From Escherichia virus TH37: a DNA stretch of 53,453 nucleotides. Shown one piece after another: positions 1 through 53,453 of this stretch. Position 1 is the stretch's first letter. Every line of letters begins with the position of its first letter. The translations under genes and the position numbers were made by a program. The DNA lies in the sequence record MT446409.1. The stretch is one strand, 5' to 3'. Below the pieces are notes generated by a model. That model saw only the letters and a list, made by a program, of their open reading frames with translations, was not told the origin of the DNA and made no database searches.

Positions 1-543
1 AGATATTGAGTACCAGAATATTGAGCATCTAAGCAAAAGCCTAAACGAGTATCGCATTCACCCGTTGTCTCAACCTTTAACCAATCCAAAGCCAGACGAA
101 CATAAGTGAATGGCGTAGAAGGACGTTCAGCTTTAGGCATGTTCATCATGCGAGCAAGTGAACCAGCTGGATTCTGAGCAACATAAGTTAAACGCTTAGC
201 AGAAGTCCAGTCTCCACCGGAAATATCTTCCAGCTCTGCCATAAACATGTTGTATGCAATGGTAGTAGAACCATCTTCGTTAAACTTCTTAACGATGTTC
301 TCAACATTGTGAGAATACAAGCAACGAGCAAAGTCAGATGATTGTGGGTTAGGACCAGCACATGCTACATGGTACAGACGACCACGGTTATCAGCAAAGT
401 AGTCAGAGAACAGAGTGTCCTGACCAACCATTGCTACAGCATTGTTCCAAACATGGAGTTCAGTCTGGATTGCTTCTGGCATCTGCAAGCCACCATAAGT
501 ACGTTGTTCAATCATAGACTGGATGATGCGAACCATCTCAGTC
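1..543. repeat. Direct repeat of window end 52911-53453 (wrap-around of circular or terminally redundant genome)
   Basis: Positions 115-543 identical to 53025-53453; positions 1-114 differ at about 11 sites from 52911-53024. Confidence 0.9.
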
Positions 544-1217
544 TCCACATGGTACTCAGTATCTTGCAGGAATTCGATTGCAGCTTTCAGAGTCTTGGAT
601 GGCTTAACTTTGCCACCTTTAACGAAAGGCTTGCGACGAGATTCAGTTGTTACACGCTCAGTGAATGGAACTGAGGTATCTTTGGTTGTAACCAGTTCAA
701 CCCATGCGTCAGTCATCTGGAACGATTTGTCCTCGTTCATGGTGATGAAGCCAAAGTGCTTAGCTAAACCAATGAGGTTGATAGCTGGGTCAACATAGTG
801 CATTGACTTTAAGTCGTTGTTGTAACGGTTGGCATCAGCAATAGAAGAAGAAGCCAGCTCAACCATTGCAATGGCTGGGACAACATCATCACGAGTGAAT
901 GAGGTCATCATCTTGAAGATTGCGAGAGCAGCAATAGCACAGGTCTGAGGCTGCATATAGTTCTGTTTCTCTTTGGCACGGTATACCAGAGCCGTGATAG
1001 CAGGGACAACGGATTTGATAGTTTGAGTTGAGATAGTTGTCATTTTGCGAGTCTCCAAGTTAGTTTCGGTTTTAGTTTCGGATTGTGTAGCAGCAGTGAT
1101 TTCGTTAACCATTTGGTTGCAACGGTCCATCGTATCAAGCACGTCTTTCCAACCGTGGCCTTCTTCTTTTAAGCGAGCGCCATCAGCAGCCAGTGCACGA
1201 TATTCTTCATTAGTCAT
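1..1217 (-). CDS. T7-like single-subunit RNA polymerase, N-terminal part (gene runs off the window start; continues at 52013-53453 if the genome is circular)
   Basis: Minus-strand frame open from 1289 to 1; contains ...FADNRGRLYHVACAGPNPQ matching T7 RNAP FPYNMDWRGRVYAV; ATG at 1217 has GGAGA 5 nt upstream (alternative ATG at 1044); motif A-like LDAQYSGTQYL at window edge. Confidence 0.8.
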   Translation of the reverse strand, partial: MTNEEYRALAADGARLKEEGHGWKDVLDTMDRCNQMVNEITAATQSETKTETNLETRKMTTISTQTIKSVVPAITALVYRAKEKQNYMQPQTCAIAALAIFKMMTSFTRDDVVPAIAMVELASSSIADANRYNNDLKSMHYVDPAINLIGLAKHFGFITMNEDKSFQMTDAWVELVTTKDTSVPFTERVTTESRRKPFVKGGKVKPSKTLKAAIEFLQDTEYHVETEMVRIIQSMIEQRTYGGLQMPEAIQTELHVWNNAVAMVGQDTLFSDYFADNRGRLYHVACAGPNPQSSDFARCLYSHNVENIVKKFNEDGSTTIAYNMFMAELEDISGGDWTSAKRLTYVAQNPAGSLARMMNMPKAERPSTPFTYVRLALDWLKVETTGECDTRLGFCLDAQYSGTQY

Positions 1218-1279
1218 GATAGTCTCCAATTGATTATGATTTAACTGAAACGGATTAGACTTGCGTAGCCTATTCATAA

Positions 1280-1295
1280 TCACAACCAACTAATG
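1280..1295 (-). promoter_or_regulatory. Conserved phage promoter-like motif (gene-sense CATTAGTTGGTTGTGA), copy 1, 63 nt upstream of RNAP start
   Basis: One of 8 intergenic copies of a 16-mer, plus-strand consensus TCACATCCAACTAATG, all in the same orientation. Confidence 0.5.
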
Positions 1296-1824
1296 GTGAG
1301 ACTAGCTCATTACAACAGCGTGCTCTGATTGCCCTTGACCTTGACCCACTACCTAACTTGGTGTTGTTTGAAAGCCGATAGGCTGTAGAAAAAGTTGGGG
1401 TAGGGACCGTATTTAAGTCCGATAGGACGTTGGGCTTCCCCTCCCCGCCACCTCAAAAATAAAAAATAATATTAGGCGAACAAAGTGAGCAATTGCCACA
1501 ATTCTAGTCTCATTAATATTGTAGCAATTCGAGTCTCATTAATTCCGTAACAATATTTAAATTAAAAAAAAATTATATAAAAATTTTTATAACATAGTCG
1601 GACTTCTGTTCGAACAAATTCCGGCTAGATACAGCTGACCGACCATTTACCATTTGGTTTTGAACTTTACGCATTCCTAATATTACTCTAATATTGTAGC
1701 AATATTGGGAATAAGTAATATTGAAAACTTACTTATTTTATTCTAGCTCAAAGAGAAACGACGCTAACGCATCGAATCTCTTCTCACATATTAACTGACA
1801 AACGTCAGCCTTCACCATATCCAA

Positions 1825-2943
1825 TCATAATTCAAATCCACCCAGAGCATTGGTATCAACTTCGGAGTCAATTTGCCCAACCAGGTAGGAACTAATCTCC
1901 GTTTCCTGTGGAGCAACTTGTACAGCATCCGAATTCAACCATGCGTTAATCCATGGAATAGGATTCGTAGCACCTTTGAATGGGGCATCCAATCCAACTG
2001 CTTGCATACGAATATTCGTGATATATTCGACATATCCGCACAGAATTTGCTTGTTTAAGCCAATCATGGAGCCATCTTTGAACAGATAATCGGCCCAATC
2101 TTTCTCTTGTTGGGCAGCATCTTCGAACAATTTCTGGCATTCTTCGCGGCATTCTTGGGCAATTTCACCCATTTCTGGGTCATCTTTGCCACTCACCAGG
2201 ATATTCAACATGTGCTGAGTTCCAGTCAAATGGAGTGCTTCATCTCGTGCAATCAGTCGAATAATCTTGGCATTTCCTTCCATTAACTTGCGTTCAGCGA
2301 AGGCAAATGAGCAAGCAAAGCTAACATAGAAGCGAATTGCTTCAAGTGCGTTGATAGACATGAGGCATAAATAGAGCTTCTTCTTCAACTCACGAAGACT
2401 GATTTCATGACCAGCATGGTTCCCTTCTCCGAACAACTGCCATAATGCGGTTAGTTCTTGAAGCTCGTCATAATATTGGGAGATGCCAATTGCTCGTGCT
2501 TTGATATGCTCGTTAGTTACGATTTCATCAAAGATAATGCTTGGGTCTGTAACAATATTACGAATGATGTGGGTGTAAGAACGTGAATGGATAGTCTCGG
2601 AGAAAGACCAAGTTTCAATCCAAGTTTCAAGCTCAGGAATGCTCACAATTGGAAGCAAAACTGTGTTCGGTCCACGTCCTTGAATTGAGTCCAGAAGGAT
2701 TTGATATCGCAAATTACTGGTGAAAATGTGCTGTTCGTTTGCTGGAAGCTTCTGGTAATCAATACGGTCTTGTGAAACATCTACCTCTTCCGGTCTCCAG
2801 AAGAACGACAATTGTTTCTCAATCAACTTCTCAAATATGCCATACTTCTGCTGGTCATAGCGAGCAACGTTGACGTTCTGACCAAAGAACATTGGTTCTA
2901 ATAATTGGTTATTCTTGGTTTGTGAAAAGGTAGTGTAAGACAT
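1825..2943 (-). CDS. nrdB: Ribonucleotide reductase class Ia beta subunit (NrdB)
   Basis: 372 aa collinear with and near-identical to E. coli NrdB as recalled ([14 protein letters not shown]..., ...[21 protein letters not shown]). Confidence 0.95.
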
Positions 2944-2945
2944 TA

Positions 2946-3506
2946 TTATTTATTTCCTAAATACTTATAAAATTTATGTCCGCCATAAGTTCCTCTTCCA
3001 ACAACTCTTTTGAAATTACATTTCTCTGTAGCTGTGCAGAAGTGGGTGGCATCGGTTACATCCGGAGCATCCAACAATGCGAAGTTAATTGCTACATTCA
3101 TGGTGTCCCAAACCTGTTTTGATTCAGTCTTCCAATTTGTTTTAACTATGTTCTTCCATTGAGCATTCTTCTTCTTTGCTTCTCTTGTCCAAGCAAACTG
3201 GTTGCGTTGATAAACTACATCGCAAACGGTGTTAGCGAATGGCTTCCCGAATTTGATTCGATTACGGACGACATTAGCTACCAGAATCTTTCCATGTTTG
3301 CTTTCTCCACGAGCTTCAAACCAAATTACTTTGGCATAGCATTCTATATCTTTGCGTTGAGAAATAGATAGTTTCGGATTTCCATTTAAATAAGATTGAC
3401 TTGCAAATTCTGTAATAGTGGCGTTCACTGCCCCAGCCGAAGCTGGGACATTTGCGTGAAACAGACTCACCAACAGAAATGCAAGAACTTGTGCTGAGGG
3501 CATCAT
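2946..3506 (-). CDS. Endolysin, SleB/Hydrolase_2-type cell wall hydrolase with N-terminal signal or SAR sequence
   Basis: N-terminal hydrophobic leader [26 protein letters not shown]; WFEARGE and [13 protein letters not shown] motifs; adjacent to holin-like gene. Confidence 0.6.
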
Positions 3507-3521
3507 AGTTCCTTGTTTGCA

Positions 3522-3863
3522 TTATTTGGCCTTCTTAAACCAATTGAGTGGGTTGAGTTGTTTGATTGCAGCAGTGAAGCAATCTCGAATTGTGGTAATG
3601 ATTAGGTTAGCCCCAATCAAACCAATCACCATTGCGGCGATTGTGGCATAGCGCGGTTCATCTTTGAATATGTCCACGAAGCCTGGGAGGGAGAAAACGA
3701 ACGTACCAATGACCACACAAAGGAGGGCATCAAGAATAGCTTTCAGCAAGCCTTCCTTTTCATATGCCCCACGAATAAGTGCAGTCAATCCAGCCAGGAG
3801 TCCATGAAGAACTCCATACTGGTGCATTGCTTCCCAAACCATCTGGAAAGTTTGTCTATCCAT
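3522..3863 (-). CDS. Holin-like membrane protein (3 predicted TM segments, charged C-terminus)
   Basis: 113 aa, three hydrophobic stretches, C-terminal NWFKKAK, directly upstream of endolysin. Confidence 0.5.
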   Translation of the reverse strand: MDRQTFQMVWEAMHQYGVLHGLLAGLTALIRGAYEKEGLLKAILDALLCVVIGTFVFSLPGFVDIFKDEPRYATIAAMVIGLIGANLIITTIRDCFTAAIKQLNPLNWFKKAK

Positions 3864-4393
3864 TAGATTTCATTCCAGTCGATTGTTTTAGTTAAGTCCA
3901 TTCGAGACACAAGGATGCGCTTCTTCTTCAATTCAAGAAGAGCTTCTTCATCACCTTTCTCTTGCATCTTGAGTTCAAACACACTATCAAGCAGAGCAAT
4001 CTGTTCTGATAAACGAGAGATTACTTTACCCTGACGGAACTTGTTGAACAGTATGCGGTTCTCAGTGTGAGGTACAAACTTCTTACCATCAAACTTCCAG
4101 AAGTGCATTTCTTCTGCAACACCTTCTGGTAGGACATCCAATTCAACTATGTTTCCACCTAGCGGCGTAGCCACAGTGTCACCAGGTCCAAAGTCGATAT
4201 GACGAATAGAGCCATCATTCTCATACACGACCTTGGCAGTTCCATCTTTAAGACTCTTTCGAATCTTATACCAGCACTTACCATTCTCGTCACACCCGAA
4301 GATAATTTTGTGCTCATCCTTAAGCACTTGCTGGTTTTCAGTTAAGTTTGTGTTCTCAACAAACCCTTTATAGTTACACAGAATAGCTGTCAT
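3863..4393 (-). CDS. Putative tail fiber assembly protein/chaperone
   Basis: 176 aa ORF immediately downstream of tail fiber genes; positional inference only. Confidence 0.35.
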   Translation of the reverse strand: MTAILCNYKGFVENTNLTENQQVLKDEHKIIFGCDENGKCWYKIRKSLKDGTAKVVYENDGSIRHIDFGPGDTVATPLGGNIVELDVLPEGVAEEMHFWKFDGKKFVPHTENRILFNKFRQGKVISRLSEQIALLDSVFELKMQEKGDEEALLELKKKRILVSRMDLTKTIDWNEI

Positions 4394-5726
4394 ACCATGT
4401 TCCGTTCATATATTTCTGCAATTTACGACGACCAACGTAGTCAATAAATTCATCAGAAGTTGTGTTATAGCACGATGTAATGACCCAACCAGATTCATCG
4501 CGGTAGCCAGGGCCACGCCATGCAGCAGTTTCTTGGTAGGATGCTAAACGAATGTCACTCATGAAATAGGCATTGACCCAATTCTCTCGTGCAAATCGGA
4601 AAGGACCGCCATTACCAGTGTAGTCGATGTTACCATCAAGGCCGAACATCCAGTTATGCACTGCTCCGTCATCGCTTCGGCGTGAAATTACAGGACTTGA
4701 GAAGTCCGATGTTCTGGTGTATGCACCAAAGGAAATCCAAGAGCCGTACCCGTAACCAGTTGTGATTGTGTTCAGTGTTACGATTGGGACCCATGAGTCT
4801 GGTGCAACATTACAACTGTATACACCATAAGGGACGTTGCCATCTGCCTCCTGACCCCAACCACGACCCCAAGTTATGCCGCGATACTGCCCAAGCAAAT
4901 CAAGCTTAAAGTCCCGACCAGTGCCAAGTAACTTAAGTTGGTTGTGCCCTTCTGCGATAAGACGTGCAGTAAAATCCAAACCAGAGTTTGCATAGTGGAA
5001 GTCAATATATGGAAGGTTATTGTACAACTCTATTGCACCAACTTCTGTGATTCGGTCACGCTGATTAACTCGTGCAAGCTCTCTCCAGTTGGCCCAATTC
5101 TGCGAGGCATCTAGTGTACGACTTCGAACCCAAACGTTTCCGTAAATTGATGTATAACGTTGCTGAACATTGTATGCAGTTGGAAGAACTTCCAAAGTAC
5201 CAGCCGCTGCCGCAGGGTATCCACCAGCAGAGCCAGCAACAGTATCAGACTCTTGATAGTAGATACCAACATCTGATGCACTTGTAAGCGCATTAATGTT
5301 CATGGTTCCGGCATTCTTGCAAGTCATTACAGCATGTGCTATATACGACCTGCCACCAGATGGACCTTGCGAGTAGTACATAATCGGAGGTCGTGCTGCA
5401 TCACCATGCGATACTAGGATTGTCGCTTTGCTGATATCAGACACGCCAAGAACAGTAATGATTACATACGCACCGCTTATAGAAGATAAGTCCCACCTCT
5501 GTAACTCTGGGGGAATGTTGACAGCAGAACTCATTTCAACATACAGAACCTCACCGTTTACAAAAGTGTAGGTATTGAAGTTGAAGTTTCTTACAAATGC
5601 TGTGGTTGGAATCTGGGCATTCTTTTGTCCAACAGTGATTACCTCACCACGAGCAGTACCTGCATTTAAGAATGCAGCAGACTTTAAGGCGGCAACTAAG
5701 CCGCCAAATGACCAACCTTTAGCCAT
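4374..5726 (-). CDS. Tail fiber protein (distal/receptor-binding part)
   Basis: 450 aa, Gly/Tyr/Ser-rich, last of three consecutive fiber-like genes. Confidence 0.5.
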   Translation of the reverse strand: MAKGWSFGGLVAALKSAAFLNAGTARGEVITVGQKNAQIPTTAFVRNFNFNTYTFVNGEVLYVEMSSAVNIPPELQRWDLSSISGAYVIITVLGVSDISKATILVSHGDAARPPIMYYSQGPSGGRSYIAHAVMTCKNAGTMNINALTSASDVGIYYQESDTVAGSAGGYPAAAAGTLEVLPTAYNVQQRYTSIYGNVWVRSRTLDASQNWANWRELARVNQRDRITEVGAIELYNNLPYIDFHYANSGLDFTARLIAEGHNQLKLLGTGRDFKLDLLGQYRGITWGRGWGQEADGNVPYGVYSCNVAPDSWVPIVTLNTITTGYGYGSWISFGAYTRTSDFSSPVISRRSDDGAVHNWMFGLDGNIDYTGNGGPFRFARENWVNAYFMSDIRLASYQETAAWRGPGYRDESGWVITSCYNTTSDEFIDYVGRRKLQKYMNGTWYDSYSV

Positions 5727-5735
5727 TACATTACC

Positions 5736-7127
5736 TTATAAAGTGGATATTTGGTTTGGTGTCATCTTGAAATCCCAAACTCGGAAGTTACGAACCGCAT
5801 AGTTTCTTGATGATGGGCGATAGTGAATCTGTGGGTATCTGCCAACACATGCAGCAGCAGCATTCTGAGAAGTATCAGAAGCTACACGAACACCATCAAC
5901 ATAAATCTCAAGACCAGCGGTTGTGCTGAGGGTTGCAACAATGCGATACCAGCGATTCACCTGCCCAGGAAGGGTGTAGTAAATCCAGTCAGAACCAGCA
6001 GCAGAGCTTCGGCTAACTTGGAGTTGTCCATTGTTCTTCAAAAGTAAGTCTATGTTCTCGCCACTAACACCATTAAGCGAGAAGTAGATGCCAACACTGC
6101 CGTCGCTATCTGGTGCACGAGGTGTGTTAGAAAGAACATCAACACAGATTGTACAATCAGTAAATCCGTACCCAGCACCCTCGTACAGCACCTCCAAAAA
6201 GTCCGGGCCAGCAATTCGGTACAAAGCTCCACCATAAGCATTATTAAAATGCAAATCGTCAGAAGCATTAATTGCACCCTTTCCATAGTAGATGTTGAAG
6301 TCACCAATCAAATGCTGGCAGAAGTTTGGTTCTGGTACAGCATACTTTGGTTCTTCACGAGCCTTAACTTCTGCAAATGTTGCATCAGTAATGATTCGAG
6401 AGTTGGTGTTTGTTGAAGCCTTTCCAACAACTGGAACACCACTGGCATCCAGACCAATACGTGTATCACCAGACTGCATATAGAGGCCAGCAGGACCGAA
6501 TGACAACTTTGTGGTTCCACTTGCATCAAACAACATACCTTGCTGGAATGTAACAGGTCCGGTATAAGTGCCGCCAATGATAGGCACAGCACCTGCCTGA
6601 GCAGCAGTTACTTGATGGGGATTGTTTCGGTCGTTGGCATGACTTGCAACAAGAGCATTATATTGAGCAATCAACGAATCAATTTGTGCTTTGTTGTATG
6701 CACCAATCATGTTGGCTGTTAGTCTGTGTGGGTTAGAAGTAACATCTGCAATGTGTGCAGAAATCTTACTAACAATATCGTCGTAGTCATAACGAGATAC
6801 TTGAATCGCACTTGCAGCCCACTGCCCTAAGTTCTGGCTAGGGCGCAGAGTACGACTAGGAGAACCAACAGTTGCAACATAAACAGTTCGAGTTGCATCA
6901 TCCCACACAAGGGAACCAAGTCCGTACTGAACATCAGTTCCCCATTCGAAGACACCACGTTCAGCTAATGCCAGAAGAGTAGTGTCAACCTTATACTGCA
7001 AATAGTTAAGAACCTGGAAGGTTGGGATTTCTGCAATCCACCCTTGAAGATATTTAGCATCTCCTGGGTCACGCCGTAAGTTGGCGTTGTTCGAAGTCCA
7101 GACTCTATTAAGTTTTGGTCTTAACAT
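5736..7127 (-). CDS. Tail fiber protein
   Basis: 463 aa; NPHR/NPHQ and GGTYTGPVTF motifs typical of phage tail fibers. Confidence 0.6.
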   Translation of the reverse strand: MLRPKLNRVWTSNNANLRRDPGDAKYLQGWIAEIPTFQVLNYLQYKVDTTLLALAERGVFEWGTDVQYGLGSLVWDDATRTVYVATVGSPSRTLRPSQNLGQWAASAIQVSRYDYDDIVSKISAHIADVTSNPHRLTANMIGAYNKAQIDSLIAQYNALVASHANDRNNPHQVTAAQAGAVPIIGGTYTGPVTFQQGMLFDASGTTKLSFGPAGLYMQSGDTRIGLDASGVPVVGKASTNTNSRIITDATFAEVKAREEPKYAVPEPNFCQHLIGDFNIYYGKGAINASDDLHFNNAYGGALYRIAGPDFLEVLYEGAGYGFTDCTICVDVLSNTPRAPDSDGSVGIYFSLNGVSGENIDLLLKNNGQLQVSRSSAAGSDWIYYTLPGQVNRWYRIVATLSTTAGLEIYVDGVRVASDTSQNAAAACVGRYPQIHYRPSSRNYAVRNFRVWDFKMTPNQISTL

Positions 7128-8326
7128 TATCGTCTCGCAAGCATAGAGATTTGGTTGGCAGAAAGTCTTGGATATACGGCAAAGAATCTTAGAGCCATCA
7201 CAGTCTTGTCTGCAAATAAGTTATTATCAATGTAGTCTTTCAAATCGAGTCCGTCAGGAAAGTTGAAAGAATCTCCATTGGCAGTTCGCATGACCACGTC
7301 AACTTCATCGGTAGTAACTACAACAACCACAGTAGTAGGTATGTTCAGAATCGGACCAAAGAATTTCAACCCATTGTCGGAGATTTTAAATCCACCATAC
7401 CAAAACTCTGGGTCAATGGTTGTCTCGACAGTCCACAAACCAACAGACTCTGCGTCATTAATATCTTCATGAAAGTTGGCACGGAGCATTGGCACAGGAA
7501 GTGCAAACTGATTACCATACTTAATGTTGAAGCTATTGTAGTTTGCTTCCGTGATGATTTCAAAAGCACCCGCAGAGTTGATGAACCACGCGTGTCCACC
7601 ACTGTCCACACCTATTGCAGTGGTTCCGTTGACCAATTCAAATACACCAGTCGAATCATTTCGATGTGCATATTGTGAAACACCGCTACCAGCATATGCC
7701 TCTTCGATGAAAGTTATTGGCCCTGTGAAAGTTCCGCCAGATGTTGGAAGTGTTCCAAGTTGTTCTGGAGTTACCCTGTGAACAGATGCACCAGTTTTGG
7801 AGATGTGATACGGGATTGTTGTAACTCGTTCGTCACTGGCAAACCTGTCATACACATAATCTTGAAGGTATGTCCCATCAACAATTGTGTCTACAGTATC
7901 CTTGTGCGGGTTCTGTTCTGCCATGTGGGCATTGAACGTGTTCTTGAGATATTGGACCTTTTCATTATACTGAACGAGGTTAGTCTCAAGAACTTCCTGC
8001 CACCCACTTCCAGAGGTTGAAGGATTTATATTCCCAGGAATCTCTTCCCGCTTCTGATAAATCTTACCATCAACTAATGCAAAAGCACCGAGCGAGTATG
8101 TTACAGTGTCGCACCATTGAAGTATGCCACCAAGCAACATCTCTCGAATCTTGACGTCAGTGATTTGAGTTAAGAAGTTCTGCCATTGTTCAGGAGGCTT
8201 TTCAGCTTCCCAACCAACAGTGGCATATCGGTCTGGAATATATGATGGTGCAGTTGTATCCAAGTCGGGGTCAAGTGCTTCGCCATCCTGCGCCCAATAT
8301 TCTGGGTAATTCAAACGATTTGTCAT
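7127..8326 (-). CDS. Tail fiber protein (proximal)
   Basis: 399 aa; SGGTFTGPITF motif; follows baseplate genes. Confidence 0.55.
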   Translation of the reverse strand: MTNRLNYPEYWAQDGEALDPDLDTTAPSYIPDRYATVGWEAEKPPEQWQNFLTQITDVKIREMLLGGILQWCDTVTYSLGAFALVDGKIYQKREEIPGNINPSTSGSGWQEVLETNLVQYNEKVQYLKNTFNAHMAEQNPHKDTVDTIVDGTYLQDYVYDRFASDERVTTIPYHISKTGASVHRVTPEQLGTLPTSGGTFTGPITFIEEAYAGSGVSQYAHRNDSTGVFELVNGTTAIGVDSGGHAWFINSAGAFEIITEANYNSFNIKYGNQFALPVPMLRANFHEDINDAESVGLWTVETTIDPEFWYGGFKISDNGLKFFGPILNIPTTVVVVVTTDEVDVVMRTANGDSFNFPDGLDLKDYIDNNLFADKTVMALRFFAVYPRLSANQISMLARR

Positions 8327-8967
8327 TGGTTCTCCGGTGGATAAACTTTAGAGACGTATGGAAGGTCAATAGCACCACCATTGTCTGCAAGGGTTATGGA
8401 GATGCCAACAGGTTTAAAGTCTGGCAGCATGTAAGCTAACAAGACTTTCTCAGCAACTGACAAGGTATTATGAACCTGATAGTGTAACGTCTGGAACCCT
8501 TCAACAATTTCAAGATTCAAGTTACGACCAAGAACAAGGTCTACATAAACAATCAGTTCTTCGATTGTGCAGCTTCCGACAATCTTGCGAATACGAGCAC
8601 GTATTGCGTCTTTAAGCTGAGTGTCGGTACGAACAAAGTCACCAGAGTCCCGGTCACCATCTGACTTCAAGACACCACCAACGCCAGGATTATTGTCATC
8701 TCCAGCAGGGAATGCACTTGGGTCAGAATAGAAGCCGAAGTACCCAAGTGGTGCAGCACCATAGATAGTACGGCTGGCACCAACGAGATATGCAACATCA
8801 TCAACCATGACGCCGAATGAATCAGCAAGGTAGCGATATTTAACAGACTCTTCTTGAGCATTTTGAACGAGCTTTAACTCGTCCAAGAAAATCTGGATAT
8901 ATGCCCGTAAGTTTGGAGAATCGCTATACTGCATTAGCAGCATATCTAAACCAGATTTACCAGCCAT
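8323..8967 (-). CDS. Baseplate wedge protein (P2 gpI / Mu gp48-like)
   Basis: 214 aa directly downstream of baseplate J-like gene; positional plus weak similarity. Confidence 0.4.
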   Translation of the reverse strand: MAGKSGLDMLLMQYSDSPNLRAYIQIFLDELKLVQNAQEESVKYRYLADSFGVMVDDVAYLVGASRTIYGAAPLGYFGFYSDPSAFPAGDDNNPGVGGVLKSDGDRDSGDFVRTDTQLKDAIRARIRKIVGSCTIEELIVYVDLVLGRNLNLEIVEGFQTLHYQVHNTLSVAEKVLLAYMLPDFKPVGISITLADNGGAIDLPYVSKVYPPENQ

Positions 8968-8975
8968 GATTAACC

Positions 8976-10130
8976 TTATGGTGTTTCAGTGAAAATTACA
9001 GATGCAGTTGTGGCTTCTGCCTTCTTATCAATGTCCAGTTCGATTGTAGCAATTCCAGTAGGACTTGCAGAAGTACCAATGAACAATGAGTCAACCTGAA
9101 CACCGTTGGTAGCATCCATGATAGGTTTGAAACATTCTGACCAGATAACAGAATCACCTGGGTTCAGGGAGTTGATGTAATCCATCATAGCCGTTTGCAA
9201 CTGGCGTGCAGCATCGTTGGAACTAATGTTAGAACCAGGGCGACGCTTGAATGTACCAGTTGCATAAATGGTTGCACCTTCTGGACGGCTGAACTTAACT
9301 TCGTGCGGATAACCTTTACTATCATAGATAGACACAGATGTAGTCCCGTGAGTAGGAACGCCACCTGTTTTGGATGAATAGATTCGACGAGCAATTTCGT
9401 CTTCTGTTCCACCTTCTACGACAACAAAGACTGTACCCGAAGGCTGAGTCCCAATAGGAGCGCCGGTATCATTATCACGAATACGAAGGTAAGATAGATT
9501 AAGGTCAGCGAGTGCAGCGTAAATAGCTTCAACAAAGGCCGAACCGCTGTGCGCAGTAGTCCTGTCACGGCGAGTACGAAGTGCTGGGTCAGACTCATAA
9601 TCCACACCTGTTTGACCAATCTCTGGGTTGTTAACTGATTCCCAACCTGCGACTGGTGTATTGATTTTATTAACAGTGTCGGCAGCAATATAATATTCAC
9701 CAGTTTCTGTGGCTACTGCCGTAACAGTTCCTGGAATAATGCAGTCATATTGCGTCTTGAAATCCATTGTTCCATCACTGACAATAGAGCCAGCAGGAAC
9801 AAGAGTGCCAGCCTGACCAGCACAACGGACACCAACACGAGAAGGCCAGTTAACCAATCGTTTAGTGAAGGTCAGTTCACAGATGTTGTCCAAACCAATC
9901 TTCTGCATTGCACCAGGACGATAGGCATTGAATACCATTTCAGCCTGTTGCCAGCACTTAGAGATTTCTTCCGAAATGATTCCAATAACCTGACCATCTG
10001 GGCCTTCTGGACTAATGTCAAAGTTGGCACCAAACACGCTAAGGAATCTGCTATTAATGTGCGACACGATTTCTTGAACAGGCTTCTGTACGAACCCGTT
10101 TTCAGTCACGCCGTACTGGATTGTTGCCAT
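8976..10130 (-). CDS. Baseplate J-like protein (P2 gpJ / Mu gp47-like)
   Basis: 384 aa, position in Mu/P2-type baseplate gene order. Confidence 0.5.
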   Translation of the reverse strand: MATIQYGVTENGFVQKPVQEIVSHINSRFLSVFGANFDISPEGPDGQVIGIISEEISKCWQQAEMVFNAYRPGAMQKIGLDNICELTFTKRLVNWPSRVGVRCAGQAGTLVPAGSIVSDGTMDFKTQYDCIIPGTVTAVATETGEYYIAADTVNKINTPVAGWESVNNPEIGQTGVDYESDPALRTRRDRTTAHSGSAFVEAIYAALADLNLSYLRIRDNDTGAPIGTQPSGTVFVVVEGGTEDEIARRIYSSKTGGVPTHGTTSVSIYDSKGYPHEVKFSRPEGATIYATGTFKRRPGSNISSNDAARQLQTAMMDYINSLNPGDSVIWSECFKPIMDATNGVQVDSLFIGTSASPTGIATIELDIDKKAEATTASVIFTETP

Positions 10131-10477
10131 GTTAAGTAATCCTCAAGATTCCCGTAATCGGAGATAGCAATGAAAGAAATTCTCACTTCACGCTCACGGA
10201 AATCAGCATCAATGTTTATAGAGATAAGTTGTTGAACACCAGGAGTGCTTCGAATGATGTTGGCGATAGCCGCCTCAATGTCGGCAGTTCGAACAGTTTT
10301 AGTGAAGATTCCTTCAAACCAAGGAAGACCAGTGGTCGGGTCATGTTTCCATTCTCCGAACACCGTCAGTAATCTGCACTTAACTATTTGAGCAACTTCT
10401 TCTACACCACCAACCCTGGTTGCACCACGACCAATAATAATATCGTGGTTAGAATCTAATAGTAAGTTTCCAGCCAT
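10106..10477 (-). CDS. Baseplate wedge subunit (gpW / gp25-like)
   Basis: 123 aa between spike and J-like genes. Confidence 0.45.
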   Translation of the reverse strand: MAGNLLLDSNHDIIIGRGATRVGGVEEVAQIVKCRLLTVFGEWKHDPTTGLPWFEGIFTKTVRTADIEAAIANIIRSTPGVQQLISINIDADFREREVRISFIAISDYGNLEDYLTWQQSSTA

Positions 10478-11268
10478 TATTTCATCGGCCCTACATCGCC
10501 GCCTTCTGGGTTAGTGTGAGTGTGTTCGTTAACCGTGACCCCGTTAATGGTGAACGTACCCTGTTGAACCATGTTGCCTGTAATGGACATTGTTCCACCA
10601 CTGCCACCGGACACGGACATTCCACCAAGTACAGTGAGTGATTTGGTAACTGTTGTGTCGCCATCCAGAAGGATTTGCGGCGAGATAACAGACGCTTTCT
10701 CTGTCGCTTCAATTACTATCTCCGAATCTTTCGTGATTGTAATCTTTGCAGCACCAGTAATAAGTTCTACCTTTCCGTCACCATGAAGTGTCAGACGTTG
10801 GTCACGACTTGCATTTCGGAGTTCAGTAACTCCTGCATTAAATCCTGGTATTGCACCTGGAATTGGTTGTGTCCCAATAATACACACAGCAGAATTGTGA
10901 GAGAACAATTGGCTGAATGCTGGAGCAGGTCTTCCACCAATCATTCCAGCAGAGTCTTTATTCTCTGCCAGCCAATGTTCGATTCCACGTTGAGCAAAAT
11001 GAACATAGCAAGGAGTACCATCTGGGACTGGATGCGTTAAACTCCAGCCACCGCCCTGAATGAATTGTACGGGAACATTTCTGAGCCGCTTCTTCTTCTC
11101 CAGGGTGTAGGCATTGGTGTAGCCTGTGAACAGGTTTTCGATTGCAAGCTGCACCTCACATGTTTGAGTTACAGCATCGAAGTTATAAATATGGCCTGGG
11201 TATCCTGTGTTAACAGTTGCAGACTTTACATCGTTGTTATGACTCGCCATGTTCAAGCACACTCGCAT
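10477..11268 (-). CDS. Baseplate central spike (gpV/gp5-like) with C-terminal HTHTNPEGG apex motif
   Basis: 263 aa; beta-rich C-terminus with VNEHTHTNPEGGDVGP, like metal-binding spike tips. Confidence 0.55.
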   Translation of the reverse strand: MRVCLNMASHNNDVKSATVNTGYPGHIYNFDAVTQTCEVQLAIENLFTGYTNAYTLEKKKRLRNVPVQFIQGGGWSLTHPVPDGTPCYVHFAQRGIEHWLAENKDSAGMIGGRPAPAFSQLFSHNSAVCIIGTQPIPGAIPGFNAGVTELRNASRDQRLTLHGDGKVELITGAAKITITKDSEIVIEATEKASVISPQILLDGDTTVTKSLTVLGGMSVSGGSGGTMSITGNMVQQGTFTINGVTVNEHTHTNPEGGDVGPMK

Positions 11269-11599
11269 CTACGATGAAGAGAAACATTTGTCGCCAAGTG
11301 TAAACCTCTTCTCCTGGGCTTACAGTATTCGTAACGTACATATTCGGCAGTGGTGTACTGTATTGTTTAAGAATATCAATACCACCACGAATTGGGATTC
11401 CGTAAATCTTTTCAGATGCACCCCAAGCAAGGTCAAACATGTAACAGTTTAAATACTCGTTTAAATACAATGCAGACATTTTGACTGTGATTCCACGAAA
11501 CTCAAAAGATACATCCTTTGAAATATCGTATGGAACAGTCTTCACATATCCTGGAGGGAGTAGTGATAATATTTCTTGCAGTGCTTGTTGTTCTGTCAT
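11237..11599 (-). CDS. Hypothetical baseplate-associated protein
   Basis: 120 aa co-oriented ORF inside baseplate module. Confidence 0.3.
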   Translation of the reverse strand: MTEQQALQEILSLLPPGYVKTVPYDISKDVSFEFRGITVKMSALYLNEYLNCYMFDLAWGASEKIYGIPIRGGIDILKQYSTPLPNMYVTNTVSPGEEVYTWRQMFLFIVDASVLEHGES

Positions 11600-12546
11600 T
11601 TGAACAGCCTTCCTTTAACCGAGGACAGTGGAGATTCAAGTTTGGCAAGTTTGTCTTTCAACGTACCAAGTTGACTCACTGCCGTAGCACCTACTGCACC
11701 CAATCCAGGAAGAGAAATGCCAGCACCACCAAGAGCACCTATTCCAGCACTCTGTGCAATCTTTGCAAACTCTGAATAGTCTGTCATTGATTGCATTGCT
11801 TTTCGAGCTTCAATTGCGAGCGTATCTTCTCCGATAACTTGCAACTCTTCGACTGTGATTTCAACAGCCAATATTGCAGAAGTCATCTTGTCGGTTTTGG
11901 TTCGAATGCCTGTAACCACGCAATTCAAATAAGGTCCAACAATTGTAGAAATGTACAGCTTGGTTCCGTTTGCCCGAAAGCCATTAAACAATTCGTAGGT
12001 AGATTGGATTCGGTTGCTTGTTTCAAACGCAGAAGCAACAGCACCAGCAGCAGAGCCTAAGATTGGTATGATTGGGTTATTAAAGATTGCACCAGTTGCA
12101 ACAGATAGACCTTGTACCGATGCAGTCCACATGGCAGAGTTCTGCATGTTGGAAGCAACAGCAGTTAACTTAAGGACTCGGTTATGTTTGATGATGTGGT
12201 CACTGACTAAGAAGCCAGAGCTTACAGGAAACTTAGTAACTGTAGACTGCGCATCATGTTCTTCACTAACCATTGCATCAAACTTGAAAGAGTTAAAACT
12301 CTCTGGTGCATCTGTGGTGACAAGTGATTCCATTGCCTTGGATATTCCACCAAAGGCTTTGCCAAACAACCCTTCATCTTCCTTCTGTGCAACTGGCCCA
12401 TTAGACCACATAATTACGGACGGGTTGTGTCCATAACTAAAAGCCTTTGTTAGCGTGGAGATTCCATCGCCCAACAAACTTGTATCAATTAATGCCATTA
12501 GAAAGACTCCATCGACATTCCACTGTTTAAATACATTTGCTGCCAA
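11596..12546 (-). CDS. Putative baseplate hub protein (Mu gp44 / P2 gpD-like)
   Basis: 316 aa; position after tape measure and circulation-like gene. Confidence 0.35.
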   Translation of the reverse strand: MAANVFKQWNVDGVFLMALIDTSLLGDGISTLTKAFSYGHNPSVIMWSNGPVAQKEDEGLFGKAFGGISKAMESLVTTDAPESFNSFKFDAMVSEEHDAQSTVTKFPVSSGFLVSDHIIKHNRVLKLTAVASNMQNSAMWTASVQGLSVATGAIFNNPIIPILGSAAGAVASAFETSNRIQSTYELFNGFRANGTKLYISTIVGPYLNCVVTGIRTKTDKMTSAILAVEITVEELQVIGEDTLAIEARKAMQSMTDYSEFAKIAQSAGIGALGGAGISLPGLGAVGATAVSQLGTLKDKLAKLESPLSSVKGRLFK

Positions 12547-13604
12547 GCAGCTTCTTTACCACCCATAGCAGTATTGCCACCAAGCATTGCTGTGATGGTA
12601 GTCTGGAAGACAGTTTCATGGGTTGAGCCATGATGAACAACTTCTGTAATGAAGTATTTATCTTCCATAGCCCAGCGGAATACACTTTGGTCAGTGTTAA
12701 GAACAACACCCTTTCCGGTAACAGACGTTACACCATTTGCAAGCAGTTGCTCTCCCAACAATGGGGATACATCAAGAATCATTCCTGGTTGATAACTCGC
12801 ATTCAGAAATGTATTCAATGAATATGTTGCAATGCCAGCAATCGGGTTGCCTATAACTTGGTTAGCATCCAGTTTGATTGGTTCACGGTCTTTCGACATT
12901 CTGTCTACGGCATCTTTATTCCCGTAGGTATCTGGGAAGATTTGAATCTCACCAGTGGTTACTGAGAACAGAAGATTGTATTCACCAAGGAGGGTTCTGA
13001 ACTCTTCCAAGAATGTGTCATGAAATACACGACCAAGTTTAAGAACAGATTTGAAAACAGATTCATCAACACCAAAAGAAGAAATGGTTGAGAACCCATA
13101 GTCAGCACACATTGAACGAATGGCATCCTCAAGAGTTGCACCATTTGGAATGTCATTCATTTGAGTGAATTCTGTTGATGCACCATATGCTTTGGAAATG
13201 CAGAACAACTGTGTTACGTGTTCTGGTGGACGTCTGAACCCAACTGCGTTTGTAACTATGCCAGAAAAGATTGTCGGAAGTTTAGGACCAATTTCAATCC
13301 TTACTTCTGAATCAGCCTGTTCTGGACTTTGGTACTTACTATGACCAGCGTTTACTCCACGCTCGTCTTCGAAATATCCTGCACGAATTTCAATATACAT
13401 ATCACCATAGGTCTTGTCTTGAAGGAACTTCACTTCATCAACACCAAGGTTGTATAGAGTAATGTCGGCAGTGTCAGCAGGCCAACCAACAGTTGACCGG
13501 ATGGTGAAATCAATCTTGTGTGCTTTAAACACAGACTTTGTTTCAGGGTCATCCTTACGAGAGACAACTATCTCTATACCACGCATCCACGGCATGTTAT
13601 ACAC
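12498..13604 (-). CDS. Putative tail protein (DNA circulation-like, Mu gp43 position)
   Basis: 368 aa; first gene after tape measure gene. Confidence 0.35.
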   Translation of the reverse strand: MYNMPWMRGIEIVVSRKDDPETKSVFKAHKIDFTIRSTVGWPADTADITLYNLGVDEVKFLQDKTYGDMYIEIRAGYFEDERGVNAGHSKYQSPEQADSEVRIEIGPKLPTIFSGIVTNAVGFRRPPEHVTQLFCISKAYGASTEFTQMNDIPNGATLEDAIRSMCADYGFSTISSFGVDESVFKSVLKLGRVFHDTFLEEFRTLLGEYNLLFSVTTGEIQIFPDTYGNKDAVDRMSKDREPIKLDANQVIGNPIAGIATYSLNTFLNASYQPGMILDVSPLLGEQLLANGVTSVTGKGVVLNTDQSVFRWAMEDKYFITEVVHHGSTHETVFQTTITAMLGGNTAMGGKEAAWQQMYLNSGMSMESF

Positions 13605-13646
13605 CTATTGAAATTAATACATGTTCAAATAATATTAAAGAGGAAT

Positions 13647-13664
13647 GCCGAGATAAATCCCGGC
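13647..13664 (-). terminator. Terminator-like hairpin downstream of tape measure gene
   Basis: GCCGGGAT/ATCTCGGC stem (1 mismatch) followed by T-rich tract on minus strand. Confidence 0.3.
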
Positions 13665-13670
13665 ACTTTC

Positions 13671-16600
13671 TTATCTACGTTCCATTGCACCATTACCCAT
13701 GTTGATTGTTTGGGTAACAGTTTGACCGTTAGGAGTTGACACGGTTGCAGACGCTTGCTTGTTGTTCACAGTAGCTTTGACTTCAACGTTAACTACAGTG
13801 GCCTGGGTCTGACCATAAGACAGTCCATTTCTGGTGAAGCCAGTTGCACCTTCCGCAATAGAATCGCCCTGAGAAGCCCATTCACGGTACTTCTTGACGC
13901 GGTTCTGTGCCTGTAGAGGAACAGCATTGAGCCAGTCGGTTCCGTGTTTGTTGATAGCATCATCAACAGTTCCAGCACCATCCGTATACGCCGCCATAGC
14001 CTTCTCAGCGTCACCATTATAACGCTTGAGCATTGCATCGTAGTAGTCACGACCAACGCGAGCACGCTCTTCCAGAGAGTTATCACGGGCAGGTGTAACG
14101 CCAAATCCTGGGTCACGGGAAGTTGAATCAAGAACTTGCATACGACCTTTAGCACCAGTCGGTGATGTGACTACCGAACCGTCTGCGTTCAAATCGCGGT
14201 TCCCTGACTCTTCTCCTGCGATAAAGTCATAAACATTACGTTCTGCATCGGCTGCACCGTTGGAGGTCATACGCATCACTCTGGCTGCGTCACCGCCTGC
14301 CTCAATAAAGGTGCTGCCGTATGAGATTGCAGCTTGCGGAACAGCGTAACCAGGCAATACCCCAGCACGCTCCGTCTGCGCGATTCCTAGCTGTGCAACG
14401 CCTTCGGCATAGTTTGAGTCGGCCCCACGCTGAACGTTCTCCTGAGCCTCGCCCATGCTGTATTCTGTGCGGTCATAGGCACGAGCCATGCCGTCCAGTC
14501 CAGCCATTTGCATAGCGCCAGCGATACGCGCCTGACTCCAGCCCCGTTCCTGACCACGTTCACGCATTACCCGCGCTAAGGTCACAGGGTCGCCCTGTGC
14601 CTGCCTAATGTCGCCAATGGTGATAAGGCCACGGGTTCCCTGAACAATGTTCACAGCGCCGCTGGGGTCGCCATTTAGGAGGGTGTTATAGGCACTATGT
14701 GTGGTTTGATTCAGTCGGTTGGCTTGCTGGGAATTAAGTCCTAACATCTCCATGCCCTGTGACATAGAAGAGTATTCGTTAGGATTATTTACACCAGCAT
14801 CTAACGAATTGCCATAGAAGTCGTTCAGACCTTCCAGAGCTTCGTTACCAATTTGGGTAGCACCAATAGCCATACCAGCGACACGACCCCACGGAGTCAT
14901 CATCATGGCATTCATAGCGCCATTGGATAAAGAGCCAATACTGCCACCAGCTACGCCAGCAGCTAATGCCCCACCCATGCGACCGAAGTCATCGCCAAAA
15001 CTGCCACCAGCTTGCCACCCACGACGCCCACCACCGCCACCAGAACCACCACCGCTAATGCCATAGCTACTAGCATCAATGTTGTCCCAGAAGCCGCCTG
15101 AGCGCCCACCGTCGCCACCGCCGAAATCTGCATCCTGACCACGGAGCTTGTTTTCTTCCTGTGCTGCGAGGATACCTTTCTTAACTGACACTGCCATCAG
15201 GTCATTGCCAGTTGTGCTATCAGCGCCAACAGCAGAGGCTGTAGCAGCACCAACTCCAGCATCGGTACGGTTGCCTATGAATGGGTCATCAGGTGTGCCA
15301 GCAGCAGGAGAGTAGCCACGATTTGACCTCTGCTTAACATCCTTCCACAGGCCGTCACCAGTCATGGCAGCACGAGCACCCTTGATTAAATCATCATTGG
15401 ACAAGTCTGGATTAGCTTCAACAAACTCTCGACCAGCATTAAGACGACCAATAACAGAATCAATCTTATCTTTGTTGCGGTCGTACCATCCTTCATCCTT
15501 GTCAATCCACTCCGACTTCGTGGTATCGCCGATGGTTTGAGAAAACAATGCGCGCGAACGACCAGATACAAGCATCCCAAATTGAATTTGGTCCATGTAA
15601 TCTTTATGGTCACCCGCAGATAAGTTGGCAAACTTGCCAGCCCTTTGAGGGTTCTTGTGTTCCCAAATCGCGTCATCGCCGATAAGACCATCTGGGGAAT
15701 ACATGAACGACGGATAATTGTCATTTGTAATTGCGCCAGCTTGCTCAATGTCGAATCCAAATTCTTTGGCTACACGGTTACGAGCAATTTCTTCAGTTCG
15801 GTGACCAGCTTCGAACATTCTTTGGGTAAATTCGCTTGGTCCTTTTCCGCGTTGCAGGCCAACTTTATCAACCATTGCAGCCCAAGGTCTGGTATATTCG
15901 TTGTTGCCAAGGAATGAACCAACAGTTGAGCCTGTAATGTCATATTGTTTACGGAAGTCTAACCACTCCTGAGTACCCTGTTCCATATTATGAAACTTGA
16001 TTGGGCCTTGTTGTGGTTCAGGCTGAGGAACAGCGGAATCCAGGTTTGCGATTGCAATGCTCTCACGACGAGAGCGAGCAGAGTTCCAACTCGTTGGTGA
16101 ATCAAGCTGTGCAATAAACTCTGTAGATGGATTTAATTCAACAGGTCCAGTGTTTCTTAGACGTTCAGCAGGGTCGAAAGTCTTACTGATTTCAGCTTCA
16201 TTATATTGGTGAGCATTCTCAAGTACACCACGAATAGATGCACCAGAGTAACGAGGGTCATCACCAATATCTTTCTTTAGGTTGTCATAACCAGAACGAG
16301 CATCTGCAAGGTCTGTATAACGAGATGCAGAATCAAGAATCAAATCTCGGTCAGAAGATTGAGTGCGATATGCGTTCATCCCCCGTTCTGAACCACCAGC
16401 ATATACCTTAGCAGCAGATTTAACTACGCCAGATACATCTTGATATAAAGATTTACTTGCATCAGACCAACCTGGGGAGCCAGATAATGATGCAGATAAA
16501 GAATATTCAGCTTTAATGCCAGAACCCATAGAGCCTAAAGGTAGGCCAGATGCGTTAAGCGGTTGTCGGGGATGTTGAATATCACCAACAATAGATTCAG

Positions 16601-17345
16601 AACCAAGTTGAGGAAGAGAATCCATGTATGAAACTCTTGGCCCCGACTTATTACCTACATTCATTGCAGATACAGCAGCAACTTCACGGAAGTTTTGCGG
16701 CAATTCTGATTCTAAACGTTTGGCTACACGATAAACATCTCGTGCATAGCGGTCTGGGTCGTCATATTGTTGACGGTCAACATACATATGAGCAAGATAG
16801 CCCATAGATTTGGCAATATCTCCACGGTTTGTAGAGTATTCACCCATAATGTCACCAGCGTAATGACCAGGAAGTTCCGGCATTATATCTTGATGACCTG
16901 CCAGCGTATCACGCATGTACGCATTAAGCATTCCCCAATGACCTTCTGGTTTGTTTGGGTTTGCTTTAGGCATGTGCATCCACACATCATCGGTGGATAC
17001 ACCTAATTTCTCCATGTAGGCATGAACAGCTTCTACATGGTGACTTGGACCGTTCATTGCAGCATGGAATGTTTCAGTAAGCCCAGCACCAGAAATCATC
17101 TGTGCAACGTGAGCTGAGTCTGAAATCATGTCGGAAGTGCCATAAGAGATGCCATCATCTTCTGTATAGGTTTCTTCCATAAGCTGTGAATTTGTTTCCA
17201 TCCAACCAGAGGCAGCACTTGATTCAAGTTGCTGTGCCATATCTCGTTTGCGCATACCTGGATTGAATGACAGACCATATTGAGCACCTAAGCCAATCAA
17301 TTCGGCTTCGGACATTCTCATTAAATCTTTTATGTTATTAGCCAT
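13671..17345 (-). CDS. Tape-measure-like large tail protein with internal lambda-Exo/YqaJ nuclease domain, Gly-rich segment and C-terminal lytic transglycosylase domain
   Basis: 1224 aa between GT chaperone and baseplate genes; residues ~450-640 QGTQEWLDFRKQYDITGSTVGS...SPDGLIGDDAIWEHKNP...YMDQIQFGMLVSG collinear with lambda Exo; residues ~1040-1130 EESGNRDL...GAKGRMQV SLT-like. Confidence 0.6.
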   Translation of the reverse strand: MANNIKDLMRMSEAELIGLGAQYGLSFNPGMRKRDMAQQLESSAASGWMETNSQLMEETYTEDDGISYGTSDMISDSAHVAQMISGAGLTETFHAAMNGPSHHVEAVHAYMEKLGVSTDDVWMHMPKANPNKPEGHWGMLNAYMRDTLAGHQDIMPELPGHYAGDIMGEYSTNRGDIAKSMGYLAHMYVDRQQYDDPDRYARDVYRVAKRLESELPQNFREVAAVSAMNVGNKSGPRVSYMDSLPQLGSESIVGDIQHPRQPLNASGLPLGSMGSGIKAEYSLSASLSGSPGWSDASKSLYQDVSGVVKSAAKVYAGGSERGMNAYRTQSSDRDLILDSASRYTDLADARSGYDNLKKDIGDDPRYSGASIRGVLENAHQYNEAEISKTFDPAERLRNTGPVELNPSTEFIAQLDSPTSWNSARSRRESIAIANLDSAVPQPEPQQGPIKFHNMEQGTQEWLDFRKQYDITGSTVGSFLGNNEYTRPWAAMVDKVGLQRGKGPSEFTQRMFEAGHRTEEIARNRVAKEFGFDIEQAGAITNDNYPSFMYSPDGLIGDDAIWEHKNPQRAGKFANLSAGDHKDYMDQIQFGMLVSGRSRALFSQTIGDTTKSEWIDKDEGWYDRNKDKIDSVIGRLNAGREFVEANPDLSNDDLIKGARAAMTGDGLWKDVKQRSNRGYSPAAGTPDDPFIGNRTDAGVGAATASAVGADSTTGNDLMAVSVKKGILAAQEENKLRGQDADFGGGDGGRSGGFWDNIDASSYGISGGGSGGGGGRRGWQAGGSFGDDFGRMGGALAAGVAGGSIGSLSNGAMNAMMMTPWGRVAGMAIGATQIGNEALEGLNDFYGNSLDAGVNNPNEYSSMSQGMEMLGLNSQQANRLNQTTHSAYNTLLNGDPSGAVNIVQGTRGLITIGDIRQAQGDPVTLARVMRERGQERGWSQARIAGAMQMAGLDGMARAYDRTEYSMGEAQENVQRGADSNYAEGVAQLGIAQTERAGVLPGYAVPQAAISYGSTFIEAGGDAARVMRMTSNGAADAERNVYDFIAGEESGNRDLNADGSVVTSPTGAKGRMQVLDSTSRDPGFGVTPARDNSLEERARVGRDYYDAMLKRYNGDAEKAMAAYTDGAGTVDDAINKHGTDWLNAVPLQAQNRVKKYREWASQGDSIAEGATGFTRNGLSYGQTQATVVNVEVKATVNNKQASATVSTPNGQTVTQTINMGNGAMERR

Positions 17346-17972
17346 TGTCTTCTTCTTTAGGTTTTAATTCATTACGCAAATCAAGTATTGCGTGGAAGGT
17401 CAACAAATCCATAATAGAGTAGGTCCCATCTTGTAACTCTTTAAGAGAACAGAGTGAACTGTCCTCTATTACAGGACGGTGCAGGAAGTATTTTATTTCC
17501 GGGAACTTTGCAGTTAAATCGTTTCCGGACTCGAATTCTTCTGCTCGGCCATCTTGGATGCTTCCACCGCCTCCAATCGTCTGCGTTCGTTGAGTTCGAG
17601 CCCTTGCTTGAAAAAATCAAGGAAGTTCGATTCCAAAACAAATGCAAATACATGGTGCATGAGCATCAAGTTGCCGTTGTATTTCATCTGCATAGTGCGT
17701 GGAGTAACTTCGACACCATCAATGGTTGCCATACACACTACACGTTTAATTAATTCTGTTACTTCATTGCTCGTCCCACCTTGCTGCATTAAATAAATAA
17801 TGTCTGCAAAGTTATATTTATTCTCAACGAACGGGAAGATTGAAGTTCCGAGTTTCTGAACAAGCTCGACCTGGAGGTCAAGAGCCTGGCTGGCACCCAA
17901 TTGACGAGTACCAACCAAGACAACATCACCAGAGTCGGCTTGTAACTCGCGTTGACGAAGTTCACAAGCCAT
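17338..17972 (-). CDS. Tail assembly chaperone GT-like fusion made by programmed -1 frameshift at 17610-17616
   Basis: Heptamer T_TTT_TTC in the G frame; the -1 frame is open for 89 codons and its stop overlaps the tape measure ATG (17343-17345). Confidence 0.5.
17514..17972 (-). CDS. Tail assembly chaperone (gpG-like, short form)
   Basis: 152 aa between tube and tape measure genes; contains slippery TTTTTTC near 3' end. Confidence 0.5.
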   Translation of the reverse strand: MACELRQRELQADSGDVVLVGTRQLGASQALDLQVELVQKLGTSIFPFVENKYNFADIIYLMQQGGTSNEVTELIKRVVCMATIDGVEVTPRTMQMKYNGNLMLMHHVFAFVLESNFLDFFKQGLELNERRRLEAVEASKMAEQKNSSPETI

Positions 17973-17987
17973 GCTCTTACCTTAATG

Positions 17988-18443
17988 TTATACGCCGATT
18001 TCTGGATACTGACCAGTTACGATGGTGAGGCGCTCTACAAAGATAGCCCACATGTTGGATGTAAAGGTTACACCACGAACAATAGCAGGCTGTTGTAGGA
18101 TTGCACCGTTAACACCGTTAACCAATACGTCGCCCATCTTGTCAACCAATTGCAACTGCAAAGGTTCCCAGAGGGATTTGTTACCAGACAAACCAGTTGC
18201 ACGAGTAAGCTGTGCACGTTGGTAAAGGATTTCGTTCCAATCTGCCGTTTGCAGCAGTGGGAAAGTAATAACCCCAGACTGGTCAGCCGTGGTTGCTACA
18301 GCAAGTTTGCCGTAAGCATCCATAACAGGAACATGCTGTGGCACGTTGTAGCGTGCCGTAATTACAGATTGCCCTGCTTGAAAACCGTCTACACGAGCAC
18401 CGTCAATCAGGAGGTCTGTATTATAAAACGAATATTGCTTCAC
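17988..18443 (-). CDS. Tail tube protein
   Basis: 151 aa immediately downstream of sheath gene. Confidence 0.5.
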   Translation of the reverse strand: MKQYSFYNTDLLIDGARVDGFQAGQSVITARYNVPQHVPVMDAYGKLAVATTADQSGVITFPLLQTADWNEILYQRAQLTRATGLSGNKSLWEPLQLQLVDKMGDVLVNGVNGAILQQPAIVRGVTFTSNMWAIFVERLTIVTGQYPEIGV

Positions 18444-18452
18444 TGTTCACCC

Positions 18453-19901
18453 TTACTGAATGAAGTTGCCAGAGATTACAGCACCCTGGATTGCACCGGA
18501 ACCGATAGCAATAAAGGAAGTACCTTCCCAAATACGTTCACCCTTCTGCGACTGCAAGAGTTCTAACGGAGTCGAGATAACTTTGTAGCCTTCTGGATAG
18601 AAGGTGCCTTCGTTATCATAGCCAGGGGCAATGAGGCCGTTAGTCTTAGCGAGTTCGAGCGCCAGGGTTACTTGCTGGTTAACCATTGCTACACCAGTGT
18701 CCGTCCAAGGAATCTTGGTAGTGGAGGTGTAGAACAAGTTGAACACATTCAGTCGAACTTTCTGAGTCAGCCATTCAACACCCTGTACGGAGTCGAACCA
18801 CGTCCCATCAGCCATACGACCATTGAAGAACATGGTGTTACCAGCAACAGAAATGAATGCGTTACCGCCACAAGCCAGCAGTGCGCTTACCTGACCAGAA
18901 GACAAGTCAGCAGTGGAGATACCTGGACCTTTCTTGTATGCCAGAATGAGAACGGAGTTTGCAACGTTGAAGTTAACAGTCGATGCACGACCCAGGATAG
19001 AAATTTCCGGATACTCATCACCATTCGTAGAAGCATCGTAAACACACAGAGTGTTACGCAGGTTCTGGTTCTTAGCACGACGGAAGCTGTTATCAGTGCC
19101 GTTGACAAGAATGTTCTTGTCGTTATCACCCCAGCCAAATACTTTGCGGGATGCTTCACACCACTTCGCCACAGACATTTGGTTGTCTACTGGAGAGGTT
19201 TTGCCACGATACTGGCGGTCAAGGCCTACATAGAAGAAGTTGAATGGAGCATCTGCAATATTAGACAGGTCAGAAGAAATAGACAATTCGTTCTTACCAG
19301 CAACAATGACTGCGCTGTCAGAAGATTGCAGTTTCAGTACTTCACCAACTTTACCACCAACGTTGCTGATAGTTGCGTTGATGCCAGTTGCAGAAGTGGT
19401 CAGCTTGAACTTGCCAGCTTCCTGGGTAACAGTTACGCCAGCACCAACAGAGGACAGTGCGGTAGTTACCAAATTTGCAACTCCGTCGAAGTCTTCAGCA
19501 GAGGAGAAATCAATCGGGTCAGTAACATACTGAACACCGCTAACACTTAGCTGCAATGTTGCAGCAGTTTCCAGCTTAATCGTTGCCAGTACAGCAGCAG
19601 TTGCAGCAGTAATAGTGGCAGGAGTTGCTGGAGTCAGAGTATCATACTTGATAGCGCCGACCAGGAAAGTCTTCGGAGTTGGCTTCTGCGAGTACCAAGA
19701 GGTAGCAGCTTTAGCAATCTCACCACCAGGGAAGTCTGCAAGAACTTCTTTCAAGCTGGTGTAAGAGCGAACCGGATATACATCAACGGTCGGTACAAAC
19801 TCTTTGCTCAGGAAGAGCAACGGCCCAAAACCATCAGTCGCAATGGCGTTCGGGGAGATTGCGATATCAACCTGAACTAAGTCGGAAATTGGGATTGACA
19901 T
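18453..19901 (-). CDS. Contractile tail sheath protein
   Basis: 482 aa, size and position (sheath-tube-chaperone-tape measure order). Confidence 0.6.
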   Translation of the reverse strand: MSIPISDLVQVDIAISPNAIATDGFGPLLFLSKEFVPTVDVYPVRSYTSLKEVLADFPGGEIAKAATSWYSQKPTPKTFLVGAIKYDTLTPATPATITAATAAVLATIKLETAATLQLSVSGVQYVTDPIDFSSAEDFDGVANLVTTALSSVGAGVTVTQEAGKFKLTTSATGINATISNVGGKVGEVLKLQSSDSAVIVAGKNELSISSDLSNIADAPFNFFYVGLDRQYRGKTSPVDNQMSVAKWCEASRKVFGWGDNDKNILVNGTDNSFRRAKNQNLRNTLCVYDASTNGDEYPEISILGRASTVNFNVANSVLILAYKKGPGISTADLSSGQVSALLACGGNAFISVAGNTMFFNGRMADGTWFDSVQGVEWLTQKVRLNVFNLFYTSTTKIPWTDTGVAMVNQQVTLALELAKTNGLIAPGYDNEGTFYPEGYKVISTPLELLQSQKGERIWEGTSFIAIGSGAIQGAVISGNFIQ

Positions 19902-19903
19902 TA

Positions 19904-20422
19904 TTAAACCTTTTTGGTTGTGATAAGTGTATTACCATCATAGAAGTTGCCACCAACATATGCGCCAGACATGACTCCGATAGGACTCAAATCTTCACGA
20001 ATAATATTGAATTGCATTTTAACCGCTTGGCGAACTTCCCAATTGGTTTCCATTTGTATGGTGGCAAGATTTAAAGGTTCTTTACCAAGAGCAGCAAACT
20101 TCTCCTGCTTCAATTTGGCTTGAACATCGGGACGGTAAAACGAATTATCAAACTTGATAAATTCATCACCCTCACGAGAAAACAATATTGCAAATGTCAG
20201 AATACGAACACCACGAGTACGGAACATTTCTTCACCATCAATGGTTACTATCCTGTTCTCGTCAAAGCCTGGGTTGGTGCTTGATAAACATTTGATTGCG
20301 GCATACTCTCCATGGGGTCTGGGAGCATTGATTTGCATGTTGTAGGTAAACTGTGGAATACCTACACACACATCTACAATCTCTTTCATGGACTGTAGTT
20401 CTTCGAGTCGAATATCCATCAC
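19904..20422 (-). CDS. Hypothetical virion protein (tail completion/neck candidate)
   Basis: 172 aa co-oriented ORF between head and sheath genes. Confidence 0.3.
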   Translation of the reverse strand: MMDIRLEELQSMKEIVDVCVGIPQFTYNMQINAPRPHGEYAAIKCLSSTNPGFDENRIVTIDGEEMFRTRGVRILTFAILFSREGDEFIKFDNSFYRPDVQAKLKQEKFAALGKEPLNLATIQMETNWEVRQAVKMQFNIIREDLSPIGVMSGAYVGGNFYDGNTLITTKKV

Positions 20423-20835
20423 TTCTCCAATACACGAGCGGCAATTACAGAGAAGAATCCGGCATCTTCATAATCGTTTATTGCTATGACTTTATACTGA
20501 ATGCCATAAACAGTGATGATTGATTTCATCGGCATCTCAGTACGACTATGAATCTTCATGAATGATGGTTGACGCTCTCCAACATCTGTCGCTTTAAGCT
20601 GTTGACCAGCTACGCCAGAATCCCTGTCCCCATATGCAATAGGAGTACAGCGGAACTTCTTCGGAGGTTCCCAAGAATCTTCCACCCAATTATTAAGATT
20701 GTCGTAATGACCTTCTACATATACTGCAAGGGTAGGACGACCCGTGGTTGTGTATCTGTTGAAAGCTAAGCGTTGATTAATCAAAACTGGAACCCAGGAC
20801 TTACCCTCGGCCCAGCAAATGCCATGCGCCGCCAT
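20419..20835 (-). CDS. Hypothetical virion protein (head-tail joining candidate)
   Basis: 138 aa, overlaps neighbours by a few nt (translational coupling). Confidence 0.3.
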   Translation of the reverse strand: MAAHGICWAEGKSWVPVLINQRLAFNRYTTTGRPTLAVYVEGHYDNLNNWVEDSWEPPKKFRCTPIAYGDRDSGVAGQQLKATDVGERQPSFMKIHSRTEMPMKSIITVYGIQYKVIAINDYEDAGFFSVIAARVLEK

Positions 20836-21170
20836 TGCAAATAACGTTGACCGTACACGGTTGACATGAAATCAGCTTCGATATATGGAATAGTCGAAAT
20901 GATTCGGTCGCTGAACTCTACCTGTACATCGTCCACATCGGTACGACTTACAGGCATAGCTGGCATTGCGGCATCACCAGGCATTATGTCGTCAATTGTT
21001 GAAGACCAATGCGCGACAAGTGATGCCATAGCTGGGTCATAAAACCCACACCAACGCGATTCGATTGTACCCATAACAAGTTTTGCATCTTCAACTAAGA
21101 TATCAAAACGGCCTTGGGTCATGTCAGCCATAGCCGGATAACGTTTCACCAAATCGGTCAGTGTAATCAT
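20781..21170 (-). CDS. Hypothetical virion protein (head completion candidate)
   Basis: 129 aa co-oriented ORF. Confidence 0.3.
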   Translation of the reverse strand: MITLTDLVKRYPAMADMTQGRFDILVEDAKLVMGTIESRWCGFYDPAMASLVAHWSSTIDDIMPGDAAMPAMPVSRTDVDDVQVEFSDRIISTIPYIEADFMSTVYGQRYLQWRRMAFAGPRVSPGFQF

Positions 21171-21610
21171 TATGCCAACTTATCGTAGAGGGCCAGTTTA
21201 GCTTCTTCCGGCATATCTTTGATGTTCACGCCGTTAGCAACCAACACTTTATCAATGTCAGGCATACCAACTTTCACGCGTTCAACAATAGACAGGCTGC
21301 CAGCTTTGATAGCTTCTTTGACCAGGTTTACTTTACGAGTTTTACCCGTGGTGTAGTATTCCTTAATCACGAGTGCTTCTTTGCCAGACTTAACGTCAGC
21401 ACCGATGTTGGAGTCGTCCAGCTTAACTACTTCTTCACGCATCACTTCAACTTCAGTGACAGAAGAGGTAATTGCTTTATACACTTCATCATCAATTTCA
21501 ACAGTTGCACCGCCAGGAATGTGTACAAAATCCAGTACAGGTTTGCCAGATTTATCCTTCTTGTAGAAGAAGAATTGGAGGTTGCGAGTTTCGTTGTTCT
21601 TAAGCTGCAT
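21170..21610 (-). CDS. Hypothetical virion protein
   Basis: 146 aa directly after capsid gene. Confidence 0.3.
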   Translation of the reverse strand: MQLKNNETRNLQFFFYKKDKSGKPVLDFVHIPGGATVEIDDEVYKAITSSVTEVEVMREEVVKLDDSNIGADVKSGKEALVIKEYYTTGKTRKVNLVKEAIKAGSLSIVERVKVGMPDIDKVLVANGVNIKDMPEEAKLALYDKLA

Positions 21611-21628
21611 TACATTTCTCTTAAATTA

Positions 21629-21646
21629 GGCGAGATTTCTCCCGCC
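21629..21646 (-). terminator. Terminator-like hairpin just downstream of major capsid gene
   Basis: GGCGGGAGA-AA-TCTCGCC hairpin on minus strand followed by TAATTT. Confidence 0.35.
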
Positions 21647-21653
21647 ATCAGGA

Positions 21654-22661
21654 TTAAATACCGGAGTTGATGGAGATTGCTGCCGGATACATTGCCTGGA
21701 AGCCGGCGAAACGGCCACGACCAGGTACTTCATAAACCAGGCCATGCAGCTGAACTGGTTGCCAAGTTAACGGCAGCGGTTCACGCAGACGGAAGGTACG
21801 GTTGCCCATAGCTTCACGGCACACAACTACGAAGCAATCTGCACCAGAAGCACCGTGACCTTTGATTGCGTTCAGACCCTTGATTTTGTCGCGGGAGTTG
21901 ATGAACTGGTTGTTGTCAATGAAGAACTGACCGATAGTCTTGTCAGACTGCTCAGAACGTGCGGTGTTGAAGATGTACTGCTCATGCTCAACAGGCATCC
22001 AGATTTCAGAAGGACGCATGATTTTCAGAGTAGATGCGTACATTGCAGACACGGCAGTGGTCAGGTCAGCAATAACTTCGGTCGGAGTCTTCTCGTTCCA
22101 CTTAGTAGAATTGCTAGCACCCTGAGCAACAGTTGCTTTGGTAACGTCTGGGTTTTCGAAGAAGCCAACGAAGCCGTTAGCCTGGTCGCCGTACCATGCA
22201 GCGGAGTTAACATACTGCTCGTAACCACGAATCGCAGCATTTGCTTTACGAGTTTCCAGCGGCAGACCAGTTACAGCAGCAGATGCTACTTCATCAATGT
22301 CGTAGTCGAATGCAGTACCAACAGACTTAACTGTTACGCTGTATTCTTTACCAGAAATGCTGGACTTCGGCAGGTCGGTTGCACGGGCGTTGATTACCTG
22401 AGCTTTACCAACATGGTTGTATGAACGGTAGGTCAGCGTGTTAACACCAGCGCCGCCAGTAGTATCAACACCGAAAGCAGCACGAGCTTCCAGTTCAGGA
22501 TACAGGGTGTCGTAAGTTTGAGCTTCAATGAACTCAAGCTGACGTTGAAAGAACACTGCGTCGTCGTCATTCAAAACAACGGTGCCAGAGTCCTGGATAC
22601 GGGTGATGGCATCATTCAGTTCAAATTCAGAACCGTCGGCCAGTTTAATCATCTTTGGCAT
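21654..22661 (-). CDS. Major capsid protein
   Basis: 335 aa; position after scaffold and decoration-like genes, followed by hairpin; lambda gpE-like size. Confidence 0.6.
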   Translation of the reverse strand: MPKMIKLADGSEFELNDAITRIQDSGTVVLNDDDAVFFQRQLEFIEAQTYDTLYPELEARAAFGVDTTGGAGVNTLTYRSYNHVGKAQVINARATDLPKSSISGKEYSVTVKSVGTAFDYDIDEVASAAVTGLPLETRKANAAIRGYEQYVNSAAWYGDQANGFVGFFENPDVTKATVAQGASNSTKWNEKTPTEVIADLTTAVSAMYASTLKIMRPSEIWMPVEHEQYIFNTARSEQSDKTIGQFFIDNNQFINSRDKIKGLNAIKGHGASGADCFVVVCREAMGNRTFRLREPLPLTWQPVQLHGLVYEVPGRGRFAGFQAMYPAAISINSGI

Positions 22662-22705
22662 TAAATTTATTCCATTAGGCGCAGATTATTCTACGCCAAT
22701 TAAAC

Positions 22706-23472
22706 TTAAGGGTGCGTAATGGTGATTGCTTTAGTAGCAGTTACACCAGATGCAGTCTTATGAGTTGCTTTGATTGTTGCAGAGGTCGCAGTACCAATCG
22801 TCGCAGTTGCAACAGTTACAGTACCATTGGCCGCCACAGTTACTCCAGTGACCGCTGGGTCAACAGTGAAGTTGTAGTCACTTGCAACAGAGTTTGCAAA
22901 CGTAAACAGTTTATCAACAGTTACGGTAGCATTTGTAGTTGAAGCATCAGCAGTCACAGCCGCCGCTACCGCAGTAACGGTCGGTGTTGGAGGTGGCGTT
23001 ACGACTTTGGGACTACGTTAATCATGACCGGAACAACATCACCAGCAGCAGCCGGATAGCGAAGTGCAGTCAGGTTGGTTGCCTTAGTATAGCCAGCGCC
23101 AACACCACCAAATTGACCAGTGGCAGATACGCCAATGTCTTTATCGGTGATTGCAGTAACCAGTTTAACCATGATTGGGCCAGACAGCATAACACCCAGA
23201 GGCCAGCCAGCTTTGATTGCAACAGTGCCGTCACCAGGACGAGTTGCGGATTCGATGTTAATCTGGCGCATAGTAATGCCCAGAACAGTGCCGTCGGCTT
23301 CAATACCAGGCTTAACCTGATTAGAAGCAGTACCCTGAACAACAGCTAAACCAAAGTTAGCCATTTCAGTTTCAGCATTGAAAGTCAGGCGCTGAGAGTT
23401 AGTGGTAGCCAGGCCATATTGCTCACCCGCATATGCTGCACCAGTATTAATAGACCAATCTTGCTTTGGCAT
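22706..23472 (-). CDS. Frameshift-extended form of the decoration-like protein with C-terminal Ig-like (Big_2-type) domain, via -1 frameshift at 23002-23008
   Basis: C_CCA_AAG heptamer; -1 frame opens just after an in-frame TAA and runs ~98 Thr/Ala/Val-rich codons (TVTVDKLFTFANSVASDYNFTVDPAVTGVTV...) to 22706. Confidence 0.5.
22999..23472 (-). CDS. Putative head decoration/capsid accessory protein (short form)
   Basis: 157 aa immediately upstream of major capsid gene; ends ...VVPKS with CCCAAAG slippery site 2 codons before stop. Confidence 0.4.
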   Translation of the reverse strand: MPKQDWSINTGAAYAGEQYGLATTNSQRLTFNAETEMANFGLAVVQGTASNQVKPGIEADGTVLGITMRQINIESATRPGDGTVAIKAGWPLGVMLSGPIMVKLVTAITDKDIGVSATGQFGGVGAGYTKATNLTALRYPAAAGDVVPVMINVVPKS

Positions 23473-23481
23473 TGTCTTACC

Positions 23482-24432
23482 TTATAAAGAGTTGAAGCGT
23501 TCTAAACGACGTTTGTTAGCTTCTTCGGAAATAGAAACTTTAGGCTTACGAGCTTCTGAATCTTTCTGAGCAGTAAATTGCATAGATTGATTCAGGGCAT
23601 CGCCCAAAGTAATGGAATCACAATCTTCAAGTGCTGCATCGAAACGAGCGGAGATATAATCTTCACTCTTGTCGCTGAAATCCTTGTCATGCAATTTATT
23701 AACTACAGCCAACTTAACTTCCGAATCGGACTTGCCGGAGAAATCAAGACTGGAGAACTCGTCGCCAAGACGGGCCACATCAATGAGAAGTGCTGTACGA
23801 GCAACAACACGTTTGTCTACCTCAGCCTGAATGGCTTCATCGGATAGTCGTGCAGTTTCTGCATCAGCAAGTTTCTGCTCAAGGGTGTTAATCTTGTCAA
23901 GCGCTGCATCACGCTCTGCTTCAACAACATCAAAGGTTGCCTTATCAACAATGGAAATCTCTTCACCAGAGTCACCAATGCGAGTAGTCTGAGCACGACC
24001 ACGAACAACAATTGCAGCATGGTTAGGGATAATACGAACTTTGTCGAAGTCTGCATCAGCATCTTCTGCAACAGCCAATTCTGCATTATGGCCTAGGGAG
24101 ATTTGGTCAACACCAGAATCAACTAGTCGAATAGCTTGCTCGTCATTCAAAACGATTGATGCAGCCAAGAAAGAGCCGTCTGCAATTGGACGACCTTCAA
24201 TAAACCCTTTCTGGAGTTCTTTGTTGTTCTTGATATTGACGTCATCTTTTGGATGACCGATAGTAACCGGAATTGAACGACAACCTTCAATGGTTGCTTC
24301 ATCAAATAATACTTCCGGCTTGGTGCGAACACGGCAAATAGATTCTGGGTCCAGATGTTTTGCAATCTCACCAAGTTCTTTCGCTTTGTACAGCATAATG
24401 CCAGTACGAGCGATGGTGCATTCTGCAATCAT
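23482..24432 (-). CDS. Putative scaffold / prohead protease-like protein (start uncertain)
   Basis: Long acidic coiled-coil-like ORF between portal and capsid genes; the listed ORF start at 24720 overlaps portal by 205 nt, so an internal ATG at 24432 is proposed. Confidence 0.35.
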   Translation of the reverse strand: MIAECTIARTGIMLYKAKELGEIAKHLDPESICRVRTKPEVLFDEATIEGCRSIPVTIGHPKDDVNIKNNKELQKGFIEGRPIADGSFLAASIVLNDEQAIRLVDSGVDQISLGHNAELAVAEDADADFDKVRIIPNHAAIVVRGRAQTTRIGDSGEEISIVDKATFDVVEAERDAALDKINTLEQKLADAETARLSDEAIQAEVDKRVVARTALLIDVARLGDEFSSLDFSGKSDSEVKLAVVNKLHDKDFSDKSEDYISARFDAALEDCDSITLGDALNQSMQFTAQKDSEARKPKVSISEEANKRRLERFNSL

Positions 24433-24514
24433 TTCGCCAGAGTCACGTAAACGACGGGTCGTCAGAGTAGCTTTGTCGGTTAACAAAACTACTTCATTCA
24501 CGGTATCTTCGTCG

Positions 24515-25831
24515 TTAAGCTGAACCAGGTTTTGGCTTTGCTTCACTTGCGTTACCCTTTTGGATGTTAGGAGGTTTAGGATTTGGCTTTCCGAGGTCAC
24601 AAGTTCCGAACACGCCCGAATGGAACATGACTTCGTTTGCAACTTCTGTAGTAATGGTTCCATTGTTAACCAACAGGTCAACAGCGAATGCCAAATCTTT
24701 AGCTCGCTTCGCTTTCTCAACGTTGGATTCAGGGAAGATATCTAACCATTCATAGTCATATTCTTCAATGCCAAAGTGCGCCTGGACAATCTTATCTACC
24801 ACATCTAAACGTGGGTCAAAGACAGAAGTCTGCAAGCCTGTCAACAAGTCGATATAGTTTACGAGGTCAGATTCGCCCGTAGCATTCATACCGTCTGGAG
24901 ATGCAGAAAGGAAACGTGTAGCCGGAATACCAACTGCGGCAGCAACTATCTTTAAGTATTCCCAAATCAAATCTTTCACACCAGATAGTGCAATTGACTT
25001 GGTATCATACTTCTCAGTGTTGTCGAGAATTAAGACGTTGTAAATACTTTTAGCCAGCTTCATTAGTTTGAAGCGCTTCATCACAGCAGCTTCACCTTCC
25101 GGTGATGTAAGCAGAGATTGTAAGCCTTCTACAGTTACCACATCAATTGTGGCTTCTTGAGCAAGGCTGGCAGCAGCAGCAGCAGTTGTATAGAATTGGT
25201 CAATCGTTTTCAGCAGTGGAATAAGTACCGAATCGGAATACCACATGTTACGTTGGAATTCGAACAGCGGCAGTTCAGTACCCTCGAACCGAAGGAAACG
25301 AGTGTAGTGGATATAGCCGGGATACCCCGCCAAAGTGTAAAACTCTGGCAAACCATAATGAGGACTCAGAGGGTCCAACACCATAGTTCCTGCGGCAAAT
25401 AAGCGTGAGCGGTCAATAACTCTCATGGATTTAATACATCCAGTCTTCAAGTTATCCAGACGCAATGGTGTATCAAGTTTACCCGTCCCTTTTAGGTCGA
25501 GCAGAACAAACGAAGTCCCATACAATCTGGCCCATTGATACGCCTCACGGAACAGCTTACGAATACGAAGTTTCTTATCCGCTTTGCGTCCTTCTTCGGT
25601 ATCAATATGCCGCCACTTACGCGTCATATCTTGAGGAATAACGGTACACACTTTCTGTGCCACCCAATCCTCACGGAAGCGGTTCATAAGTTCGCGATAG
25701 TTCGCGTTCTTGTTTGAGAAAGTCCACTGGTTAAAAGTAGACTTATCTGCCTGACCGCCCAACCCCGTTACAAGGTTTTCTAACCCATCTGCAACTTTAA
25801 CAGAGAGATTATTTTTCTTCTTGGAAGTCAT
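24515..25831 (-). CDS. Portal protein
   Basis: 438 aa directly downstream of terminase large subunit; size and position. Confidence 0.55.
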   Translation of the reverse strand: MTSKKKNNLSVKVADGLENLVTGLGGQADKSTFNQWTFSNKNANYRELMNRFREDWVAQKVCTVIPQDMTRKWRHIDTEEGRKADKKLRIRKLFREAYQWARLYGTSFVLLDLKGTGKLDTPLRLDNLKTGCIKSMRVIDRSRLFAAGTMVLDPLSPHYGLPEFYTLAGYPGYIHYTRFLRFEGTELPLFEFQRNMWYSDSVLIPLLKTIDQFYTTAAAAASLAQEATIDVVTVEGLQSLLTSPEGEAAVMKRFKLMKLAKSIYNVLILDNTEKYDTKSIALSGVKDLIWEYLKIVAAAVGIPATRFLSASPDGMNATGESDLVNYIDLLTGLQTSVFDPRLDVVDKIVQAHFGIEEYDYEWLDIFPESNVEKAKRAKDLAFAVDLLVNNGTITTEVANEVMFHSGVFGTCDLGKPNPKPPNIQKGNASEAKPKPGSA

Positions 25832-26055
25832 TATTTCTTCCTTAGAACAGTTCCATTACCCTTAACAATTTGAATGTTGTCGGAGGTGTGGAGTCGCAGA
25901 TTTGACTCGTGTTTTAATTTAACACAGTCACTCTCTGTGGTAGAAACTGCCTCAATCACACACAAAATGTTCCCTTCCAAATCTTGAATCTGGAGGGAGT
26001 TGTTCTTGCGTGAGCGGGCATCTAAGCGAGTGATAACCGCCATATTTACATCCAT
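25831..26055 (-). CDS. Hypothetical protein
   Basis: 74 aa between terminase and portal genes. Confidence 0.3.
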   Translation of the reverse strand: MDVNMAVITRLDARSRKNNSLQIQDLEGNILCVIEAVSTTESDCVKLKHESNLRLHTSDNIQIVKGNGTVLRKK

Positions 26056-28091
26056 GCCGAGTAGTTGGCACTTGGGCCTGAGAATTCGATTGCAACCATA
26101 TCTGAAACGTTATCGACACAATCGTCGTGTCCAGTACCACTACCCAAAGAAGTGAATCCAAGTATTTCACGTCTAACGTGGTCAATGTGTTCATGACCAG
26201 CAGGGAAGAATATCCTCTTTTGGGAGAAATATGGGATTGCGTTAAGGAATCGAGTTACCTTGTCATTACCGTTAATGCCATCACGAGGCAGTGGTAAAAC
26301 TCGGACACTCCCATCTCTAATAAATTGTTGGTTTAAGAATTGTCCAGCAGACTTATCTTCCATGTACAAAGCACGAGGAATACAGCCTACAGATTTCAAA
26401 TCCAACTTGTTGCATTTGTTCCAGAAGTCGATGATAGCAGTCTTGAGTTCTGGAGTTTCAAACTTGCCGAGCATGATATCTAAACAATATACATCACGCT
26501 CTTTAGTCACGCCCCAATGCTTAAGGACCGAATAGTCAGAATAAGACTTGGCAGTTGATGCCGTGTCAGCAGTGATGAAACTTCTAACTATGCGACTTCT
26601 GTCGAAAGCGTCTGGCTCATACTCTTGCCACCAATCTTCTTTAACAAGGCCATGACCTTGAGCAGATGGGTCGCCAGCATACTGTGAATTGTATGTGTAT
26701 GGGTTCGACTCTTTCATTGCCTCCAGAGATTCTAAACTCTTACGTGAAGGCCACAATGCAGACTTCTCTTCTTTCCTGTTCAAATCATAGAGAATAGGGA
26801 TAGCATGAGTGTAGTTCTGCTTCTTAATTAATTTGTCGTACCACTGAGCACTGCCAACACCTTTCTCAATAATCGCTGGGATATTGAGATAATGGTATTT
26901 ATCGGAGGAACCACCACGGAGTATATAACCAACTAAATCTTGGTCATGAACTCGCTGCATGATGATAACCATTGGAGTACGTGAGCACTTGATTTGGTTT
27001 CCACGCGAATCGGTTATGCACCCATCATTGGCAAGACGGGACATAAAGGTGTTATCAAATCGGTCGTTGATTTCTGCTCGAACTGTGTCGGAGTAGGCAT
27101 CCTTCGGCTTGATAACGTCATCCACCACAAAGCAACCAGAGTAGTTTGCAACGAGAAGTCCAGCACCTTTACCAGTCAGCTTACCGCCAGTAGGTACTGC
27201 GTGCATAACTCCAGCTTTGGTCGTACCCCAGCGTTCAAGAGAACGTTTGTTTGGGTCGATTCTCACCTTCGGGAATATACGTTGGAACAGTGGGTCCATC
27301 ATCACAGCACGAATGTAACCACTCGATTCAAGAACAACGTCTTCTGCATACGAGGTGATAATGTTATGGCTTGATTCATTGTGGCAAAATGAATACAAGG
27401 GCAATGCAATACTCATAAGCTGGGTCTTAGAGTGTCGTGGGGGAATGGTCACTATTAAGCGGTCAATCTCGCCATCAACAACCTTCTGGCCAACACTGAA
27501 TATTACATCGTGAAAGTCTTGTGCTTGAAATGGAAATCCCATCTGAATATGGAACTGCCATTTACCAAAGGCTTCGAAACTTTTCATCAAGATTTTGCGA
27601 ACACGTTCTGCAACCTTGGCAGGGATTACAGTTGGGTCCACGTTATGTGGGTCATGCAGAATCTTGTCTACAAGTTCGTCGGTGTTATCATGTTCCGAGT
27701 TTGGCTCCTCCAATGTGGAACCTGCAACACGGTCAGTAACACCTGCTTGAATACCTTTCTTCAACTCGTCGGCATACGCAGTCGAGTCTTTCTTGTCGCC
27801 AGAGCGAAGACGCTCAAGTTGTGCTCTGAAAACGGAACGCAATACAGCATCGTTTTCAAGACCCTGGCCTTCTAACTCTGCTTGAATTTGTTCTTCATAG
27901 CTGTCAACTATCGCAGAGTTTTCTGAAATATATCGACGGAGCAATGGCAAAGATAGAATGCAGAATCTTTCTCTTGAGACTTTTAAAACGTCACCGTAGT
28001 GTTTGGCCAGATACGTGGCAATAGTATCGTCAAACTCGGGTCCAAGATTTTCAGTCTTTGACATTGATTCGTTCTCTTTGGTTTTAATCAC
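26046..28091 (-). CDS. Terminase large subunit
   Basis: 681 aa; deviant Walker A (PPRHSKTQ), Walker B-like CFVVDD, C-terminal acidic nuclease-like region; precedes portal. Confidence 0.6.
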   Translation of the reverse strand: MIKTKENESMSKTENLGPEFDDTIATYLAKHYGDVLKVSRERFCILSLPLLRRYISENSAIVDSYEEQIQAELEGQGLENDAVLRSVFRAQLERLRSGDKKDSTAYADELKKGIQAGVTDRVAGSTLEEPNSEHDNTDELVDKILHDPHNVDPTVIPAKVAERVRKILMKSFEAFGKWQFHIQMGFPFQAQDFHDVIFSVGQKVVDGEIDRLIVTIPPRHSKTQLMSIALPLYSFCHNESSHNIITSYAEDVVLESSGYIRAVMMDPLFQRIFPKVRIDPNKRSLERWGTTKAGVMHAVPTGGKLTGKGAGLLVANYSGCFVVDDVIKPKDAYSDTVRAEINDRFDNTFMSRLANDGCITDSRGNQIKCSRTPMVIIMQRVHDQDLVGYILRGGSSDKYHYLNIPAIIEKGVGSAQWYDKLIKKQNYTHAIPILYDLNRKEEKSALWPSRKSLESLEAMKESNPYTYNSQYAGDPSAQGHGLVKEDWWQEYEPDAFDRSRIVRSFITADTASTAKSYSDYSVLKHWGVTKERDVYCLDIMLGKFETPELKTAIIDFWNKCNKLDLKSVGCIPRALYMEDKSAGQFLNQQFIRDGSVRVLPLPRDGINGNDKVTRFLNAIPYFSQKRIFFPAGHEHIDHVRREILGFTSLGSGTGHDDCVDNVSDMVAIEFSGPSANYSAWM

Positions 28092-28269
28092 AATCCACTA
28101 ATGGCTGAGTTTGCACGGGATTGATGCGAATGATGTTGCCCAAACTAGAATCGGCCTTTAAATACAGGCGGTTTAGTGGCATGTATGAATCACAGATAGG
28201 ACATTGTTGGGTGATGAAATCATCCTCTGCCACTTCATAATGGCAGTTACTACATTGAATTGTGCGCAT
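28084..28269 (-). CDS. Small zinc-ribbon protein
   Basis: 61 aa with CSNC...CPIC. Confidence 0.35.
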   Translation of the reverse strand: MRTIQCSNCHYEVAEDDFITQQCPICDSYMPLNRLYLKADSSLGNIIRINPVQTQPLVDCD

Positions 28270-28323
28270 AAGCGACTCCGAATAAGATAGGAGGCCAGAT
28301 AGCCTCCCTATTATGCGTGCCGC

Positions 28324-28653
28324 TTAATATTTAATATCGCTCCAATCCATATCTTTAAAGAAGTCTTCAAGATATTGTTGGGTAGAACCAACAACCACCA
28401 CAACCTTAAATGGCAGTATTAGCGGCTTTACAGCCGACATTAAATCTTCGCGCCCACGCTTGATACGTTCGACGTTCTTGATTGTATTTTCACCACGAGG
28501 AAGCATGAAAACGATAACATCCGCACCTGTTTCATTGCGCGTTGCAAGTGCACGGGTGAGATAAGTACCACCGCCAGTTGAAGTGACGGTGGATTTCAAA
28601 TATGCAAACTTGACTTTGCGATTATTTACAACAACAGGTGAGGACAGTTTCAT
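28324..28653 (-). CDS. Hypothetical protein (possible Rossmann-like nucleotide-binding fold)
   Basis: 109 aa; next to dUTPase. Confidence 0.3.
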   Translation of the reverse strand: MKLSSPVVVNNRKVKFAYLKSTVTSTGGGTYLTRALATRNETGADVIVFMLPRGENTIKNVERIKRGREDLMSAVKPLILPFKVVVVVGSTQQYLEDFFKDMDWSDIKY

Positions 28654-28682
28654 TCAGATAGGTTCCAAATAGTTACTAATTA

Positions 28683-29135
28683 CTAAACTCGTCCAGTTGA
28701 ACCAAGCCCACCTTCACCACGAACAGTGGAATTTAAGTGGTCAACTTCAACGAAATGGTGTTGAGTAGCTTTACTAACTTGCACTTGACAAACACGTTCG
28801 CCTGGTTGAATAACAAAGGCTGTGTCCGAGTCGTTGTGCAGCTTAACCATAAGATTACCGCGATAGTCGGAATCCAGAATGCCTGTGCAGTTTGCAAGGC
28901 GAATACCAGACTTAAAGCCGTGACCAGAACGGCTATGCACTTTGAGTTCGTATCCAATTGGTACTTCGAACTGGAGGCCAGTATCGACAACAACAGAAGA
29001 GCCGGGATTGATAACAACAGTGGTATCGGATACAGTACAAACATCAGCAGCAGCAGCACCAGCAGTAGCGTACACAGGTAATTTCGCATTAGGATGCACT
29101 CGTTTAACTGCAACAACTTGGGTCATACAAGACAT
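28683..29135 (-). CDS. dut: dUTP pyrophosphatase (dUTPase)
   Basis: 150 aa collinear with E. coli Dut: PVYATAGAAAADV, GILDSDYRGNLMV, IQPGERVCQ, RGEGGLGSTG. Confidence 0.9.
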   Translation of the reverse strand: MSCMTQVVAVKRVHPNAKLPVYATAGAAAADVCTVSDTTVVINPGSSVVVDTGLQFEVPIGYELKVHSRSGHGFKSGIRLANCTGILDSDYRGNLMVKLHNDSDTAFVIQPGERVCQVQVSKATQHHFVEVDHLNSTVRGEGGLGSTGRV

Positions 29136-29137
29136 GA

Positions 29138-29779
29138 TTATTTCTCTACTTGATAAGTTACGCGTTCAATCCAGTTGAACACTTTGAATACAGAATCACC
29201 CACTTTACCATCAACTAAATGCTCGTCCACTGTTACGCGGGTAGGTGTGTCTGGGAGGTTGATGTATCTGCGAGAATCGCCCGTGAAATCAAAACCATCA
29301 CGATGCAAACGCACAATGAGGACAAAATCATAAGCAGACTCAATGGCAACGACTTCATCACCAAAACCGCCATCGGGATAAATGACATTAATAATGCCAC
29401 CCATACGCCCCGCGAGTTCTTCAACACAAGCAGCTTCAACCTTACCGAAGTAGTCTTGTCCGTGGCGAGGTTTATACACGTCTTCGCTAACGTGAATAAG
29501 AGCCTGACGAGGTGTTCTGCCACCAAGACCTGCAAGGGAGATAGAGTCTTTGAGGTCACGGTCCGAAGCGTAGTGAATAAACTTGTCCACATCAACTTGA
29601 AAGTGTTTGGCAGTATGCTCATACAGTGCATCCTTAAACTGGTGTTTAGTGAATCGGCGCTTACCGAGAAAGTATGATTCCTCAGCAGCAACTATCTTGT
29701 TGGCAATTGTATCTTTACCACAGCCAGGTGGGCCATTAAGAATGACAGCTAAACGCTTAATCAAAACTTTCCTCACTCT
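29138..29779 (-). CDS. P-loop nucleotide/deoxynucleotide kinase (start uncertain, likely GTG/TTG near 29767-29779)
   Basis: Walker A LNGPPGCGKDT; listed ORF start overlaps the ligase gene, so a near-cognate start is proposed. Confidence 0.55.
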   Translation of the reverse strand, partial: RVRKVLIKRLAVILNGPPGCGKDTIANKIVAAEESYFLGKRRFTKHQFKDALYEHTAKHFQVDVDKFIHYASDRDLKDSISLAGLGGRTPRQALIHVSEDVYKPRHGQDYFGKVEAACVEELAGRMGGIINVIYPDGGFGDEVVAIESAYDFVLIVRLHRDGFDFTGDSRRYINLPDTPTRVTVDEHLVDGKVGDSVFKVFNWIERVTYQVEK

Positions 29780-30512
29780 TGTCTGTGCGAAGACGTACCA
29801 AAGAAGGGAAGCGGAATTTGCCAGCTTCTGTCTTCTCACGATATCGAACTTGCATAATCGAACCAACTAGCTCGTTACGATGTTCCCACAACCACTTGCG
29901 GATTTCAGTGTTTGATTCTGGAATACCGTGGTCTGCCAGACAATCTTTCACCATTGAGCCAGCACTGCCGTAGTTAGAGGATATAGAGCCACACATACCT
30001 TTGAGAGCACCAGTACCTTCTTTCATACCAGTAATCTTCACATCGGCGTATTTGTATGGTACAATCTTCCACCACTTACCTTTTGCATCACGGACAATGA
30101 TACCTTCATGACCAAGCGCCAGATATTTATCCATCAATGCCTTAAGGTTTTCATTGCTTGGGTCTTTGCACCAGCCGATGTACAGGCGTGGGTCAACAGC
30201 ACCATCGCTCAACTCATACACATTGTCCTGGGTTAGAGGGATGCTTGGCGGGTCAATACGTCCGAGGATGCTAGAAGTCTCATTCCAACTATTACGGAAT
30301 ATCTCAGCATCTCTGAACTGTAAGTGGTCCAAATGAGGTAGGGGTTTGGAATTACGACTCCAGACACTACCTGATTTATTACGGATAGCTCGAATTCCGT
30401 CAATCTTGATGAAGAGTTCACAGCGCCCTTTGATTCGGCAGTCTGGGTCTTCCCAATCATGTGCGTGAGCCTTTGTGTATCTTGTACCATCATCGAGGAG
30501 CTTAATAGACAT
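29757..30512 (-). CDS. Minimal ATP-dependent DNA ligase
   Basis: 251 aa with adenylation motif I ELFIKIDGIRA (KxDG). Confidence 0.7.
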   Translation of the reverse strand: MSIKLLDDGTRYTKAHAHDWEDPDCRIKGRCELFIKIDGIRAIRNKSGSVWSRNSKPLPHLDHLQFRDAEIFRNSWNETSSILGRIDPPSIPLTQDNVYELSDGAVDPRLYIGWCKDPSNENLKALMDKYLALGHEGIIVRDAKGKWWKIVPYKYADVKITGMKEGTGALKGMCGSISSNYGSAGSMVKDCLADHGIPESNTEIRKWLWEHRNELVGSIMQVRYREKTEAGKFRFPSLVRLRTDKSEESFD

Positions 30513-31026
30513 TAAGATTCTTTCTCAGGTATTCTCGAACAGCATTCTTGCGTCCGATTTTGGTTTTAGGGATTGGGTCAATCTTGGCAAGTTTGCACTT
30601 AGCAATTTGCTCGTTATCCTTTAATTTGGCAAATGCAATACACTTCTTCTCTATGACTGCATCTCGACGAGATACTCCATATCGTTCCATGTATGTGATG
30701 ATGCCATGACAATCATGACACAACAGTTCCAAATCTTCTGGTTGAACCAATAAAAGGTTGTCCACAAAACGGTGAAGGTCTTCCAACTTAAGGAGGCCAC
30801 CAACCTGAACTTTGTGGTTTACTTCAATCTCTTTGAGCTTATACAACTTCTTGCAGTGGTAGCATTGAATGTGGAAGATTGGTTTCTTTGAGTCACCGAC
30901 CTTCAATGCAATGCGTCGAGATTGTATAAGCGCAAGTTTGCTTGGGTGTTTAGACCAAACACTTCGAATAGCAGATTGGAGCCAAGATACAAACTTGGCT
31001 TCCGTTCCACAATAACCGTAAGCCAT
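30502..31026 (-). CDS. HNH endonuclease
   Basis: 174 aa; EVNHKV ... CHDCHG motif. Confidence 0.55.
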   Translation of the reverse strand: MAYGYCGTEAKFVSWLQSAIRSVWSKHPSKLALIQSRRIALKVGDSKKPIFHIQCYHCKKLYKLKEIEVNHKVQVGGLLKLEDLHRFVDNLLLVQPEDLELLCHDCHGIITYMERYGVSRRDAVIEKKCIAFAKLKDNEQIAKCKLAKIDPIPKTKIGRKNAVREYLRKNLNVY

Positions 31027-31037
31027 TCCAACTCCAA

Positions 31038-32063
31038 TTATTTCTGGAGGTACTCTTCTTGAGTGAGGATACGATTCTCTTTAAGGTCAAAGTATTCGTT
31101 AATGTTCTTGTAATGCCACAGGCGAACACAATTTCCCTTTTCAACTTGATGGTGCATGTAAACAAGACGGCCTACTTTGAGTAGCTCTTGTTCCCAACCA
31201 TCTCCGAAGCGCATAATAAATGCACCAATAACTTTCTTCAAACCTTCTGCATAGGAGGTTGTACCATCCAGCATCTCGAATGAAGCAACTGCACCAACGC
31301 CATCACGACGGAAATAAGTTTCTCCGGCTTTGGCACCAGTTTTGTAAATCTTTTCTTCAAGAACTCCGCAACCCATAACGTTATCCGTTGAGTCACCAAT
31401 AAGCAATTGATGCAGGAAGAATTTAGGGCCATTGCCTTTAACTTCTTTCTTCTTAGATTTACCGTTGTCTTTGATAATTAATTTGAGTTCACCATAATCC
31501 TTCGGGATTACAATCTTCTCACCAATACCCTGAGATTCACGCTCCCATTGGTAATGTTTAATTACCGGACCAACACTACCGTTCTGCCCGATTTGTCGCA
31601 AGTCTTTGTCCAGCGACGCAATCCAGACTTCATCATATGTGCAAGGACCAATGCGCTTGAGGCTCTTAATCTCATTACGTTTGCCTGTTGTAATTTCGTA
31701 TTCATGGCGAGCGAATACGGCCAGAAGGTCATCTGCTTCCAGACCCTTCATCCAATACCCATTCCATGCAACGAGCAAGTGGGCCTTGGCATTCTTCAAA
31801 TTTTCTGGTCGCCACACGTTATCGCGATTGCCTTTATAATTTTCGGCAAACACGTTTCGCATTGTCTTAGAAGGAGATACGAAACCCATAACATGAGTTG
31901 CGCCAGAACGCTTCGACAAGAACTCCATCTTAGAGTCCATTGACATTTGAATCTTTGAGAAATTTATATCCTCTGGCTCTTTCCCAAATTCTTCTGCCGC
32001 ACAATGACTAAATGCCACCATATCAAAATCGACCAGCAAAAGAACTTTCTTCTTACTTGCCAT
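31038..32063 (-). CDS. 5'-3' exonuclease / flap endonuclease (T5 D15 / T7 gp6 family)
   Basis: 341 aa; VLLLVDFDMVAF, LEADDLLAV, IASLDKDL, LIGDSTDNVMG acidic clusters. Confidence 0.7.
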   Translation of the reverse strand: MASKKKVLLLVDFDMVAFSHCAAEEFGKEPEDINFSKIQMSMDSKMEFLSKRSGATHVMGFVSPSKTMRNVFAENYKGNRDNVWRPENLKNAKAHLLVAWNGYWMKGLEADDLLAVFARHEYEITTGKRNEIKSLKRIGPCTYDEVWIASLDKDLRQIGQNGSVGPVIKHYQWERESQGIGEKIVIPKDYGELKLIIKDNGKSKKKEVKGNGPKFFLHQLLIGDSTDNVMGCGVLEEKIYKTGAKAGETYFRRDGVGAVASFEMLDGTTSYAEGLKKVIGAFIMRFGDGWEQELLKVGRLVYMHHQVEKGNCVRLWHYKNINEYFDLKENRILTQEEYLQK

Positions 32064-32481
32064 TTAGTGCTTCTCCATTATCTCTGTGCCATTCAGCATG
32101 ATGCTTTCTGCACAGCCAACGTATAACCATTGGCTTGAGGTAATCGTCGTGGTGAGCAATCGCTGATAAGTTTCCACAGCACTCACAAGGTTGTTTTGAA
32201 ATCTTCCCTCTTCGCAGCGCATCATTCACCATGCGGTGTGCACGAATTTTGTTTGGGAAGCCATTACGATATGCAGCAGACGACGCATACTTGGTTTCTT
32301 TATTGCTTGCCAGGTAAGCCCGTTGATGCTCTTTTATCCTACTAGAGTTTAGATTGTAATGCTGTCTGCTTCTCACATTCTTGCAAGATTTGCACATAGT
32401 ATCATGACCATCCTTACTCTTCTTGGTGCAACCAAAGTCAGTAAGAGGTTTGGATTCACCACAAATGCGACAACACTTCAT
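32053..32481 (-). CDS. HNH endonuclease
   Basis: 142 aa; CRIC...CKSC zinc motif and AHHDDY...WLCRKHH HNH core. Confidence 0.6.
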   Translation of the reverse strand: MKCCRICGESKPLTDFGCTKKSKDGHDTMCKSCKNVRSRQHYNLNSSRIKEHQRAYLASNKETKYASSAAYRNGFPNKIRAHRMVNDALRRGKISKQPCECCGNLSAIAHHDDYLKPMVIRWLCRKHHAEWHRDNGEALNGK

Positions 32482-32522
32482 TTAAACTCCAAATTAAAGG
32501 CTCCCGAAGGAGCCAATTATAG

Positions 32523-33386
32523 TCAGAACGGCATACCATTGCCGCCAGCAGCACCACCTTCCGCTTCACGCTGTGCTTTTGCAGCAGCCTGTGCTTCCAG
32601 TTCAGCTTTCATTGCTGCATCAACTTCTTCATCAGAAGCCTGATTCGGAACAGAATCATCAGCAGGTTTACCGCCCAGCAGAGCAGACAGTTTGGTTTTG
32701 TAGAAGTCAACACCAGCAGTGATGCGGTTCTTGATTGCGTAAGGAGAATCGCCACCAGGCAGCTTGTTGAACACTTCTAAGTCTGGCTCAGACATGTCGA
32801 AGAATACAGTCGGGTTAACCAGAGCTTTGGCTTCTTTCTTCTCTTTGGACTTCATTGGGGAGAAGGTAGCAACCTTGTTCGCGACCTGACCAGCGTTCTT
32901 GCCAGACTGTTTGGTGTATTGAACAATGCCAACAACCAGAGGTTCGCCCAGCCAATCTGGCAGGTTCTTAGCAGGGTGGCCCTGAATACTTTGTTCCAGA
33001 TTCTGTTTAACTTCCAGAGCATCAATCGCCTTAGCGAATTTGTAGATGTGGGAGTTCTCACCCATGAAGCCATCAGCATTATAGGTAAACTCAAAGTCAA
33101 ACCAACGTGGCTTGTCTTCAAGATTCTTCGCCATCATGATGCCGTCATCTTCGTCCGGGTCTTGGACCATGACCATTTTGCCTTCGCCATCAACTTCTTT
33201 CATGTACTCGTCGAGCAGCTCGAAAGTTACGAGAAGTTTCAGGGATGGGTTTGGATATTTAGCAGAGCCTGGCTGTAAGCCCAGGTCGATAATACGGCAG
33301 ACACGAGCAGGATAACCACCCGCTTCCAGTAATGGTGCAGCAGAAGGAGTCTTGTTCGAGGCCAGAGTAGGAGCAGCAAATGCCAT
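32523..33386 (-). CDS. Putative ssDNA-binding/replisome accessory protein with Gly-rich C-terminus ending in Phe
   Basis: 287 aa between DNA polymerase and exonuclease genes; C-terminus ...EGGAAGGNGMPF. Confidence 0.3.
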   Translation of the reverse strand: MAFAAPTLASNKTPSAAPLLEAGGYPARVCRIIDLGLQPGSAKYPNPSLKLLVTFELLDEYMKEVDGEGKMVMVQDPDEDDGIMMAKNLEDKPRWFDFEFTYNADGFMGENSHIYKFAKAIDALEVKQNLEQSIQGHPAKNLPDWLGEPLVVGIVQYTKQSGKNAGQVANKVATFSPMKSKEKKEAKALVNPTVFFDMSEPDLEVFNKLPGGDSPYAIKNRITAGVDFYKTKLSALLGGKPADDSVPNQASDEEVDAAMKAELEAQAAAKAQREAEGGAAGGNGMPF

Positions 33387-33413
33387 TTTGAGTACCTTTA
33401 AGTTTCAGTTTGG

Positions 33414-33686
33414 TTAATCCACTTGCAACATTGCAAGGCGGAAGTCATATCCAACTAATGCTTCGGACAGCTCTTCAATTGAAGTTGTTGCCGAGATTAA
33501 AGTTTGGAGGTTTTTGAATGTCTCATCGTTAAATGCTTGAGACTGTGGGTCAGACGAAGCGAACACCTCGCCCTTAATCTTTTCAAGGAACGCCATTACG
33601 GCGTCCTTTGCTGGAACTTCGGAATCAGCAGCAAACATATGGTGCTCTAATTCCTGCATATCGAAAATAGAATATACAGTTTGCAT
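33414..33686 (-). CDS. Hypothetical protein
   Basis: 90 aa co-oriented ORF. Confidence 0.3.
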   Translation of the reverse strand: MQTVYSIFDMQELEHHMFAADSEVPAKDAVMAFLEKIKGEVFASSDPQSQAFNDETFKNLQTLISATTSIEELSEALVGYDFRLAMLQVD

Positions 33687-35620
33687 TAGTGAATCTCCGC
33701 GTAGTTATCACCGAACTGCACATCACATGCACAATCACGGTTAAGTTTGAGTTCTTTGTTGGTACGTTCCATTGCCTCATTAAGCAAGTCCGTCCACAAG
33801 TCACGGAAACCTTTCTTAACTTGGAGAATCAATTCATCGTGGAATTGTCCAGACAGAAGCGGGTCGCAGCCCCAACGTTCGTTACAAATTGCAATGATGT
33901 TGTTACACCAGATATCAAACACATATGCACCAGTACCCTGACACAATGTGGAGAATCGGTCTTTCTCTGTACGCAACGAATACCAGAATTTGTTTACTGG
34001 ATTCTGTTGCCACATCTGACCATCAATTGTTACAACTTTGGTGTTTGCAGCAATCTCTTTAATAGACCAGTTCAGGTCCCAATATGCTTTATGCAGACGT
34101 GCAGCAGTAGCCTGGTCACAGTCAGCAGAACGAGCAACAGTTGGAATACCAGCACCATACTGACAAGCATAGTTAGTGGTCTTAAACATTGGACGTTGTT
34201 TACACTTCTTAATTCCGTCCTTGTGGTCCTGAGATTCCTGTTCGGTGATAAATCCACCAATTACGCCGATTGCAAGGTGAGCATCATAGTCTGGTGCCAA
34301 CTGCTTCTTAACGTATTCAGGGTCATACATCCATTGGAAGTGGTGCTTACAGCGGTCTTCCAGTGAACACAAGTCAGAGCCTAACTGCTCGTAGTCTTCG
34401 CGCCACGCTTCCAACATTGAACGAAGCTCTTCACCGCCAAATACGCGAATAGAAGGGAGGTTAACAAGTTCGCGGTGTTTAAGACGTAAAGTATTGGTAA
34501 GACCACCGCATCTTGCAGTAAGGAATCCATCTTCATCGACGTCGCGAAGGAAACCATTAACAACAGACAGACGGTGTTTATACACGCCCATCCCAATAAG
34601 ATGTTGAATACCAGAGTCGGGGTTTCTTTCTGCCAGCTTATGCAAGCTCGGACAAATTTCGGGATTGCCATCTTCATCCTTGACCGTGATTTGAGGAATC
34701 TGGCGAGTCTCGCCTGTCTCTTTGTTACGGTCAAACTTAAATGTTTCTGGAACCCAGCCAAGGCTGAATAACCAATCTTTGATTTGTACGTGAGAACCAG
34801 CGTTAGGTTCTTTGTAACCCTTGAGCACCTTAATGTGCAAGTCTGGGTCTTTCCAGTCCAAACCGTTTGCATCACAGACAGCCTTCCACTTAATACCAGT
34901 TGCAGACAATTGTCCATTTAACTTGTGGCATTTGGCAGGACGCGACTTGATGACATATTCGGGAACACGAGGCATTGATGCTTCCAACGCATCCGTCTTC
35001 TCTTTAATCATTGGTTCCAGCTTCGCTTTAAATGCGTAAGCCTTCTCCATGTTCAGCTTCCAGCGAGTGCGTTGTTGAATAACTTGTTGACGTGCTTTGG
35101 TCATAAGGTATTCAATAAAGCGCTTAACTTCGCCAGGAGTTTTATAAATCTTGAGGAGTTGAATATATTGCTGTTCCCACAGCTTTAGCTGAATCTTACA
35201 GTCTTCCATCACACGATGGTTATATTCTTCCTGAGTTTGATTTTCCCAATCATCAATGACTGGTTTCGGCACACCAAACTCTTCTCCATAACCTTCTAAG
35301 CCGTGCTTAACACGACGAGGTTGCAGATACCAACTGATAAACAAAGTATCAATTAGTGTACATTTTGAAACGTCATAACCCAAGAACTTCAATGCTTCAA
35401 AGTCAAAGGTTGCGCCGTTGTGCATAATTAATGTTGGACCTGAGTCCAGGAATGCTTGAATGGATTTACGGTCAGTCCACTCTGTTACAACTTCTTCACG
35501 GGTTTGAACATCAATGTGTCCAATGTTGTGAAGACGTGGGGCAGCTTGTTTCCTCATCTGCTCCAACAAACCAGTTGTTTCAATGTCACTGGCATACATG
35601 TTATTCCAAGGATACAGCAC
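33686..35620 (-). CDS. Family A DNA polymerase (T7-like) with 3'-5' exonuclease domain
   Basis: 644 aa; Exo I motif SDIETTGL; motif B RPMFKTTNYACQYGAG; motif C LSGQFHDELIL. Confidence 0.85.
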   Translation of the reverse strand: MLYPWNNMYASDIETTGLLEQMRKQAAPRLHNIGHIDVQTREEVVTEWTDRKSIQAFLDSGPTLIMHNGATFDFEALKFLGYDVSKCTLIDTLFISWYLQPRRVKHGLEGYGEEFGVPKPVIDDWENQTQEEYNHRVMEDCKIQLKLWEQQYIQLLKIYKTPGEVKRFIEYLMTKARQQVIQQRTRWKLNMEKAYAFKAKLEPMIKEKTDALEASMPRVPEYVIKSRPAKCHKLNGQLSATGIKWKAVCDANGLDWKDPDLHIKVLKGYKEPNAGSHVQIKDWLFSLGWVPETFKFDRNKETGETRQIPQITVKDEDGNPEICPSLHKLAERNPDSGIQHLIGMGVYKHRLSVVNGFLRDVDEDGFLTARCGGLTNTLRLKHRELVNLPSIRVFGGEELRSMLEAWREDYEQLGSDLCSLEDRCKHHFQWMYDPEYVKKQLAPDYDAHLAIGVIGGFITEQESQDHKDGIKKCKQRPMFKTTNYACQYGAGIPTVARSADCDQATAARLHKAYWDLNWSIKEIAANTKVVTIDGQMWQQNPVNKFWYSLRTEKDRFSTLCQGTGAYVFDIWCNNIIAICNERWGCDPLLSGQFHDELILQVKKGFRDLWTDLLNEAMERTNKELKLNRDCACDVQFGDNYAEIH

Positions 35621-35686
35621 AGTATGGCTCCAATGGATTTGGTGAGGTCTACGCTGGTGGGCGAACCATGCAGCGTAGAAGCTCTG

Positions 35687-37450
35687 TTATTGATGTGGAC
35701 CGTTCTTCTTAGTAAGTTGAACAATCTCTTTGGTTTCGAACAAGGAGTCGTCCCAAGAACGTTGAATGATTCGACCAGAGTCTGAGTCATAATACGTCTT
35801 GAAGCCTTCTGTCTTACCACTCTTACGAGCTTTGATAGAACGAATGATTGAGCAGTTTGGGTCTACTGCCTGGCTATTACGCTCAAAGCCAAACATGCCA
35901 TGAGAATACTTAGCAGCAGCACGAGAGCCAGTAAAGTCTGACTTCTTGATTCGTCCACCATCTTCATGAGGTCGCTGACCTTTTGCCACAGGGTTAAGGT
36001 GCGACAAAATATTAACATGGAACTGATATTGGTCTGCCAGCTTAGTAATGTCTGCATACAGCTTGCCTAAGAAGTCGTTCTTCTCTGAGGCAGAAATCCC
36101 TTCCGATAAGTAGGTTAAGTTATCAAGAACAAACATATCAATGTCTGGACCAATCTGACGAAGAATCGTCTTTAACCCATCCCAAGTTTCATAAGGGTCT
36201 TCTCCAGCTTGCTTTCGGTCCCAAATCTCCATGTTACGAAGCATCTTCGCAGCAGTCTGACGGAACTTCGCTTCATCGTATCGAGGGTCTTCACGAGTAA
36301 ACGCAGGTTCCCAATACGGCAAGTTGTCGTTGAGGCCAGCCATACGGCGTAATGTTTCCGCAGGAGTTTCCTCCATGTATGCAGTAAACACTCCCCAATC
36401 ATGCTGAATGATGTTGTGATGCACAATCTGACGGGACAGGGTAGTTTTACCACCACCTTCTGCACCACCGATTGTAATAACTTCGGCTCGACGTTGACCA
36501 AACATTAAGTCGGTTAACTTGGGCCAAGGATAATCCACACCTTGTTCAACCTCATCATCAAGCTCTTCCATAAGAAGTTCTTTGTTGACAAGTGCTGTAG
36601 GTAGAGGACGGGCAGCACGGAATACAACAGCAGACTGAGTAGCTTTCAGTAAGCCACGTTTCAAACAGTCGTTGGCATCGTTGGCAGGAAGTGTGGCAAT
36701 CATTGCACCAGGCAGTAAACGACACGCTTCCTTTGCAGCTTTACGACCAGGTTCATCATCATCAAATACGATAACAACCTGCTCCCAACGTTGCTTGATT
36801 TCTTCTGCAACTGGTGACAAACATTTGTGTACGGAATCACTTCCATCACTCAAACTAATTACAGCAAAATCCAAATCTTCATATGCACCACCACGGTTCA
36901 TAGTTTTGAGGATTTGACGCAATGCGATACAGTCTTCTTCACCCTCTGTGATGAACAGAGTCTTACCGCCAATTGCTTTTGCAGCCAACCAATTGTAGGG
37001 TTCGTTGCCTTGTGTGTCACCAACCGACCACATAACTTTCTTGTTCAGAAGTTTAATCTTCCAGCGAACAAGTTTGCCATTCTTGGTATATCCATGGGCC
37101 AAGGCATTTGGAGTCTTGCCATCAAACTCTGAATAGAGTAGGCGAACACCAGCAGCTTTCCAGAACTCCGGTTCAATACTGCGATGGTCTAAATCAAATG
37201 GAGGGCACGAGGTTATTTCGTCAATTTCTTCCTGAATTTCTTCTGGAGTCTTGACTTTAATTTCCGGAATATTCTCCGGATTATTGCCGTACGGATTCGG
37301 AACGAGAACGCCACATGCAAAGCAGTAACCAGAGAAGTTCTTATTACCAGCTTCATCGACATTCAACCAAACCTGTAAAGACTTGCCAGATGTGGATTTA
37401 CAGTCTGGTACATCGTGCTTAATCTTGGCAACACATTGCTTGACGTTCAT
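35687..37450 (-). CDS. Primase-helicase (T7 gp4-like)
   Basis: 587 aa; N-terminal Cys4 zinc ribbon, TOPRIM-like middle, Walker A GGAEGGGKTT. Confidence 0.8.
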   Translation of the reverse strand: MNVKQCVAKIKHDVPDCKSTSGKSLQVWLNVDEAGNKNFSGYCFACGVLVPNPYGNNPENIPEIKVKTPEEIQEEIDEITSCPPFDLDHRSIEPEFWKAAGVRLLYSEFDGKTPNALAHGYTKNGKLVRWKIKLLNKKVMWSVGDTQGNEPYNWLAAKAIGGKTLFITEGEEDCIALRQILKTMNRGGAYEDLDFAVISLSDGSDSVHKCLSPVAEEIKQRWEQVVIVFDDDEPGRKAAKEACRLLPGAMIATLPANDANDCLKRGLLKATQSAVVFRAARPLPTALVNKELLMEELDDEVEQGVDYPWPKLTDLMFGQRRAEVITIGGAEGGGKTTLSRQIVHHNIIQHDWGVFTAYMEETPAETLRRMAGLNDNLPYWEPAFTREDPRYDEAKFRQTAAKMLRNMEIWDRKQAGEDPYETWDGLKTILRQIGPDIDMFVLDNLTYLSEGISASEKNDFLGKLYADITKLADQYQFHVNILSHLNPVAKGQRPHEDGGRIKKSDFTGSRAAAKYSHGMFGFERNSQAVDPNCSIIRSIKARKSGKTEGFKTYYDSDSGRIIQRSWDDSLFETKEIVQLTKKNGPHQ

Positions 37451-37455
37451 TTATA

Positions 37456-38106
37456 TTATTCCTGATTGGTCAAAGCCTTCCAGCAAATCGGAAACAGTTC
37501 TGACATAATTTTATTCACTTCTTCCGCAAACAGGCGAACTTCATATTGCGCATGTTCGGAGGAACGTTGATTGTACATGGATGCCCAGCCATAAAGGGAG
37601 CCAGTCCAAACCCACTCAGTCATCATGGATTGTGGCAACACCATGCGAGCTTGCTCTGGGGCAATCCCCAAACCAATTAACGTTTCATATTCTGCAATGC
37701 AAGCCTTGTTATGGCTTTCCATACGATAATGAATATCGTCGGCAAAATCTTGTGGCAACGGTTGTGCAGTCTGAGTCATCAACTTCTCAGGACGACCGAG
37801 TACAACATCTGGTACAAAGCATTCAATCGAGATTGCTTCACCATCTTTGTAACGACGGCTAACTTCATTCCAGCTAAAGCCGGTTTGATGTTTGCCAAGC
37901 TGACGTGCAATGAAGATTGGAGCTTTGCAACGCAATGTTACCTGTGAGTGGCGAAATGGTGTAATGTGCTTATGCTTTGCAAGAAACTCAATCAGCTTCT
38001 CGTCACGCAAGGACATTTCATGCGACTCTGCACCATAGGAAACTCGTGCAGCATTAACAGTTGTAAGGTCGCTTCCCATGCTATCTACTAGTGTGGCAGT
38101 AATCAT
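37456..38106 (-). CDS. thyX: ThyX-family flavin-dependent thymidylate synthase homolog with altered RHR motif
   Basis: 216 aa collinear with ThyX (VDSMGSDLTTVNAARVSY, HITPF, KAPIFIARQ, SRRY, SEHAQYE), but KHQ where the RHR motif is expected. Confidence 0.7.
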   Translation of the reverse strand: MITATLVDSMGSDLTTVNAARVSYGAESHEMSLRDEKLIEFLAKHKHITPFRHSQVTLRCKAPIFIARQLGKHQTGFSWNEVSRRYKDGEAISIECFVPDVVLGRPEKLMTQTAQPLPQDFADDIHYRMESHNKACIAEYETLIGLGIAPEQARMVLPQSMMTEWVWTGSLYGWASMYNQRSSEHAQYEVRLFAEEVNKIMSELFPICWKALTNQE

Positions 38107-38162
38107 TTGCTCTCCGGTTCATATGGTGGGAGATAAATTAGCTCCGCACCATGATAATGGTA

Positions 38163-38384
38163 TTATTTTAATGACGCCTGTAAAGACGCATTTAGTACAG
38201 AACGCTTTTCATATTCGCGCTGGTTGTACGTGTTTGTCAGTGCTTCCGCAGCTTCTATTGACAGAATTGCAAAACCACCAAAGGCGTTGCGAACTTCTTC
38301 AAGATTCAGATGCAGTACTTCACTGGTAATTTGGTTGGCTATTACAGCCTTGAAAATCTCTTCGGCAATTTCAGCAGTTTTCAT
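38163..38384 (-). CDS. Hypothetical protein
   Basis: 73 aa co-oriented ORF. Confidence 0.3.
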   Translation of the reverse strand: MKTAEIAEEIFKAVIANQITSEVLHLNLEEVRNAFGGFAILSIEAAEALTNTYNQREYEKRSVLNASLQASLK

Positions 38385-39170
38385 GTTTCTCTCCAGTTAA
38401 ATTTAAGTAAGTGCCCTGACGTGGACTATTACGAACATTACAATAAATTGGCTTAAATGGTGTTTCCACTGCGGCCAAGACACTTATTAAATTTGATTCG
38501 AACCGCCCAAGTGAATCAACCTTGTTTATGGGGACCATCGGGGAAAAGTATAAACCCGCTTAATGCTCGCATCATGTTTGAACATTAAGAACCCTGACTT
38601 GCATATTTCATGTGAATAGGAACATAGTCTGGATTTTGAATCCAGCTAACTTCGAGAAGAGGAGTAGCTCAAACGAAAGCCTGAACTTTCTTTCGACACA
38701 TCACAATCAGCGCAACTGAGCCGTATCGCTACGGTATGCCAGACGCTAACTTGAGCCTTTTGAACAGAGGCATAACTGTTGGAGGAATTCTGTGGCCTTT
38801 ACGCGGCCAACGTGCCATTAATGCTGGCAAGACAGGGCTACCGTTCCCAAGCTCCCTTATCGCGGTAAATACGGACACTGTTTTAGGAAGTGACCACCTG
38901 AACGTCTCGTGTTCATTACGTTGACTTTACGGAGTCATCGGAGCTTCGTTCTCAAGCACACCGTTTTCTTCTTTGGCCGGTGTCAAGCCGCAAGCCTTTG
39001 TTTCGGTGGACTAACCTTCTCACACTAACGATGTGTAGCGGGACGTTCCAATCCTAGGAGGCAGCAATTTCAATTGTTATGCCCAGAGCAATTGCAGGAA
39101 TTACACCTGCCATGCTACAAGTAGCTAGAGTCTCGTTATTTAAAGTCGCGCACTCCCTCGACTTGTTCAC

Positions 39171-39380
39171 TCACTGTCGGGTAAGTTTCGAACACTTTTG
39201 TGCCCACGTTTCATTGTGGACTAAAATCTGGGTTTTGGTTTCGCGTGACAAAACTTTCACTTCTGCAACATCCAAATAGATCGGTTGTGCAATCAAGCAA
39301 TAATCACTTACGAACCCACTTTGAGAGCAACTCACTATCGACATTGCTATCAGAACTGCTAGACACTTCTTTCTGAACAT
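39171..39380 (-). CDS. Putative o-spanin (Rz1-like outer membrane lipoprotein), overlapping i-spanin in another frame
   Basis: Internal start MFRKKCLAVLIAMSIVSC with lipobox-like IVSC; starts inside and extends past the Rz-like ORF; weak SD. Confidence 0.3.
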   Translation of the reverse strand: MFRKKCLAVLIAMSIVSCSQSGFVSDYCLIAQPIYLDVAEVKVLSRETKTQILVHNETWAQKCSKLTRQ

Positions 39381-39540
39381 GCGATTTAATCTCGATAGAT
39401 TCTTTAATGGAATCGAATTGCTTCTCTTTGGCTTCCTGACGCTCCTCGGCTTTGCCTGAGCTTTTGCCTTTGAGGAACACTGCAATAATAATACCCAATG
39501 CAGTAAGGACGCCAAGAATAATTGACTTAAGCTGTTGCAT
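39304..39540 (-). CDS. Putative i-spanin (Rz-like): N-terminal TM plus charged periplasmic segment
   Basis: 78 aa; TM SIILGVLTALGIIIAVFL; SD AAGGTG upstream. Confidence 0.4.
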   Translation of the reverse strand: MQQLKSIILGVLTALGIIIAVFLKGKSSGKAEERQEAKEKQFDSIKESIEIKSHVQKEVSSSSDSNVDSELLSKWVRK

Positions 39541-39548
39541 GAATCACC

Positions 39549-39689
39549 TTAGATGGCGCACGCACCACTTGAACAGTCGTTATCACCAGCACCAGGAACG
39601 ATTGCTTCTTCGTCCTGCTTCTTCTTCAGTTCTTCAATTGCTTCTTCGGCAGCACCGAAGTCTAAGTTATCAAGTGCATCAAAATCCAT
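39549..39689 (-). CDS. Mini-ORF whose C-terminus matches the class Ia RNR alpha (NrdA) C-terminal redox tail
   Basis: 46 aa MDFDALDNLDFGAAEEAIEELKKKQDEEAIVPGAGDNDCSSGACAI; last 17 residues ~10/17 identical to E. coli NrdA ...LVPSIQDDGCESGACKI as recalled; GGAG SD upstream. Confidence 0.35.
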   Translation of the reverse strand: MDFDALDNLDFGAAEEAIEELKKKQDEEAIVPGAGDNDCSSGACAI

Positions 39690-39719
39690 AAGGACTCCAG
39701 TGTTGCGGGTTATTAAAGC

Positions 39720-39815
39720 TGGTGGACAAGGTTGGATTCGAACCAACGACACATCTGTCGAACAGATTGCTCTACCTGACTAAGCTCTGGAGCAGACCTT
39801 CTGAGCTACTCGTCC
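39720..39815 (-). tRNA. tRNA-like element (anticodon-like loop UCG), atypical: ~21-nt extra segment between acceptor stem and D-arm
   Basis: Minus-sense GGACGAG-TA-...-GCTTAGTCAGGTAGAGC-...GTTGG-TTCGAAT-CCAAC-CTTGTCC-A-CCA: 7-bp acceptor stem, canonical T-arm, encoded CCA, but 96 nt long. Confidence 0.4.
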
Positions 39816-40652
39816 GAATAAGGTGGGTTTTGGTAACGCAGGTTTTCCCGAACTGCGAGGCTTGTAGCAAGACAGCCGCATTACTTTGCGAATGCCAGCA
39901 GGATTGATGGTCCGACCGTCTTTGCTTAGGCAACCTGATTTAATCTACCTTTGTAGATACCATCGGTTAGAGCAGTTTATTTCCATGCCCAGGGCAACTC
40001 ACTTTAGGGTGAATTAGGTTACGCAGTGTAGCTTCGAAGTCGCTGCCACAGGCTTGAGATTCCTGTGTGGAGGGAAATCCAGAGGAGCACTTCCTCAAGG
40101 AGTTACGTTTCACATTGGCATAGCTTCTCACACTAAACCAATTGAAGACATTCCAGTGTGCTCGTCCGTCCTCCGGAAATATCCAACTGCATAATTAAGT
40201 TTGTACTCTGTCACATCCTACACGCGCGCTCTTAGGACTTAAACTGGCTTGCATCGCAGAATACAAATTAATTATTGCTCCGATTTATTAATCACATCTC
40301 GAAGCCACAATGCGCCAAATTTGGTTACATGGGATTGGAAGACCACGGAGAGGACTTAAATTTAATTAAGCCGCAACTCGCATTTCAGAATCATTTGCAT
40401 TTATTTTAAATGAATAAAACAGTCGCAATAACTTCAGGCAGTTTAGGCCCGTCGTAAGACTCAGAAAACTACTTCAATTTGTACACAACAAATTTCCCAA
40501 CATTGACCTCCGTCGAAGTCTCATGCGATGGTGTTTGGGTTATGCACAAATTGAAGCCCACTCACTCGGAATGGGATTCAAGGCAGCACCGGAAATCTTC
40601 CAGTGCGTGCCAGATCGATTTAGCTTAGCTTCTCAAGTTTGCTCTTGGCAAC

Positions 40653-40991
40653 TTAGAATACCGGAGCTTCTTCAACAGCAGCTTCTGCTACTACAGCAGC
40701 AGCTTCTTCTTCGACCTTAACTTCTTTCGGAGTATCGAACGCAACACGTTCAACTTCCGGACAACCAGCTTCAACCCACGGCAGGTAGAATGCCAGGAAT
40801 GCAGCAGCGGTATTGGTCTGCATTGAGCGAGAACGGTCAATCAGCTTGTTGGTGTTTGCGAACGCTTCAACAGCAGCTTCAATTTTAGCGCCGTTTTCCA
40901 GTTTAAAATCGTGTGCGTTACACTCAGCTTCGCTCAGGAACAGGGAACCATCGTTAGCTTCGTACTGAGTTACGGTTACAATCTTAGCCAT
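40653..40991 (-). CDS. Hypothetical protein with acidic Ala/Glu-rich C-terminal tail ending in Phe
   Basis: 112 aa; C-terminus KVEEEAAAVVAEAAVEEAPVF; promoter motif 78 nt upstream. Confidence 0.4.
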   Translation of the reverse strand: MAKIVTVTQYEANDGSLFLSEAECNAHDFKLENGAKIEAAVEAFANTNKLIDRSRSMQTNTAAAFLAFYLPWVEAGCPEVERVAFDTPKEVKVEEEAAAVVAEAAVEEAPVF

Positions 40992-41068
40992 TTGTATATA
41001 CCTTATATTAAATAGTTTTGCACGCCACGGTGACGTGACTTAGATAAAATTAAAGAGCCTTTCTCTTT

Positions 41069-41084
41069 TCACATCCAATTAATG
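41069..41084 (-). promoter_or_regulatory. Conserved phage promoter-like motif, copy 2
   Basis: Plus TCACATCCAATTAATG. Confidence 0.5.
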
Positions 41085-41114
41085 TGTCAGGACTGCTCTG
41101 ATTTAACAAACAAC

Positions 41115-41789
41115 TCAATACATATTGAATCGTTCGATTGTTTTGATTACCAAATCCTTTGTCTCATCGACAGTGAGTTCAGTGATGATTGATTCGTCAT
41201 AACCCTCAATCTGGATTGCTACAAAACGCCCAACACCTGTTACGGTAAGTCGGTTAGTTCTGTCACGAACAACTACACCAGCTTCTTGCGCGACTGCTCG
41301 CAACAATTTCCAGCGTAAAGTTCGGTTTGGTACAGCAAAGCCCTTTGTCAAGAACAACTCTTTCATGAGTTCCCCGAGGCAAACAGCTTCAATGTTTTGT
41401 CCTCTTCCAACCAATTCTTGCAACAGGCACAGCGTCAACATTTCTAAATTGTTGAAGTGACCAGCGCGCTCCAAATTAAAGAACTCTGGAGGAACAGTTG
41501 AACGAGATTTAACAGCCTGCTTATATGCACGTTCTTCTTCCTGTGCAGCAAGCATTAGCATCTCTGGCTTAATGTACTTCATAGCAGAGAAGCCAGCGCG
41601 TGTGGCTTTAATTATGCGACAAGCCTCTTTCATCTTGTAGCGTTGCCACTCGCCGCGCTTCGATTCTGGATTAAAATGGACCCACATAATGATAACATCT
41701 TCCTTGGCAAGATAGACGGCATCATTATCATTGAGCCATTGCTTACACGTTGATAGTGCAATCTCTTTGTCATCATCATGATAAGACAT
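41115..41789 (-). CDS. Hypothetical protein
   Basis: 224 aa co-oriented ORF. Confidence 0.4.
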   Translation of the reverse strand: MSYHDDDKEIALSTCKQWLNDNDAVYLAKEDVIIMWVHFNPESKRGEWQRYKMKEACRIIKATRAGFSAMKYIKPEMLMLAAQEEERAYKQAVKSRSTVPPEFFNLERAGHFNNLEMLTLCLLQELVGRGQNIEAVCLGELMKELFLTKGFAVPNRTLRWKLLRAVAQEAGVVVRDRTNRLTVTGVGRFVAIQIEGYDESIITELTVDETKDLVIKTIERFNMY

Positions 41790-41790
41790 T

Positions 41791-42081
41791 TTAGTGGCCT
41801 CTTAGGATTCGATTATTTGCAGTTTCTGCATCAATTCCCAAATCAACTAATGTAACCAAGCACTGCGAAATCCGCTCTTGCGCAGCTTTCTCAATGATTT
41901 GGTATTTTTCGTTGTCAACGCCTAACACATTCTTGGCATGAATGAGTGTAGCCATTAGGCCATGACCCAAAGCAACAGCTTGCATTGCCTGGAGTTCAAA
42001 GTTGATTGTGATACCAGCGAGTTCGTGCTCTTTCTGGATAATCTCAATCAACTCTTCTTTGGATTTATCTTGTAAGTTCAA
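41791..42081 (-). CDS. Hypothetical protein
   Basis: 96 aa. Confidence 0.35.
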   Translation of the reverse strand: MNLQDKSKEELIEIIQKEHELAGITINFELQAMQAVALGHGLMATLIHAKNVLGVDNEKYQIIEKAAQERISQCLVTLVDLGIDAETANNRILRGH

Positions 42082-42386
42082 AATGAAACTCCATAAACTT
42101 CTTGGTTAGTTGTCCACTCGCGAGTTGCAATTTGCATGGACTTGTTTGGGCCGTGGTAGAAGGCGTTTTTAATTCGTTCTAGCGTAAGTGGGAAGCTGGT
42201 TTTAAGAATATCATTAACACCAAAATTGGTCCAAAACCCACTCTCGGTTGCTGGTGAAAAGGCCATATTGGATGAACCATTATAGTACCACATACCACCA
42301 ATAAGGACAAAGTGTCTGGAAATCACCCTGTCCCCATCAACCACATTTCTCAACGTCAAAACTTTAGCAGAATGCTTGCGAATCAT
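42078..42386 (-). CDS. Hypothetical protein
   Basis: 102 aa, 4-nt overlap with neighbours. Confidence 0.35.
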   Translation of the reverse strand: MIRKHSAKVLTLRNVVDGDRVISRHFVLIGGMWYYNGSSNMAFSPATESGFWTNFGVNDILKTSFPLTLERIKNAFYHGPNKSMQIATREWTTNQEVYGVSF

Positions 42387-42586
42387 TTCTGCAACTCCTT
42401 AATTTTGGCAATCAAGTCGCGCATGATTTTAGGACCAATAGCTAAGTCACCAGTCATATCATAAAGGTCACTGCCTATTGCTTCTGCATTATTCTCCCAA
42501 CCTTCAACAAGTTCTAACAATTCTTCAATTGTGTAGCCCTTAAACTGAAAGTTTTTGTGATTAATTGCACCGTATTTTTGAACCAT
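42383..42586 (-). CDS. Hypothetical protein
   Basis: 67 aa. Confidence 0.35.
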   Translation of the reverse strand: MVQKYGAINHKNFQFKGYTIEELLELVEGWENNAEAIGSDLYDMTGDLAIGPKIMRDLIAKIKELQK

Positions 42587-42660
42587 AGGAACTCTCCAAT
42601 TTTCGATTCAGTGTTTGTGACTTCTCTTCTCATCTTTTGGCCCAGGAAACAGGCCACAGG

Positions 42661-42688
42661 GTTGCGAAAATGGCCCTATTTTTAGGGC
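42661..42688 (-). terminator. Rho-independent terminator-like hairpin
   Basis: Perfect 7-bp GC-rich stem GGCCCTA/TAGGGCC with 4-nt loop, followed on minus strand by ATTTTCGC. Confidence 0.45.
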
Positions 42689-43237
42689 CGTAGCCCAACC
42701 GTTTGTGTCAATTCTGGATAACTGCATTGGCGAAGGGTTACTCCCGTTAGGGTGCGACCTGCGTATCATAACTGCGCCGCAGCCTGGCAAGCTACGGAGG
42801 TCACAGAGGCTTTGTAACCCTTCCCAATACATTCACCCAAATCCCAGCGTTGGCATAGCTGGTGGCTTGGTTTTGTGCGGATTATGCCACTCTAAGCCCT
42901 GTTTGTCCGACTTCCTCGGAGCACCAGCAGCTTGTGGCACAAACCTATTTTCGAATGACAAGCATACAGATGAGTCTGCCGCATCACGGCTCCTGCTGTT
43001 CTATTGGCCCCAAAAGCCTCAGTATCTTGTACCAATTCATCCCAATACATACACAACTATATACAATAGCGAACTATCTGCGAATAAGTATTCTGGCCCT
43101 ATGGCCTAAGTTAAAGTTAATAGTGTGTGATGGAAACATTCCATCGAAAATAACTTTGTAGAATGAGTCGAACATTCTCGCACGATGCGGCCGCAACGGT
43201 CTACCGAGTTACAAAGTTATTATCTGATGTTGTTTCT

Positions 43238-43253
43238 TCAATTCCAACTAATG
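43238..43253 (-). promoter_or_regulatory. Conserved phage promoter-like motif, copy 3
   Basis: Plus TCAATTCCAACTAATG. Confidence 0.45.
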
Positions 43254-43323
43254 TTTCAGAATTATTCCAATATTCCAAACAAAAAGAATAATAAGAATAA
43301 ATTAAAATAAATGAAGAAAGTGC

Positions 43324-43353
43324 TTGACACCCATTTGGCGATAGGTGTATAAT
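43324..43353 (+). promoter_or_regulatory. Near-consensus sigma70-type promoter on the antisense (plus) strand
   Basis: TTGACA at 43324-43329, 18-nt spacer, TATAAT at 43348-43353. Confidence 0.4.
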
Positions 43354-43378
43354 GCCTTTCTTCCCTAAGTGGTCAGAA

Positions 43379-43394
43379 TCAAATCCCACTAATG
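43379..43394 (-). promoter_or_regulatory. Conserved phage promoter-like motif, copy 4
   Basis: Plus TCAAATCCCACTAATG. Confidence 0.45.
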
Positions 43395-43464
43395 TTTCAG
43401 ACTAAAGCCGAAGGCCAATGCGAGTACAAAACCCGCTTGGCACTTCGAAGAAACCCGCCTGGAA

Positions 43465-43701
43465 CTACAGTGCTTTCCAATCTGAGTCAAACAGTTCCTT
43501 TGGTCTTGAATAAATTATCGAATCAACACCAAAGAAGGTATGACTTCCATACTTCTTAACTTCCTGGTACGCAAACCCATCCACCCAATTACCGCAGTGG
43601 GTTTTAATCTTTGTAGCAAACAGGATTCGATAGTAGTGGCCGCGTGGCTGGTGGAAGAGAATATCTTCTGGCTTGATTGAGTTAATATTTAAATCACACA
43701 T
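43465..43701 (-). CDS. Hypothetical small protein
   Basis: 78 aa co-oriented ORF. Confidence 0.35.
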   Translation of the reverse strand: MCDLNINSIKPEDILFHQPRGHYYRILFATKIKTHCGNWVDGFAYQEVKKYGSHTFFGVDSIIYSRPKELFDSDWKAL

Positions 43702-44251
43702 TTAAGAACAATACCCCTTCGGAGAAGATGTAGTCACTGCCGAAGTCTTTTACAACTGCTTCCCAATCAATATATGGTCTGAGATTATCTGGAACCTCAA
43801 ACACATCATCTTGCTTTAAGTAGTCTGCAATTGAATCACAACGAGTAATGAACATGTTGTTCAAGTCGTCAACAGTGAAAATGTCAATTTCATCGCTACG
43901 GAATGCAGCAAGAATTATATCCAAGTCAGTGTCAGTAAGTAGTTCGTTGAACTTATCATACTTGCGAATGCTGAATAGGCCATTGGCAAAGCAAACTTCT
44001 GTTACATCTGCCTCACTTGATTCAATTACGTCATATGCACCAGCTTCTGGGTATTCGATGCCGTATTCCTCATGCAAATACTCCCGCATATTGAAGTCAT
44101 ACAGTCGCCAGGCCAGGCCATCAATCCAAGCATCTTCATACTCGGAATTGTTTTCGCCTGTGTAGAAACGAACCAATAAGGTTTCATCTCTACGCCAGGA
44201 CTTAAGTTGTTCTACTGCTTGAATAATTAAGTTTTTCATCGGATGCTCCAT
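43694..44251 (-). CDS. ArdA-like antirestriction protein (acidic DNA mimic) candidate
   Basis: 185 aa, highly acidic; C-terminal VPDNLRPYIDWEAVVKDFGSDYIFSEG resembles ArdA C-terminal region as recalled. Confidence 0.45.
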   Translation of the reverse strand: MEHPMKNLIIQAVEQLKSWRRDETLLVRFYTGENNSEYEDAWIDGLAWRLYDFNMREYLHEEYGIEYPEAGAYDVIESSEADVTEVCFANGLFSIRKYDKFNELLTDTDLDIILAAFRSDEIDIFTVDDLNNMFITRCDSIADYLKQDDVFEVPDNLRPYIDWEAVVKDFGSDYIFSEGVLFLNV

Positions 44252-44254
44252 TGA

Positions 44255-44764
44255 CTAGATTTTGTTTATGTATGCAAACTCGCCATGATACCTGAGTGCA
44301 GCAGCATTGTACGCCCTTGCCGCATCTTCTGGAGTATTGAAAGTGCCAAGGCATCTTCTTACACCATTCTCGGATATTCTGGCAACGTACTTGCCTCTAC
44401 TGCTTTTGTGGACACCTTTGTATCCAGAGGTGTTGGAGGTCGACACTCCTACGTTCATCAAGTTTTGTTTTGCAGACACATCACGAAGATTCTCAATTCT
44501 GTTGTTAAGGATATTCCTATCAACATGGTCTATAATCTTTGGGATATACCCATGATGTAGCCAGAATACTATCTGGTGAGCTTTCCATTTTGTACCTTCG
44601 ACAGATACTCTTAAGTACCCATCACTACACACATACCCAGCAACGTCTCCCGTACGAGCTTTTGGGCTAGTGGTTTGGGTTCGAATAAGGTTGCCCGTTT
44701 CTGGGCAATACCTTAAATATTTATCGAACCTTGGATTATTTCGGGAGTTCGAAATGAGGTGCAT
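44255..44764 (-). CDS. HNH-AP2 homing endonuclease
   Basis: 169 aa; HNH_3-like GYLRV...HQIVFWLHHG...IDHVDRN and AP2-like GYKGVHK...GKYVARI...GTFNTPEDAARAYN. Confidence 0.65.
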   Translation of the reverse strand: MHLISNSRNNPRFDKYLRYCPETGNLIRTQTTSPKARTGDVAGYVCSDGYLRVSVEGTKWKAHQIVFWLHHGYIPKIIDHVDRNILNNRIENLRDVSAKQNLMNVGVSTSNTSGYKGVHKSSRGKYVARISENGVRRCLGTFNTPEDAARAYNAAALRYHGEFAYINKI

Positions 44765-45131
44765 CCAAGAATTTAGCCCATTTAATAGGTTCTTCGTAGT
44801 GGGATAGCCACGTCGCCCCCCACCGTATAGTAATTCCCAATTCCTGTGCTGCCGAAAACATATGTTTAGCTAAAATTCTAAACCGTTCGAGGTCATTCCA
44901 GTCAATTGGATATGGTGCAATGTCCAAAGCGTTGCCTGACATGTGTCGGCTAACAGAAACTTTGGTTGCACCCTGCTTTAAAAGCTCTTGTTGACGTTCA
45001 TAAGAGCGTAAACCTTCCAGAACAGTTACATCAAAAGGCATGGTTTCACATGCCCGTTTGAAAACTGCCACTAATGAAGGATTTACTCCCTTAAGTCGGT
45101 CTAAAGAACGTTGGCCGAGCTTAACATTCAT
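44736..45131 (-). CDS. Peptidase M15 / LAS-family zinc peptidoglycan peptidase
   Basis: 131 aa; SRHMSGNALDIAP and DAPHFEL zinc-binding motifs. Confidence 0.55.
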   Translation of the reverse strand: MNVKLGQRSLDRLKGVNPSLVAVFKRACETMPFDVTVLEGLRSYERQQELLKQGATKVSVSRHMSGNALDIAPYPIDWNDLERFRILAKHMFSAAQELGITIRWGATWLSHYEEPIKWAKFLDAPHFELPK

Positions 45132-45406
45132 TATTTGCCCTTTAACGCATCGTTTAAAGTGTTGTTTAACAGTGTGTTGAGGTTATCAAGTTCATCAAAT
45201 GCTGCCTGAGCCTTGGTAACTTCATCAACAAGTAATGCTCGAAGAACTGCATGCTCAACAAGCACCCATCCGTCGATACAGTCAATGAAAACTTTAACTT
45301 TATCAACTGGAGCATTTAAATCAAAGGCAGATAAGTCGGATTTGGCATTATCCAGCTTACCTTTTGCCTTACTTAGTTCAACTGGAACTTGGTCTATCGA
45401 AATCAT
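45131..45406 (-). CDS. Hypothetical protein
   Basis: 91 aa. Confidence 0.3.
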   Translation of the reverse strand: MISIDQVPVELSKAKGKLDNAKSDLSAFDLNAPVDKVKVFIDCIDGWVLVEHAVLRALLVDEVTKAQAAFDELDNLNTLLNNTLNDALKGK

Positions 45407-45636
45407 TGAAAATTATTTCCACTAGGGTGAATGGTTAATTTGAAGGATACTAATTCCTTATTGATTGAGGTTGTTCCTAGAACTGTTGCCTCAAACAACA
45501 TGGATTTGGAAGTTTCCTTACCCACACGTTCCAAGTATTTTACAACTCGGTCGTGAATTACTGCCCATTGGCGATATTCGCAATCAGATTCCAGCAGGTA
45601 TTGAACTCCATCAATAATAAATTCGGTTGAAATCAT
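45403..45636 (-). CDS. Hypothetical protein
   Basis: 77 aa. Confidence 0.3.
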   Translation of the reverse strand: MISTEFIIDGVQYLLESDCEYRQWAVIHDRVVKYLERVGKETSKSMLFEATVLGTTSINKELVSFKLTIHPSGNNFQ

Positions 45637-45992
45637 TTCTTCTCCGTACAGCTGGTGGATAAAACAGGATAGTTTGCTTTAAGGAAGTCTCCATCACGGA
45701 AAATCTGAAGTACAAGTTTGTCTTCATGATTTATAAACAGTGCAGCAAACCTGCTATCTTTAATGTTGTAGAACAAAACTGTTGCAGGATTTGGTTCATT
45801 GGAAGGAACCTCTATCCAAACACCAGCTTCAGGAATTATTGATGCAATCAGAGGTTGGCTATCCCCAATATTATCAATTGTAAGAGTGTATGCTCCACAT
45901 TTGAAATTCTTTGTTGATGCTTTAGACTCAAAGCTGAAGAACGCCAAAACAATTAATGCCAGAGTATAAATAATGATGTATTTAAGTTTCAT
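45633..45992 (-). CDS. Hypothetical secreted/periplasmic protein
   Basis: 119 aa with N-terminal signal-peptide-like MKLKYIIIYTLALIVLAFFSFESKAS. Confidence 0.4.
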   Translation of the reverse strand: MKLKYIIIYTLALIVLAFFSFESKASTKNFKCGAYTLTIDNIGDSQPLIASIIPEAGVWIEVPSNEPNPATVLFYNIKDSRFAALFINHEDKLVLQIFRDGDFLKANYPVLSTSCTEKK

Positions 45993-46044
45993 AATTCCTC
46001 CAATAATTAATCGAGGCCACTCGAAGTGGAATGACCTCTGTTAA

Positions 46045-46749
46045 TTACAGCTTCTTAATAAGCTCTGCTGATTTGCTTGCGGCAGCTTTCATCTCATCGC
46101 GTGCGGCTTTAACTATTGATGCCTTGTCCACGCGAATGTTGCAGTTTCCGATTGCAATCTTGCCATCTTCTGTTGGTGCAAGTTGCTGTAGGTCCAGCAT
46201 TTGCTCCAGCTTTTGCAGAAGAATACGTTGTGCTTCGATTGCATTTTGGATATTTAATGTTTCCATGTTATTCTCCACAGGAAGGAATACTGGATTTGCT
46301 ATTGGAGTTATTTGGTTGGAAAACTCAATTGTTGGAGTTTCCTGTGCTGGTGGCGTATTAACAATGTGGACTATGCGGTTAGGTGAAAAGTCAAAGTATC
46401 CTGTTACATGGGTTAATCGAACCACATTTTCAGGTATTTCCCCAAGGTCTTTAACTTCCTTTATCTCAAAGAATCTGATTCCGTAAGATAAGATGTTTCC
46501 AGGTCGTACTTCATGCGCCAATACTGCACGGGTTGTGGTAGGCTTTATAAAAGATTCTGTAGTGGGACGTTTTTCCAATACTCTGACTATACGGCCCAAC
46601 TCAAAATTAAAGAATCCGCCAGCGTGTTGTAGCTGAACTACGTCACTAAGTCTGTTGATGTGTACAATCGGATACCCTCTACCATCATGAAATACAACAT
46701 CGCCAGTTTTGACCAAATTTGCAGGTATTTCAACAGCATTAATTGCCAT
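46045..46749 (-). CDS. Hypothetical protein with two tandem repeat domains and C-terminal coiled coil
   Basis: Internal duplication (...RIVRVLE / ...RIVHIVN segments); ATG at 46749 has GAGG SD. Confidence 0.4.
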   Translation of the reverse strand: MAINAVEIPANLVKTGDVVFHDGRGYPIVHINRLSDVVQLQHAGGFFNFELGRIVRVLEKRPTTESFIKPTTTRAVLAHEVRPGNILSYGIRFFEIKEVKDLGEIPENVVRLTHVTGYFDFSPNRIVHIVNTPPAQETPTIEFSNQITPIANPVFLPVENNMETLNIQNAIEAQRILLQKLEQMLDLQQLAPTEDGKIAIGNCNIRVDKASIVKAARDEMKAAASKSAELIKKL

Positions 46750-46871
46750 TATATTCCTCACGCATTGCTGAACAGTGCTTACACACCCAAAAGGTTACAT
46801 AATCGTTTGTATGAGAAATCTCCCAATTATGTAGCCCTATAAAACATAAAATTTTCATAGGGCATCTCCAA

Positions 46872-47243
46872 TTAGAATGGAATGTCGTCGTCGAAGTCTT
46901 TCGGCTCGTTCGGGTTATAATTGCTCTGCTGTTGTTGAGCAGGAGCTTGCTGTTGTGCAGAAGGTTGCTGGCGTTGCTGTTGCTGTTGAGCGGCAGCTTG
47001 AGGTTGAGCTTTGGCTTTAGCTTTCTCTTCACGCTTACGCATCATTTCATCAACCTGCTCTTGAGTCATGATGGTGAGTGCCAGTGAGGTAAATTCATTA
47101 TCGTTGGCTTGCTTGTTCCAACCAGACACCCAATACCAGATTCCGTCAACGTTAATACGTCCACGAATGTCAGGATGTTTTGGGTCTTTCTTGAAGCCGT
47201 TAGGACCGATAATGCCAGTGTTTACATCTGAATATTGTGCCAT
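46872..47243 (-). CDS. Small Gln-rich protein ending in the bacterial SSB C-terminal tip DFDDDIPF
   Basis: 123 aa; last 8 residues identical to the E. coli SSB tip as recalled; low-complexity Q/A-rich linker; short N-terminal domain. Confidence 0.5.
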   Translation of the reverse strand: MAQYSDVNTGIIGPNGFKKDPKHPDIRGRINVDGIWYWVSGWNKQANDNEFTSLALTIMTQEQVDEMMRKREEKAKAKAQPQAAAQQQQQRQQPSAQQQAPAQQQQSNYNPNEPKDFDDDIPF

Positions 47244-47315
47244 GATTAAGATTCTCTTAAGTTAATTACAGTTTAAGTTTCAGTGACATTGCTAACCACG
47301 GAATAGCTTTGTCTC

Positions 47316-47331
47316 TCACATCCAACTAATT
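47316..47331 (-). promoter_or_regulatory. Conserved phage promoter-like motif, copy 5
   Basis: Plus TCACATCCAACTAATT. Confidence 0.5.
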
Positions 47332-47368
47332 GGATTATTCGGGTACACTCGTAAATGCACCCTGATAA

Positions 47369-47821
47369 TCATTTACAGATAAATACCGGAATATCCATCT
47401 GGTTTAAATACTTAAGCATAAGTGGACGTACTTGTGTTGCATAGTCCAGCTGCCCATTTCCACAACCAAGTGGGGTTATTGCAAGTGAGGTTATTCCACA
47501 GCGTTTGTAGGTTTCCACCAACTTAACAAGGCCCTGTTCAATCCACCCAAGTTGAGAAGGATTTTGCCAATGTTGTTTTGTTGGGAAACATAGCCCAAGA
47601 CGGCCATCATTAAGACGCTGCAACAGCAATTGCCCAATCTTGAATCCACGGTTGCACGCAGTTCTGTAGTTCTTAAATGCTTCTGGATAGCGGCGTTTAT
47701 ACTCTTTTGCAACACCAGCACCCATTACGCCAACAAGATTCACAGTACAAGTTACAGTTTGCGCATCCACAGTAAATACGTTGGCCTTACCTTCAAATAC
47801 GATTGGCATAATCTTCTCCAA
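47369..47821 (-). CDS. Macrodomain protein (ADP-ribose binding/processing)
   Basis: 150 aa; VNLVGVMGAGVAKEYKRRYPE and ITSLAITPLGCGNGQLDY match macrodomain signatures. Confidence 0.65.
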   Translation of the reverse strand: MEKIMPIVFEGKANVFTVDAQTVTCTVNLVGVMGAGVAKEYKRRYPEAFKNYRTACNRGFKIGQLLLQRLNDGRLGLCFPTKQHWQNPSQLGWIEQGLVKLVETYKRCGITSLAITPLGCGNGQLDYATQVRPLMLKYLNQMDIPVFICK

Positions 47822-47831
47822 AAGTTGTTAT

Positions 47832-47847
47832 TCACATTCAACTAATG
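47832..47847 (-). promoter_or_regulatory. Conserved phage promoter-like motif, copy 6
   Basis: Plus TCACATTCAACTAATG, ~15 nt upstream of macrodomain gene SD. Confidence 0.5.
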
Positions 47848-47888
47848 TTAGATTAATCAGGAACACTCAATGAATGCTCCTTGTTAAT

Positions 47889-48086
47889 TTAACAGGATTT
47901 ACAATCGTTTATGAACTTTCTACGCAATTTGCGCACTTGCTTTTTGGTCGGCTTCGCTGGAAAGAATTTGCATTCGACGTTGTGCCAAGGACTGCATTCT
48001 TCACCAACAAACCACAGAGTCCATCCAGCAAATATGTTCATAGGACTGTGGCTTTTGTGGCTATACAAATGTGTATTTACACGCAT
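47889..48086 (-). CDS. Hypothetical small protein
   Basis: 65 aa co-oriented ORF. Confidence 0.25.
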   Translation of the reverse strand: MRVNTHLYSHKSHSPMNIFAGWTLWFVGEECSPWHNVECKFFPAKPTKKQVRKLRRKFINDCKSC

Positions 48087-48373
48087 TACATCACCTTTGA
48101 AATAGGAATCGGGTCGATATTTGATTCAGGTTTATACCAACTTACTTCACCAGAATCTTCCACAAGCTCCCACAAATTGGAGAATGTACGATAGAGTAGA
48201 ACATTGTTATCATCAATAACGACAAAACCCAAAGGAGACTGAATATACGCACCTAATGTACCACTGTTTCGAGGAACTCCGTCACCACGACCTGCGACGA
48301 TTTTGTACTTCTTACCTTTGGTAAAGCTGGAATTAGTTTCACCAACATACTTAACGATTGAATTCTTGTTCAT
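48086..48373 (-). CDS. Hypothetical protein
   Basis: 95 aa. Confidence 0.35.
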   Translation of the reverse strand: MNKNSIVKYVGETNSSFTKGKKYKIVAGRGDGVPRNSGTLGAYIQSPLGFVVIDDNNVLLYRTFSNLWELVEDSGEVSWYKPESNIDPIPISKVM

Positions 48374-48657
48374 TTCTTAATTTTCTCCCATTTAGACAAA
48401 CCACCCTCAAGACTGAATACGCGGTTACAACCAGATTCATCTTTAATGGCAAATTGAGTTCCTGTCAGTTGAATTGGCTCAAGCGAACCAAACAACACCT
48501 TAGGTTTTGACAAGCTGGTGGCAAGAACCACATAAACTTTGCTTGGGCAAATATCAAAAGCAAAGTCACGAGTGTAAACTAAGTCACCAACCTTCAAATA
48601 TGCTGGTAAGAAGCGACCTGTGGCTGGGTCACGTTGTAGACGAGTACGCTGTTTCAT
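48370..48657 (-). CDS. Hypothetical protein
   Basis: 95 aa. Confidence 0.35.
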   Translation of the reverse strand: MKQRTRLQRDPATGRFLPAYLKVGDLVYTRDFAFDICPSKVYVVLATSLSKPKVLFGSLEPIQLTGTQFAIKDESGCNRVFSLEGGLSKWEKIKK

Positions 48658-48687
48658 AAATGCTCCGAGTTAATTAATAATATTCAG

Positions 48688-48714
48688 CAACCACTCTCAT
48701 TACAAAAGTGGTTG
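48688..48714 (-). terminator. Terminator-like hairpin
   Basis: Perfect 8-bp stem CAACCACT/AGTGGTTG with 11-nt loop between two early genes. Confidence 0.3.
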
Positions 48715-48720
48715 AGGAAA

Positions 48721-48951
48721 TTATTCAATTTCTTCCCAGGACCAGACGCTACCTTCCAAGGGAACACTCTCTCCCGCAGGCCAATATGGGGTGCCATAGT
48801 AAGTTCTGCGGTCACTGTCTTCTGTGATGTTTATGCGAGTCTGCACTCCATCCTCGTCTTTAATAGTTACAAGCTCTCCCTCAATAATATCTCCAACCTT
48901 CGGAGAATACTCAGATGAAGAAGAAGATTCTACACATTTAAATTTAGCCAT
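48721..48951 (-). CDS. Hypothetical small acidic protein (paralog A)
   Basis: 76 aa starting MAKFKCVESS. Confidence 0.35.
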   Translation of the reverse strand: MAKFKCVESSSSSEYSPKVGDIIEGELVTIKDEDGVQTRINITEDSDRRTYYGTPYWPAGESVPLEGSVWSWEEIE

Positions 48952-49178
48952 TATTGAAGTACACCTTGTTCACAAATATCTGCAAATTCTGCACGATGGT
49001 CACGCTGCCATGTCCAGAATGCACCATTCATAGGAACGACAGCACCTTTACGAAATGCTGGAGAAATGCTTTCAGCAGATTTGGTTACTTTAAATTCCAA
49101 AGGCGAAATAGCTTCACCTTCAATGATTAAGCCAACTGGAACGTAGTCTTTGTTGGAAGCAACACATTTAAATTTCAT
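48951..49178 (-). CDS. Hypothetical small protein (paralog B)
   Basis: 75 aa starting MKFKCVASN. Confidence 0.35.
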   Translation of the reverse strand: MKFKCVASNKDYVPVGLIIEGEAISPLEFKVTKSAESISPAFRKGAVVPMNGAFWTWQRDHRAEFADICEQGVLQ

Positions 49179-49180
49179 GG

Positions 49181-49363
49181 TTATCCTCTTGGTGGAATAT
49201 TTCCACTGTTATCTATAAGTTTACCGCGATAAATATTTAAACCACAATCTACACAGAATGCGTTATCCAGAACTACGGGACCATACATTCCTACAGCTTC
49301 ATGAGCCACATGGTCTACATTATTGCTGCCACACTTTGGGCAAACAACATCATCCTCATTCAT
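49181..49363 (-). CDS. Zinc-ribbon protein
   Basis: 60 aa; CPKCG ... CVDCG. Confidence 0.4.
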   Translation of the reverse strand: MNEDDVVCPKCGSNNVDHVAHEAVGMYGPVVLDNAFCVDCGLNIYRGKLIDNSGNIPPRG

Positions 49364-49616
49364 GGTATAAAACTCCTAATTCAGATTCTAATTTAAATTC
49401 ACGGAAGAAATCCATTGTTACAAATCGGACTTTACCTTCGTCATCAACTACGTTACAGGAAATGTCGGAGTGGACCATACGGCCCAACTTCAAAGCAACT
49501 CCTGACAGGTTTGCTTCGCCAGTGCCAGAAATCACTTCATAGATTTTATATGGTGTAAAGCCGCTTAAAGAGTTATTACGGCTTGGGACAATCATCATGC
49601 CTGTTTTAGTAGCCAT
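49356..49616 (-). CDS. Hypothetical protein
   Basis: Likely starts at internal MATKTG of the 103-aa ORF. Confidence 0.3.
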   Translation of the reverse strand: MATKTGMMIVPSRNNSLSGFTPYKIYEVISGTGEANLSGVALKLGRMVHSDISCNVVDDEGKVRFVTMDFFREFKLESELGVLYHE

Positions 49617-50055
49617 AATAACTCCAATATTAAAAGTACATGAATGCGCCAATAGTAAGTAGCACAAGTGGGAACATCAGAATACAGAATACTAATTTCT
49701 TTACGATATCCATTATTTCACCAGGAAGTAGAGAACAAGTGCAACACCAACACATGCAATGATTGTTGGCATATAATTATCAATTTTACGATATTTACGT
49801 TCGACTGGCTTCTTGCCTTCGATGGCATTCATCAGTTCTTGATGATTAATCTGCTGCATTAATGTGTTGAATTGCTGGTCGTTCATTTTCCACTCCGAGC
49901 AGCATCAAGCTGTTCTTCAAGAAGATTAATGTGTTGGCCCAAGAATAAGACCATTTCACGAGAAATTACAACAGATTCGATTTTCGGATTCTCTGCAATT
50001 TGCTTAACATCTTGCATGAAACTCCAAAGGCTTACAACTTCGTCTTTGAATTGGC

Positions 50056-50244
50056 TCACTTTGCCTCCAGAATTTGATTTAAAGAGCTGAACACGATTTC
50101 TTCATGTTCATCAGGTGTACATGCGTTGATGTAGTCAAAGTCATAACCAACAAACTTCTCCGCCCACTGCTGTAAACGAAGTAAAGAATTGAAGTACAAA
50201 CTTTGCTCTACACCATTTAATTTAAAGTAGACGATGAAGTCCAT
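50056..50244 (-). CDS. Hypothetical protein
   Basis: 62 aa. Confidence 0.3.
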   Translation of the reverse strand: MDFIVYFKLNGVEQSLYFNSLLRLQQWAEKFVGYDFDYINACTPDEHEEIVFSSLNQILEAK

Positions 50245-50246
50245 TG

Positions 50247-50489
50247 TTAACCCCTTACTTTCAGGAAATCTGGATGTGCGGCAGTTGCCACAACTTTGTG
50301 ATGTTTGTCATTCTGGATTGCTTGCCAAACATATTCAGGATATGCGGCATTATTCCACACCAGCTTGTTTTCGTAAATTGATGTATAAGATATTAAGTCT
50401 GCCAACATTATTGCTCTGGTTTCAGTATTAACCAAAGCATGAGAAACAACACCATCACGATTGGTATATTGATACAGTGCATAATTCAT
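50247..50489 (-). CDS. Hypothetical protein
   Basis: 80 aa. Confidence 0.3.
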   Translation of the reverse strand: MNYALYQYTNRDGVVSHALVNTETRAIMLADLISYTSIYENKLVWNNAAYPEYVWQAIQNDKHHKVVATAAHPDFLKVRG

Positions 50490-50750
50490 TTAGAATCCCT
50501 CATTATATCCAGCAGTGTTACGAAGAGTCACTTCAACATCTTCGTCATCAGGAATTAATTCGACTTCAATATTGACAACAATATTGTCACTAAAAGTACA
50601 TGCTTTACTTGAATCAAAGAACTTTACAGCATTATATTTATCTGATTCATCTACTTTAATCCACTTCACAGAACGAACAGTGAAGATTTGACCATCTTGT
50701 AGGTCTTTGAAACAAGCAGCTTTAATCACAGTATCCATTTTATTCTCCAA
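50490..50750 (-). CDS. Hypothetical acidic protein (first gene of early array)
   Basis: 86 aa. Confidence 0.35.
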   Translation of the reverse strand: MENKMDTVIKAACFKDLQDGQIFTVRSVKWIKVDESDKYNAVKFFDSSKACTFSDNIVVNIEVELIPDDEDVEVTLRNTAGYNEGF

Positions 50751-50761
50751 AGTTAAAAGAA

Positions 50762-50827
50762 AACTCCCTACAGAACGGTTGTGGAGGTCTTGTATTACCT
50801 TAATCCACCTTAAAGTTGTAGGGAGTT
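50762..50827. repeat. Perfect 11-bp inverted repeat flanking a 44-nt spacer
   Basis: AACTCCCTACA at 50762-50772 and TGTAGGGAGTT at 50817-50827. Confidence 0.6.
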
Positions 50828-51029
50828 ATATAGTATTCCTGTGTGTGCCGCCATCATGGACTTCCTAGTCTGGTGGGCGCGTTGCAATCCAGCAATAAAC
50901 CACACGTTTTTCACAGGCTATATATGTGACACATAAAGTGCCGAAAACTACAATGATTAGCTTGGAGACATAATCTCTCTAAAATCTGTCACAGAATTTC
51001 AGCAGAATTTACAGAGATTTGGTCTTATT

Positions 51030-51045
51030 CACATGCAACTAATGA
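51030..51045 (-). promoter_or_regulatory. Conserved phage promoter-like motif, copy 7
   Basis: Plus TCACATGCAACTAATG. Confidence 0.5.
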
Positions 51046-51229
51046 TAAATGGACATGCTTAATTGCAACCAATTCATCTGCCAAATAGACGAATTTAGTC
51101 ACAATCAAACATGCTCATTAATTACAGGTTTGCTCCTATCTTGGAATGTATTTGGCACATCAAGAAGTGGCGCAATAGGTACGGAAAACCGACCATGTAC
51201 AGCATAATAAAACTAATTAAATAAAGGGT

Positions 51230-51950
51230 TTTATCCCAATATTGTCACAATATTTACATGCGATGATAAAGCCTTCGCTTGGCTGGAAGCCAGTATTCAT
51301 GCGGGTTGCAAGAATATTGGGTGAATATTGATACATTTATTACATGCGAAATTGGCACAAATACTGTTACAAAATTAACATGCCAGATTGGTAGACGATT
51401 GTATCTTCGAGGTGATTAGTCCTCTAACAATTCTGCCACATTCTAACATGCCAATTTGTAGCAATATTTACATGCCATACTGTAGCAATATTGCCACAAT
51501 ATTTGTTGCTCAAAATCGGGGCGGCTTCTGCGTGAAAACGAGAGGCTTTGCTCCGACTCTTCTCTTCTTTCGAATTCTGATTGAAAGAAAGAAGCATGTC
51601 CAAAAGTTCCAATATTACAAAAGTTATCTCCCGGCTTGTGGGTGGGCCTTTATAATAGGAGATGAAGCAATATTGTCGCAATTGAACATGCTTTAGTTGA
51701 AGAACAGTTTCGAATGATAATCCTACTTCACACATGGTTGCTGGAACTTTGTCCGGCCAAAGACAGGGAGTTCAATGATTGCCACATCATTACAACGCTG
51801 TGTGTTTAGTTGACATGCTGAAATGTTTCTAGAATGATTTCAACATGACATGCGGAAGACTTCTCCGTATTCTGTTACTTCACATCCAACTAATGTCGAA
51901 TATTGAAACAATATTACATGCAGCAATATTGCTTGAATATTGGGAATTAA
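51230..51950. repeat. Dense array of short repeats (palindromic CAATATTG / GCAATATTGC and TTACATGC units) in non-coding region
   Basis: About 12 ACATGC copies and at least 10 AATATTG copies within ~900 bp. Confidence 0.6.
51881..51896 (-). promoter_or_regulatory. Conserved phage promoter-like motif, copy 8
   Basis: Plus TCACATCCAACTAATG (consensus copy). Confidence 0.5.
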
Positions 51951-52012
51951 AGGATTTAATTAATAAAGAATAAAGAAAGGGCCATCACCTTTCGATGACA
52001 GCCCTGTTTCTC

Positions 52013-53453
52013 TTATTGACAGAAGTAGTAAGCGTGTTCGCTCATCAGAAGCTCTTCAGTAACAATGTTCTCATGGTACATGTTGATGCCACCAAGTTGC
52101 TTAGACAGAGATTCAAACTGATTATTGTGAACAAAGATTTCAACATAAGCAGAACGAATTACTTCCATCATTTTAGGAGCATCAGCTAAGCAGCAACGGA
52201 AACAATCGTGAATTGAAGTAAAGCCACGAAGACCAGCTTCTTTAGCTTTGACTGCAACAGTACGAGCAACCAATGCGTCAATACCTTGAATGTAGTTAAC
52301 AACGAAGGTACGCTTGAATTCTTCTTTAGTTGGGTTGGACTCACGAATGGTCCAAGGCTTATTCTCCTGAATCTGACCAAAGATAACACGAGTTTGAGAG
52401 TCAACACGAATGCTGAATGCCTCACAGATTTCACGAGATGGGAAGCAAGGCTTCATTACAACCTGACCATCAGTGTGACGATATGTGATGTACTCTTTAC
52501 CAAGTTCAACACAACGATTGTATGCAGCATCAGCAGCTTTCTCGATGAACATGTTAATCTTAGCACCCAATGCGTTATGGATTGCTTCTACACAAAGTTC
52601 AGCAAATGCTTCTGCTTTCTCAACAGGAATCTGGAGAGATGCTGTCATGTATGCAATGAAGTCAGAAGAACCAGTTAATGCAGCTTTACCACCACCATAT
52701 TGGATAGCCATGTATGGAGTTTTGATAAACTTACGACCAGCTTTCGGATTCAAGAATTCATCCATGATTTCAGCAGATGGTTTCATTGAAGAACGGTCAA
52801 GCAACTTCAACAGTTCACGAAGAGATAACTGGTATGGGTCAGATGCTTTAGTTGATGAATCAACCAGACCTGTTGCACGAGCCATCTCCATGTTACCAGC
52901 AATGAATGCCAGATATTGAGTACCAGAACATTTAGCATCTAAGCCAAAGCCTACACGAGAATCGCATTCACCTGTAGTCTCAAACTTGAACCAATCCAGA
53001 GCCAGACGAACATAAGTGAATGGCTTAGAAGGACGTTCAGCTTTAGGCATGTTCATCATGCGAGCAAGTGAACCAGCTGGATTCTGAGCAACATAAGTTA
53101 AACGCTTAGCAGAAGTCCAGTCTCCACCGGAAATATCTTCCAGCTCTGCCATAAACATGTTGTATGCAATGGTAGTAGAACCATCTTCGTTAAACTTCTT
53201 AACGATGTTCTCAACATTGTGAGAATACAAGCAACGAGCAAAGTCAGATGATTGTGGGTTAGGACCAGCACATGCTACATGGTACAGACGACCACGGTTA
53301 TCAGCAAAGTAGTCAGAGAACAGAGTGTCCTGACCAACCATTGCTACAGCATTGTTCCAAACATGGAGTTCAGTCTGGATTGCTTCTGGCATCTGCAAGC
53401 CACCATAAGTACGTTGTTCAATCATAGACTGGATGATGCGAACCATCTCAGTC
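52013..53453 (-). CDS. T7-like single-subunit RNA polymerase, C-terminal part (N-terminus beyond the window end; matches 1-1217 across the repeat)
   Basis: DNRGRLYHV, motif A-like GLDAKCSGTQYLAF, motif B-like KTPYMAIQYGGGK, motif C IHDCFRCC collinear with T7 RNAP DWRGRVYAV / DGSCSGIQHF / MTLAYGS / IHDSFGT. Confidence 0.85.
   Translation of the reverse strand, partial: TEMVRIIQSMIEQRTYGGLQMPEAIQTELHVWNNAVAMVGQDTLFSDYFADNRGRLYHVACAGPNPQSSDFARCLYSHNVENIVKKFNEDGSTTIAYNMFMAELEDISGGDWTSAKRLTYVAQNPAGSLARMMNMPKAERPSKPFTYVRLALDWFKFETTGECDSRVGFGLDAKCSGTQYLAFIAGNMEMARATGLVDSSTKASDPYQLSLRELLKLLDRSSMKPSAEIMDEFLNPKAGRKFIKTPYMAIQYGGGKAALTGSSDFIAYMTASLQIPVEKAEAFAELCVEAIHNALGAKINMFIEKAADAAYNRCVELGKEYITYRHTDGQVVMKPCFPSREICEAFSIRVDSQTRVIFGQIQENKPWTIRESNPTKEEFKRTFVVNYIQGIDALVARTVAVKAKEAGLRGFTSIHDCFRCCLADAPKMMEVIRSAYVEIFVHNNQFESLSKQLGGINMYHENIVTEELLMSEHAYYFCQ

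Follow-up and report, generated by a model that had tools for sequence, protein, structure and literature searches.

The window, i.e., the whole stretch of 53,453 bp that was analysed, has a GC content of 43.85%, contains 0 tRNAs and carries its genes on one strand (minus). Escherichia virus TH37 is listed with 53,453 bp, 43.8% GC and 0 tRNAs under MT446409 and SRX8326082 (PMC7498436). By this agreement in length, GC content and tRNA count, the window very probably represents TH37. Within the first 6 kb, the nucleotide identity to TH33, MLP1, PYps23T and 2KOFFS amounts to 82–93%, and TH28 is also among the relatives, all of which infect E. coli, Shigella or Yersinia and belong to the Chaseviridae (Cleopatravirinae). 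The window phage is 93% identical to Escherichia virus TH33 and collinear with it over the whole length. Its size, in line with the ~52–56 kb of the family criteria, the unidirectional genes, the presence of a PF00940 polymerase and the nucleotide similarity place the phage within the Chaseviridae, subfamily Cleopatravirinae, as a Carltongylesvirus-like member.

Both ends of the window lie within the gene of an RNA polymerase on the minus strand, with the 5′ part at the left end and the 3′ part at the right end (Table 1). Joining position 52910 to position 1 yields a single open frame with a length of 704 aa, or 646 aa if the second ATG is used, which aligns without gaps over 1,941 nt against 10 relatives and matches the Pfam family RNA_pol (PF00940) with E = 3e-17. 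Mitochondrial RNA polymerase can be aligned at the catalytic motifs DxxCSG and HDC; the underlying PDB sequence search gave only a weak match (E ~0.003) and served solely to place the motifs. By family membership and by these two motifs, the enzyme resembles the T7-like single-subunit RNA polymerases. In contrast to T7 RNA polymerase, which has 883 aa, the enzyme of the window is shorter (646–704 aa) and its gene would lie inside the terminal repeat of a myovirus. Upstream of the polymerase gene, a simple consensus scan revealed no sigma-70-like promoter on the coding strand. A terminator-like hairpin weaker than the one listed in Table 1 is present after the ribonucleotide reductase gene (1774–1759, minus strand).

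An extra feature of the polymerase frame is an in-frame N-terminal extension of 57 aa (MTNEEYRALAADGARLKEEGHGWKDVLDTMDRCNQMVNEITAATQSETKTETNLETRK; window 1046–1217, minus strand), which arises from a 171-nt indel. It is common to TH33 and Shigella phage 2KOFFS and missing in MLP1, PYps23T, ST32, TH29, TH24 and BSBP01. The usual polymerase start codon with its own ribosome-binding site is kept at 1046, which would allow for two polymerase isoforms or for the fusion of a small upstream gene.

Table 1. Features of the window, with the terminal repeats of characterised relatives and the end overlaps of sibling records (coordinates are those of the window unless another record is named)
Feature	Position or size	Strand	Basis and remarks
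RNA polymerase gene, 5′ (N-terminal) part	1..1217	-	translation; Pfam PF00940; ATG at 1217; ATG of most relatives at 1046
RNA polymerase gene, 3′ (C-terminal) part with stop codon	52013..52910	-	continues from position 1 over the wrap
Terminator-like hairpin (12-bp stem and T run) immediately behind the stop codon of the polymerase gene	51978..52005	-	strong hairpin
Left overlap copy, contig start	1..543		gapless match to 52911–53453, 11 substitutions
Right overlap copy, start of the second lap, taken as authentic sequence	52911..53453		matches 11 relatives at 11/11 discordant sites
Contig tip, most likely noisy	1..115		11 private substitutions, ~10% divergence; 0 in the next 428 nt
Putative right-hand portion of the real terminal repeat	51885..52910		boundary by homology to PYps23T
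Putative left-hand portion of the real terminal repeat	1..1284		~1284 if PYps23T-like; ~1416–1419 if Y2/PM1/4HA13-like
Promoter-like motif CATTAGTTGGTTGTGA upstream of the polymerase gene	1280..1295	-	homologue of the motif that contains the start of the PYps23T repeat
Promoter-like motif CATTAGTTGGATGTGA downstream of the polymerase gene	51880..51895	-	homologue of the motif that contains the end of the PYps23T repeat
Sites of the 16-nt motif	1295–1280, 28103–28088, 33460–33445, 41084–41069, 43253–43238, 43394–43379, 47331–47316, 47847–47832, 51044–51029, 51895–51880	-	
PYps23T terminal repeat	1–2339 = 52531–54869		0 mismatches; polymerase gene 73–2013; checked in the record
Y2 terminal repeat	2,608 bp		0 mismatches; polymerase gene 225–2120; checked in the record
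PM1 terminal repeat	2,665 bp		0 mismatches; polymerase gene 225–2150; checked in the record
4HA13 terminal repeat	3,120 bp		annotated; polymerase gene 420–2363
TH23 end overlap	434 bp		one indel
TH24 end overlap	1,031 bp		a single mismatch at a distance of 38 nt from the end
TH29 end overlap	725 bp		no discrepancies
TH33 end overlap	847 bp		discrepancies: first 3 nt, position 8, one indel
TH28 (MT446402) end overlap	1–3818 vs 52073–55824, ~3.8 kb		~90% identity

A segment of the gene at the left extremity is found again at the right extremity. Here, the first and the last 543 bp of the window align at an offset of 52,910 with 0 indels, a match that far exceeds chance and represents the sole direct repeat >40 nt in the window. 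The discordant sites are 19, 23, 35, 44, 50, 63, 66, 74, 78, 89 and 115, followed by a perfect block of 428 bp (116–543 = 53026–53453). The original prediction had let this block begin at 115 (matching 53025) and had put about 11 differences into positions 1–114. The identical block does exist and the total of 11 is correct, but position 115 reads G in one copy and T in the other, so that the block starts at 116, and 10 differences fall into 1–114 with the 11th at 115. Both copies reach the ends of the window, and no unique sequence is present outside of them.

After removal of the redundancy, a unit of 52,910 bp (53,453 − 543) remains, which agrees with the non-redundant genomes of the relatives, namely 52,530 bp for PYps23T (minus one repeat copy), 52,854 bp for PYps3T and ~52,004 bp for TH33 (minus the 847-bp overlap). 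Furthermore, redundant ends were found in all five sibling records that were checked (TH23, TH24, TH28, TH29 and TH33). As in the window, a prefix of a few hundred bases to a few kb repeats the suffix, the overlap point is arbitrary relative to the genes and small discrepancies lie near the contig extremities. These records describe the same phage group and were probably obtained by the same sequencing and assembly procedure. The overlaps of TH33 and TH24 correspond to ~28–29 kb of the window and that of TH23 to ~1.3–1.7 kb; since they are located at differing genome positions, a tie to a biological site is not given. The overlaps of TH23, TH24, TH29 and TH33 contain 0–2 small discrepancies, several of them ≤40 nt from the contig extremity, in contrast to the 11 within 115 nt at the tip of the window. 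The sizes stated in the "complete genome" records of TH33, TH24, TH23 and TH29 are too long by 847, 1,031, 434 and 725 bp, respectively.

A wrap of the sequence is supported by the overlap, the restored gene, the collinearity with the relatives and the same artefact in the sibling records. This bears out the proposal, made from the sequence at the outset, of a wrapped genome of ~52,910 bp, since closing the unit restores one intact polymerase gene, the unit is collinear with the relatives and five siblings overlap likewise. The alternative named with it, a duplicated polymerase segment or two polymerase loci, does not correspond to the window either; the two ends hold complementary parts of the gene, and the real repeat of the family would be collapsed here. 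The study of the TH phages reports three rounds of plaque purification, MiSeq 2x250 reads, a coverage of ~52.6x and de novo assembly with Geneious (PMC7498436). Short reads from a phage with long terminal repeats would assemble as though the genome were circular, and an overlap-type assembler would have gone 543 bases into a second lap, with the overlap left untrimmed. Positions 1–543 and 52911–53453 would then be one and the same genomic place within the RNA polymerase gene.

A repeat at the ends of a Chaseviridae sequence could also be a physical one, either the direct terminal repeat of the phage itself or the trace of a longer molecule with two partial polymerase loci. The genomes of this family are linear with long direct terminal repeats (PMC12842549), and for PYps23T, restriction analysis, PCR across ligated ends and direct sequencing have established a repeat of 2,339 bp (PMC8762354). 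Virions of the family do have direct terminal repeats that carry the polymerase gene (PMC12842549, PMC8762354). The overlap has in common with them that the polymerase region at the genome "ends" is involved, and the wrap point of the window lies within the stretch homologous to these repeats. However, the characterised repeats are 2,339–3,120 bp long, i.e., 4–6 times longer than the overlap, start upstream and end downstream of the polymerase gene at intergenic boundaries, contain the whole gene in all four phages inspected (PYps23T, Y2, PM1 and 4HA13), and show 0 mismatches between the copies in the three records that include both of them (Y2, PM1 and PYps23T). In contrast, the 543 bp of the window start and end inside the gene, leave partial and exactly complementary gene parts at the two ends and differ at 11 positions; moreover, the five sibling assemblies overlap elsewhere, for three of them at the ~28–29 kb and 1.3–1.7 kb places given above. 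A physical repeat is thus very improbable, and the overlap as a Chaseviridae terminal repeat was ruled out on size, on boundaries and position, and on non-identity.

The real repeat of 2.3–3.1 kb with the whole polymerase gene would rather be collapsed in the contig, at a position deduced from homology (Table 1). The repeats of Y2, PM1 and 4HA13 start at a conserved CCTATCG/GAC/TTAAATACGGTCCC (also written CCTATCG/GAC/TTAAATACGG), which is found in the window at ~1426–1400 on the minus strand. By this homology, the virion DNA is probably linear, ~55 kb long and carries a repeat of ~2.3 kb or longer that holds the polymerase gene, so that the gene is probably present twice per virion. The 543-bp overlap would merely fall inside the stretch homologous to this repeat.

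The differences between the two copies were analysed on nucleotide and protein level. Translated on the minus strand, the left copy reads ...GFCLDAQYSGTQY and the right copy ...GFGLDAKCSGTQY, in agreement with the LDAQYSGTQ (left) and LDAKCSGTQ (right) reported initially. The differences had been called non-synonymous, which applies to 8 of the 11 (K>T, F>L, F>V, S>T, V>L, G>C, K>Q and C>Y), the remaining three being synonymous. They are distributed over codon positions 1/2/3 as 6/2/3. The synonymous to non-synonymous ratio of 3:8 differs from the 94:48 observed in the same gene between window and TH33 (Fisher p = 0.019), and transitions to transversions amount to 3:8 vs 83:59 in that comparison (p = 0.06).

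None of the 11 discordant sites is variable among 10 relatives, and 11 aligned relatives have the base of the right copy at 11/11 sites, the allele of the left copy being present in none of them. In a search of 50,697 phage records, where matches were found among 80 related records, the best match of the left copy reached 91.5%, a ceiling that corresponds to exactly 11 extra mismatches relative to the right copy. In the same 50,697 records, the first 130 nt of the right copy match ST32, Bp10 and SKA49 at 100% identity, and 14 records reach at least 99%. Using a pattern left open at five of the 11 sites, three contigs from IMG/VR and metagenomes were matched, all of which are of the right-copy type at 11/11 sites.

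None of the eight replaced residues varies among the polymerases of Y2, PM1, 4HA13 and PYps23T, i.e., in four genera; the polymerases of Y2 (Loessnervirus), PM1 (Suwonvirus) and 4HA13 (Sabourvirus, the three genera being named in the order of the phages) are only 72–76% identical overall. The stretch KPFTYVRLALDWFxFETTGxCDSRVGFGLDAKCSGTQYLAFIAGN is the best-conserved part of the polymerase in the alignment shown. The cysteine replaced by tyrosine in the left copy is the one of the catalytic DxxCSG motif and aligns with the cysteine of DGSCNG in human mitochondrial RNA polymerase. It also corresponds to the cysteine of DGSCSG around the catalytic Asp537 of T7 RNA polymerase.

Judged from the sequence, the 11 changes are most likely errors that were not subject to selection, at a contig tip of low coverage, because they are private, mostly non-synonymous, mostly transversions and located at residues invariant across genera, and because all of them lie within 115 nt of the contig extremity and then stop abruptly. 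Substitutions without indels are furthermore compatible with Illumina error. The first ~115 bases would most likely be a consensus of one or very few low-quality read tails, with ~10% random substitution errors that would end once normal coverage outvotes them. Against this explanation, the error density along the tip is flat (~10%) without a rise towards the end and the first 18 bases are clean. A tail with 10% errors is also somewhat surprising, as the authors report the removal of reads below Q30 (PMC7498436), and the sibling lysate TH28 held two real variants, so that mixed stocks did occur despite plaque purification. An adapter sequence at the tip was excluded, since the first 18 bases equal those of the right copy and of the relatives. 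Likewise, contamination by a sibling phage of the same run was rejected, since no sibling or other relative has any of the 11 alleles.

The TH28 record also provides a positive control for two co-assembled natural variants. Its ends differ by 281 substitutions in the main aligned block of 2,837 nt, and within each gene the great majority of them share a single codon phase (25:5:1 and 53:9:4). Because the overlap is only ~90% identical and the substitutions show this phase preference, the record is a chimera that combines two related phages of a mixed stock and not a 55.8-kb genome. The discrepancies of TH28 resemble natural variation, those at the tip of the window do not.

By analogy, the lysate of the window phage could have contained a second real variant with a polymerase that differs in a patch of ~100 bp, for instance after recombination with a relative, and the assembler would have taken one variant on each pass. 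The wrap geometry permits such a situation, TH28 exemplifies a real wrap of two variants (~3.8 kb, 90% identity) and recombination can produce a sharp patch boundary. Nevertheless, none of the 11 alleles is present in any relative; real variation in the polymerase gene is synonymous at ~2:1, as opposed to 8/11 non-synonymous changes and 3/11 on third codon positions here; the patch is placed exactly at the contig extremity; and the stock was plaque-purified three times. In addition, the variant enzyme would probably be impaired, because the eight replaced residues, including the cysteine of the catalytic motif, are invariant across four genera. A real minor variant is therefore unlikely, and it keeps a small residual weight because of the flat error density and the read filtering of the authors. 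The two haplotypes assumed in the original prediction are not supported, as every allele of the left copy is private, as the changes are for the most part non-synonymous and for the most part transversions and fall on invariant residues, and as TH28 looks different.

A related and still less probable reading regards the left tip as a real sub-population with eight replacements around motif A of the polymerase, a hypermutated or defective allele that would be kept by complementation in mixed infection. If this were true, the location of the gene in the terminal repeat might favour such an allele.

Substitutions that are clustered within ~100 bp and mostly non-synonymous would fit a hypermutation directed at this part of the polymerase gene, either by a diversity-generating retroelement with template and variable copy or by deaminase-type editing. 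However, no adenine specificity is present, with A at only 3–4 of the 11 sites in either copy and on either strand, neither C-to-T nor G-to-A changes dominate (8/11 are transversions), and the two "copies" become one locus after the wrap, so that a separate template does not exist. A diversity-generating retroelement or editing was ruled out by this mutation spectrum, and such an origin is regarded as next to impossible. A diversity-generating retroelement or editing system is not known from Chaseviridae.

In summary of these comparisons, it is quite probable that the 543-bp repeat is an untrimmed assembly overlap with a noisy left tip. The end repeat with its variable tip is ordinary and does not represent a biological feature. 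For the record, this means that the sequence is 543 bp too long and that the first ~115 bases are to be replaced by 52911–53025. The polymerase is to be annotated as one intact gene and the record to be re-oriented to the real terminal repeat of the family. A direct repeat at the contig ends, used as a signal for completeness or termini, is misleading here, as it indicates neither where the DNA molecule physically ends nor that the genome is circular. The main value of the analysis lies in the correction of the record, and a by-product, a promoter-like motif, may be more useful than the overlap finding itself.

This 16-nt motif, CATTAGTTGGATGTGA, occurs in 10 copies at ≤2 mismatches, all on the coding strand, where 0.07 would be expected by chance. 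A matrix scan returned the same ten sites and no others on either strand. Most of them are intergenic, i.e., between the listed ORFs, and several are located shortly upstream of start codons; seven lie in the early region. TH33 has the same set, the motif is also present in PYps23T, and variants flank the polymerase gene on both sides in PM1 and 4HA13 and on the downstream side in Y2. Conserved across four genera, the motif is a good candidate for the promoter of the phage's own RNA polymerase. According to the ICTV profile, promoters of this kind have not been identified (PMC12842549), and a review asserts that shared promoters exist (PMC8472413). A literature search for the motif string gave no phage paper among the matches listed, and an Rfam scan of the window gave no matches.

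The two repeat boundaries of PYps23T, 1 and 2339, are situated at the same place in two copies of this motif, ATTAGTTGGA/CGTGAA and ATTAGTTGGA/TGTGAA (together ATTAGTTGGA/YGTGA), which correspond to 1284 and 51885 in the window. The repeats of Y2, PM1 and 4HA13 start ~135 nt further upstream than the PYps23T boundary and have no boundary in the motif. Either the ends differ between the genera, or one of the end determinations was misled by the repeated motif.

Near the putative left end of the real repeat, a non-coding stretch of 600 nt between the ribonucleotide reductase and polymerase genes contains two tandem units of 26 nt, ATTGCCACAATTCTAGTCTCATTAAT and ATTGTAGCAATTCGAGTCTCATTAAT, which are 85% alike (window 1492–1543).

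On nucleotide level, the region of polymerase motif A (52911–53040) appears to be unusually strongly conserved, synonymous sites included, because these 130 nt are 100% identical in the window phage, ST32, Bp10 and SKA49 while the remaining polymerase gene is ~7% different from an IMG/VR contig.

Follow-up and report, generated by a model that had tools for sequence, protein, structure and literature searches.

What separates the last late gene from the first early gene in Escherichia virus TH37, and does a physical end of the genome lie there? The window, that is, the whole stretch of DNA analysed here (sequence record MT446409.1, 53,453 nucleotides), holds an AT-rich interval between nrdB and an RNA polymerase (RNAP) gene. 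A first-pass annotation had delimited this interval as 1296-1824 and proposed it as a candidate genome end or early control region of the T7 kind.

By nucleotide similarity, the source genome is a Carltongylesvirus of the family Chaseviridae, a phiEcoM-GJ1-like coliphage of the myovirus type with a T7-like RNA polymerase. It is 77-88% identical to carltongylesviruses in the junction region and 91-93% identical in the replication and terminase genes (nucleotide search), and with at most about 93% identity to any record searched it represents a separate species. Gene order agrees with this placement (nrdB, non-coding region and T7-like RNAP on one strand, together with nucleotide homology to Carltongylesvirus), and every long ORF of the window lies on the minus strand, referred to below as the gene strand. 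Another carltongylesvirus by sequence, 80-95% identical to the TH37 genome, is deposited as "Staphylococcus phage Pel53" (PP952070, host Staphylococcus hyicus), a host label that looks doubtful. Base composition of the window changes locally at 14001-16000, where G+C rises to 0.49-0.54 against about 0.44 genome-wide and GC skew is strongly negative, both within a 1,224-aa ORF (13671-17345).

The two extremes of the window, 1-543 and 52911-53453, are 98% identical and both come from one segment of the RNAP gene. The 11 substitutions between them are clustered in 19-115 / 52929-53025, and 8 of the 11 alter an amino acid. Since the differences are concentrated at one end and are mostly non-synonymous, the 52911-53453 copy looks like an overlap of contig ends, one of them of poor quality, and not like a biological repeat. 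With the 543-bp overlap removed, 52,910 bp of unique sequence remain and the RNAP gene runs from 1217 down to 1 and then from 52910 down to 52013, encoding 704 amino acids; an RNAP of 885 aa is an artefact of joining the contig ends with the overlap kept. The locus is framed by the following elements:

1-1217, minus strand (ATG at 1215-1217): 5' part of the T7-like RNA polymerase gene, from the ORF list
1825-2943, minus strand: nrdB, final gene of the late/lysis block, with its stop codon adjoining the interval (ORF list; ribonucleotide reductase small subunit in the annotation of relatives)
51978-52005, minus strand: strong intrinsic terminator (12-bp stem plus T-tract) directly 3' of the RNAP gene, an annotated terminator in SA91KD

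The first 58 residues of the polymerase (window 1044-1217) form an N-terminal extension common to the window, TH33, 2KOFFS, Bp10, JL1 and Mangalitsa. PYps23T, flopper, MLP1 and BSBP01 are devoid of it, their RNAP ATG corresponding to window position 1043.

Because the RNAP ATG is found at 1217 and not near 1296, the non-coding gap is 1218-1824. The first-pass annotation was right in taking the stretch as non-coding and wrong in its limits, and the left edge that it chose (1296) narrowly excludes a conserved motif at 1280-1294. All ORFs overlapping the interval are of 38 aa or less. A small ORF annotated here in relatives does not represent a conserved gene, because the relatives read it in two different frames owing to a 1-nt indel; its ends also vary, and the DNA around the frame switch is still more than 93% identical among them. 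A conserved gene for a small protein is in this way ruled out. Neither tRNAs nor known RNA families were detected in the window. The best Rfam match in 1200-1900 is weak (21 bits against a threshold of 100), and a candidate small RNA between 1690 and 1556 was rejected, as it folds no better than shuffled sequences (z = -1.0).

The duplicated units that had been described in the interval are present as claimed: AGTCTCATTAAT and TAATATTGTAGCAAT both occur twice, the latter exactly. The copies of AGTCTCATTAAT belong to two tandem 26-nt units (1492-1517 and 1518-1543, 85% identical), and those of TAATATTGTAGCAAT, a 15-mer, lie at 1514-1528 and 1689-1703. The poly-A/T runs are likewise there (a T9 run and an A/T tract at about 1556-1600), and the proposed kinship to the CAATATT repeats at 51230-51950 is borne out by an excess of CAATATT and of the palindrome that it forms. 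In the CCAATATT-type statistics, CAATATT has 42 copies in the whole genome against 10.1 expected, 6 of them in 1515-1723 and 19 in 50567-51942, and AATATTG-N3-CAATATT has 11 against 0.54. Perfect copies of the palindrome are found at 1690-1706, 51238-51254, 51487-51503 and 51899-51915, and an ATTG-N3-CA core is common to the units. From nrdB towards the RNAP gene, the interval contains:

1751-1809, minus strand: two hairpins 3' of nrdB (1809-1794 and 1782-1751), from a terminator scan and folding
1690-1706, no strand: operator-like, perfect 17-bp palindrome AATATTG-TAG-CAATATT, invariant in 11 carltongylesviruses
1627-1644, minus strand: TCGGTCAGCTGTATC unit in single copy, mostly present in two copies 36 nt apart in relatives
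1556-1600, no strand: tract of A and T only, including a T9 run on the gene strand, found in all relatives with variable length
1492-1543, minus strand: two tandem 26-bp units, ATTAATGAGACTmGAATTGnnnCAAT, at 71-122 bp from the predicted left end (1421, see below) on its outer side

The block around the palindrome (1636-1744) is 93.6% conserved, against 88% for the coding end of nrdB. The repeats and the conservation are real, and the interval is non-coding and functionally dense.

At the nrdB side, a stable, G+C-containing hairpin followed by a T-rich tract, as in an intrinsic terminator, is found at 1751-1809. The second hairpin has the inner stem CGATGC-GTTA-GCGTCG and is followed by TTTCTCTTT, with a terminator-like site at 1774-1759; the fold reaches -13.1 kcal/mol (z = -4.4), and 0 of 200 shuffles were as good. 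Y2 and Myduc have a similarly stable hairpin after the last gene (-20 to -24 kcal/mol as RNA), with other stem sequences. The hairpins are probably a terminator or a 3'-end stabiliser of the late transcript, and they appear to mark the end of the late transcription unit.

The genome end was placed by comparison with relatives. Chasevirus genomes are linear, terminally redundant and not permuted, and have long terminal repeats (ICTV profile, PMC12842549); long direct terminal repeats (DTRs) are found across the Chaseviridae (PMC12842549, PMC8762354, PMC6753284, PMC9699118, PMC6872899). In the relatives examined, these repeats measure 2,339-3,234 bp and the RNAP gene is inside them. The left ends of six relatives, belonging to five genera, were located in their sequence records, and all fall no more than 6 nt apart in the block CCTATCGGAC/TTAAATACGGTCCC. 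Three of the six (Mangalitsa, Myduc and 4HA13) had been mapped from reads. The ends are the following, with a caret at the terminus:

Y2: repeat of 2,608 bp, in the record; left end CCTGTCG^GACTTAATAATACGG
JL1: repeat of 2,995 bp, in the record; left end CCTAT^CGGACTTAAATACGG
Mangalitsa: repeat of 3,234 bp, by PhageTerm (PMC6753284); left end TCGGAC^TTAAAATACGG
Myduc: repeat of 3,202 bp, by PhageTerm (PMC6872899); left end CCCTAT^CGGGAG
4HA13: repeat of 3,120 bp, by PhageTerm (PMC9699118); left end ^TTAAATACGG
PM1: end taken as the record start; left end ^GGAGATAAATACGG

Positions 1401-1426 of the window carry this end block, identical to the carltongylesvirus consensus, and therefore the first base of the DTR is predicted at 1416-1421 on the minus strand. 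Conservation in the region peaks in the segment 1356-1430, at a mean pairwise identity of 93.8% against 88% for the 3' end of nrdB. The elements related to the predicted ends are:

1401-1426, minus strand: terminus block CCTATCGGAC/TTAAATACGGTCCCTA, assigned by homology to the ends of six relatives, with CCTATCGG inside it at 1419-1426
1373-1384, minus strand: second copy of CCTATCGG, inside AGCCTATCGGCT, 44 nt into the repeat, kept in Y2, Myduc, PM1 and 4HA13
1431-1475, minus strand: T-run and then G-rich box GAGGTGGCGGGGAGGGGAAGCCC, just beyond the predicted end (alignment)
51550-51559, minus strand: predicted right boundary of the DTR, within GAAGAGAAG/AGTCGGAG/C, aligning with the DTR ends of Mangalitsa, JL1, Myduc and 4HA13

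A left end at 1416-1421 and a right boundary at 51550-51559 give a predicted DTR of about 2,770 bp, which would span the RNAP gene and its terminator (52005-51978) and run on for about 430 bp more. The likeness between the predicted cut sites extends over 5-6 nt only (TCGGAC vs TCGGAG). A common plan of a hairpin plus TCGGAS at both sites was discarded, since the hairpins match shuffled sequences (z = +0.5 to -0.5); at 1431-1475, the fold test against shuffles gave no significant hairpin.

The homology of the terminus block points to the interval being a conserved chasevirus junction region, and we consider it probable that a physical end of the DNA lies here, at the start of the RNAP-bearing repeat. 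The junction is known biology of the Chaseviridae encountered in another species, and no novel type of element. In this sense, the idea of a candidate genome end gains support from the ends reported for the relatives, while the T7-like picture attached to it has to be abandoned in both size and position. The terminal repeat of the relatives is of about 2.3-3.2 kb and includes the whole RNAP gene, instead of being short and followed by early promoters, and most of the interval (1422-1824) would be outside the repeat, at the right end of the unique sequence in the virion.

A fixed end is not the only arrangement that has been proposed in this group. TH37 might package headfuls of circularly permuted DNA, in which case the interval would be no more than a regulatory spacer between genes: the original description of phiEcoM-GJ1 had its DNA circularly permuted, the terminases are similar to headful enzymes of the T1 type (PMC8762354), and a PhageTerm call of this kind exists for Loessnervirus Fifi44. 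However, DTRs shown directly or predicted from reads exist for Y2, PM1, PYps23T, Mangalitsa, Myduc and 4HA13, the JL1 record includes one as well, and the ICTV description of the Chaseviridae as terminally redundant and not permuted (PMC12842549) also makes headful packaging very improbable.

A more specific question is raised by the motif that the left edge at 1296 had excluded. This 15-nt sequence is distributed as follows:

1280-1294, 28088-28102, 33445-33459, 41069-41083, 43238-43252, 43379-43393, 47316-47330, 47832-47846, 51029-51043 and 51880-51894, minus strand: ten copies of the motif C-ATTAGTTGGATGTGA, from a motif scan
1280-1294, minus strand: the copy ATTAGTTGGTTGTGA, 63 nt upstream of the RNAP ATG, also the DTR start if the ends are of the PYps23T type
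51880-51894, minus strand: the copy ATTAGTTGGATGTGA after the RNAP gene, also the DTR end if the ends are of the PYps23T type

The ten copies (with at most 2 mismatches) compare with 0.46 expected and occur on the gene strand only. Coding sequence makes up 91% of the genome; 7 of the copies are intergenic and the remaining 3 fall within the final 37 nt of an ORF, and one copy is immediately upstream of the large terminase gene. CATTAGTTG is the top 9-mer once codon repeats are excluded, with a ratio of 8:0 between strands. The motif is found at homologous positions in PYps23T, Y2 and Myduc and is conserved over three genera; counts on the gene strand and on the other strand are 14:1, 23:6 and 18:2 in three other genomes at loose PWM cut-offs. 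Many copies, all on one strand and placed upstream of genes, are the features of promoters for a single-subunit phage RNAP, and the motif is here regarded as a putative promoter of this class. It was also considered as a -35 element and discarded as a sigma-70 promoter, because no -10 element follows it at any site. The promoter idea is not new, since a prediction from 2008 is already annotated: the SA91KD record (OL960574) labels two copies as "promoter similar to promoter of phiEcoM-GJ1", citing Jamalludeen et al. 2008. The copy at 1280-1294 and nine other TH37 sites match the annotated phiEcoM-GJ1 promoter CGACATTAGTTGGATGTGAA, the former having T for A at position 10. According to the ICTV profile (2022), chasevirus promoters are not identified (PMC12842549), and in the literature searched no mapped transcription starts were found for the motif.

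It is important to note that the ends of PYps23T have been placed at this very motif. Its repeat was determined as 2,339 bp by restriction digests, ligation-PCR and direct sequencing (PMC8762354), and in its record (MW147598; positions 1, 2339 and 52531) the boundaries are ATTAGTTGGA^CGTGAA and ATTAGTTGGA^TGTGAA, both in the 15-nt motif. The window has the motif at both homologous sites, and the equivalents of ATTAGTTGGA^YGTGA put the first base at 1284 (cut after 1285) and the last base at 51885. Should TH37 end in this manner, its repeat would be of 2,310 bp, near the 2,339 bp of PYps23T, the whole of 1296-1824 would be just outside it, and the formation of ends would be tied to sites recognised by the phage RNAP, with a loose parallel in T7. 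The T7 RNAP pauses at the concatemer junction. PYps23T and PYps16N are among the nearest relatives of TH37 by backbone genes, and, in an in silico digest of PYps23T, the 4,814 given by this model comes closer to the published NdeI band of about 4.8 kb than the approximately 5,140 of the consensus end. On the contrary, six other chaseviruses from five genera, three of them read-mapped, end 130-140 bp upstream, and Y2 and Myduc have copies of the motif yet their ends are elsewhere. With MbiI, one extra band of about 1.3 kb was published and only the 2.8 kb band was lost; in silico, the consensus end keeps 1,375 and adds about 1,434, while the end at the motif swaps 1,375 for 1,232 plus 1,107, and the consensus fits at least as well. 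A PCR jump between identical 15-nt motifs could, in addition, have yielded the reported junction. The published restriction bands do not clearly choose between the two end models for PYps23T, and from the ends of the other genera it seems unlikely that those of TH37 are at the motif. Under either model, the end would be inside the interval first described or 12 bp beyond its edge.

If the end is in the terminus block, as preferred here, the tandem 26-bp units stand next to it in the unique sequence. Two copies exist in the genome, only at 1492-1543, and the number varies between 2 and 3 in the aligned relatives. Their place, at the same distance from the end, is taken in Y2 and Myduc by tandem units of 24-25 bp with another sequence. 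Genus-specific units at a constant place fit a site-specific binding protein that co-evolves with them. The 26-bp units are a candidate array of protein-binding sites, with a role in packaging recognition or in regulation. Of these roles, our preferred guess is that they may be a terminase recognition array. Similarly, the palindromes would be protein-binding sites, either for the terminase small subunit or for a regulator.

The latter possibility leads to the second proposal of the first-pass annotation, an early control region. Stated in full, host RNAP would start in the interval, a dimeric regulator would sit on the palindromes and the RNAP gene would be transcribed, a scheme workable only from the right-hand copy of the repeat or from a circularised or concatemeric template. 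A scan of the gene strand for the sigma-70 -35/-10 consensus gave no site in 1000-2000 (3 matches overall against 2.6 expected from shuffles), and the 200-bp leader within the repeat yielded no conserved sigma-70-like promoter; host promoters may thus be active here, albeit with weak support. The cluster of strong sigma-70 promoters that a T7-like genome has upstream of its first early gene was not found by these scans. The early control proposal is left without a consensus site and retains, as a weak point in its favour, one conserved extended -10-like element, TGCTACAAT (1693-1701), on the gene strand and overlapping the perfect palindrome at 1690-1706. The extended -10 pattern TGNTANAAT is scarce genome-wide (5 matches against 10.4 expected), and three of its four gene-strand copies are in the non-coding regions that flank the terminal repeat. 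The recurrence of the palindromes around the early region, the host-type intrinsic terminator that closes the RNAP gene and the very lack of a conserved sigma-70-like promoter in the leader also argue for early control. Against it, the second copy of TGCTACAAT (1518-1526) does not keep the critical -11 A in TH33, MLP1 and JL1, and no regulator gene was found, the first ten early ORFs having no DNA-binding domain by Pfam or PHROGs. Sigma-70 promoters made from the 26-bp units (TTGCTA-15 nt-TAGAAT) were discarded as well, as the spacer lacks the necessary length and the -10 varies among relatives (TCGAAT in JL1). Altogether, a chiefly regulatory interval is conceivable and somewhat doubtful; it is compatible with the junction explanation and does not exclude it.

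The same repeats might also suggest a replication origin, in which iteron-like units stand beside an A+T-rich unwinding tract. The 26-bp repeats and the palindromes do adjoin a 45-bp A+T tract, and the primary origin of T7, composed of phage promoters and an A+T-rich stretch, offers an analogy. The nearest phage-promoter motif is, however, downstream of the A+T tract and not upstream, the cumulative GC skew makes no turn at the interval, and 51000-51950, which lies just after the RNAP gene in a T7-analogous position and has two motif copies and many repeats, is a better candidate, so that an origin in the interval is improbable.

The region beyond the RNAP gene deserves a description of its own. 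About 1.2 kb after the RNAP terminator (50750-51975) is apparently non-coding, its sole long ORF (51424-51735, 103 aa) having no Pfam or PHROG match. The segment 50900-52100 is 94-97% identical to relatives, against 91-93% for the replication genes, and 50750-51975 holds most of the AATATTG-N3-CAATATT palindromes together with GCATGTAAATATTG units; it is a candidate origin or early control region.

Returning to the preferred reading, the junction would separate nrdB, the last late gene, from a long RNAP-bearing direct terminal repeat. Late transcripts would stop at the two hairpins (1809-1751), and beyond them, in gene-strand order, would come the conserved palindrome block (1690-1706), the A+T tract, the 26-bp units (1543-1492) and the terminus block (1426-1401). 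Each unit of the replicating concatemer would contain a single copy of the repeat. During packaging, a cut or nick at the CCTATCGGAC/TTAAATACGGTCCC block and another at 51550-51559 would be accompanied by duplication of the 2.77 kb between them. The virion DNA would then start at 1416-1421 and finish with a second copy of that stretch, provided that the cut site is the one used by the relatives, and the putative phage-RNAP promoter copy (1294-1280), 63 nt upstream of the RNAP ATG, would fall within the repeat. More speculatively, and with little weight given to it here, the locus may belong to a family-wide module that defines the long repeat: the arrays and CCTATCGGAC would direct terminase on the left and the TCGGAG site on the right, the palindromes would act as operators through which host RNAP gains access to the RNAP gene only in its right-hand (or post-circularisation) copy, and some members, such as PYps23T, would have their ends at phage promoters. 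If true, ends of the PYps23T kind at phage promoter copies would couple end formation to the phage RNA polymerase.

For the TH37 record, these results indicate where the sequence should be opened and predict that a stretch of about 2.3-2.8 kb with the RNAP gene in it occurs twice in the virion, a duplication that bears on the genome length, annotation and taxonomy of the record. The terminus block, the adjoining tandem units and the conflicting published ends are concrete test sequences for how long terminal repeats arise in a small and tractable family of coliphages, and hold nothing surprising for specialists in chaseviruses.

Among named systems, the DTRs of the Chaseviridae (Y2, PM1, Mangalitsa, Myduc, 4HA13, JL1 and PYps23T) are the closest to TH37. 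They share with it the gene order nrdB, non-coding region and RNAP, the terminus block, hairpins, palindromes and tandem units, and the location of the RNAP gene in the repeat. TH37 differs in having two and not three 26-bp units, one and not two 36-nt units and a 20-nt insertion at 1476-1495, and its ends are placed by homology. The left end and concatemer junction of T7 are alike in the single-subunit RNAP, the genes on one strand, the terminal repeats and the short repeat arrays beside the repeat. In T7, however, the repeat is of 160 bp, non-coding and followed by strong host promoters, whereas in TH37 a repeat of 2.3-2.8 kb with the RNAP gene is predicted and no consensus host promoters were found; either predicted length, 2,310 or about 2,770 bp, is also far from the short (about 150-250 bp) non-coding terminal repeat of the Autographiviridae type. 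Finally, although the TH37 units are outside the packaged left end, have no sequence similarity to lambda cosB or SPP1 pac and would bind the terminase small subunit only putatively, they resemble both sites in consisting of 2-3 repeated units, unique in the genome and adjoining the predicted cleavage site, at no more than about 120 bp from it.

Follow-up and report, generated by a model that had tools for sequence, protein, structure and literature searches.

An orphan class Ia ribonucleotide reductase beta-subunit gene in Escherichia virus TH37: probable pairing with host NrdA, and a candidate peptide resembling the NrdA tail

A phage that carries the gene for the beta subunit of a class Ia ribonucleotide reductase (RNR), NrdB, in a genome with no recognisable gene for the alpha subunit, NrdA, raises the question of what the product of that gene works with. 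Such an nrdB is found in Escherichia virus TH37 (MT446409.1), within the stretch of 53,453 nt analysed here (the window), and a first-pass annotation, made from the sequence by itself, had proposed that its product would have to pair with the NrdA of the host. The final 543 bases of the window are the same as the first 543, and this terminal repeat closes the sequence at a unit of 52,910 bp. Thus the genome is complete, and an nrdA lying beyond the window, which would have removed the need for a host partner, cannot be supplied by further sequence.

TH37 is a Carltongylesvirus-like phage of the Chaseviridae (Cleopatravirinae), with TH25 and PYps3T as its nearest relatives, and all of its genes are carried on the minus strand. 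The order of genes around nrdB is tail fibre assembly, holin, endolysin (PF07486), nrdB, a terminator-like hairpin, about 600 bp of non-coding DNA and a T7-type RNA polymerase gene, the last of which spans the boundary of the sequence as presented; nrdB therefore does lie at the distal end of the late region, as had been annotated. The features of this region, together with two further genes of nucleotide metabolism, are as follows.

1825..2943, minus strand: nrdB, class Ia ribonucleotide reductase beta subunit, 372 aa (PF00268, NF006576, 80% to E. coli NrdB)
2953..2958, minus strand: Shine-Dalgarno sequence AGGAAA of nrdB (AGGA 9 nt upstream), read from the sequence
1749..1774, minus strand: hairpin resembling a terminator, CGATGCGTTAGCGTCG and then a T-rich run, some 50 nt past the nrdB stop
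1217..1824, minus strand: AT-rich non-coding stretch from nrdB to the RNA polymerase gene, with two exact copies of ATTGCTACAATATTA
37456..38106, minus strand: ThyX thymidylate synthase (PF02511, 2.2e-42)
28683..29135, minus strand: dUTPase (PF00692, 3.5e-23)

The endolysin stop codon, TAA, occupies 2946-2948, leaving a gap of 2 nt to the ATG of nrdB, and for the orthologue in phage ST32 the Shine-Dalgarno sequence has been given as AGGAAAT (PMC6266442). Hairpin-like sites around 1749..1774 are no commoner than in shuffled sequence, and it is only the position of this one that is suggestive of a terminator. Several related records start within the non-coding stretch 1217..1824, which places the conventional genome end inside it. 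The presence of ThyX and dUTPase genes indicates that the phage invests in dNTP supply. As the last cistron of the late and lysis genes, after the endolysin and before the hairpin, nrdB occupies an unexpected place, one that is odd for a gene of the replication phase. No tRNA was detected in TH37 with ARAGORN, and Rfam gave just one, below threshold.

The annotation of a full-length NrdB is borne out. The gene, at 1825-2943 on the minus strand, starts with ATG, and its product of 372 aa matches Pfam PF00268 (4.8e-50; 170.9 bits against a cut-off of 33.6) and the NCBIfam equivalog NF006576, "class Ia RNR subunit beta" (717 bits against a cut-off of 346), over its full length, residues 1-372 aligning with positions 1-376 of the model. 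The nearest solved structures are E. coli R2 chains (about 1e-204). The six diiron ligands (D84, E115, H118, E204, E238 and H241), the radical-bearing Tyr122, W48 and Y356 of the radical transfer pathway, and D237 and E350 are identical in 6/6 phage NrdB copies, so that none of the radical-site residues has been lost. Also retained is the C-terminal tail that docks onto NrdA: 15 of its last 20 residues are the same as in E. coli, including the D-x-L-x-x-F-x-L pattern, and it falls within the range found among host genera, being of the enterobacterial alpha-docking type. Among the phage nrdB copies, dN/dS is 0.017-0.07 over a synonymous divergence of 0.34-0.81, compared with 0.028 for nrdB of E. 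coli versus Klebsiella, and none of the 45 phage genomes that carry the gene has a frameshift or stop codon in it. To judge from these patterns of substitution, strong purifying selection, comparable to that on the host gene, maintains phage nrdB as a working enzyme subunit.

One part of the first-pass annotation does not survive comparison with bacterial sequences, namely that this NrdB is near-identical to the enterobacterial protein. The phage protein matches E. coli NrdB at 300/376 positions (80%) and has a single deletion of 4 residues, the two genes being about 72% identical as DNA. The closest cellular relatives are in the Enterobacteriaceae (78-80%), followed by other Enterobacterales and Pasteurellaceae (76-77%), and E. 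coli NrdB is itself nearer to the NrdB of Haemophilus (85%) than to the phage copy (80%). Neighbour-joining places the phage copies in a single clade in 100/100 bootstraps, and this clade is nested within the Enterobacteriaceae in 0/100; the sampled bacteria, an Enterobacterales-Pasteurellales cluster, group apart from the phage copies in 58-68/100, a grouping to which a long branch may contribute. GC3 is 0.425 in TH37 nrdB and 0.438 in the TH37 genome, versus 0.646 in E. coli nrdB, and synonymous sites are saturated between the phage and E. coli genes. We therefore reject a recent capture of nrdB from E. coli, on the grounds of 80% identity, saturated synonymous sites, phage-like GC3 and the 0/100 nesting. 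On the same sequence evidence, phage nrdB is best described as host-like in kind and long-resident in the phage lineage: it shares with E. coli NrdB its family, length, metal site, radical pathway and tail type, and differs from the E. coli nrdAB-yfaE operon in having no adjacent nrdA or yfaE, and in the 4-residue deletion, which falls in a hairpin loop. Plasmid matches to nrdB in E. coli genomes numbered 203; the best matches in PLSDB are multi-megabase records or very large replicons with an ordinary nrdB, at 77-80% identity.

The absence of an alpha subunit, which the first-pass annotation had noted from the open reading frames, was confirmed at several levels of sensitivity. A tblastn search of the complete TH37 genome with E. 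coli NrdA gave a best match of E=0.63 over 17 aa, and no RNR large subunit of any class was found in Pfam scans of 33 TH37 ORFs. These include all ten ORFs of at least 335 aa, the tail, baseplate and smallest ORFs being covered by the six-frame search below, and the scans assigned a terminase, portal, sheath, polymerase, primase-helicase, RNA polymerase, ThyX, dUTPase and ligase, among others. The ORFs of at least 300 aa are all either assigned by Pfam or syntenic with replication, tail or baseplate genes annotated in the phages MLP1 and Berlingot. When all six-frame segments of 25 residues or more were searched, with filters switched off, with a profile drawn from 135 NrdA sequences, the best E was 4.4, and it is mainly because this search is empty that we regard a remote alpha subunit as absent too. 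The TH37 nrdB is thus not encoded together with an alpha gene as an nrdAB pair. A YfaE-like ferredoxin, flavodoxin, thioredoxin and glutaredoxin were also sought in TH37 and none was found, which implies that proteins for loading and maintaining the cofactor must come from the host.

As to how widely this arrangement is distributed, 45 phage records have a portal protein at least 95% identical to that of TH37 and 45 have an nrdB at least 90% identical; these are apparently the same set, the overlap having been checked for the listed records. In every listed, annotated relative of TH37, nrdB directly follows the endolysin gene. The TH37 product is 99.5% identical to those of TH25 and PYps3T, 98% to that of phiEcoM-GJ1 and 90% to that of ST32, and there is no difference of substance from phiEcoM-GJ1 gp75 and ST32 ORF79, each of which is the last ORF after the endolysin in a genome that lacks an alpha gene. 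The only close relatives contributed by IMG/VR were GJ1 and a Mangalitsa-like contig. Two further NrdB relatives from the searches were discarded: P0004 (494 aa), in which PVSYTHLDVYKRQ segments recur that we take to be translated Nextera adaptor sequence, is an assembly artefact, and P0016 is a chimeric NrdA-NrdB call.

The orphan status of this gene is already known for the phage genus, and TH37 adds one more genome. Dwivedi et al. (2013) reported two phages with nrdB alone, phiEcoM-GJ1 being listed as nrdB only in their Table S1, and left open whether such incomplete sets are functional (PMC3653736), while the description of ST32 identified the final ORF of ST32 and of phiEcoM-GJ1 as an RNR beta subunit (PMC6266442). 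In the sister genus Loessnervirus, represented by Erwinia phage Berlingot, the gene order runs from the endolysin straight to the RNA polymerase with no nrdB between them, and no RNR-like gene was found in the first 50 kb of its 53.5 kb genome. The lack of nrdB in Loessnervirus indicates that the gene is accessory rather than core. The replication module of the Aeromonas phage ZPAH14, also of the Chaseviridae, includes both nrdA and nrdB as a complete pair, with an alpha subunit that contains an ATP-cone and barrel; the ZPAH14 NrdB is only 33% identical to that of TH37, and this distance, together with the location in the replication module, argues for separate gains. By these comparisons the orphan nrdB is thus a separate, genus-level gain at the genome end. 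Like the NrdAB of T4, the nrdA-nrdB pair of the Grimontviridae and the nrdAB of ZPAH14, it is a phage-borne class Ia gene concerned with dNTP supply, but in all three of those systems alpha and beta are found side by side, unlike in TH37.

Because the genome is complete, NrdB is intact and under purifying selection, and an alpha subunit is absent, we take the view that the product must use the NrdA of the host. This logic of the first-pass proposal stands, shorn of the near-identity that had accompanied it and of any novelty in the orphan status, and the sequence-based tests that bear on the pairing (tblastn, closure of the genome, residues, selection and profile search) all support it. We consider it probable that phage beta2 and host NrdA (alpha2) form an active hybrid class Ia reductase that sustains the dNTP supply of the phage. 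The phage gene would give rise to a functional beta2 subunit with a diferric-tyrosyl radical; during infection this beta2 would dock on host alpha2 via its conserved C-terminal tail to yield a hybrid class Ia reductase; and the hybrid would raise or sustain deoxynucleotide synthesis for phage DNA replication. The benefit could arise, for example, after transcription of host nrdAB has stopped, or because active, radical-bearing beta2 is limiting. The steps that we infer are that NrdB physically pairs with host NrdA, that the hybrid is enzymatically active and that the phage benefits. In the literature we found no published binding or activity experiment on this NrdB or on that of any member of the Chaseviridae.

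A precedent exists in eukaryotic viruses. Most chordopoxviruses encode R2 alone, and a hybrid with host R1 has been demonstrated and is needed for replication (PMC2900304). In this R2-only type the large subunit is absent while the catalytic residues and the R1-binding C-terminus are kept (Gammon et al. 2010, PMC2900304). TH37 nrdB shows the same sequence hallmarks as a viral orphan small subunit of the poxvirus F4 type: like vaccinia F4, it is a small subunit alone with its catalytic residues and its alpha-binding C-terminus preserved. The poxvirus proteins differ in belonging to a eukaryotic system and to another R2 lineage, and the TH37 hybrid is proposed from sequence. If our reading is correct, the orphan phage nrdB would be a clean bacterial-virus counterpart of the R2-only strategy, with the implication that it is the radical-bearing small subunit, and not the catalytic large subunit, that limits dNTP synthesis in the infected enterobacterial cell. 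A TH37-type phage and E. coli would make an easy test system for this strategy.

Other roles for the phage subunit can be envisaged, the least improbable of which is that it alters the regulation of host RNR. The hybrid could escape feedback by dATP, by not forming the inactive alpha4beta4 ring, or could escape the NrdR-controlled supply of the host enzyme, and the outcome would be unchecked dNTP synthesis, as with the T4 enzyme. Among 40 bacterial NrdBs 269 alignment columns are invariant; 15 of these are altered in all phage copies, mostly conservatively, and the phage-specific changes at such positions (H68C/N, I161Q, Q306G, R328A, V340N and N343A) could be taken as signs of altered behaviour. 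So could a surface beta-hairpin that shortens stepwise, from E. coli NrdB (376 aa) to the two length forms found among the relatives of TH37, the GJ1 type (372 aa) and the ST32 type (366 aa), the latter with an extra deletion in the loop. However, I297, which in the available passages of a description of the alpha4beta4 interface is the sole beta residue named (PMC11447812), is identical in 6/6 phage copies, and we regard altered regulation as unlikely.

A considerably smaller chance attaches to the phage NrdB being an inhibitor or decoy, one that binds host NrdA or mixes with host NrdB and so shuts down or diverts nucleotide reduction by the host. Conservation of the alpha-docking tail would fit such a role, and a catalytically dead R2 of vaccinia is dominant negative (PMC2900304). 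A decoy would, however, have no need of the diiron site, Y122, W48 or Y356, which are all invariant, and nothing else in the phage supplies RNR activity.

That nrdB is a functionless leftover, either the decaying remnant of an nrdAB pair or a passenger from the host, is already contradicted by the selection data and we give it hardly any credence: the gene is missing from the sister genus and lies at the end of the genome, a place where accessory genes collect, but its low dN/dS has been maintained over synonymous divergence of up to 0.8, all 45 genomes keep it open, the catalytic residues are all retained and the base composition is fully phage-like. Equally implausible is that NrdB works with an unrecognised catalytic partner encoded by the phage, or catalyses a reaction other than ribonucleotide reduction, such as that of an R2-like oxidase; about half of the small TH37 ORFs are without a known family in the Pfam scans, but no ORF resembles any RNR alpha even by profile, those of at least 300 aa are all accounted for by family or synteny, and models of R2-like ligand-binding oxidases score only 19.6-25 bits against cut-offs of 194-315.

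The hybrid with host NrdA is thus the reading that we carry forward, and the search for an alpha subunit had one by-product that bears on it. The best tblastn match of NrdA in TH37, non-significant as it is, corresponds to the C-terminal end of a small ORF.

39549..39689, minus strand: 46-aa ORF MDFDALDNLDFGAAEEAIEELKKKQDEEAIVPGAGDNDCSSGACAI, preceded by a Shine-Dalgarno sequence (GGAG, 39695-39698) and collinear over its last 17-19 residues with the NrdA dithiol tail

This ORF ends in ...VPGAGDNDCSSGACAI, collinear with the host NrdA tail ...VPSIQDDGCESGACKI, the enterobacterial NrdA C-terminus being ...DDLVPSIQDDGCESGACKI. Common to the two are V-P, six residues, and C-x-S-G-A-C-x-I followed by the stop codon, in the same register and in both cases at the C-terminus; at the very end, ...GDNDCSSGACAI-stop in the ORF compares with ...QDDGCESGACKI-stop in more than 80 enterobacterial NrdAs. 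The ORF thus has the hallmarks of a dithiol tail, with a Cys pair in its last 8 residues, acidic residues preceding it, a hydrophobic end and a C-terminal position. The expectation of the end motif by chance is 8e-5 per genome (six frames), it occurred 0 times in 300 shuffles, and in 1.3 Mb of fetched loci it was found solely at true NrdA ends or in this peptide. Homology to NrdA does not reach significance (E=0.63 by tblastn, E=14 with the NrdA profile) because the match is too short. Neither tblastn nor the NrdA profile detected any further NrdA-like fragment in TH37.

The segment of NrdA that is matched is the one that contains Cys754 and Cys759. These two residues accept electrons from thioredoxin or glutaredoxin and re-reduce the active site, and the tail is disordered in crystal structures of NrdA. 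In yeast, the small protein Sml1 competes with the C-terminal domain of R1. The roles of C754/C759 and of Sml1 are said to go back to work by Aberg in 1989, Mao in 1992 and Zhang in 2007. The phage peptide resembles the tail of a class I alpha subunit such as that of E. coli NrdA in its end motif, spacing and terminal position, and differs in being free-standing, 45-46 residues long and located outside an alpha subunit. We found no paper describing such a tail-like peptide.

The pattern of substitution indicates that the ORF is a real gene. Compared with ST32 there are 13 nucleotide differences, the codon changes being 11 synonymous and 1 non-synonymous, and compared with TH53 there are 11 synonymous and 3 non-synonymous codon changes; both cysteines are invariant across the relatives compared. 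With substitutions almost all synonymous, we take it to be a protein-coding gene. The annotations of ST32 (gp35) and MLP1 list it as a hypothetical protein, and those of GJ1, PO103-1 and Bp7 omit it. Of 50,697 phage records, 45 match the peptide at E<=10; all of them belong to one phage group, and they are apparently the same 45 that have the orphan nrdB.

Relatives of the peptide occur outside this group. The Erwinia jumbo phage AH04 (262,639 bp), which has a PhuZ-like tubulin and multi-subunit RNA polymerases and is unrelated to TH37, carries a host-like nrdB whose product is 76% identical to that of TH37, and no NrdA was found in its full genome (best profile E=2). The 45-aa AH04_15, (M)DFDLDDLAFDGLDEAEARNKERQDEANKEAAAIGDEADCEGCKI, shares with the TH37 peptide an N-terminal DFD..L..L.F, its length and a D.DC..C.I end, and its gene starts 5 nt after that of a GrxA-type glutaredoxin. 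On metagenomic jumbo-phage contigs the 45-aa gene always lies 2-13 nt after a PF00462 glutaredoxin gene, and in Pantoea phage Survivor a single ORF of 164 aa contains the peptide fused to a glutaredoxin domain. Within the one genus, the co-occurrence of peptide and orphan nrdB is a single evolutionary event, and the jumbo phage is the only independent case. The association is not exclusive, as we had considered it might be, since two carriers of the peptide family are without an RNR gene: the T7-like Salmonella phage KKP 3828, which has neither NrdA nor NrdB, and the nrdB-less Berlingot, within the 50 kb examined.

In PHROGs the peptide family is phrog_10239, of unknown function. The profile of this family matches AH04_15 (8e-6), the metagenomic relative P0125 (1.6e-3) and the tail of phiEaP8 (5e-4), and gives no match to the TH37 peptide at E<=1. 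A profile of our alignment A1 finds the peptides of TH37 (2e-23) and AH04 (2e-20), both of which are members of the alignment, and also matches the Berlingot protein, which is not (4e-4). A profile search of 5.8 billion proteins returned 32 clusters with the peptide family. The enterobacterial C-x4-C spacing is found in the Carltongylesvirus subfamily and, outside it, solely in P0125 and P0149, both short relatives from metagenomes, the others having C-x2-C.

On the basis of the adjacency and fusion to glutaredoxin, the resemblance to the tail and the purifying selection, a thiol-redox role tied to RNR or its reductants is our best guess for this peptide. The 46-aa ORF is best regarded as a candidate trans-acting partner of RNR or of a redoxin, a lead and not a finding. 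We tentatively suggest, as a possibility that we would put at somewhat less than even, that the phage gives host NrdA two parts that act in trans, its own beta2 and a free-standing, 46-residue copy of the dithiol tail, in which case such peptides would be unrecognised phage modulators of host RNR or of the supply of its reductants. On this view, host thioredoxin or glutaredoxin would reduce the peptide, and the peptide would either pass electrons to the NrdA active site or compete there; its role could be that of a shuttle, regenerating host NrdA in trans, or it could compete for the reductants. If true, a minimal peptide would let phages tune the regeneration step of RNR. Re-reduction being a slow step in turnover, this would be of interest to enzymologists working on RNR, and the peptide could offer a template from which to develop peptide modulators of an antibacterial target that is already validated. 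The tail-like peptide, more than the orphan nrdB, deserves a bench experiment. Reductant modules attached to RNR subunits are themselves known, in the form of glutaredoxin-NrdB fusions (NCBIfam NF009398; a Grx-domain match to phrog_86).

A short ORF in the window ends in ...VPGAGDNDCSSGACAI, apparently a copy of the redox-active tail at the C-terminus of enterobacterial NrdA (...VPSIQDDGCESGACKI).

39549–39689, minus strand: 46-aa ORF with NrdA-tail-like C-terminus

The ORF is under purifying selection and is present in 45 phage records, every one of them from the genus of the window; in several GenBank records it carries no annotation. Directly upstream lies a degenerate tRNA-like sequence (39731–39786, minus strand). 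Its match to the Rfam tRNA model, over model positions 9–63, reaches 27.9 bits (gathering score 29), and ARAGORN calls no tRNA there.

Relatives of the peptide are linked to glutaredoxin (Grx) in jumbo phages, listed here with coordinates within each locus.

L171, 18221–18617: glutaredoxin gene and 45-aa peptide relative, Erwinia phage AH04
L178, 2093–2587: glutaredoxin–peptide fusion ORF, Pantoea phage Survivor
L181 and L184: Grx–peptide gene pair, metagenomic jumbo-phage contigs

In AH04, too, a host-like nrdB stands as an orphan: NrdA is absent from the whole 262,639 bp of this phage. Its 45-aa peptide relative lies immediately 3' of the glutaredoxin gene. This gene pair is kept in the metagenomic contigs; in Survivor a single ORF joins glutaredoxin and peptide. 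In both AH04 and Survivor, tRNA genes are found upstream of the Grx–peptide genes, as is the tRNA-like sequence upstream of the peptide in the window.

In other phages the peptide module forms the end of longer proteins (coordinates again within each locus).

L186, 18349–18633: T7-like Salmonella phage KKP 3828
L003, 3628–3882: Loessnervirus Erwinia phage Berlingot
L179, 441–761: N4-like Erwinia phage phiEaP8

In all three the module ends in ...DCEGCKI or ...DCDGCKI. The match in phiEaP8 is confined to the last ~20 residues (...DEGDCEGCKI), placed after a Gp49/Gp66 domain (PF13876). KKP 3828 lacks an RNR gene, and none was found within the 50 kb read of Berlingot.

Several other ORFs of the window are of note.

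46872–47243, minus strand: 123-aa ORF with the tip DFDDDIPF, at the position of a gene annotated as single-stranded DNA-binding protein (SSB) in the relative MLP1
13671–17345, minus strand: 1224-aa tail protein with YqaJ-type exonuclease and SLT lytic transglycosylase domains
47369–47821, minus strand: Macro-domain protein, early region
44255–45131, minus strand: HNH-AP2 endonuclease adjoining M15 peptidase, early region

The DFDDDIPF tip matches that of the E. coli SSB C-terminus, which makes the 123-aa ORF a further host-tail look-alike besides the peptide.

In NrdB itself, a surface beta-hairpin loop (residues ~169–180; window ~2405–2440) shrinks stepwise, from the 376-aa E. coli protein through the 372-aa GJ1-type form, which includes that of the window, to the 366-aa ST32-type form. 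Record PP952070.1 is entered as 'Staphylococcus phage Pel53', with Staphylococcus hyicus as stated host; relative to the coliphage group of the window its NrdB is 98.9% identical and its 46-aa peptide 100% identical, and the host label looks wrong.

The window contig closes into a circle whose cut point lies within the RNA polymerase gene.

1–543 and 52911–53453: terminal overlap, 543 bases, 98% identity
1514–1528, 1689–1703, 51490–51504, 51668–51682 and 51902–51916: motif ATTGCTACAATATTA and variants

The last 400 bases of the overlap are identical and ~11 mismatches fall within the first ~143; these mismatches suggest assembly noise or population variation. The motif flanks the RNA polymerase gene on both sides: two copies are exact and three carry 2 mismatches, where chance would give 0.22 occurrences. 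These copies may be early promoters or operators.

Follow-up and report, generated by a model that had tools for sequence, protein, structure and literature searches.

In the genome of Escherichia virus TH37 (sequence record MT446409.1; the window is the whole analysed stretch of 53,453 nucleotides), the gene in the tape-measure slot encodes a 1224-aa tail protein of a Chaseviridae myovirus that is built as a chain of modules, and both sequence profiles and the predicted fold support residues ~446-665 of this protein being a lambda-exonuclease (lambda Exo)/YqaJ-type PD-(D/E)xK nuclease. Since a tail protein of this kind is normally expelled just before the DNA, and since the nuclease domain is intact and conserved throughout the family, the virus probably delivers a DNA-end-processing enzyme along with its genome. 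Tape measure proteins carrying cell-wall-degrading cargo are already known; for a DNA exonuclease as tape measure cargo, no earlier report was found. Across the whole family Chaseviridae, no other part of the protein is as well conserved as this exonuclease cargo; the family includes phages of Escherichia, Yersinia, Erwinia, Pectobacterium, Proteus, Shewanella, and Aeromonas that are under development for biocontrol.

Genomic context

The window represents a Chaseviridae phage with 97% identity to Yersinia phage PYps3T, and the gene of interest lies within its tail module:

18453-19901, minus strand: tail sheath gene (PHROG 205 'tail sheath', E=2.9e-92)
17988-18443, minus strand: tail tube protein gene, between sheath and chaperone (PHROG 280, E=3.6e-30)
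17514-17972, minus strand: tail assembly chaperone gene, directly upstream of the 1224-aa ORF (PHROG 11820, E=7.6e-58)
17338-17616, minus strand: 92-codon extension of the chaperone in the -1 frame (scripted frame analysis and sequence reading)
13671-17345, minus strand: multi-domain tail protein of 1224 aa, one ORF occupying the tape-measure slot (ORF list)
12498-13604, minus strand: baseplate hub gene, directly downstream of the 1224-aa ORF (PHROG 196 'baseplate hub', E=1.1e-44)

The resulting order (sheath, tube, chaperone with -1 frameshift, 1224-aa ORF, baseplate hub) includes a slippery heptamer, T TTT TTC, at 17610-17616, where a -1 frameshift of the chaperone is predicted, and the stop codon of the extension overlaps the start of the 1224-aa ORF. 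The chaperone/1224-aa ORF/hub order is identical in Y2, PM1, Myduc, SppYZU05, and the metagenomic relatives L020 and L021, the last two of which carry Pfam Phage_TAC_15 at the equivalent chaperone position. An earlier sequence-only reading of the window had placed the ORF in the tape-measure position, an assignment upheld by the PHROG-assigned neighbours and the chaperone frameshift signal. The same reading had allowed that the ORF might be two genes; instead, it is one frame without interruption, PHROG 19855 ('virion structural protein') matches along the full length of its product, and full-length homologues with the single ORF kept occur in about 79-80 phage genomes as well as in metagenomic relatives at 25-60% identity.

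The nuclease domain

The domain and its key residues map as follows:

15351-16010, minus strand: lambda-exonuclease/YqaJ-type PD-(D/E)xK nuclease domain, residues ~446-665 (Pfam, PDB, AF2, Foldseek)
15951-15953, minus strand: codon of R465, which MAFFT aligns with R28 of lambda Exo (5'-phosphate binding pocket; LHK-Exo also aligned)
15648-15698, minus strand: catalytic block SPDGLIGDDAIWEHKNP, in which D552, E562, and K564 correspond to lambda Exo D119, E129, and K131

A segment collinear with lambda exonuclease had been proposed at residues ~450-640, and searches bear this out over a slightly larger span (~446-665). The profile search suggested at that stage returned Pfam YqaJ (PF09588) at residues 460-596 with E=8.9e-13 and a score of 49.2 bits (gathering cut-off 22). 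NCBIfam TIGR03033 ('lambda-exonuclease family') matches with E=2.5e-12 and 47.2 bits, below a curated cut-off (68.05) that belongs to a standalone-type model, and PHROG families of RecE-like exonucleases match the domain at E=1.7e-19 to 4e-14. A phmmer search matched LHK-Exo (PDB 3syy) at E=2.6e-6, and a profile built from the domain and its closest standalone relatives matched LHK-Exo at E=5e-54 and lambda Exo at E=1.8e-37 in the PDB. Structure prediction, likewise suggested earlier, yielded an AF2 model (pLDDT 87.6, pTM 0.84) for which the top Foldseek matches are lambda Exo and LHK-Exo entries (3sm4, 3slp, 1avq, 3syy; probability 1.0, TM 0.70-0.77), so that the modelled domain has the lambda Exo PD-(D/E)xK core fold. 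The three motifs that had been quoted in support are all present, namely QGTQEWLDFRKQYDITGSTVGS (residues 456-477, nt 15915-15980), SPDGLIGDDAIWEHKNP (residues 550-566, nt 15648-15698), and YMDQIQFGMLVSG (residues 583-595, nt 15561-15599), and the lambda-exonuclease strings given for comparison agree with the PDB sequences.

Loss of the catalytic D...E.K residues would have spoken against a nuclease; all 17 homologues compared, the most distant at 25% overall identity, keep D552, E562, and K564, together with R465, E518, and Q586. E518 and Q586 are the equivalents of lambda Exo E85 and Q157 in the MAFFT alignment, and R465 is the equivalent of lambda Exo R28, a residue of the 5'-phosphate binding pocket in lambda Exo-DNA structures (PDB 3sm4). 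Equivalents of lambda Exo W24, R28, E85, D119, E129, K131, and Q157 occur in all nine of the Chaseviridae proteins compared. The domain is found in both Chaseviridae subfamilies, and the active-site set is also kept in Nefertitivirinae (Shewanella SppYZU05, Aeromonas pAh6.2TG), where the flanks are otherwise unalignable. Mean pairwise identity in the 17-sequence alignment is 43.7% over the nuclease region versus 21-40% elsewhere, and the YqaJ match is kept in all seven distant representatives tested, even those without a detectable SLT domain. The MLP1 protein is ~90% identical to the window protein except at residues 401-700 (51-64%), and that of L009 shows 99-100% identity at residues 201-400 and 44-64% at residues 401-700.

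Other modules of the protein

The remainder of the protein can be divided into five parts:

16011-17345, minus strand: N-terminal region, residues 1-445, mostly helical (AF2 full-length model)
14970-15350, minus strand: Gly-rich predicted disordered linker, residues ~666-792 (Gly content, pLDDT)
14256-14969, minus strand: Gly/Ala-rich weakly hydrophobic helices (793-849) and helical domain (~855-1030) (Kyte-Doolittle, AF2)
13851-14255, minus strand: SLT lytic transglycosylase domain, residues ~1031-1165 (Pfam, motifs, Foldseek)
13671-13850, minus strand: C-terminal tail, residues 1166-1224, and stop codon (8-sequence alignment, AF2)

The N-terminal ~440 residues, which gave no Pfam match, no significant PDB sequence match, and no Foldseek match, include a moderately confident globular part in the AF2 model (~residues 75-375, pLDDT 70-90). 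The Rho N-terminal domain tops the PDB list for the family profile (residues 4-46) at a non-significant E~0.5, and the resemblance is at most a weak, unconfirmed hint. A candidate DNA-binding helix-extended-helix motif (~5-45) had no Pfam match even at E<=10, and a fused annealing protein in this region is not supported by the all-helical predicted structure and the absence of matches.

Both of the flanking features described in the sequence-only reading, a Gly-rich linker and a C-terminal lytic transglycosylase, were recovered. Residues 701-800 are 29% Gly, and pLDDT is <50 over most of 668-792, with the exception of a predicted helix at ~714-737. Downstream of the linker, residues 793-811 and 822-840 are among the highest-scoring Kyte-Doolittle windows; their scores are just 0.7-1.0, and membrane insertion is therefore not confidently predicted. 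Residues 850-975 are helical with pLDDT 84-92, and in these predictions residues ~793-1030 resemble a conventional tape measure protein more than any other portion does. Pfam SLT (PF01464) matches residues 1059-1135 (E=1e-6, 28.8 bits versus a cut-off of 21.3), with the motifs E1046-S1047, GRMQ(1070) (GLMQ-like), and AAYTDG(1118-1123) (AYNxG-like); 17 homologues all share E1046, S1047, and Q1070, AAYTDG is conserved in the 8-sequence alignment, and Foldseek matches of the region include MltD, Slt, and a T7 core protein (9jyy_I). The C-terminal tail consists of short beta strands with a conserved VNxxAxVNNKQAxAT motif, modelled by AF2 with low confidence. Pfam scans of the 1224-aa protein detected neither a peptidase or MuF domain nor an intein-like or HNH/LAGLIDADG signature.

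Virion association and tape-measure behaviour

The suggestion in the sequence-only reading that a nuclease is delivered with the genome is reasonable, and the one direct line of support for such delivery is the homologue (128 kDa) in phage 4HA13, which was detected by LC-MS/MS in twice CsCl-banded virions with 64-67% coverage (PMC9699118). Such coverage means that more than the C-terminal 44% of the protein is present in 4HA13 particles, and the uncovered third may include the nuclease domain. The particle preparation was not perfectly clean, since it also held the non-structural SSB at 62% coverage (PMC9699118). The PM1 homologue carries the annotation 'virion structural protein'.

As a rule of thumb, tape measure proteins span ~1.5 Å per helical residue, which for 1224 aa gives ~184 nm, versus 116.5 nm for the 4HA13 tail. 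The latter length (PMC9699118) would need ~780 helical residues at ~1.5 Å each, with ~400 residues left as cargo; Chaseviridae tails range from 116 to 166 nm (PMC12842549). Unlike a classical long coiled-coil tape measure, the full-length model comprises many short helices and a chain of globular domains. Contact of an ejected tape measure protein with the inner membrane is illustrated by lambda, whose tape measure protein was labelled by TurboID-ManZ (an inner-membrane mannose permease subunit) during injection (bioRxiv 10.1101/2025.11.03.685801).

Proposed delivery and role of the nuclease

The favoured explanation, for which the chances are judged to be about even, is that the tape-measure-slot protein is ejected and delivers an active lambda-Exo-type nuclease whose preferred target is the phage's own genome ends. 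From C- to N-terminus, the chain of modules runs from SLT through the Gly/Ala-rich helices, the Gly-rich tether, and the lambda-Exo-type domain to the ~440-aa N-terminal region. On infection, the protein would be expelled via the tail tube with its C-terminus first, as is thought for other tape measure proteins; the SLT module would cut peptidoglycan, and the Gly/Ala-rich weakly hydrophobic helices would be of the type thought to be used by tape measure proteins at the inner membrane. Because expulsion would run C-terminus first, the N-terminal half would exit last, beside the leading DNA end, and arrive at the cytoplasmic side. A folded oligomer does not fit the ~4 nm lumen, so refolding after exit would be required, and a trimer would be the plausible form of the refolded nuclease domain, given the toroidal trimers of lambda Exo and LHK-Exo and the generally trimeric state of tape measure proteins. 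It would then act as a Mg2+-dependent 5'->3' exonuclease on 5'-phosphorylated dsDNA ends, ahead of phage gene expression. The genome of Chaseviridae is linear, terminally redundant, and non-permuted, with repeats of ~3 kb (ICTV profile, PMC12842549), and the preferred substrate would be the phage's own linear non-permuted genome with these direct terminal repeats. Once the 5' strand had been resected, a long 3' tail would remain that RecBCD enters poorly and that could anneal with the other repeat, whereby the genome would be circularised or concatemerised. The choice of the phage's own ends as the target is speculative and the weakest step of this scheme.

Several observations touch on the scheme. 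Three folded domains of ~25 kDa do not fit side by side in the tail-tube lumen, which speaks against an ejected nuclease and means that an unfolded or extended storage state must be assumed. Also against the scheme stand the weak hydrophobicity of the helices at 793-849, the lack of a classical long coiled coil in the full-length model, and the imperfect purity of the 4HA13 particles. Against self-targeting, resection of the phage's own leading end would destroy double-stranded early promoters within the repeat. A 543-bp identity between the ends of the window was considered as a terminal repeat and rejected, as it is an assembly-type overlap rather than the ~3 kb repeat and therefore says nothing on the true ends. 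Standalone exonucleases of this type almost always have a single-strand annealing partner, which counts against action on the phage's own ends, as none was recognised here: PHROG searches of ten other window ORFs and the PYps3T annotation revealed no annealing protein (Red-beta, RecT, Erf), and the 287-aa ORF at 32523-33386, adjoining the polymerase gene, had no Pfam match. The genome does hold other nucleases, including an HNH endonuclease in the window, endonuclease VII and homing endonucleases in the PYps3T annotation, and, in favour of the scheme, a separate replicative exonuclease at 31038-32063 (PHROG 107 'exonuclease'; annotated as a 5'-3' exonuclease in PYps3T), so that the tail-borne nuclease is not the phage's sole exonuclease.

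If the domain is delivered and active, the Red-alpha/RecE class of recombination enzymes would double as a pre-expression tool at DNA entry, with a bearing on how a linear genome with terminal redundancy escapes RecBCD during the first seconds of infection, on genome circularisation or concatemerisation, and on the intracellular role of ejected tail proteins. A bolder version, in which the tape measure protein is a combined recombination and entry machine whose ring-forming exonuclease begins infection before gene expression, has only a slim chance of being correct. Three nuclease copies would form a lambda-Exo-like ring around the leading end of the genome where it emerges, on the cytoplasmic side, from a channel made by the same tape measure protein, and by degrading the 5' strand processively along the ~3 kb terminal repeat the ring would ratchet the first kilobases into the cell, the DNA moving inward because the enzyme is anchored; the RecBCD-resistant 3' tail that remained would anneal to the other repeat.

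Alternative explanations

Resection of the phage's own ends has to be weighed against four other accounts of the domain. The delivered nuclease could be an effector in counter-defence or competition that leaves the phage's own ends alone and attacks whatever other linear or nicked DNA it encounters on entry (e.g., the genome of a co-infecting or superinfecting phage, a linear plasmid, nucleic acids of a defence system, or already broken host DNA). Enzymes that enter with DNA for early conflicts are a theme of the 'polyvalent proteins' (PMC5512222). The nuclease module also behaves like an exchangeable cassette, with MLP1 and L009 diverging at residues 401-700, and mosaicism is common in conflict genes; the missing annealing partner among the ten ORFs scanned fits as well. 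Since lambda-Exo-type enzymes require a free double-stranded end with a 5' phosphate, however, an intact circular chromosome or plasmid would be no substrate, just ~three copies (possibly membrane-tethered) would enter per infection, and bulk DNA breakdown is already served by endonuclease VII (PYps3T annotation), the HNH endonuclease, and the separate exonuclease. Such an effector is considered unlikely. A similarly low probability attaches to a DNA-end clamp, in which the lambda-Exo fold and its 5'-phosphate pocket would hold the genome end with little or no hydrolysis, the end being docked in the tail after head-tail joining and piloted or shielded on entry, as T4 gp2 does. The invariant equivalents of the R28 pocket residue and of W24 would suit a clamp, as would an N-terminal half that, judging from other phages, would sit head-proximal in the tube near the DNA end, and with a clamp the phage's early region would escape costly degradation; invariance of the catalytic and metal-coordinating residues E518, D552, E562, and K564 down to 25% identity and in both subfamilies is nevertheless unexpected for binding alone.

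It is also improbable that the nuclease works late in the producer cell, before assembly (e.g., in recombination-dependent replication, concatemer processing, or host DNA breakdown), with the tail fusion being incidental or the N-terminal half being removed in maturation. Standalone relatives of the domain, found in ~198 phage genomes and annotated as RecE-like, Cas4, or exonuclease, do sit in replication and recombination modules, lambda gpH sets a precedent for proteolytic processing during assembly, and the long disordered linker could be cleaved. Against this, peptides from purified 4HA13 virions cover 64-67% of the 128 kDa protein, more than a C-terminal 44% on its own would allow (PMC9699118), the fusion has been stable since before the split of the two subfamilies while its surroundings diverged, and the genome has its own separate exonuclease. 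Inconsistent annotation of the homologues, the homing endonucleases annotated in PYps3T, and the HNH endonuclease in the window might suggest an artefact or a selfish insertion, that is, two genes joined by a sequencing error or a recent homing-type element without phage function. Such readings are scarcely credible and, on the conservation observed across sequences, are effectively refuted: 79-80 independent genomes, and likewise relatives with 25-60% identity, carry the frame uninterrupted at a constant relative position, Pfam found no intein-like or HNH/LAGLIDADG signature, and the domain occurs in both subfamilies.

Comparison with known systems

The Chaseviridae domain shares with lambda exonuclease (Red-alpha) and LHK-Exo of Laribacter hongkongensis (1avq, 3sm4, 3syy) the predicted fold (TM 0.70-0.77), the motif order, the catalytic D...E.K, the upstream E and Q, and the R28-type 5'-phosphate residue. 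However, the latter are free enzymes of ~200-226 aa, whereas the Chaseviridae domain is internal (446-665) to a 1224-aa tail protein whose gene lies in the late structural module, and no annealing-protein gene was recognised next to it. Cargo in tape measure proteins includes the Rpf-like motif of mycobacteriophage TM4, the peptidase of T5 pb2, and many SLT, lysozyme, or M23 domains. Like these proteins, the Chaseviridae protein is encoded in the slot after a chaperone with a predicted frameshift, has a Gly/Ala-rich, weakly hydrophobic stretch, bears its muralytic SLT domain towards the C-terminus, and, by the rule of thumb above, would be longer than the tail requires; known cargo attacks the cell wall, whereas the Chaseviridae protein adds a DNA exonuclease domain and is predicted to be a chain of globular domains instead of one long coiled coil.

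The ejected core protein gp16 of T7 unfolds for a narrow channel and refolds in the cell. Like the Chaseviridae protein, T7 gp16 is >1200 aa, ejected, and SLT-bearing, and the model matches the T7 core (9jyy_I) via SLT; gp16 differs in being stored in the capsid rather than in a contractile tail, in its N-terminal SLT domain, and in having no known nuclease domain. T4 gp2 and the Mu N protein are virion-delivered proteins that bind and shield DNA ends, with no known nuclease chemistry. The role proposed here would be analogous, in that a particle-borne protein would tend incoming linear ends and counter RecBCD; the Chaseviridae protein is unrelated to them in sequence and would modify the ends enzymatically. 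Chaseviridae further resemble T7 in their T7-like RNA polymerase and replication genes (PMC12842549). Polyvalent proteins combine several unrelated enzymatic domains, often lysozyme-type and nucleic-acid-targeting, and have been proposed to enter with the DNA and to act ahead of gene expression (PMC5512222), and the Chaseviridae protein likewise joins a nuclease, an SLT domain, and an N-terminal domain in one polypeptide. In contrast to the MuF/portal-type head linkage or conjugation apparatus and the processing metallopeptidase of polyvalent proteins (PMC5512222), the Chaseviridae gene lies in the tail module, and no peptidase or MuF domain was detected. In the paper on polyvalent proteins, both YqaJ/lambda exonuclease and tape measure proteins go unmentioned (PMC5512222).

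Distribution and annotation

In BLAST searches over 50,697 phage genomes, the tail-embedded form of the nuclease was found only in Chaseviridae-type phages, and the nearest database relatives of the domain are ~200-aa standalone proteins of the YqaJ family. A single-sequence query with the domain against a collection of 5.8 billion proteins returned only three small standalone YqaJ proteins and no member of the tail-protein family, the latter having been gathered from the phage collection, IMG/VR, and a representative library. In outgroup myoviruses with related sheaths (Burkholderia phage Magia and a Manatee Spring myovirus), the tape measure proteins of 727 and 641 aa have no detectable similarity to the 1224-aa protein. 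None of the papers searched connects YqaJ with Chaseviridae or with tape measure proteins, which is consistent with the remark in the initial reading that an exonuclease domain was not familiar from ejected tail proteins. The homologues are annotated in disagreement as tail fiber, tape measure, endonuclease, tail tube initiator, or hypothetical protein, and all of these current labels in Chaseviridae other than tape measure are affected by the present assignment. The GenBank record of SKA49 labels its homologue 'putative endonuclease'.

A lambda exonuclease-type domain within a long tail protein

The minus-strand ORF at 13671-17345 is a single open frame of 1224 codons, and Pfam recognizes a YqaJ domain (PF09588) at residues 460-596 of its product (E=8.9e-13; 49.2 bits versus a cut-off of 22). 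PHROG families of RecE-like exonucleases match residues ~426-640 (E=1.7e-19 to 4e-14), the NCBIfam model TIGR03033 ("lambda-exonuclease family") matches at E=2.5e-12, which is under its curated cut-off, and a single-sequence search of the PDB retrieves LHK-Exo (3syy; E=2.6e-6 over residues 454-601). A profile built from the domain and 89 of its nearest relatives in the database, all standalone YqaJ proteins of ~180-260 aa, matches both LHK-Exo (E=5e-54) and lambda exonuclease (E=1.8e-37). The AlphaFold2 model of residues 445-660 (mean pLDDT 87.6, pTM 0.84) has as its best Foldseek matches in the PDB lambda exonuclease (3sm4, 3slp, 1avq, 6m9k) and LHK-Exo (3syy, 3sz4), with probability 1.0 and TM scores of 0.70-0.77, followed by the mimivirus Cas4-like protein R354 and, more distantly, Cas4, MGME1 and RecE. 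The sequence-only reading had placed such a domain here on the basis of three motifs; these were found at residues 456-477, 550-566 and 583-595, the lambda exonuclease strings that it quoted agree with the PDB sequences, and the Pfam, PHROG, NCBIfam and PDB matches carry the likeness beyond chance resemblance.

When the domain is aligned by MAFFT to both lambda Exo and LHK-Exo, lambda Exo residues W24, R28, E85, D119, E129, K131 and Q157 correspond to W461, R465, E518, D552, E562, K564 and Q586. From the lambda Exo-DNA structures, we take these to be the metal-binding and catalytic residues together with R28 of the 5'-phosphate pocket. The catalytic D...E.K residues, whose loss had been named as grounds for rejecting the assignment, are thus retained as D552, E562 and K564. 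By every criterion tested, in sequence and in predicted fold, the domain is placed in the YqaJ/lambda-exonuclease family, and it is almost certainly a genuine member with a competent active site.

Genomic position and modular architecture

The tail genes surrounding the ORF are arranged as follows.

Tail genes of the window in gene order
18453-19901 (-): sheath (PHROG 205)
17988-18443 (-): tube
17514-17972 (-): tail assembly chaperone (PHROG 11820, E=7.6e-58)
13671-17345 (-): 1224-aa ORF
12498-13604 (-): baseplate hub (PHROG 196)

Within the chaperone gene lies a slippery heptamer, T TTT TTC, at 17610-17616, from which the -1 frame is open for 92 codons (17338-17616 (-)) with its stop overlapping the first codons of the large ORF; these features point to a probable programmed frameshift. 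Two-product chaperone arrangements classically precede tape measure genes, and between tube and baseplate there is no other tape-measure candidate. The gene order and chaperone arrangement therefore bear out the tape-measure position read from the sequence. The 1224-aa protein, which matches PHROG 19855 ("virion structural protein") over its full length, fits a tape measure protein by position and chaperone arrangement, although not cleanly by length and architecture. The tape measure proteins of two outgroups with related sheaths, Magia and a Manatee Spring myovirus, are 727 and 641 aa long and have no detectable similarity to it. At ~1.5 A per residue, 1224 residues predict ~184 nm versus the 116.5 nm tail measured for phage 4HA13, leaving ~400 residues surplus to a ruler function, which is about the size of the nuclease and SLT domains with their linkers.

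Annotations in relatives are heterogeneous. The -1 chaperone frame appears only as a separate small hypothetical ORF, and homologues of the large protein are labelled tail fiber, endonuclease or virion structural protein (the last in phage PM1). In the record of Yersinia phage PYps3T, the closest in GenBank, product names are unreliable: the 1224-aa homologue is entered as "tail tube initiator protein", the name "tail tape measure protein" is given to a 73-aa ORF, and the sheath stands as "hypothetical protein".

The full-length AlphaFold2 model (mean pLDDT 65.6) is a chain of modules, which makes the protein, as predicted, atypical of tape measure proteins.

Modules of the full-length model
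Residues ~75-375: mostly helical region (pLDDT 70-90)
Residues 446-665: nuclease (pLDDT 80-93)
Residues ~668-792: mostly disordered, Gly-rich (pLDDT mostly <50; 29% Gly in 701-800)
Residues 793-849: Gly/Ala-rich, weakly hydrophobic helices (low confidence)
Residues 855-975: confident helical domain (pLDDT 84-92)
Residues ~1040-1160: SLT domain (pLDDT ~83)

Both the Gly-rich linker and the C-terminal transglycosylase-like domain (Pfam SLT, residues 1059-1135, E=1e-6) described in the sequence-only reading are recovered, and every PDB match of the full-length model is a nuclease or a lytic transglycosylase, one of them being the SLT part of a T7 core protein. The moderately confident helical region at residues ~75-375 (16221-17123 (-)) is conserved across Cleopatravirinae, and neither Pfam nor the PDB yields a relative of it. 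Residues 4-46 (17208-17336 (-)) weakly resemble the Rho N-terminal helix-extended-helix domain (top three PDB profile matches 1a8v, 2a8v and 1a62, E~0.5, not significant; no Pfam match) and may form a DNA-binding motif. A stretch of high GC content (0.514 versus ~0.44) and strongly negative GC skew (-0.128) at 14001-16000 coincides with the Gly/Ala-rich middle of this minus-strand gene.

Conservation and exchange of the nuclease

Across 10-22 kb, the window shares 96.9% nucleotide identity with the Yersinia pseudotuberculosis phages PYps3T/4T/16T and 90-95% with several Escherichia phages, all members of the Chaseviridae, subfamily Cleopatravirinae. The uninterrupted frame is kept as full-length homologues in 79 phage genomes, which disposes of the concern that it might be two genes; this conservation also refutes the notion of an artefact or selfish insertion, which we consider extremely improbable. 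Eight sequences, with identities down to 48%, share the YSPDGLIGDD..WEHK.P block and the remaining motifs without change. An exhaustive search of representatives recovered 10 full-length relatives (39-60% identity) and, at greater distance, proteins of ~1190-1450 aa, and a YqaJ match (E=1e-8 to 6e-21) lies at a similar position in all seven distant relatives tested, even where no SLT domain was detected. In an alignment of 17 sequences, R465, E518, D552, E562, K564 and Q586 are invariant, and mean pairwise identity is highest in the nuclease region (43.7%), followed by SLT (40.1%) and the other segments (21-34%).

The strongest test of nuclease conservation is provided by the Nefertitivirinae. 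The proteins of Shewanella phage SppYZU05 (1251 aa) and Aeromonas phage pAh6.2TG (1230 aa) are almost unalignable with the window protein outside the nuclease, and both keep a YqaJ domain with the same key residues (Pfam YqaJ E=6.9e-5 in SppYZU05). No SLT domain was detected in the SppYZU05 homologue (9649-13401), although the nuclease is present. The pAh6.2TG gene spans the origin of a circularised record, where its only annotation is a truncated protein of 925 aa. Judged by these alignments, constraint on the intact active site and 5'-phosphate pocket has been stronger than on other parts of the protein, and it predates the diversification of the family.

When residues 401-700 were compared by BLAST with 50,697 phage genomes, 80 matches had full coverage and, in the spread sample of them listed, all were this tail protein in Chaseviridae-type phages. 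The ~198 partial matches were, among those listed, all standalone genes, mostly labelled RecE-like, Cas4 or exonuclease, and none bore a tail-protein label. Two metagenomic relatives carry the homologue in the same slot, after sheath, tube and Phage_TAC_15 chaperone; in one of them, the P0139-bearing contig, a gene of the RelA/SpoT family (17583-18629) lies within the baseplate gene block.

The nuclease module (15246-16145 (-), residues 401-700) is exchanged as a cassette, as comparison of the window protein with MLP1, L009 (another homologue-bearing genome) and Mangalitsa shows. Identity to MLP1 is ~90% except in residues 401-700, where it falls to 51-64%; with L009 it is 99-100% in residues 201-400 and 44-64% in 401-700; with Mangalitsa it reaches 80% in residues 501-600 against 47-69% in the N-terminal regions. 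Neither module type has lost its catalytic residues.

Virion presence, possible function and alternatives

LC-MS/MS of twice CsCl-banded 4HA13 particles identified a "tail tape measure protein" (128,217 Da; 64-67% of its sequence covered) that ranked with the most abundant species (PMC9699118). A caveat is that the particles also contained a non-structural SSB, at 62% coverage. The 4HA13 homologue is 64-65% identical to the window protein, and the C-terminal, non-nuclease 44% alone could not yield such coverage of it. The nuclease domain is likely to be in the virion, although its own peptides may belong to the uncovered third.

Tape measure proteins are taken to be expelled at sheath contraction, C-terminus first. 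Expelled in this way, the window protein would bring its SLT domain to act in the periplasm and its hydrophobic helices to the inner membrane, while the N-terminal half would leave last, beside the DNA end, with the disordered Gly-rich stretch as a tether; domain order along the chain would then match compartment order. During injection, a TurboID fusion to ManZ, a mannose permease subunit in the inner membrane, labels the tape measure protein of lambda (bioRxiv 10.1101/2025.11.03.685801). Three folded nuclease domains abreast do not fit a ~4 nm lumen, so extended storage and refolding would be required, as is assumed for the T7 core proteins, and the weakness of the hydrophobic segments counts against the mechanism. 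Lambda-Exo-type enzymes need a 5'-phosphorylated double-stranded end, and the most obvious one at entry would be the leading end of the phage genome itself. Chaseviridae, which are myoviruses, have T7-like genes for RNA polymerase and replication, tails of 116-166 nm and linear, non-permuted, terminally redundant genomes of 52-56 kb with terminal repeats of ~3 kb (PMC12842549; PMC8472413). Resection of the 5' strands could produce long 3' tails, complementary between the two genome ends through these direct repeats, that might anneal. Long 3' tails are also poor entry sites for RecBCD. However, self-resection would inactivate promoters within the repeat, and no annealing partner was found among the ten other ORFs of the window that were scanned. 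We put delivery of the nuclease and action on DNA ends at entry at roughly even chances, and hold only tentatively that it acts on the terminal repeats of the phage itself.

The cassette-like mosaicism of residues 401-700 would suit a conflict effector directed at foreign linear DNA, but such an effector would need free ends and would act at a tiny copy number, making this role improbable. A non-catalytic clamp on the DNA end is equally hard to favor given the invariant catalytic residues. That the enzyme instead serves the producer cell, with the fusion incidental or the nuclease cleaved off, is likewise unlikely given how old the fusion is and how much of the protein is covered in virions.

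Known systems that come closest are tape measure proteins whose cargo is muralytic, T7 gp16 and the "polyvalent proteins" described by Iyer et al., whose paper mentions neither tape measure proteins nor YqaJ (PMC5512222). No description of this architecture was found in the literature on YqaJ with tape measure, virion or Chaseviridae genera; the sole trace is the GenBank label "putative endonuclease" on the SKA49 homologue, which the SKA49 paper does not discuss. Enzymatic cargo on a tape measure protein is known, and a recombination-type exonuclease as that cargo is the new element, visible to automated domain annotation yet apparently unremarked. The original observation is real and its reading is supported, with function as a delivered nuclease putative.

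Other features of the genome

Positions 1-543 repeat 52911-53453 (543 bases; 11 mismatches, all in the first 115 nt); rather than the family's ~3 kb terminal repeat, this looks like a circular overlap of the assembly type, with poor quality at the ends. Between the genes for DNA polymerase and endonuclease VII lies a 287-aa ORF (32523-33386 (-)) that has no Pfam match and whose PHROG matches are all to families of unknown function; it may encode a DNA-binding or annealing protein that has escaped recognition. In the early region, an anti-restriction protein gene (PHROG 14321) adjoins an HNH endonuclease gene (PHROG 99) at 43694-44764 (-).

Follow-up and report, generated by a model that had tools for sequence, protein, structure and literature searches.

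The tail assembly chaperone gene of Escherichia virus TH37 (sequence record MT446409.1), a Chaseviridae myovirus, very likely undergoes a programmed -1 ribosomal frameshift of the lambda G/GT type, as judged from its sequence and from the comparison with related phages. An earlier note, made from the letters of this DNA, had pointed to a TTTTTTC site of the G/GT type in the chaperone gene. Our analysis supports this assignment: the identity of the protein family, the register of the heptamer, the open -1 frame, its conservation and its coding signal all agree. In the following, the window designates the whole stretch of DNA that was analysed (53,453 nucleotides), the G frame is the zero frame of the chaperone gene, and the T frame is the -1 frame that is predicted to extend it.

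The minus-strand letters at 17619..17605 are TGATTTTTTCAAGCA. In the chaperone ORF they are read as GAT TTT TTC AAG, corresponding to D119, F120, F121 and K122, and the heptamer spans the third base of codon 119 to codon 121 of 152, in the 3' part of the ORF. This reading, as well as the TGA that the earlier note had seen just before the site, was confirmed on the minus strand (Table 1). Such a TGA abuts the slip site in close relatives only, and the remaining genomes have a -1 frame whose open stretch begins 3 to 54 nt farther 5'. Downstream of the site the -1 frame had been described as open for 89 codons and as ending with a TAA that overlaps the start codon of the next gene. The frame is indeed open, with a count of 90 sense codons after the slip (92 if counted from the TGA), and the TAA does lie at the start of the downstream gene. 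However, it does not overlap the ATG (17345..17343) but is found 3 nt past it, at nucleotides 6 to 8 of the downstream ORF, and it is the final two T-frame codons, AAT GGC, that include this ATG. The predicted fusion amounts to 121 + 90 = 211 amino acids (23.8 kDa), and not to the approximately 240 first suggested, whereas the chaperone alone has 152 amino acids and a mass of 17.2 kDa. The extension had also been said to lack a start codon, and the earliest ATG, GTG or TTG is in fact codon 67 of its 90 codons, within a conserved motif.

Table 1. Coordinates of the predicted recoding site and of the surrounding features in the window
Feature	Position	Strand	Remarks
Tail sheath gene	18453..19901	minus	482 aa; Pfam DUF3383, E 2.8e-56; annotated as sheath in relatives
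Tail tube gene	17988..18443	minus	151 aa; directly upstream of the chaperone gene; annotated as tail tube in SSEM1 and PYps23T
Tail assembly chaperone gene, short form (G-like, TAC-N)	17514..17972	minus	152 aa; TAA at 17516..17514
TGA closing the -1 frame	17619..17617	minus	Directly 5' of the heptamer
Predicted slippery heptamer T_TTT_TTC	17616..17610	minus	Correct X_XXY_YYZ register; zero frame GA[T TTT TTC]
Predicted -1 frame extension (T-like part)	17338..17610	minus	90 sense codons (17610..17341) and TAA (17340..17338)
Predicted dual-coding overlap of G frame and T frame	17514..17609	minus	31 G-frame codons and stop
Candidate stem, 5' arm GGGCUCGAA	17595..17603	minus	Starts 6 nt 3' of the heptamer; statistically unsupported
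Candidate stem, 3' arm UUCGAGUCC	17527..17535	minus	Within the T-frame codons for EFES
Tape-measure-like virion protein gene	13671..17345	minus	1224 aa; Pfam YqaJ at aa 460-596, SLT at aa 1059-1135
Predicted tryptic peptides			Junction of the fusion, YNGNLMLMHHVFAFVLESNFLDFFQAR; zero frame, YNGNLMLMHHVFAFVLESNFLDFFK (...NFLDFFK)

According to the proposed mechanism, the majority of the ribosomes would terminate at the zero-frame TAA and produce the 152-aa chaperone. A minority would pause on T_TTT_TTC, with one tRNA-Phe at TTT in the P site and another at TTC in the A site. Both tRNAs would then move back by one base to pair with TTT TTT, and CAA would be the next codon read, which would yield a 211-aa protein that comprises chaperone residues 1-121 followed by the 90-residue extension encoded in the -1 frame. 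By analogy with lambda, the efficiency of the slip would set a fixed ratio of the short to the long form. The tape-measure protein would be coated or bound by the N-terminal residues common to the short and the long chaperone, while the tube protein would be recruited or bound by the extension, so that first the tube and then the sheath polymerise to the right length; neither form of the chaperone would remain in the virion. The sequence of the heptamer is compatible with such a slip. In the work of Sharma et al. on all heptamers in E. coli, U_UU.U_UU.C and U_UU.U_UU.U shifted at more than 0.1% without a stimulator (PMC4066793). Motifs of the type H_HH.U_UU.Y are among the most efficient ones in bacteria, U_UU.C being the second-best A-site tetramer (PMC4066793), and therefore the variant G_UUU_UUC carried by Erwinia phage Faunus would work too. 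No protein, reporter or ribosome-profiling evidence of a frameshift in TH37 or its relatives was found in the Chaseviridae literature that we searched.

The short form is identified as a tail assembly chaperone by its matches to Pfam Phage_TAC_15 (PF21822), with a score of 55.5 bits where the cut-off is 22, and to PHROGs phrog_11820, with an E value of 8e-58. At the level of the fold it agrees weakly with HK97 TAC and YqbN. A sequence search of the PDB with the chaperone profile gave no matches, and a Foldseek search against the PDB gave none at E <= 0.001. The genes on the minus strand follow the order sheath, tube, chaperone and 1224-aa protein, an order shared by all the annotated relatives that we examined and by the Hafnia loci. 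The tube protein has a weak match, below the threshold, to Pfam KPP10_Orf10. In PYps23T, 4HA13 and SSEM1 the homologues of the 1224-aa protein carry the annotation 'tape measure protein', and the one of 4HA13 has been seen in virions by LC-MS/MS (PMC9699118). The window also encodes a T7-like single-subunit RNA polymerase (PF00940). Scans for Rfam families over the whole window and for tRNAs gave no matches.

The slip site was compared in 70 related loci, 51 of which are distinct. They come from GenBank phages (L001-L023, 21 records) and from IMG/VR contigs (L024-L069), covering both Chaseviridae subfamilies, Shantouvirus and more distant uncultivated or metagenomic phages with a chaperone identity of 22-30%. 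The heptamer is present in the same register in all 51 distinct sequences, as TTTTTTC in 45 of them, as TTTTTTT in five and as GTTTTTC in one, that of Faunus. The Phe-Phe pair is encoded by TTT-TTY in all 51, and TTC never comes first, in a genome that prefers TTC over TTT for Phe (294 vs 219 codons). The codon that precedes the pair ends in T in 50 of the 51 sequences, whether it specifies Asp, Ser or Ala (GAT, AGT, GCT, TCT). The T-run is thus kept at synonymous sites, and therefore selection acts on the nucleotide sequence.

The -1 frame itself, in which the earlier note had suggested looking for stop codons in related phages, is open as far as the downstream gene in all untruncated loci among the 51 distinct ones. 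Its length varies from 77 to 110 codons in the complete loci, one further locus (L063) being cut by the end of its contig. Where the downstream gene is contained in the locus (48/51), the stop of the -1 ORF lies from -26 to +23 nt relative to the start of this gene. The +1 frame was also considered and rejected: it closes 1-66 codons past the chaperone stop, at a distance that differs from genome to genome, with no conservation.

A run of six T residues could also slip during transcription. The host polymerase or the single-subunit enzyme of the phage would then add one U at T6, and the resulting mRNA with U7 would encode the same 211-aa protein. The site is indeed a homopolymer run (T6 here and T7 in five distant relatives), which is extended by the third base of the preceding codon being held as T, and the window provides a polymerase of the PF00940 family. 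Runs of UUUUUUU and AAAAAAA have moreover been discussed as prone to this type of slippage (PMC4066793). Since the 211-aa product is the same by the ribosomal and the transcriptional route, sequence analysis cannot tell them apart. However, the runs are short, with exactly six T in 45 of the 51 distinct sequences, five in Faunus and seven at most. Programmed transcriptional slippage in bacteria typically occurs on runs of A or T that are about 8-9 residues long or longer, a length that is reached neither by the T6 of TH37 nor by the longest run, T7, among the 51 relatives. In addition, the run is not lengthened, as the next base is C in 46 of the 51, giving the efficient A-site motif U_UU.C. 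The exact X_XXY_YYZ register, which a polymerase does not need, is always kept, although this is a weak point because the Phe-Phe pair also fixes the register. We consequently regard transcriptional slippage as unlikely. If, against this low probability, the phage's own polymerase did insert the U at T6, this would represent programmed slippage in which a T7-like enzyme acts on a run shorter than usual, perhaps occurring also in the GTTTTT-bearing chaperone genes of Vandenendeviridae and Andersonviridae.

The coding properties of the extension are in line with a frameshift. In the extension, a variable linker that is basic and Gly-rich (QARARTQRTQTIGGGG...) precedes the conserved motif FPEIKYFLHRPVIEDSSLCSLKELQDGTYSIMDLLTFHAILDLR. 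Across the relatives, the consensus of this C-terminal block is FPxIxYFLHRPxIEDSSLCxLxELQDGTYSxxDLLxFHxILDLR (45 residues). When the conceptual fusion was used as a tblastn query, 109 phage records matched, and the related phages listed match as two pieces in two frames. Within the conserved block, which lies beyond the chaperone stop, the nucleotide entropy at the three codon positions is 0.96/0.56/1.58, as is usual for coding sequences. In the chaperone gene, the third-position entropy of the G frame is about 1.4 upstream of the slip site and about 0.5 from this site on. From codon 132 (codons 132-141) the most variable position is position 2 of the G frame, i.e. the wobble position of the T frame. 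Because of this collapse of the G-frame variability and the switch of the wobble position, we conclude that the -1 frame is under selection at the protein level from the slip site on.

Protein families were also found for the extension. It matches phrog_4364 with an E value of 9e-18, a group of unknown function built from small-ORF fragments in the -1 frame. Pfam DUF6889 (PF21829), a profile of 40 positions, reaches 13.8 bits (E 0.049) on the T segment of the window, against a gathering score of 23.9. The T segments of relatives score 35.7 bits in ctfzr933, 29.4 in ZPAH14, 23.9 in SSEM1 and 21.1 in the contig L053, and the motif of the window aligns column for column with these segments. Among 5.8 billion clustered proteins, the fusion had 26 matches, all of them chaperone-only proteins of about 150 aa, and no natural in-frame G-T fusion was present. 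With the extension as query, the same protein clusters gave four matches, all fragments of 51-73 aa.

The extension might instead be a separate small gene located in the -1 frame, with its own and possibly non-canonical start codon. Small CDSs ('hypothetical protein', 30-73 aa) are annotated at this place in PYps3T, Shi_2KOFFS, GJ1, PM1, Myduc, ZPAH140, SppYZU05 and pAh6-C, and such annotated CDSs make up phrog_4364. However, their annotated starts differ in position between genomes. An ATG, GTG or TTG upstream of the conserved block is absent in 21 of 24 genomes, and in Pantoea phage SSEM1 the whole extension is devoid of these codons, while the first possible start in TH37 falls inside the motif. 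The coding constraint on the T frame also starts right at the slip site, inside the chaperone gene, and the heptamer is kept at synonymous sites. A separate gene thus appears highly improbable.

We also searched for RNA elements that could stimulate the ribosomal frameshift. A candidate stem of 9 bp (Table 1) closes a 59-nt loop and is present in both the MFE and the centroid structure of a 95-nt fold. This fold is no stabler than shuffles (z = -0.73), and in a 181-nt fold (z ~ -0.7) the stem is gone; over 22 lineages the mean folding z is -0.7. In Loessnervirus-type relatives, which have a different linker, the 3' arm is missing despite an unchanged 5' arm. The duplex energies of the arms showed no consistent advantage of own over cross-genome pairs. 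Pair counting on a 20-sequence alignment gave no covariation of the stem, with a score of 0.087 vs 0.082 for shuffles and 140 of 500 shuffles as high. With this z score of about -0.7, no covariation and the loss of the 3' arm in some lineages, the stem is not claimed as a functional stimulator. No Shine-Dalgarno-like element was seen upstream of the heptamer on reading the sequences. Compact hairpins are found at +7 to +9 in four distant relatives (L060, L067, L068 and L069). The heptamer itself is probably the main determinant of slippage.

In-register X_XXY_YYZ heptamers are not rare, as the approximately 15,900 codons of the window contain 52 of them. The presence of the heptamer is therefore not significant alone and was discarded as evidence by itself; the weight lies in its context and in its conservation in relatives. 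From a random in-frame codon of the window the -1 frame remains open for a median of 7 codons, and it is open for at least 90 codons at 3.3% of the in-frame positions only, mostly by running into the next gene. A mere coincidence, with a heptamer that lies by chance beside a frame open by chance in an intergenic gap of 170 nt and without any recoding, would fit the number of heptamers and the unremarkable downstream folding energy, but it can practically be dismissed in view of a -1 frame that stays open as far as the next gene in all untruncated relatives, even at a chaperone identity of about 25%, of the coding periodicity, of the strongly conserved 45-residue motif and of the rarity of open frames of this length.

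The conserved frameshift in tail chaperone genes is reportedly the classic arrangement, and gpG and gpGT of lambda are said to be such a pair of products. Lambda slips on the heptamer G_GGA_AAG, which differs from the T_TTT_TTC of TH37. The organisation is otherwise alike: in both phages the chaperone gene lies directly upstream of the tape measure gene, the -1 slip is located on a heptamer near its 3' end, at least by prediction in TH37, and the -1 ORF has no start codon and ends at the tape measure gene. The fixed ratio of the two forms would also be shared. The G/GT arrangement is widely conserved in long-tailed phages; the tape measure protein of lambda is bound by the G part and its tube protein by the T part, and the two products are made at a ratio of about 30:1 (PMC5009743). 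Unlike lambda, TH37 is contractile-tailed and lytic, with a T7-like RNA polymerase. The lambda-type chaperone family is absent from the Pfam matches of TH37, the N-terminal part belonging to PF21822 and the T part of the relatives to DUF6889, not to the T family of lambda.

Phage P2 reportedly produces the pair gpE and gpE+E'. Its slip heptamer is TTTTTTG. As in TH37, the tail is contractile, the chaperone pair is encoded between the tube and tape measure genes, and the -1 shift is assigned to a T-rich heptamer, which ends in G in P2 but in C in TH37. The efficiency of the P2-type shift is 2- to 3-fold above that of lambda (PMC5009743). Similarity to P2 was not detected at the protein level, as no P2-type family is present among the Pfam or PHROGs matches of TH37, and the TH37 sheath is of the DUF3383/E217_gp31 type, not of the P2 FI type.

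A TAC-N/TAC-NC frameshift was proposed in 2025 for Pseudomonas phage Adele and other Vandenendeviridae and Andersonviridae (PMC12846349). Like TH37, these phages are lytic myoviruses with a region between the chaperone and tape measure genes that is routinely labelled 'hypothetical protein' (PMC12846349). Close to the 3' end of TAC-N they all share the poly-T motif GTTTTT without variation, and all their genomes keep the -1 frame open (PMC12846349); the argument is a comparative one there as well as here. The weak KPP10_Orf10 match of the TH37 tube protein hints at a tail module related to that of the Adele group. In contrast, the Adele group belongs to other virus families, and TH37 keeps the full canonical T_TTT_TTC and not only GTTTTT. 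A tblastn search with the TH37 fusion found no match to the chaperones of this group at E 1e-3.

In T4-like phages, separate genes encode the short and the long chaperone, according to PMC10274946, which summarises the work of Vladimirov, Gautam & Davidson (2022). T4-like phages are myoviruses that need both a short and a long chaperone form, as TH37 is predicted to do, and they differ from it in that TH37 and the 26 database homologues have no in-frame long form.

None of the 21 GenBank records of Chaseviridae-type relatives inspected carries a slippage annotation in the form of a joined CDS. In the records, the 3' part of the extension appears as assorted 'hypothetical proteins', or else a gap of 170 nt is shown there. 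We found no report of this frameshift in the Chaseviridae papers that we searched, nor any phage paper that cites TTTTTTC as the slip site of a tail chaperone. The predicted frameshift is an unannotated case, for the Chaseviridae, of the familiar G/GT arrangement, and as such unsurprising to a specialist. As the mechanism is a textbook one, the main value of the present analysis lies in annotation and assignment. The predicted frameshift corrects the gene models of a family with many candidates for biocontrol and therapy directed against E. coli, Erwinia amylovora, Pectobacterium, Aeromonas and Yersinia, and it suggests a probable role for phrog_4364 and Pfam DUF6889. It also provides a clean comparative set, in which one heptamer is found across chaperones that are about 25% identical, suited to the study of U_UUU_UUC slippage without an obvious stimulator. 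Finally, the T6 slip site and the DUF6889 extension may be an ancient module shared by myoviruses with a DUF3383-type sheath. If so, DUF6889 and phrog_4364 would represent the tube-recruiting 'T' domain.

The gene in tape-measure position encodes a protein of 1224 aa in which a central YqaJ-like nuclease/recombinase domain (aa 460-596, E 9e-13) is accompanied by an SLT transglycosylase domain at the C-terminus. Its naming differs between GenBank records, where it appears as tape measure, tail fiber, tail tube initiator, exonuclease, endonuclease or 'T4 gp5 analog'.

Among the IMG/VR loci, seven (L060-L062, L064 and L067-L069) bear distant chaperones that retain the T6/T7 slip site, with a different motif in the extension (W[RS]L...ATLxELxxxWSLDD...). 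A compact hairpin starting 7-9 nt 3' of the heptamer was found in four of them. Some other in-register slippery heptamers of the window lie close to gene ends (see table), and past them the -1 frame stays open over 133-309 codons, most likely just because the following gene occupies that frame.

Further features of the window
Feature	Position	Strand	Remark
1224-aa protein gene, tape-measure position	13671..17345	-	
Single-subunit T7-like RNA polymerase gene	52013..53446	-	PF00940
In-register heptamer TTTAAAC	12525..12531	-	few codons 5' of gene end
In-register heptamers AAAGGGT/GGGTTTA	24201..24210	-	few codons 5' of gene end
In-register heptamers TTTAAAC/AAAGGGC	45137..45158	-	few codons 5' of gene end

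The RNA polymerase gene reaches to within 7 nt of the end of the window and appears truncated at the N-terminus. Probably the window represents an entire genome, with its ends in or beside this gene. The tube gene CDS measures only 336 nt in Shigella phage 2KOFFS (L001, 1178-1513) and in the PYps23T RefSeq record (L022, 649-984), probably as a result of mis-called starts, since the full 456-nt ORF (17988..18443 in the window) is annotated in other relatives. The record 'Staphylococcus phage Pel53' (PP952070.1, host Staphylococcus hyicus) is as similar to this group of E. coli/Yersinia phages as Carltongylesvirus coliphages are, with 74% in the chaperone region; its host label looks doubtful.

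A Chaseviridae-like structural module was observed in two Hafnia alvei assemblies, GCA_002206365.2 (L070) and GCA_016103045.1 (L071), inside contigs 4.8 Mb and 1.6 Mb long, and IMG/VR locus L045 is the same element. The module comprises capsid, sheath, tube and chaperone genes together with a homologue of the 1224-aa protein in which both the YqaJ-like and SLT domains are present, and its chaperone gene keeps TTTTTTC with the -1 frame open. Because Chaseviridae are described as lytic, this element may represent an integrated or otherwise resident relative.
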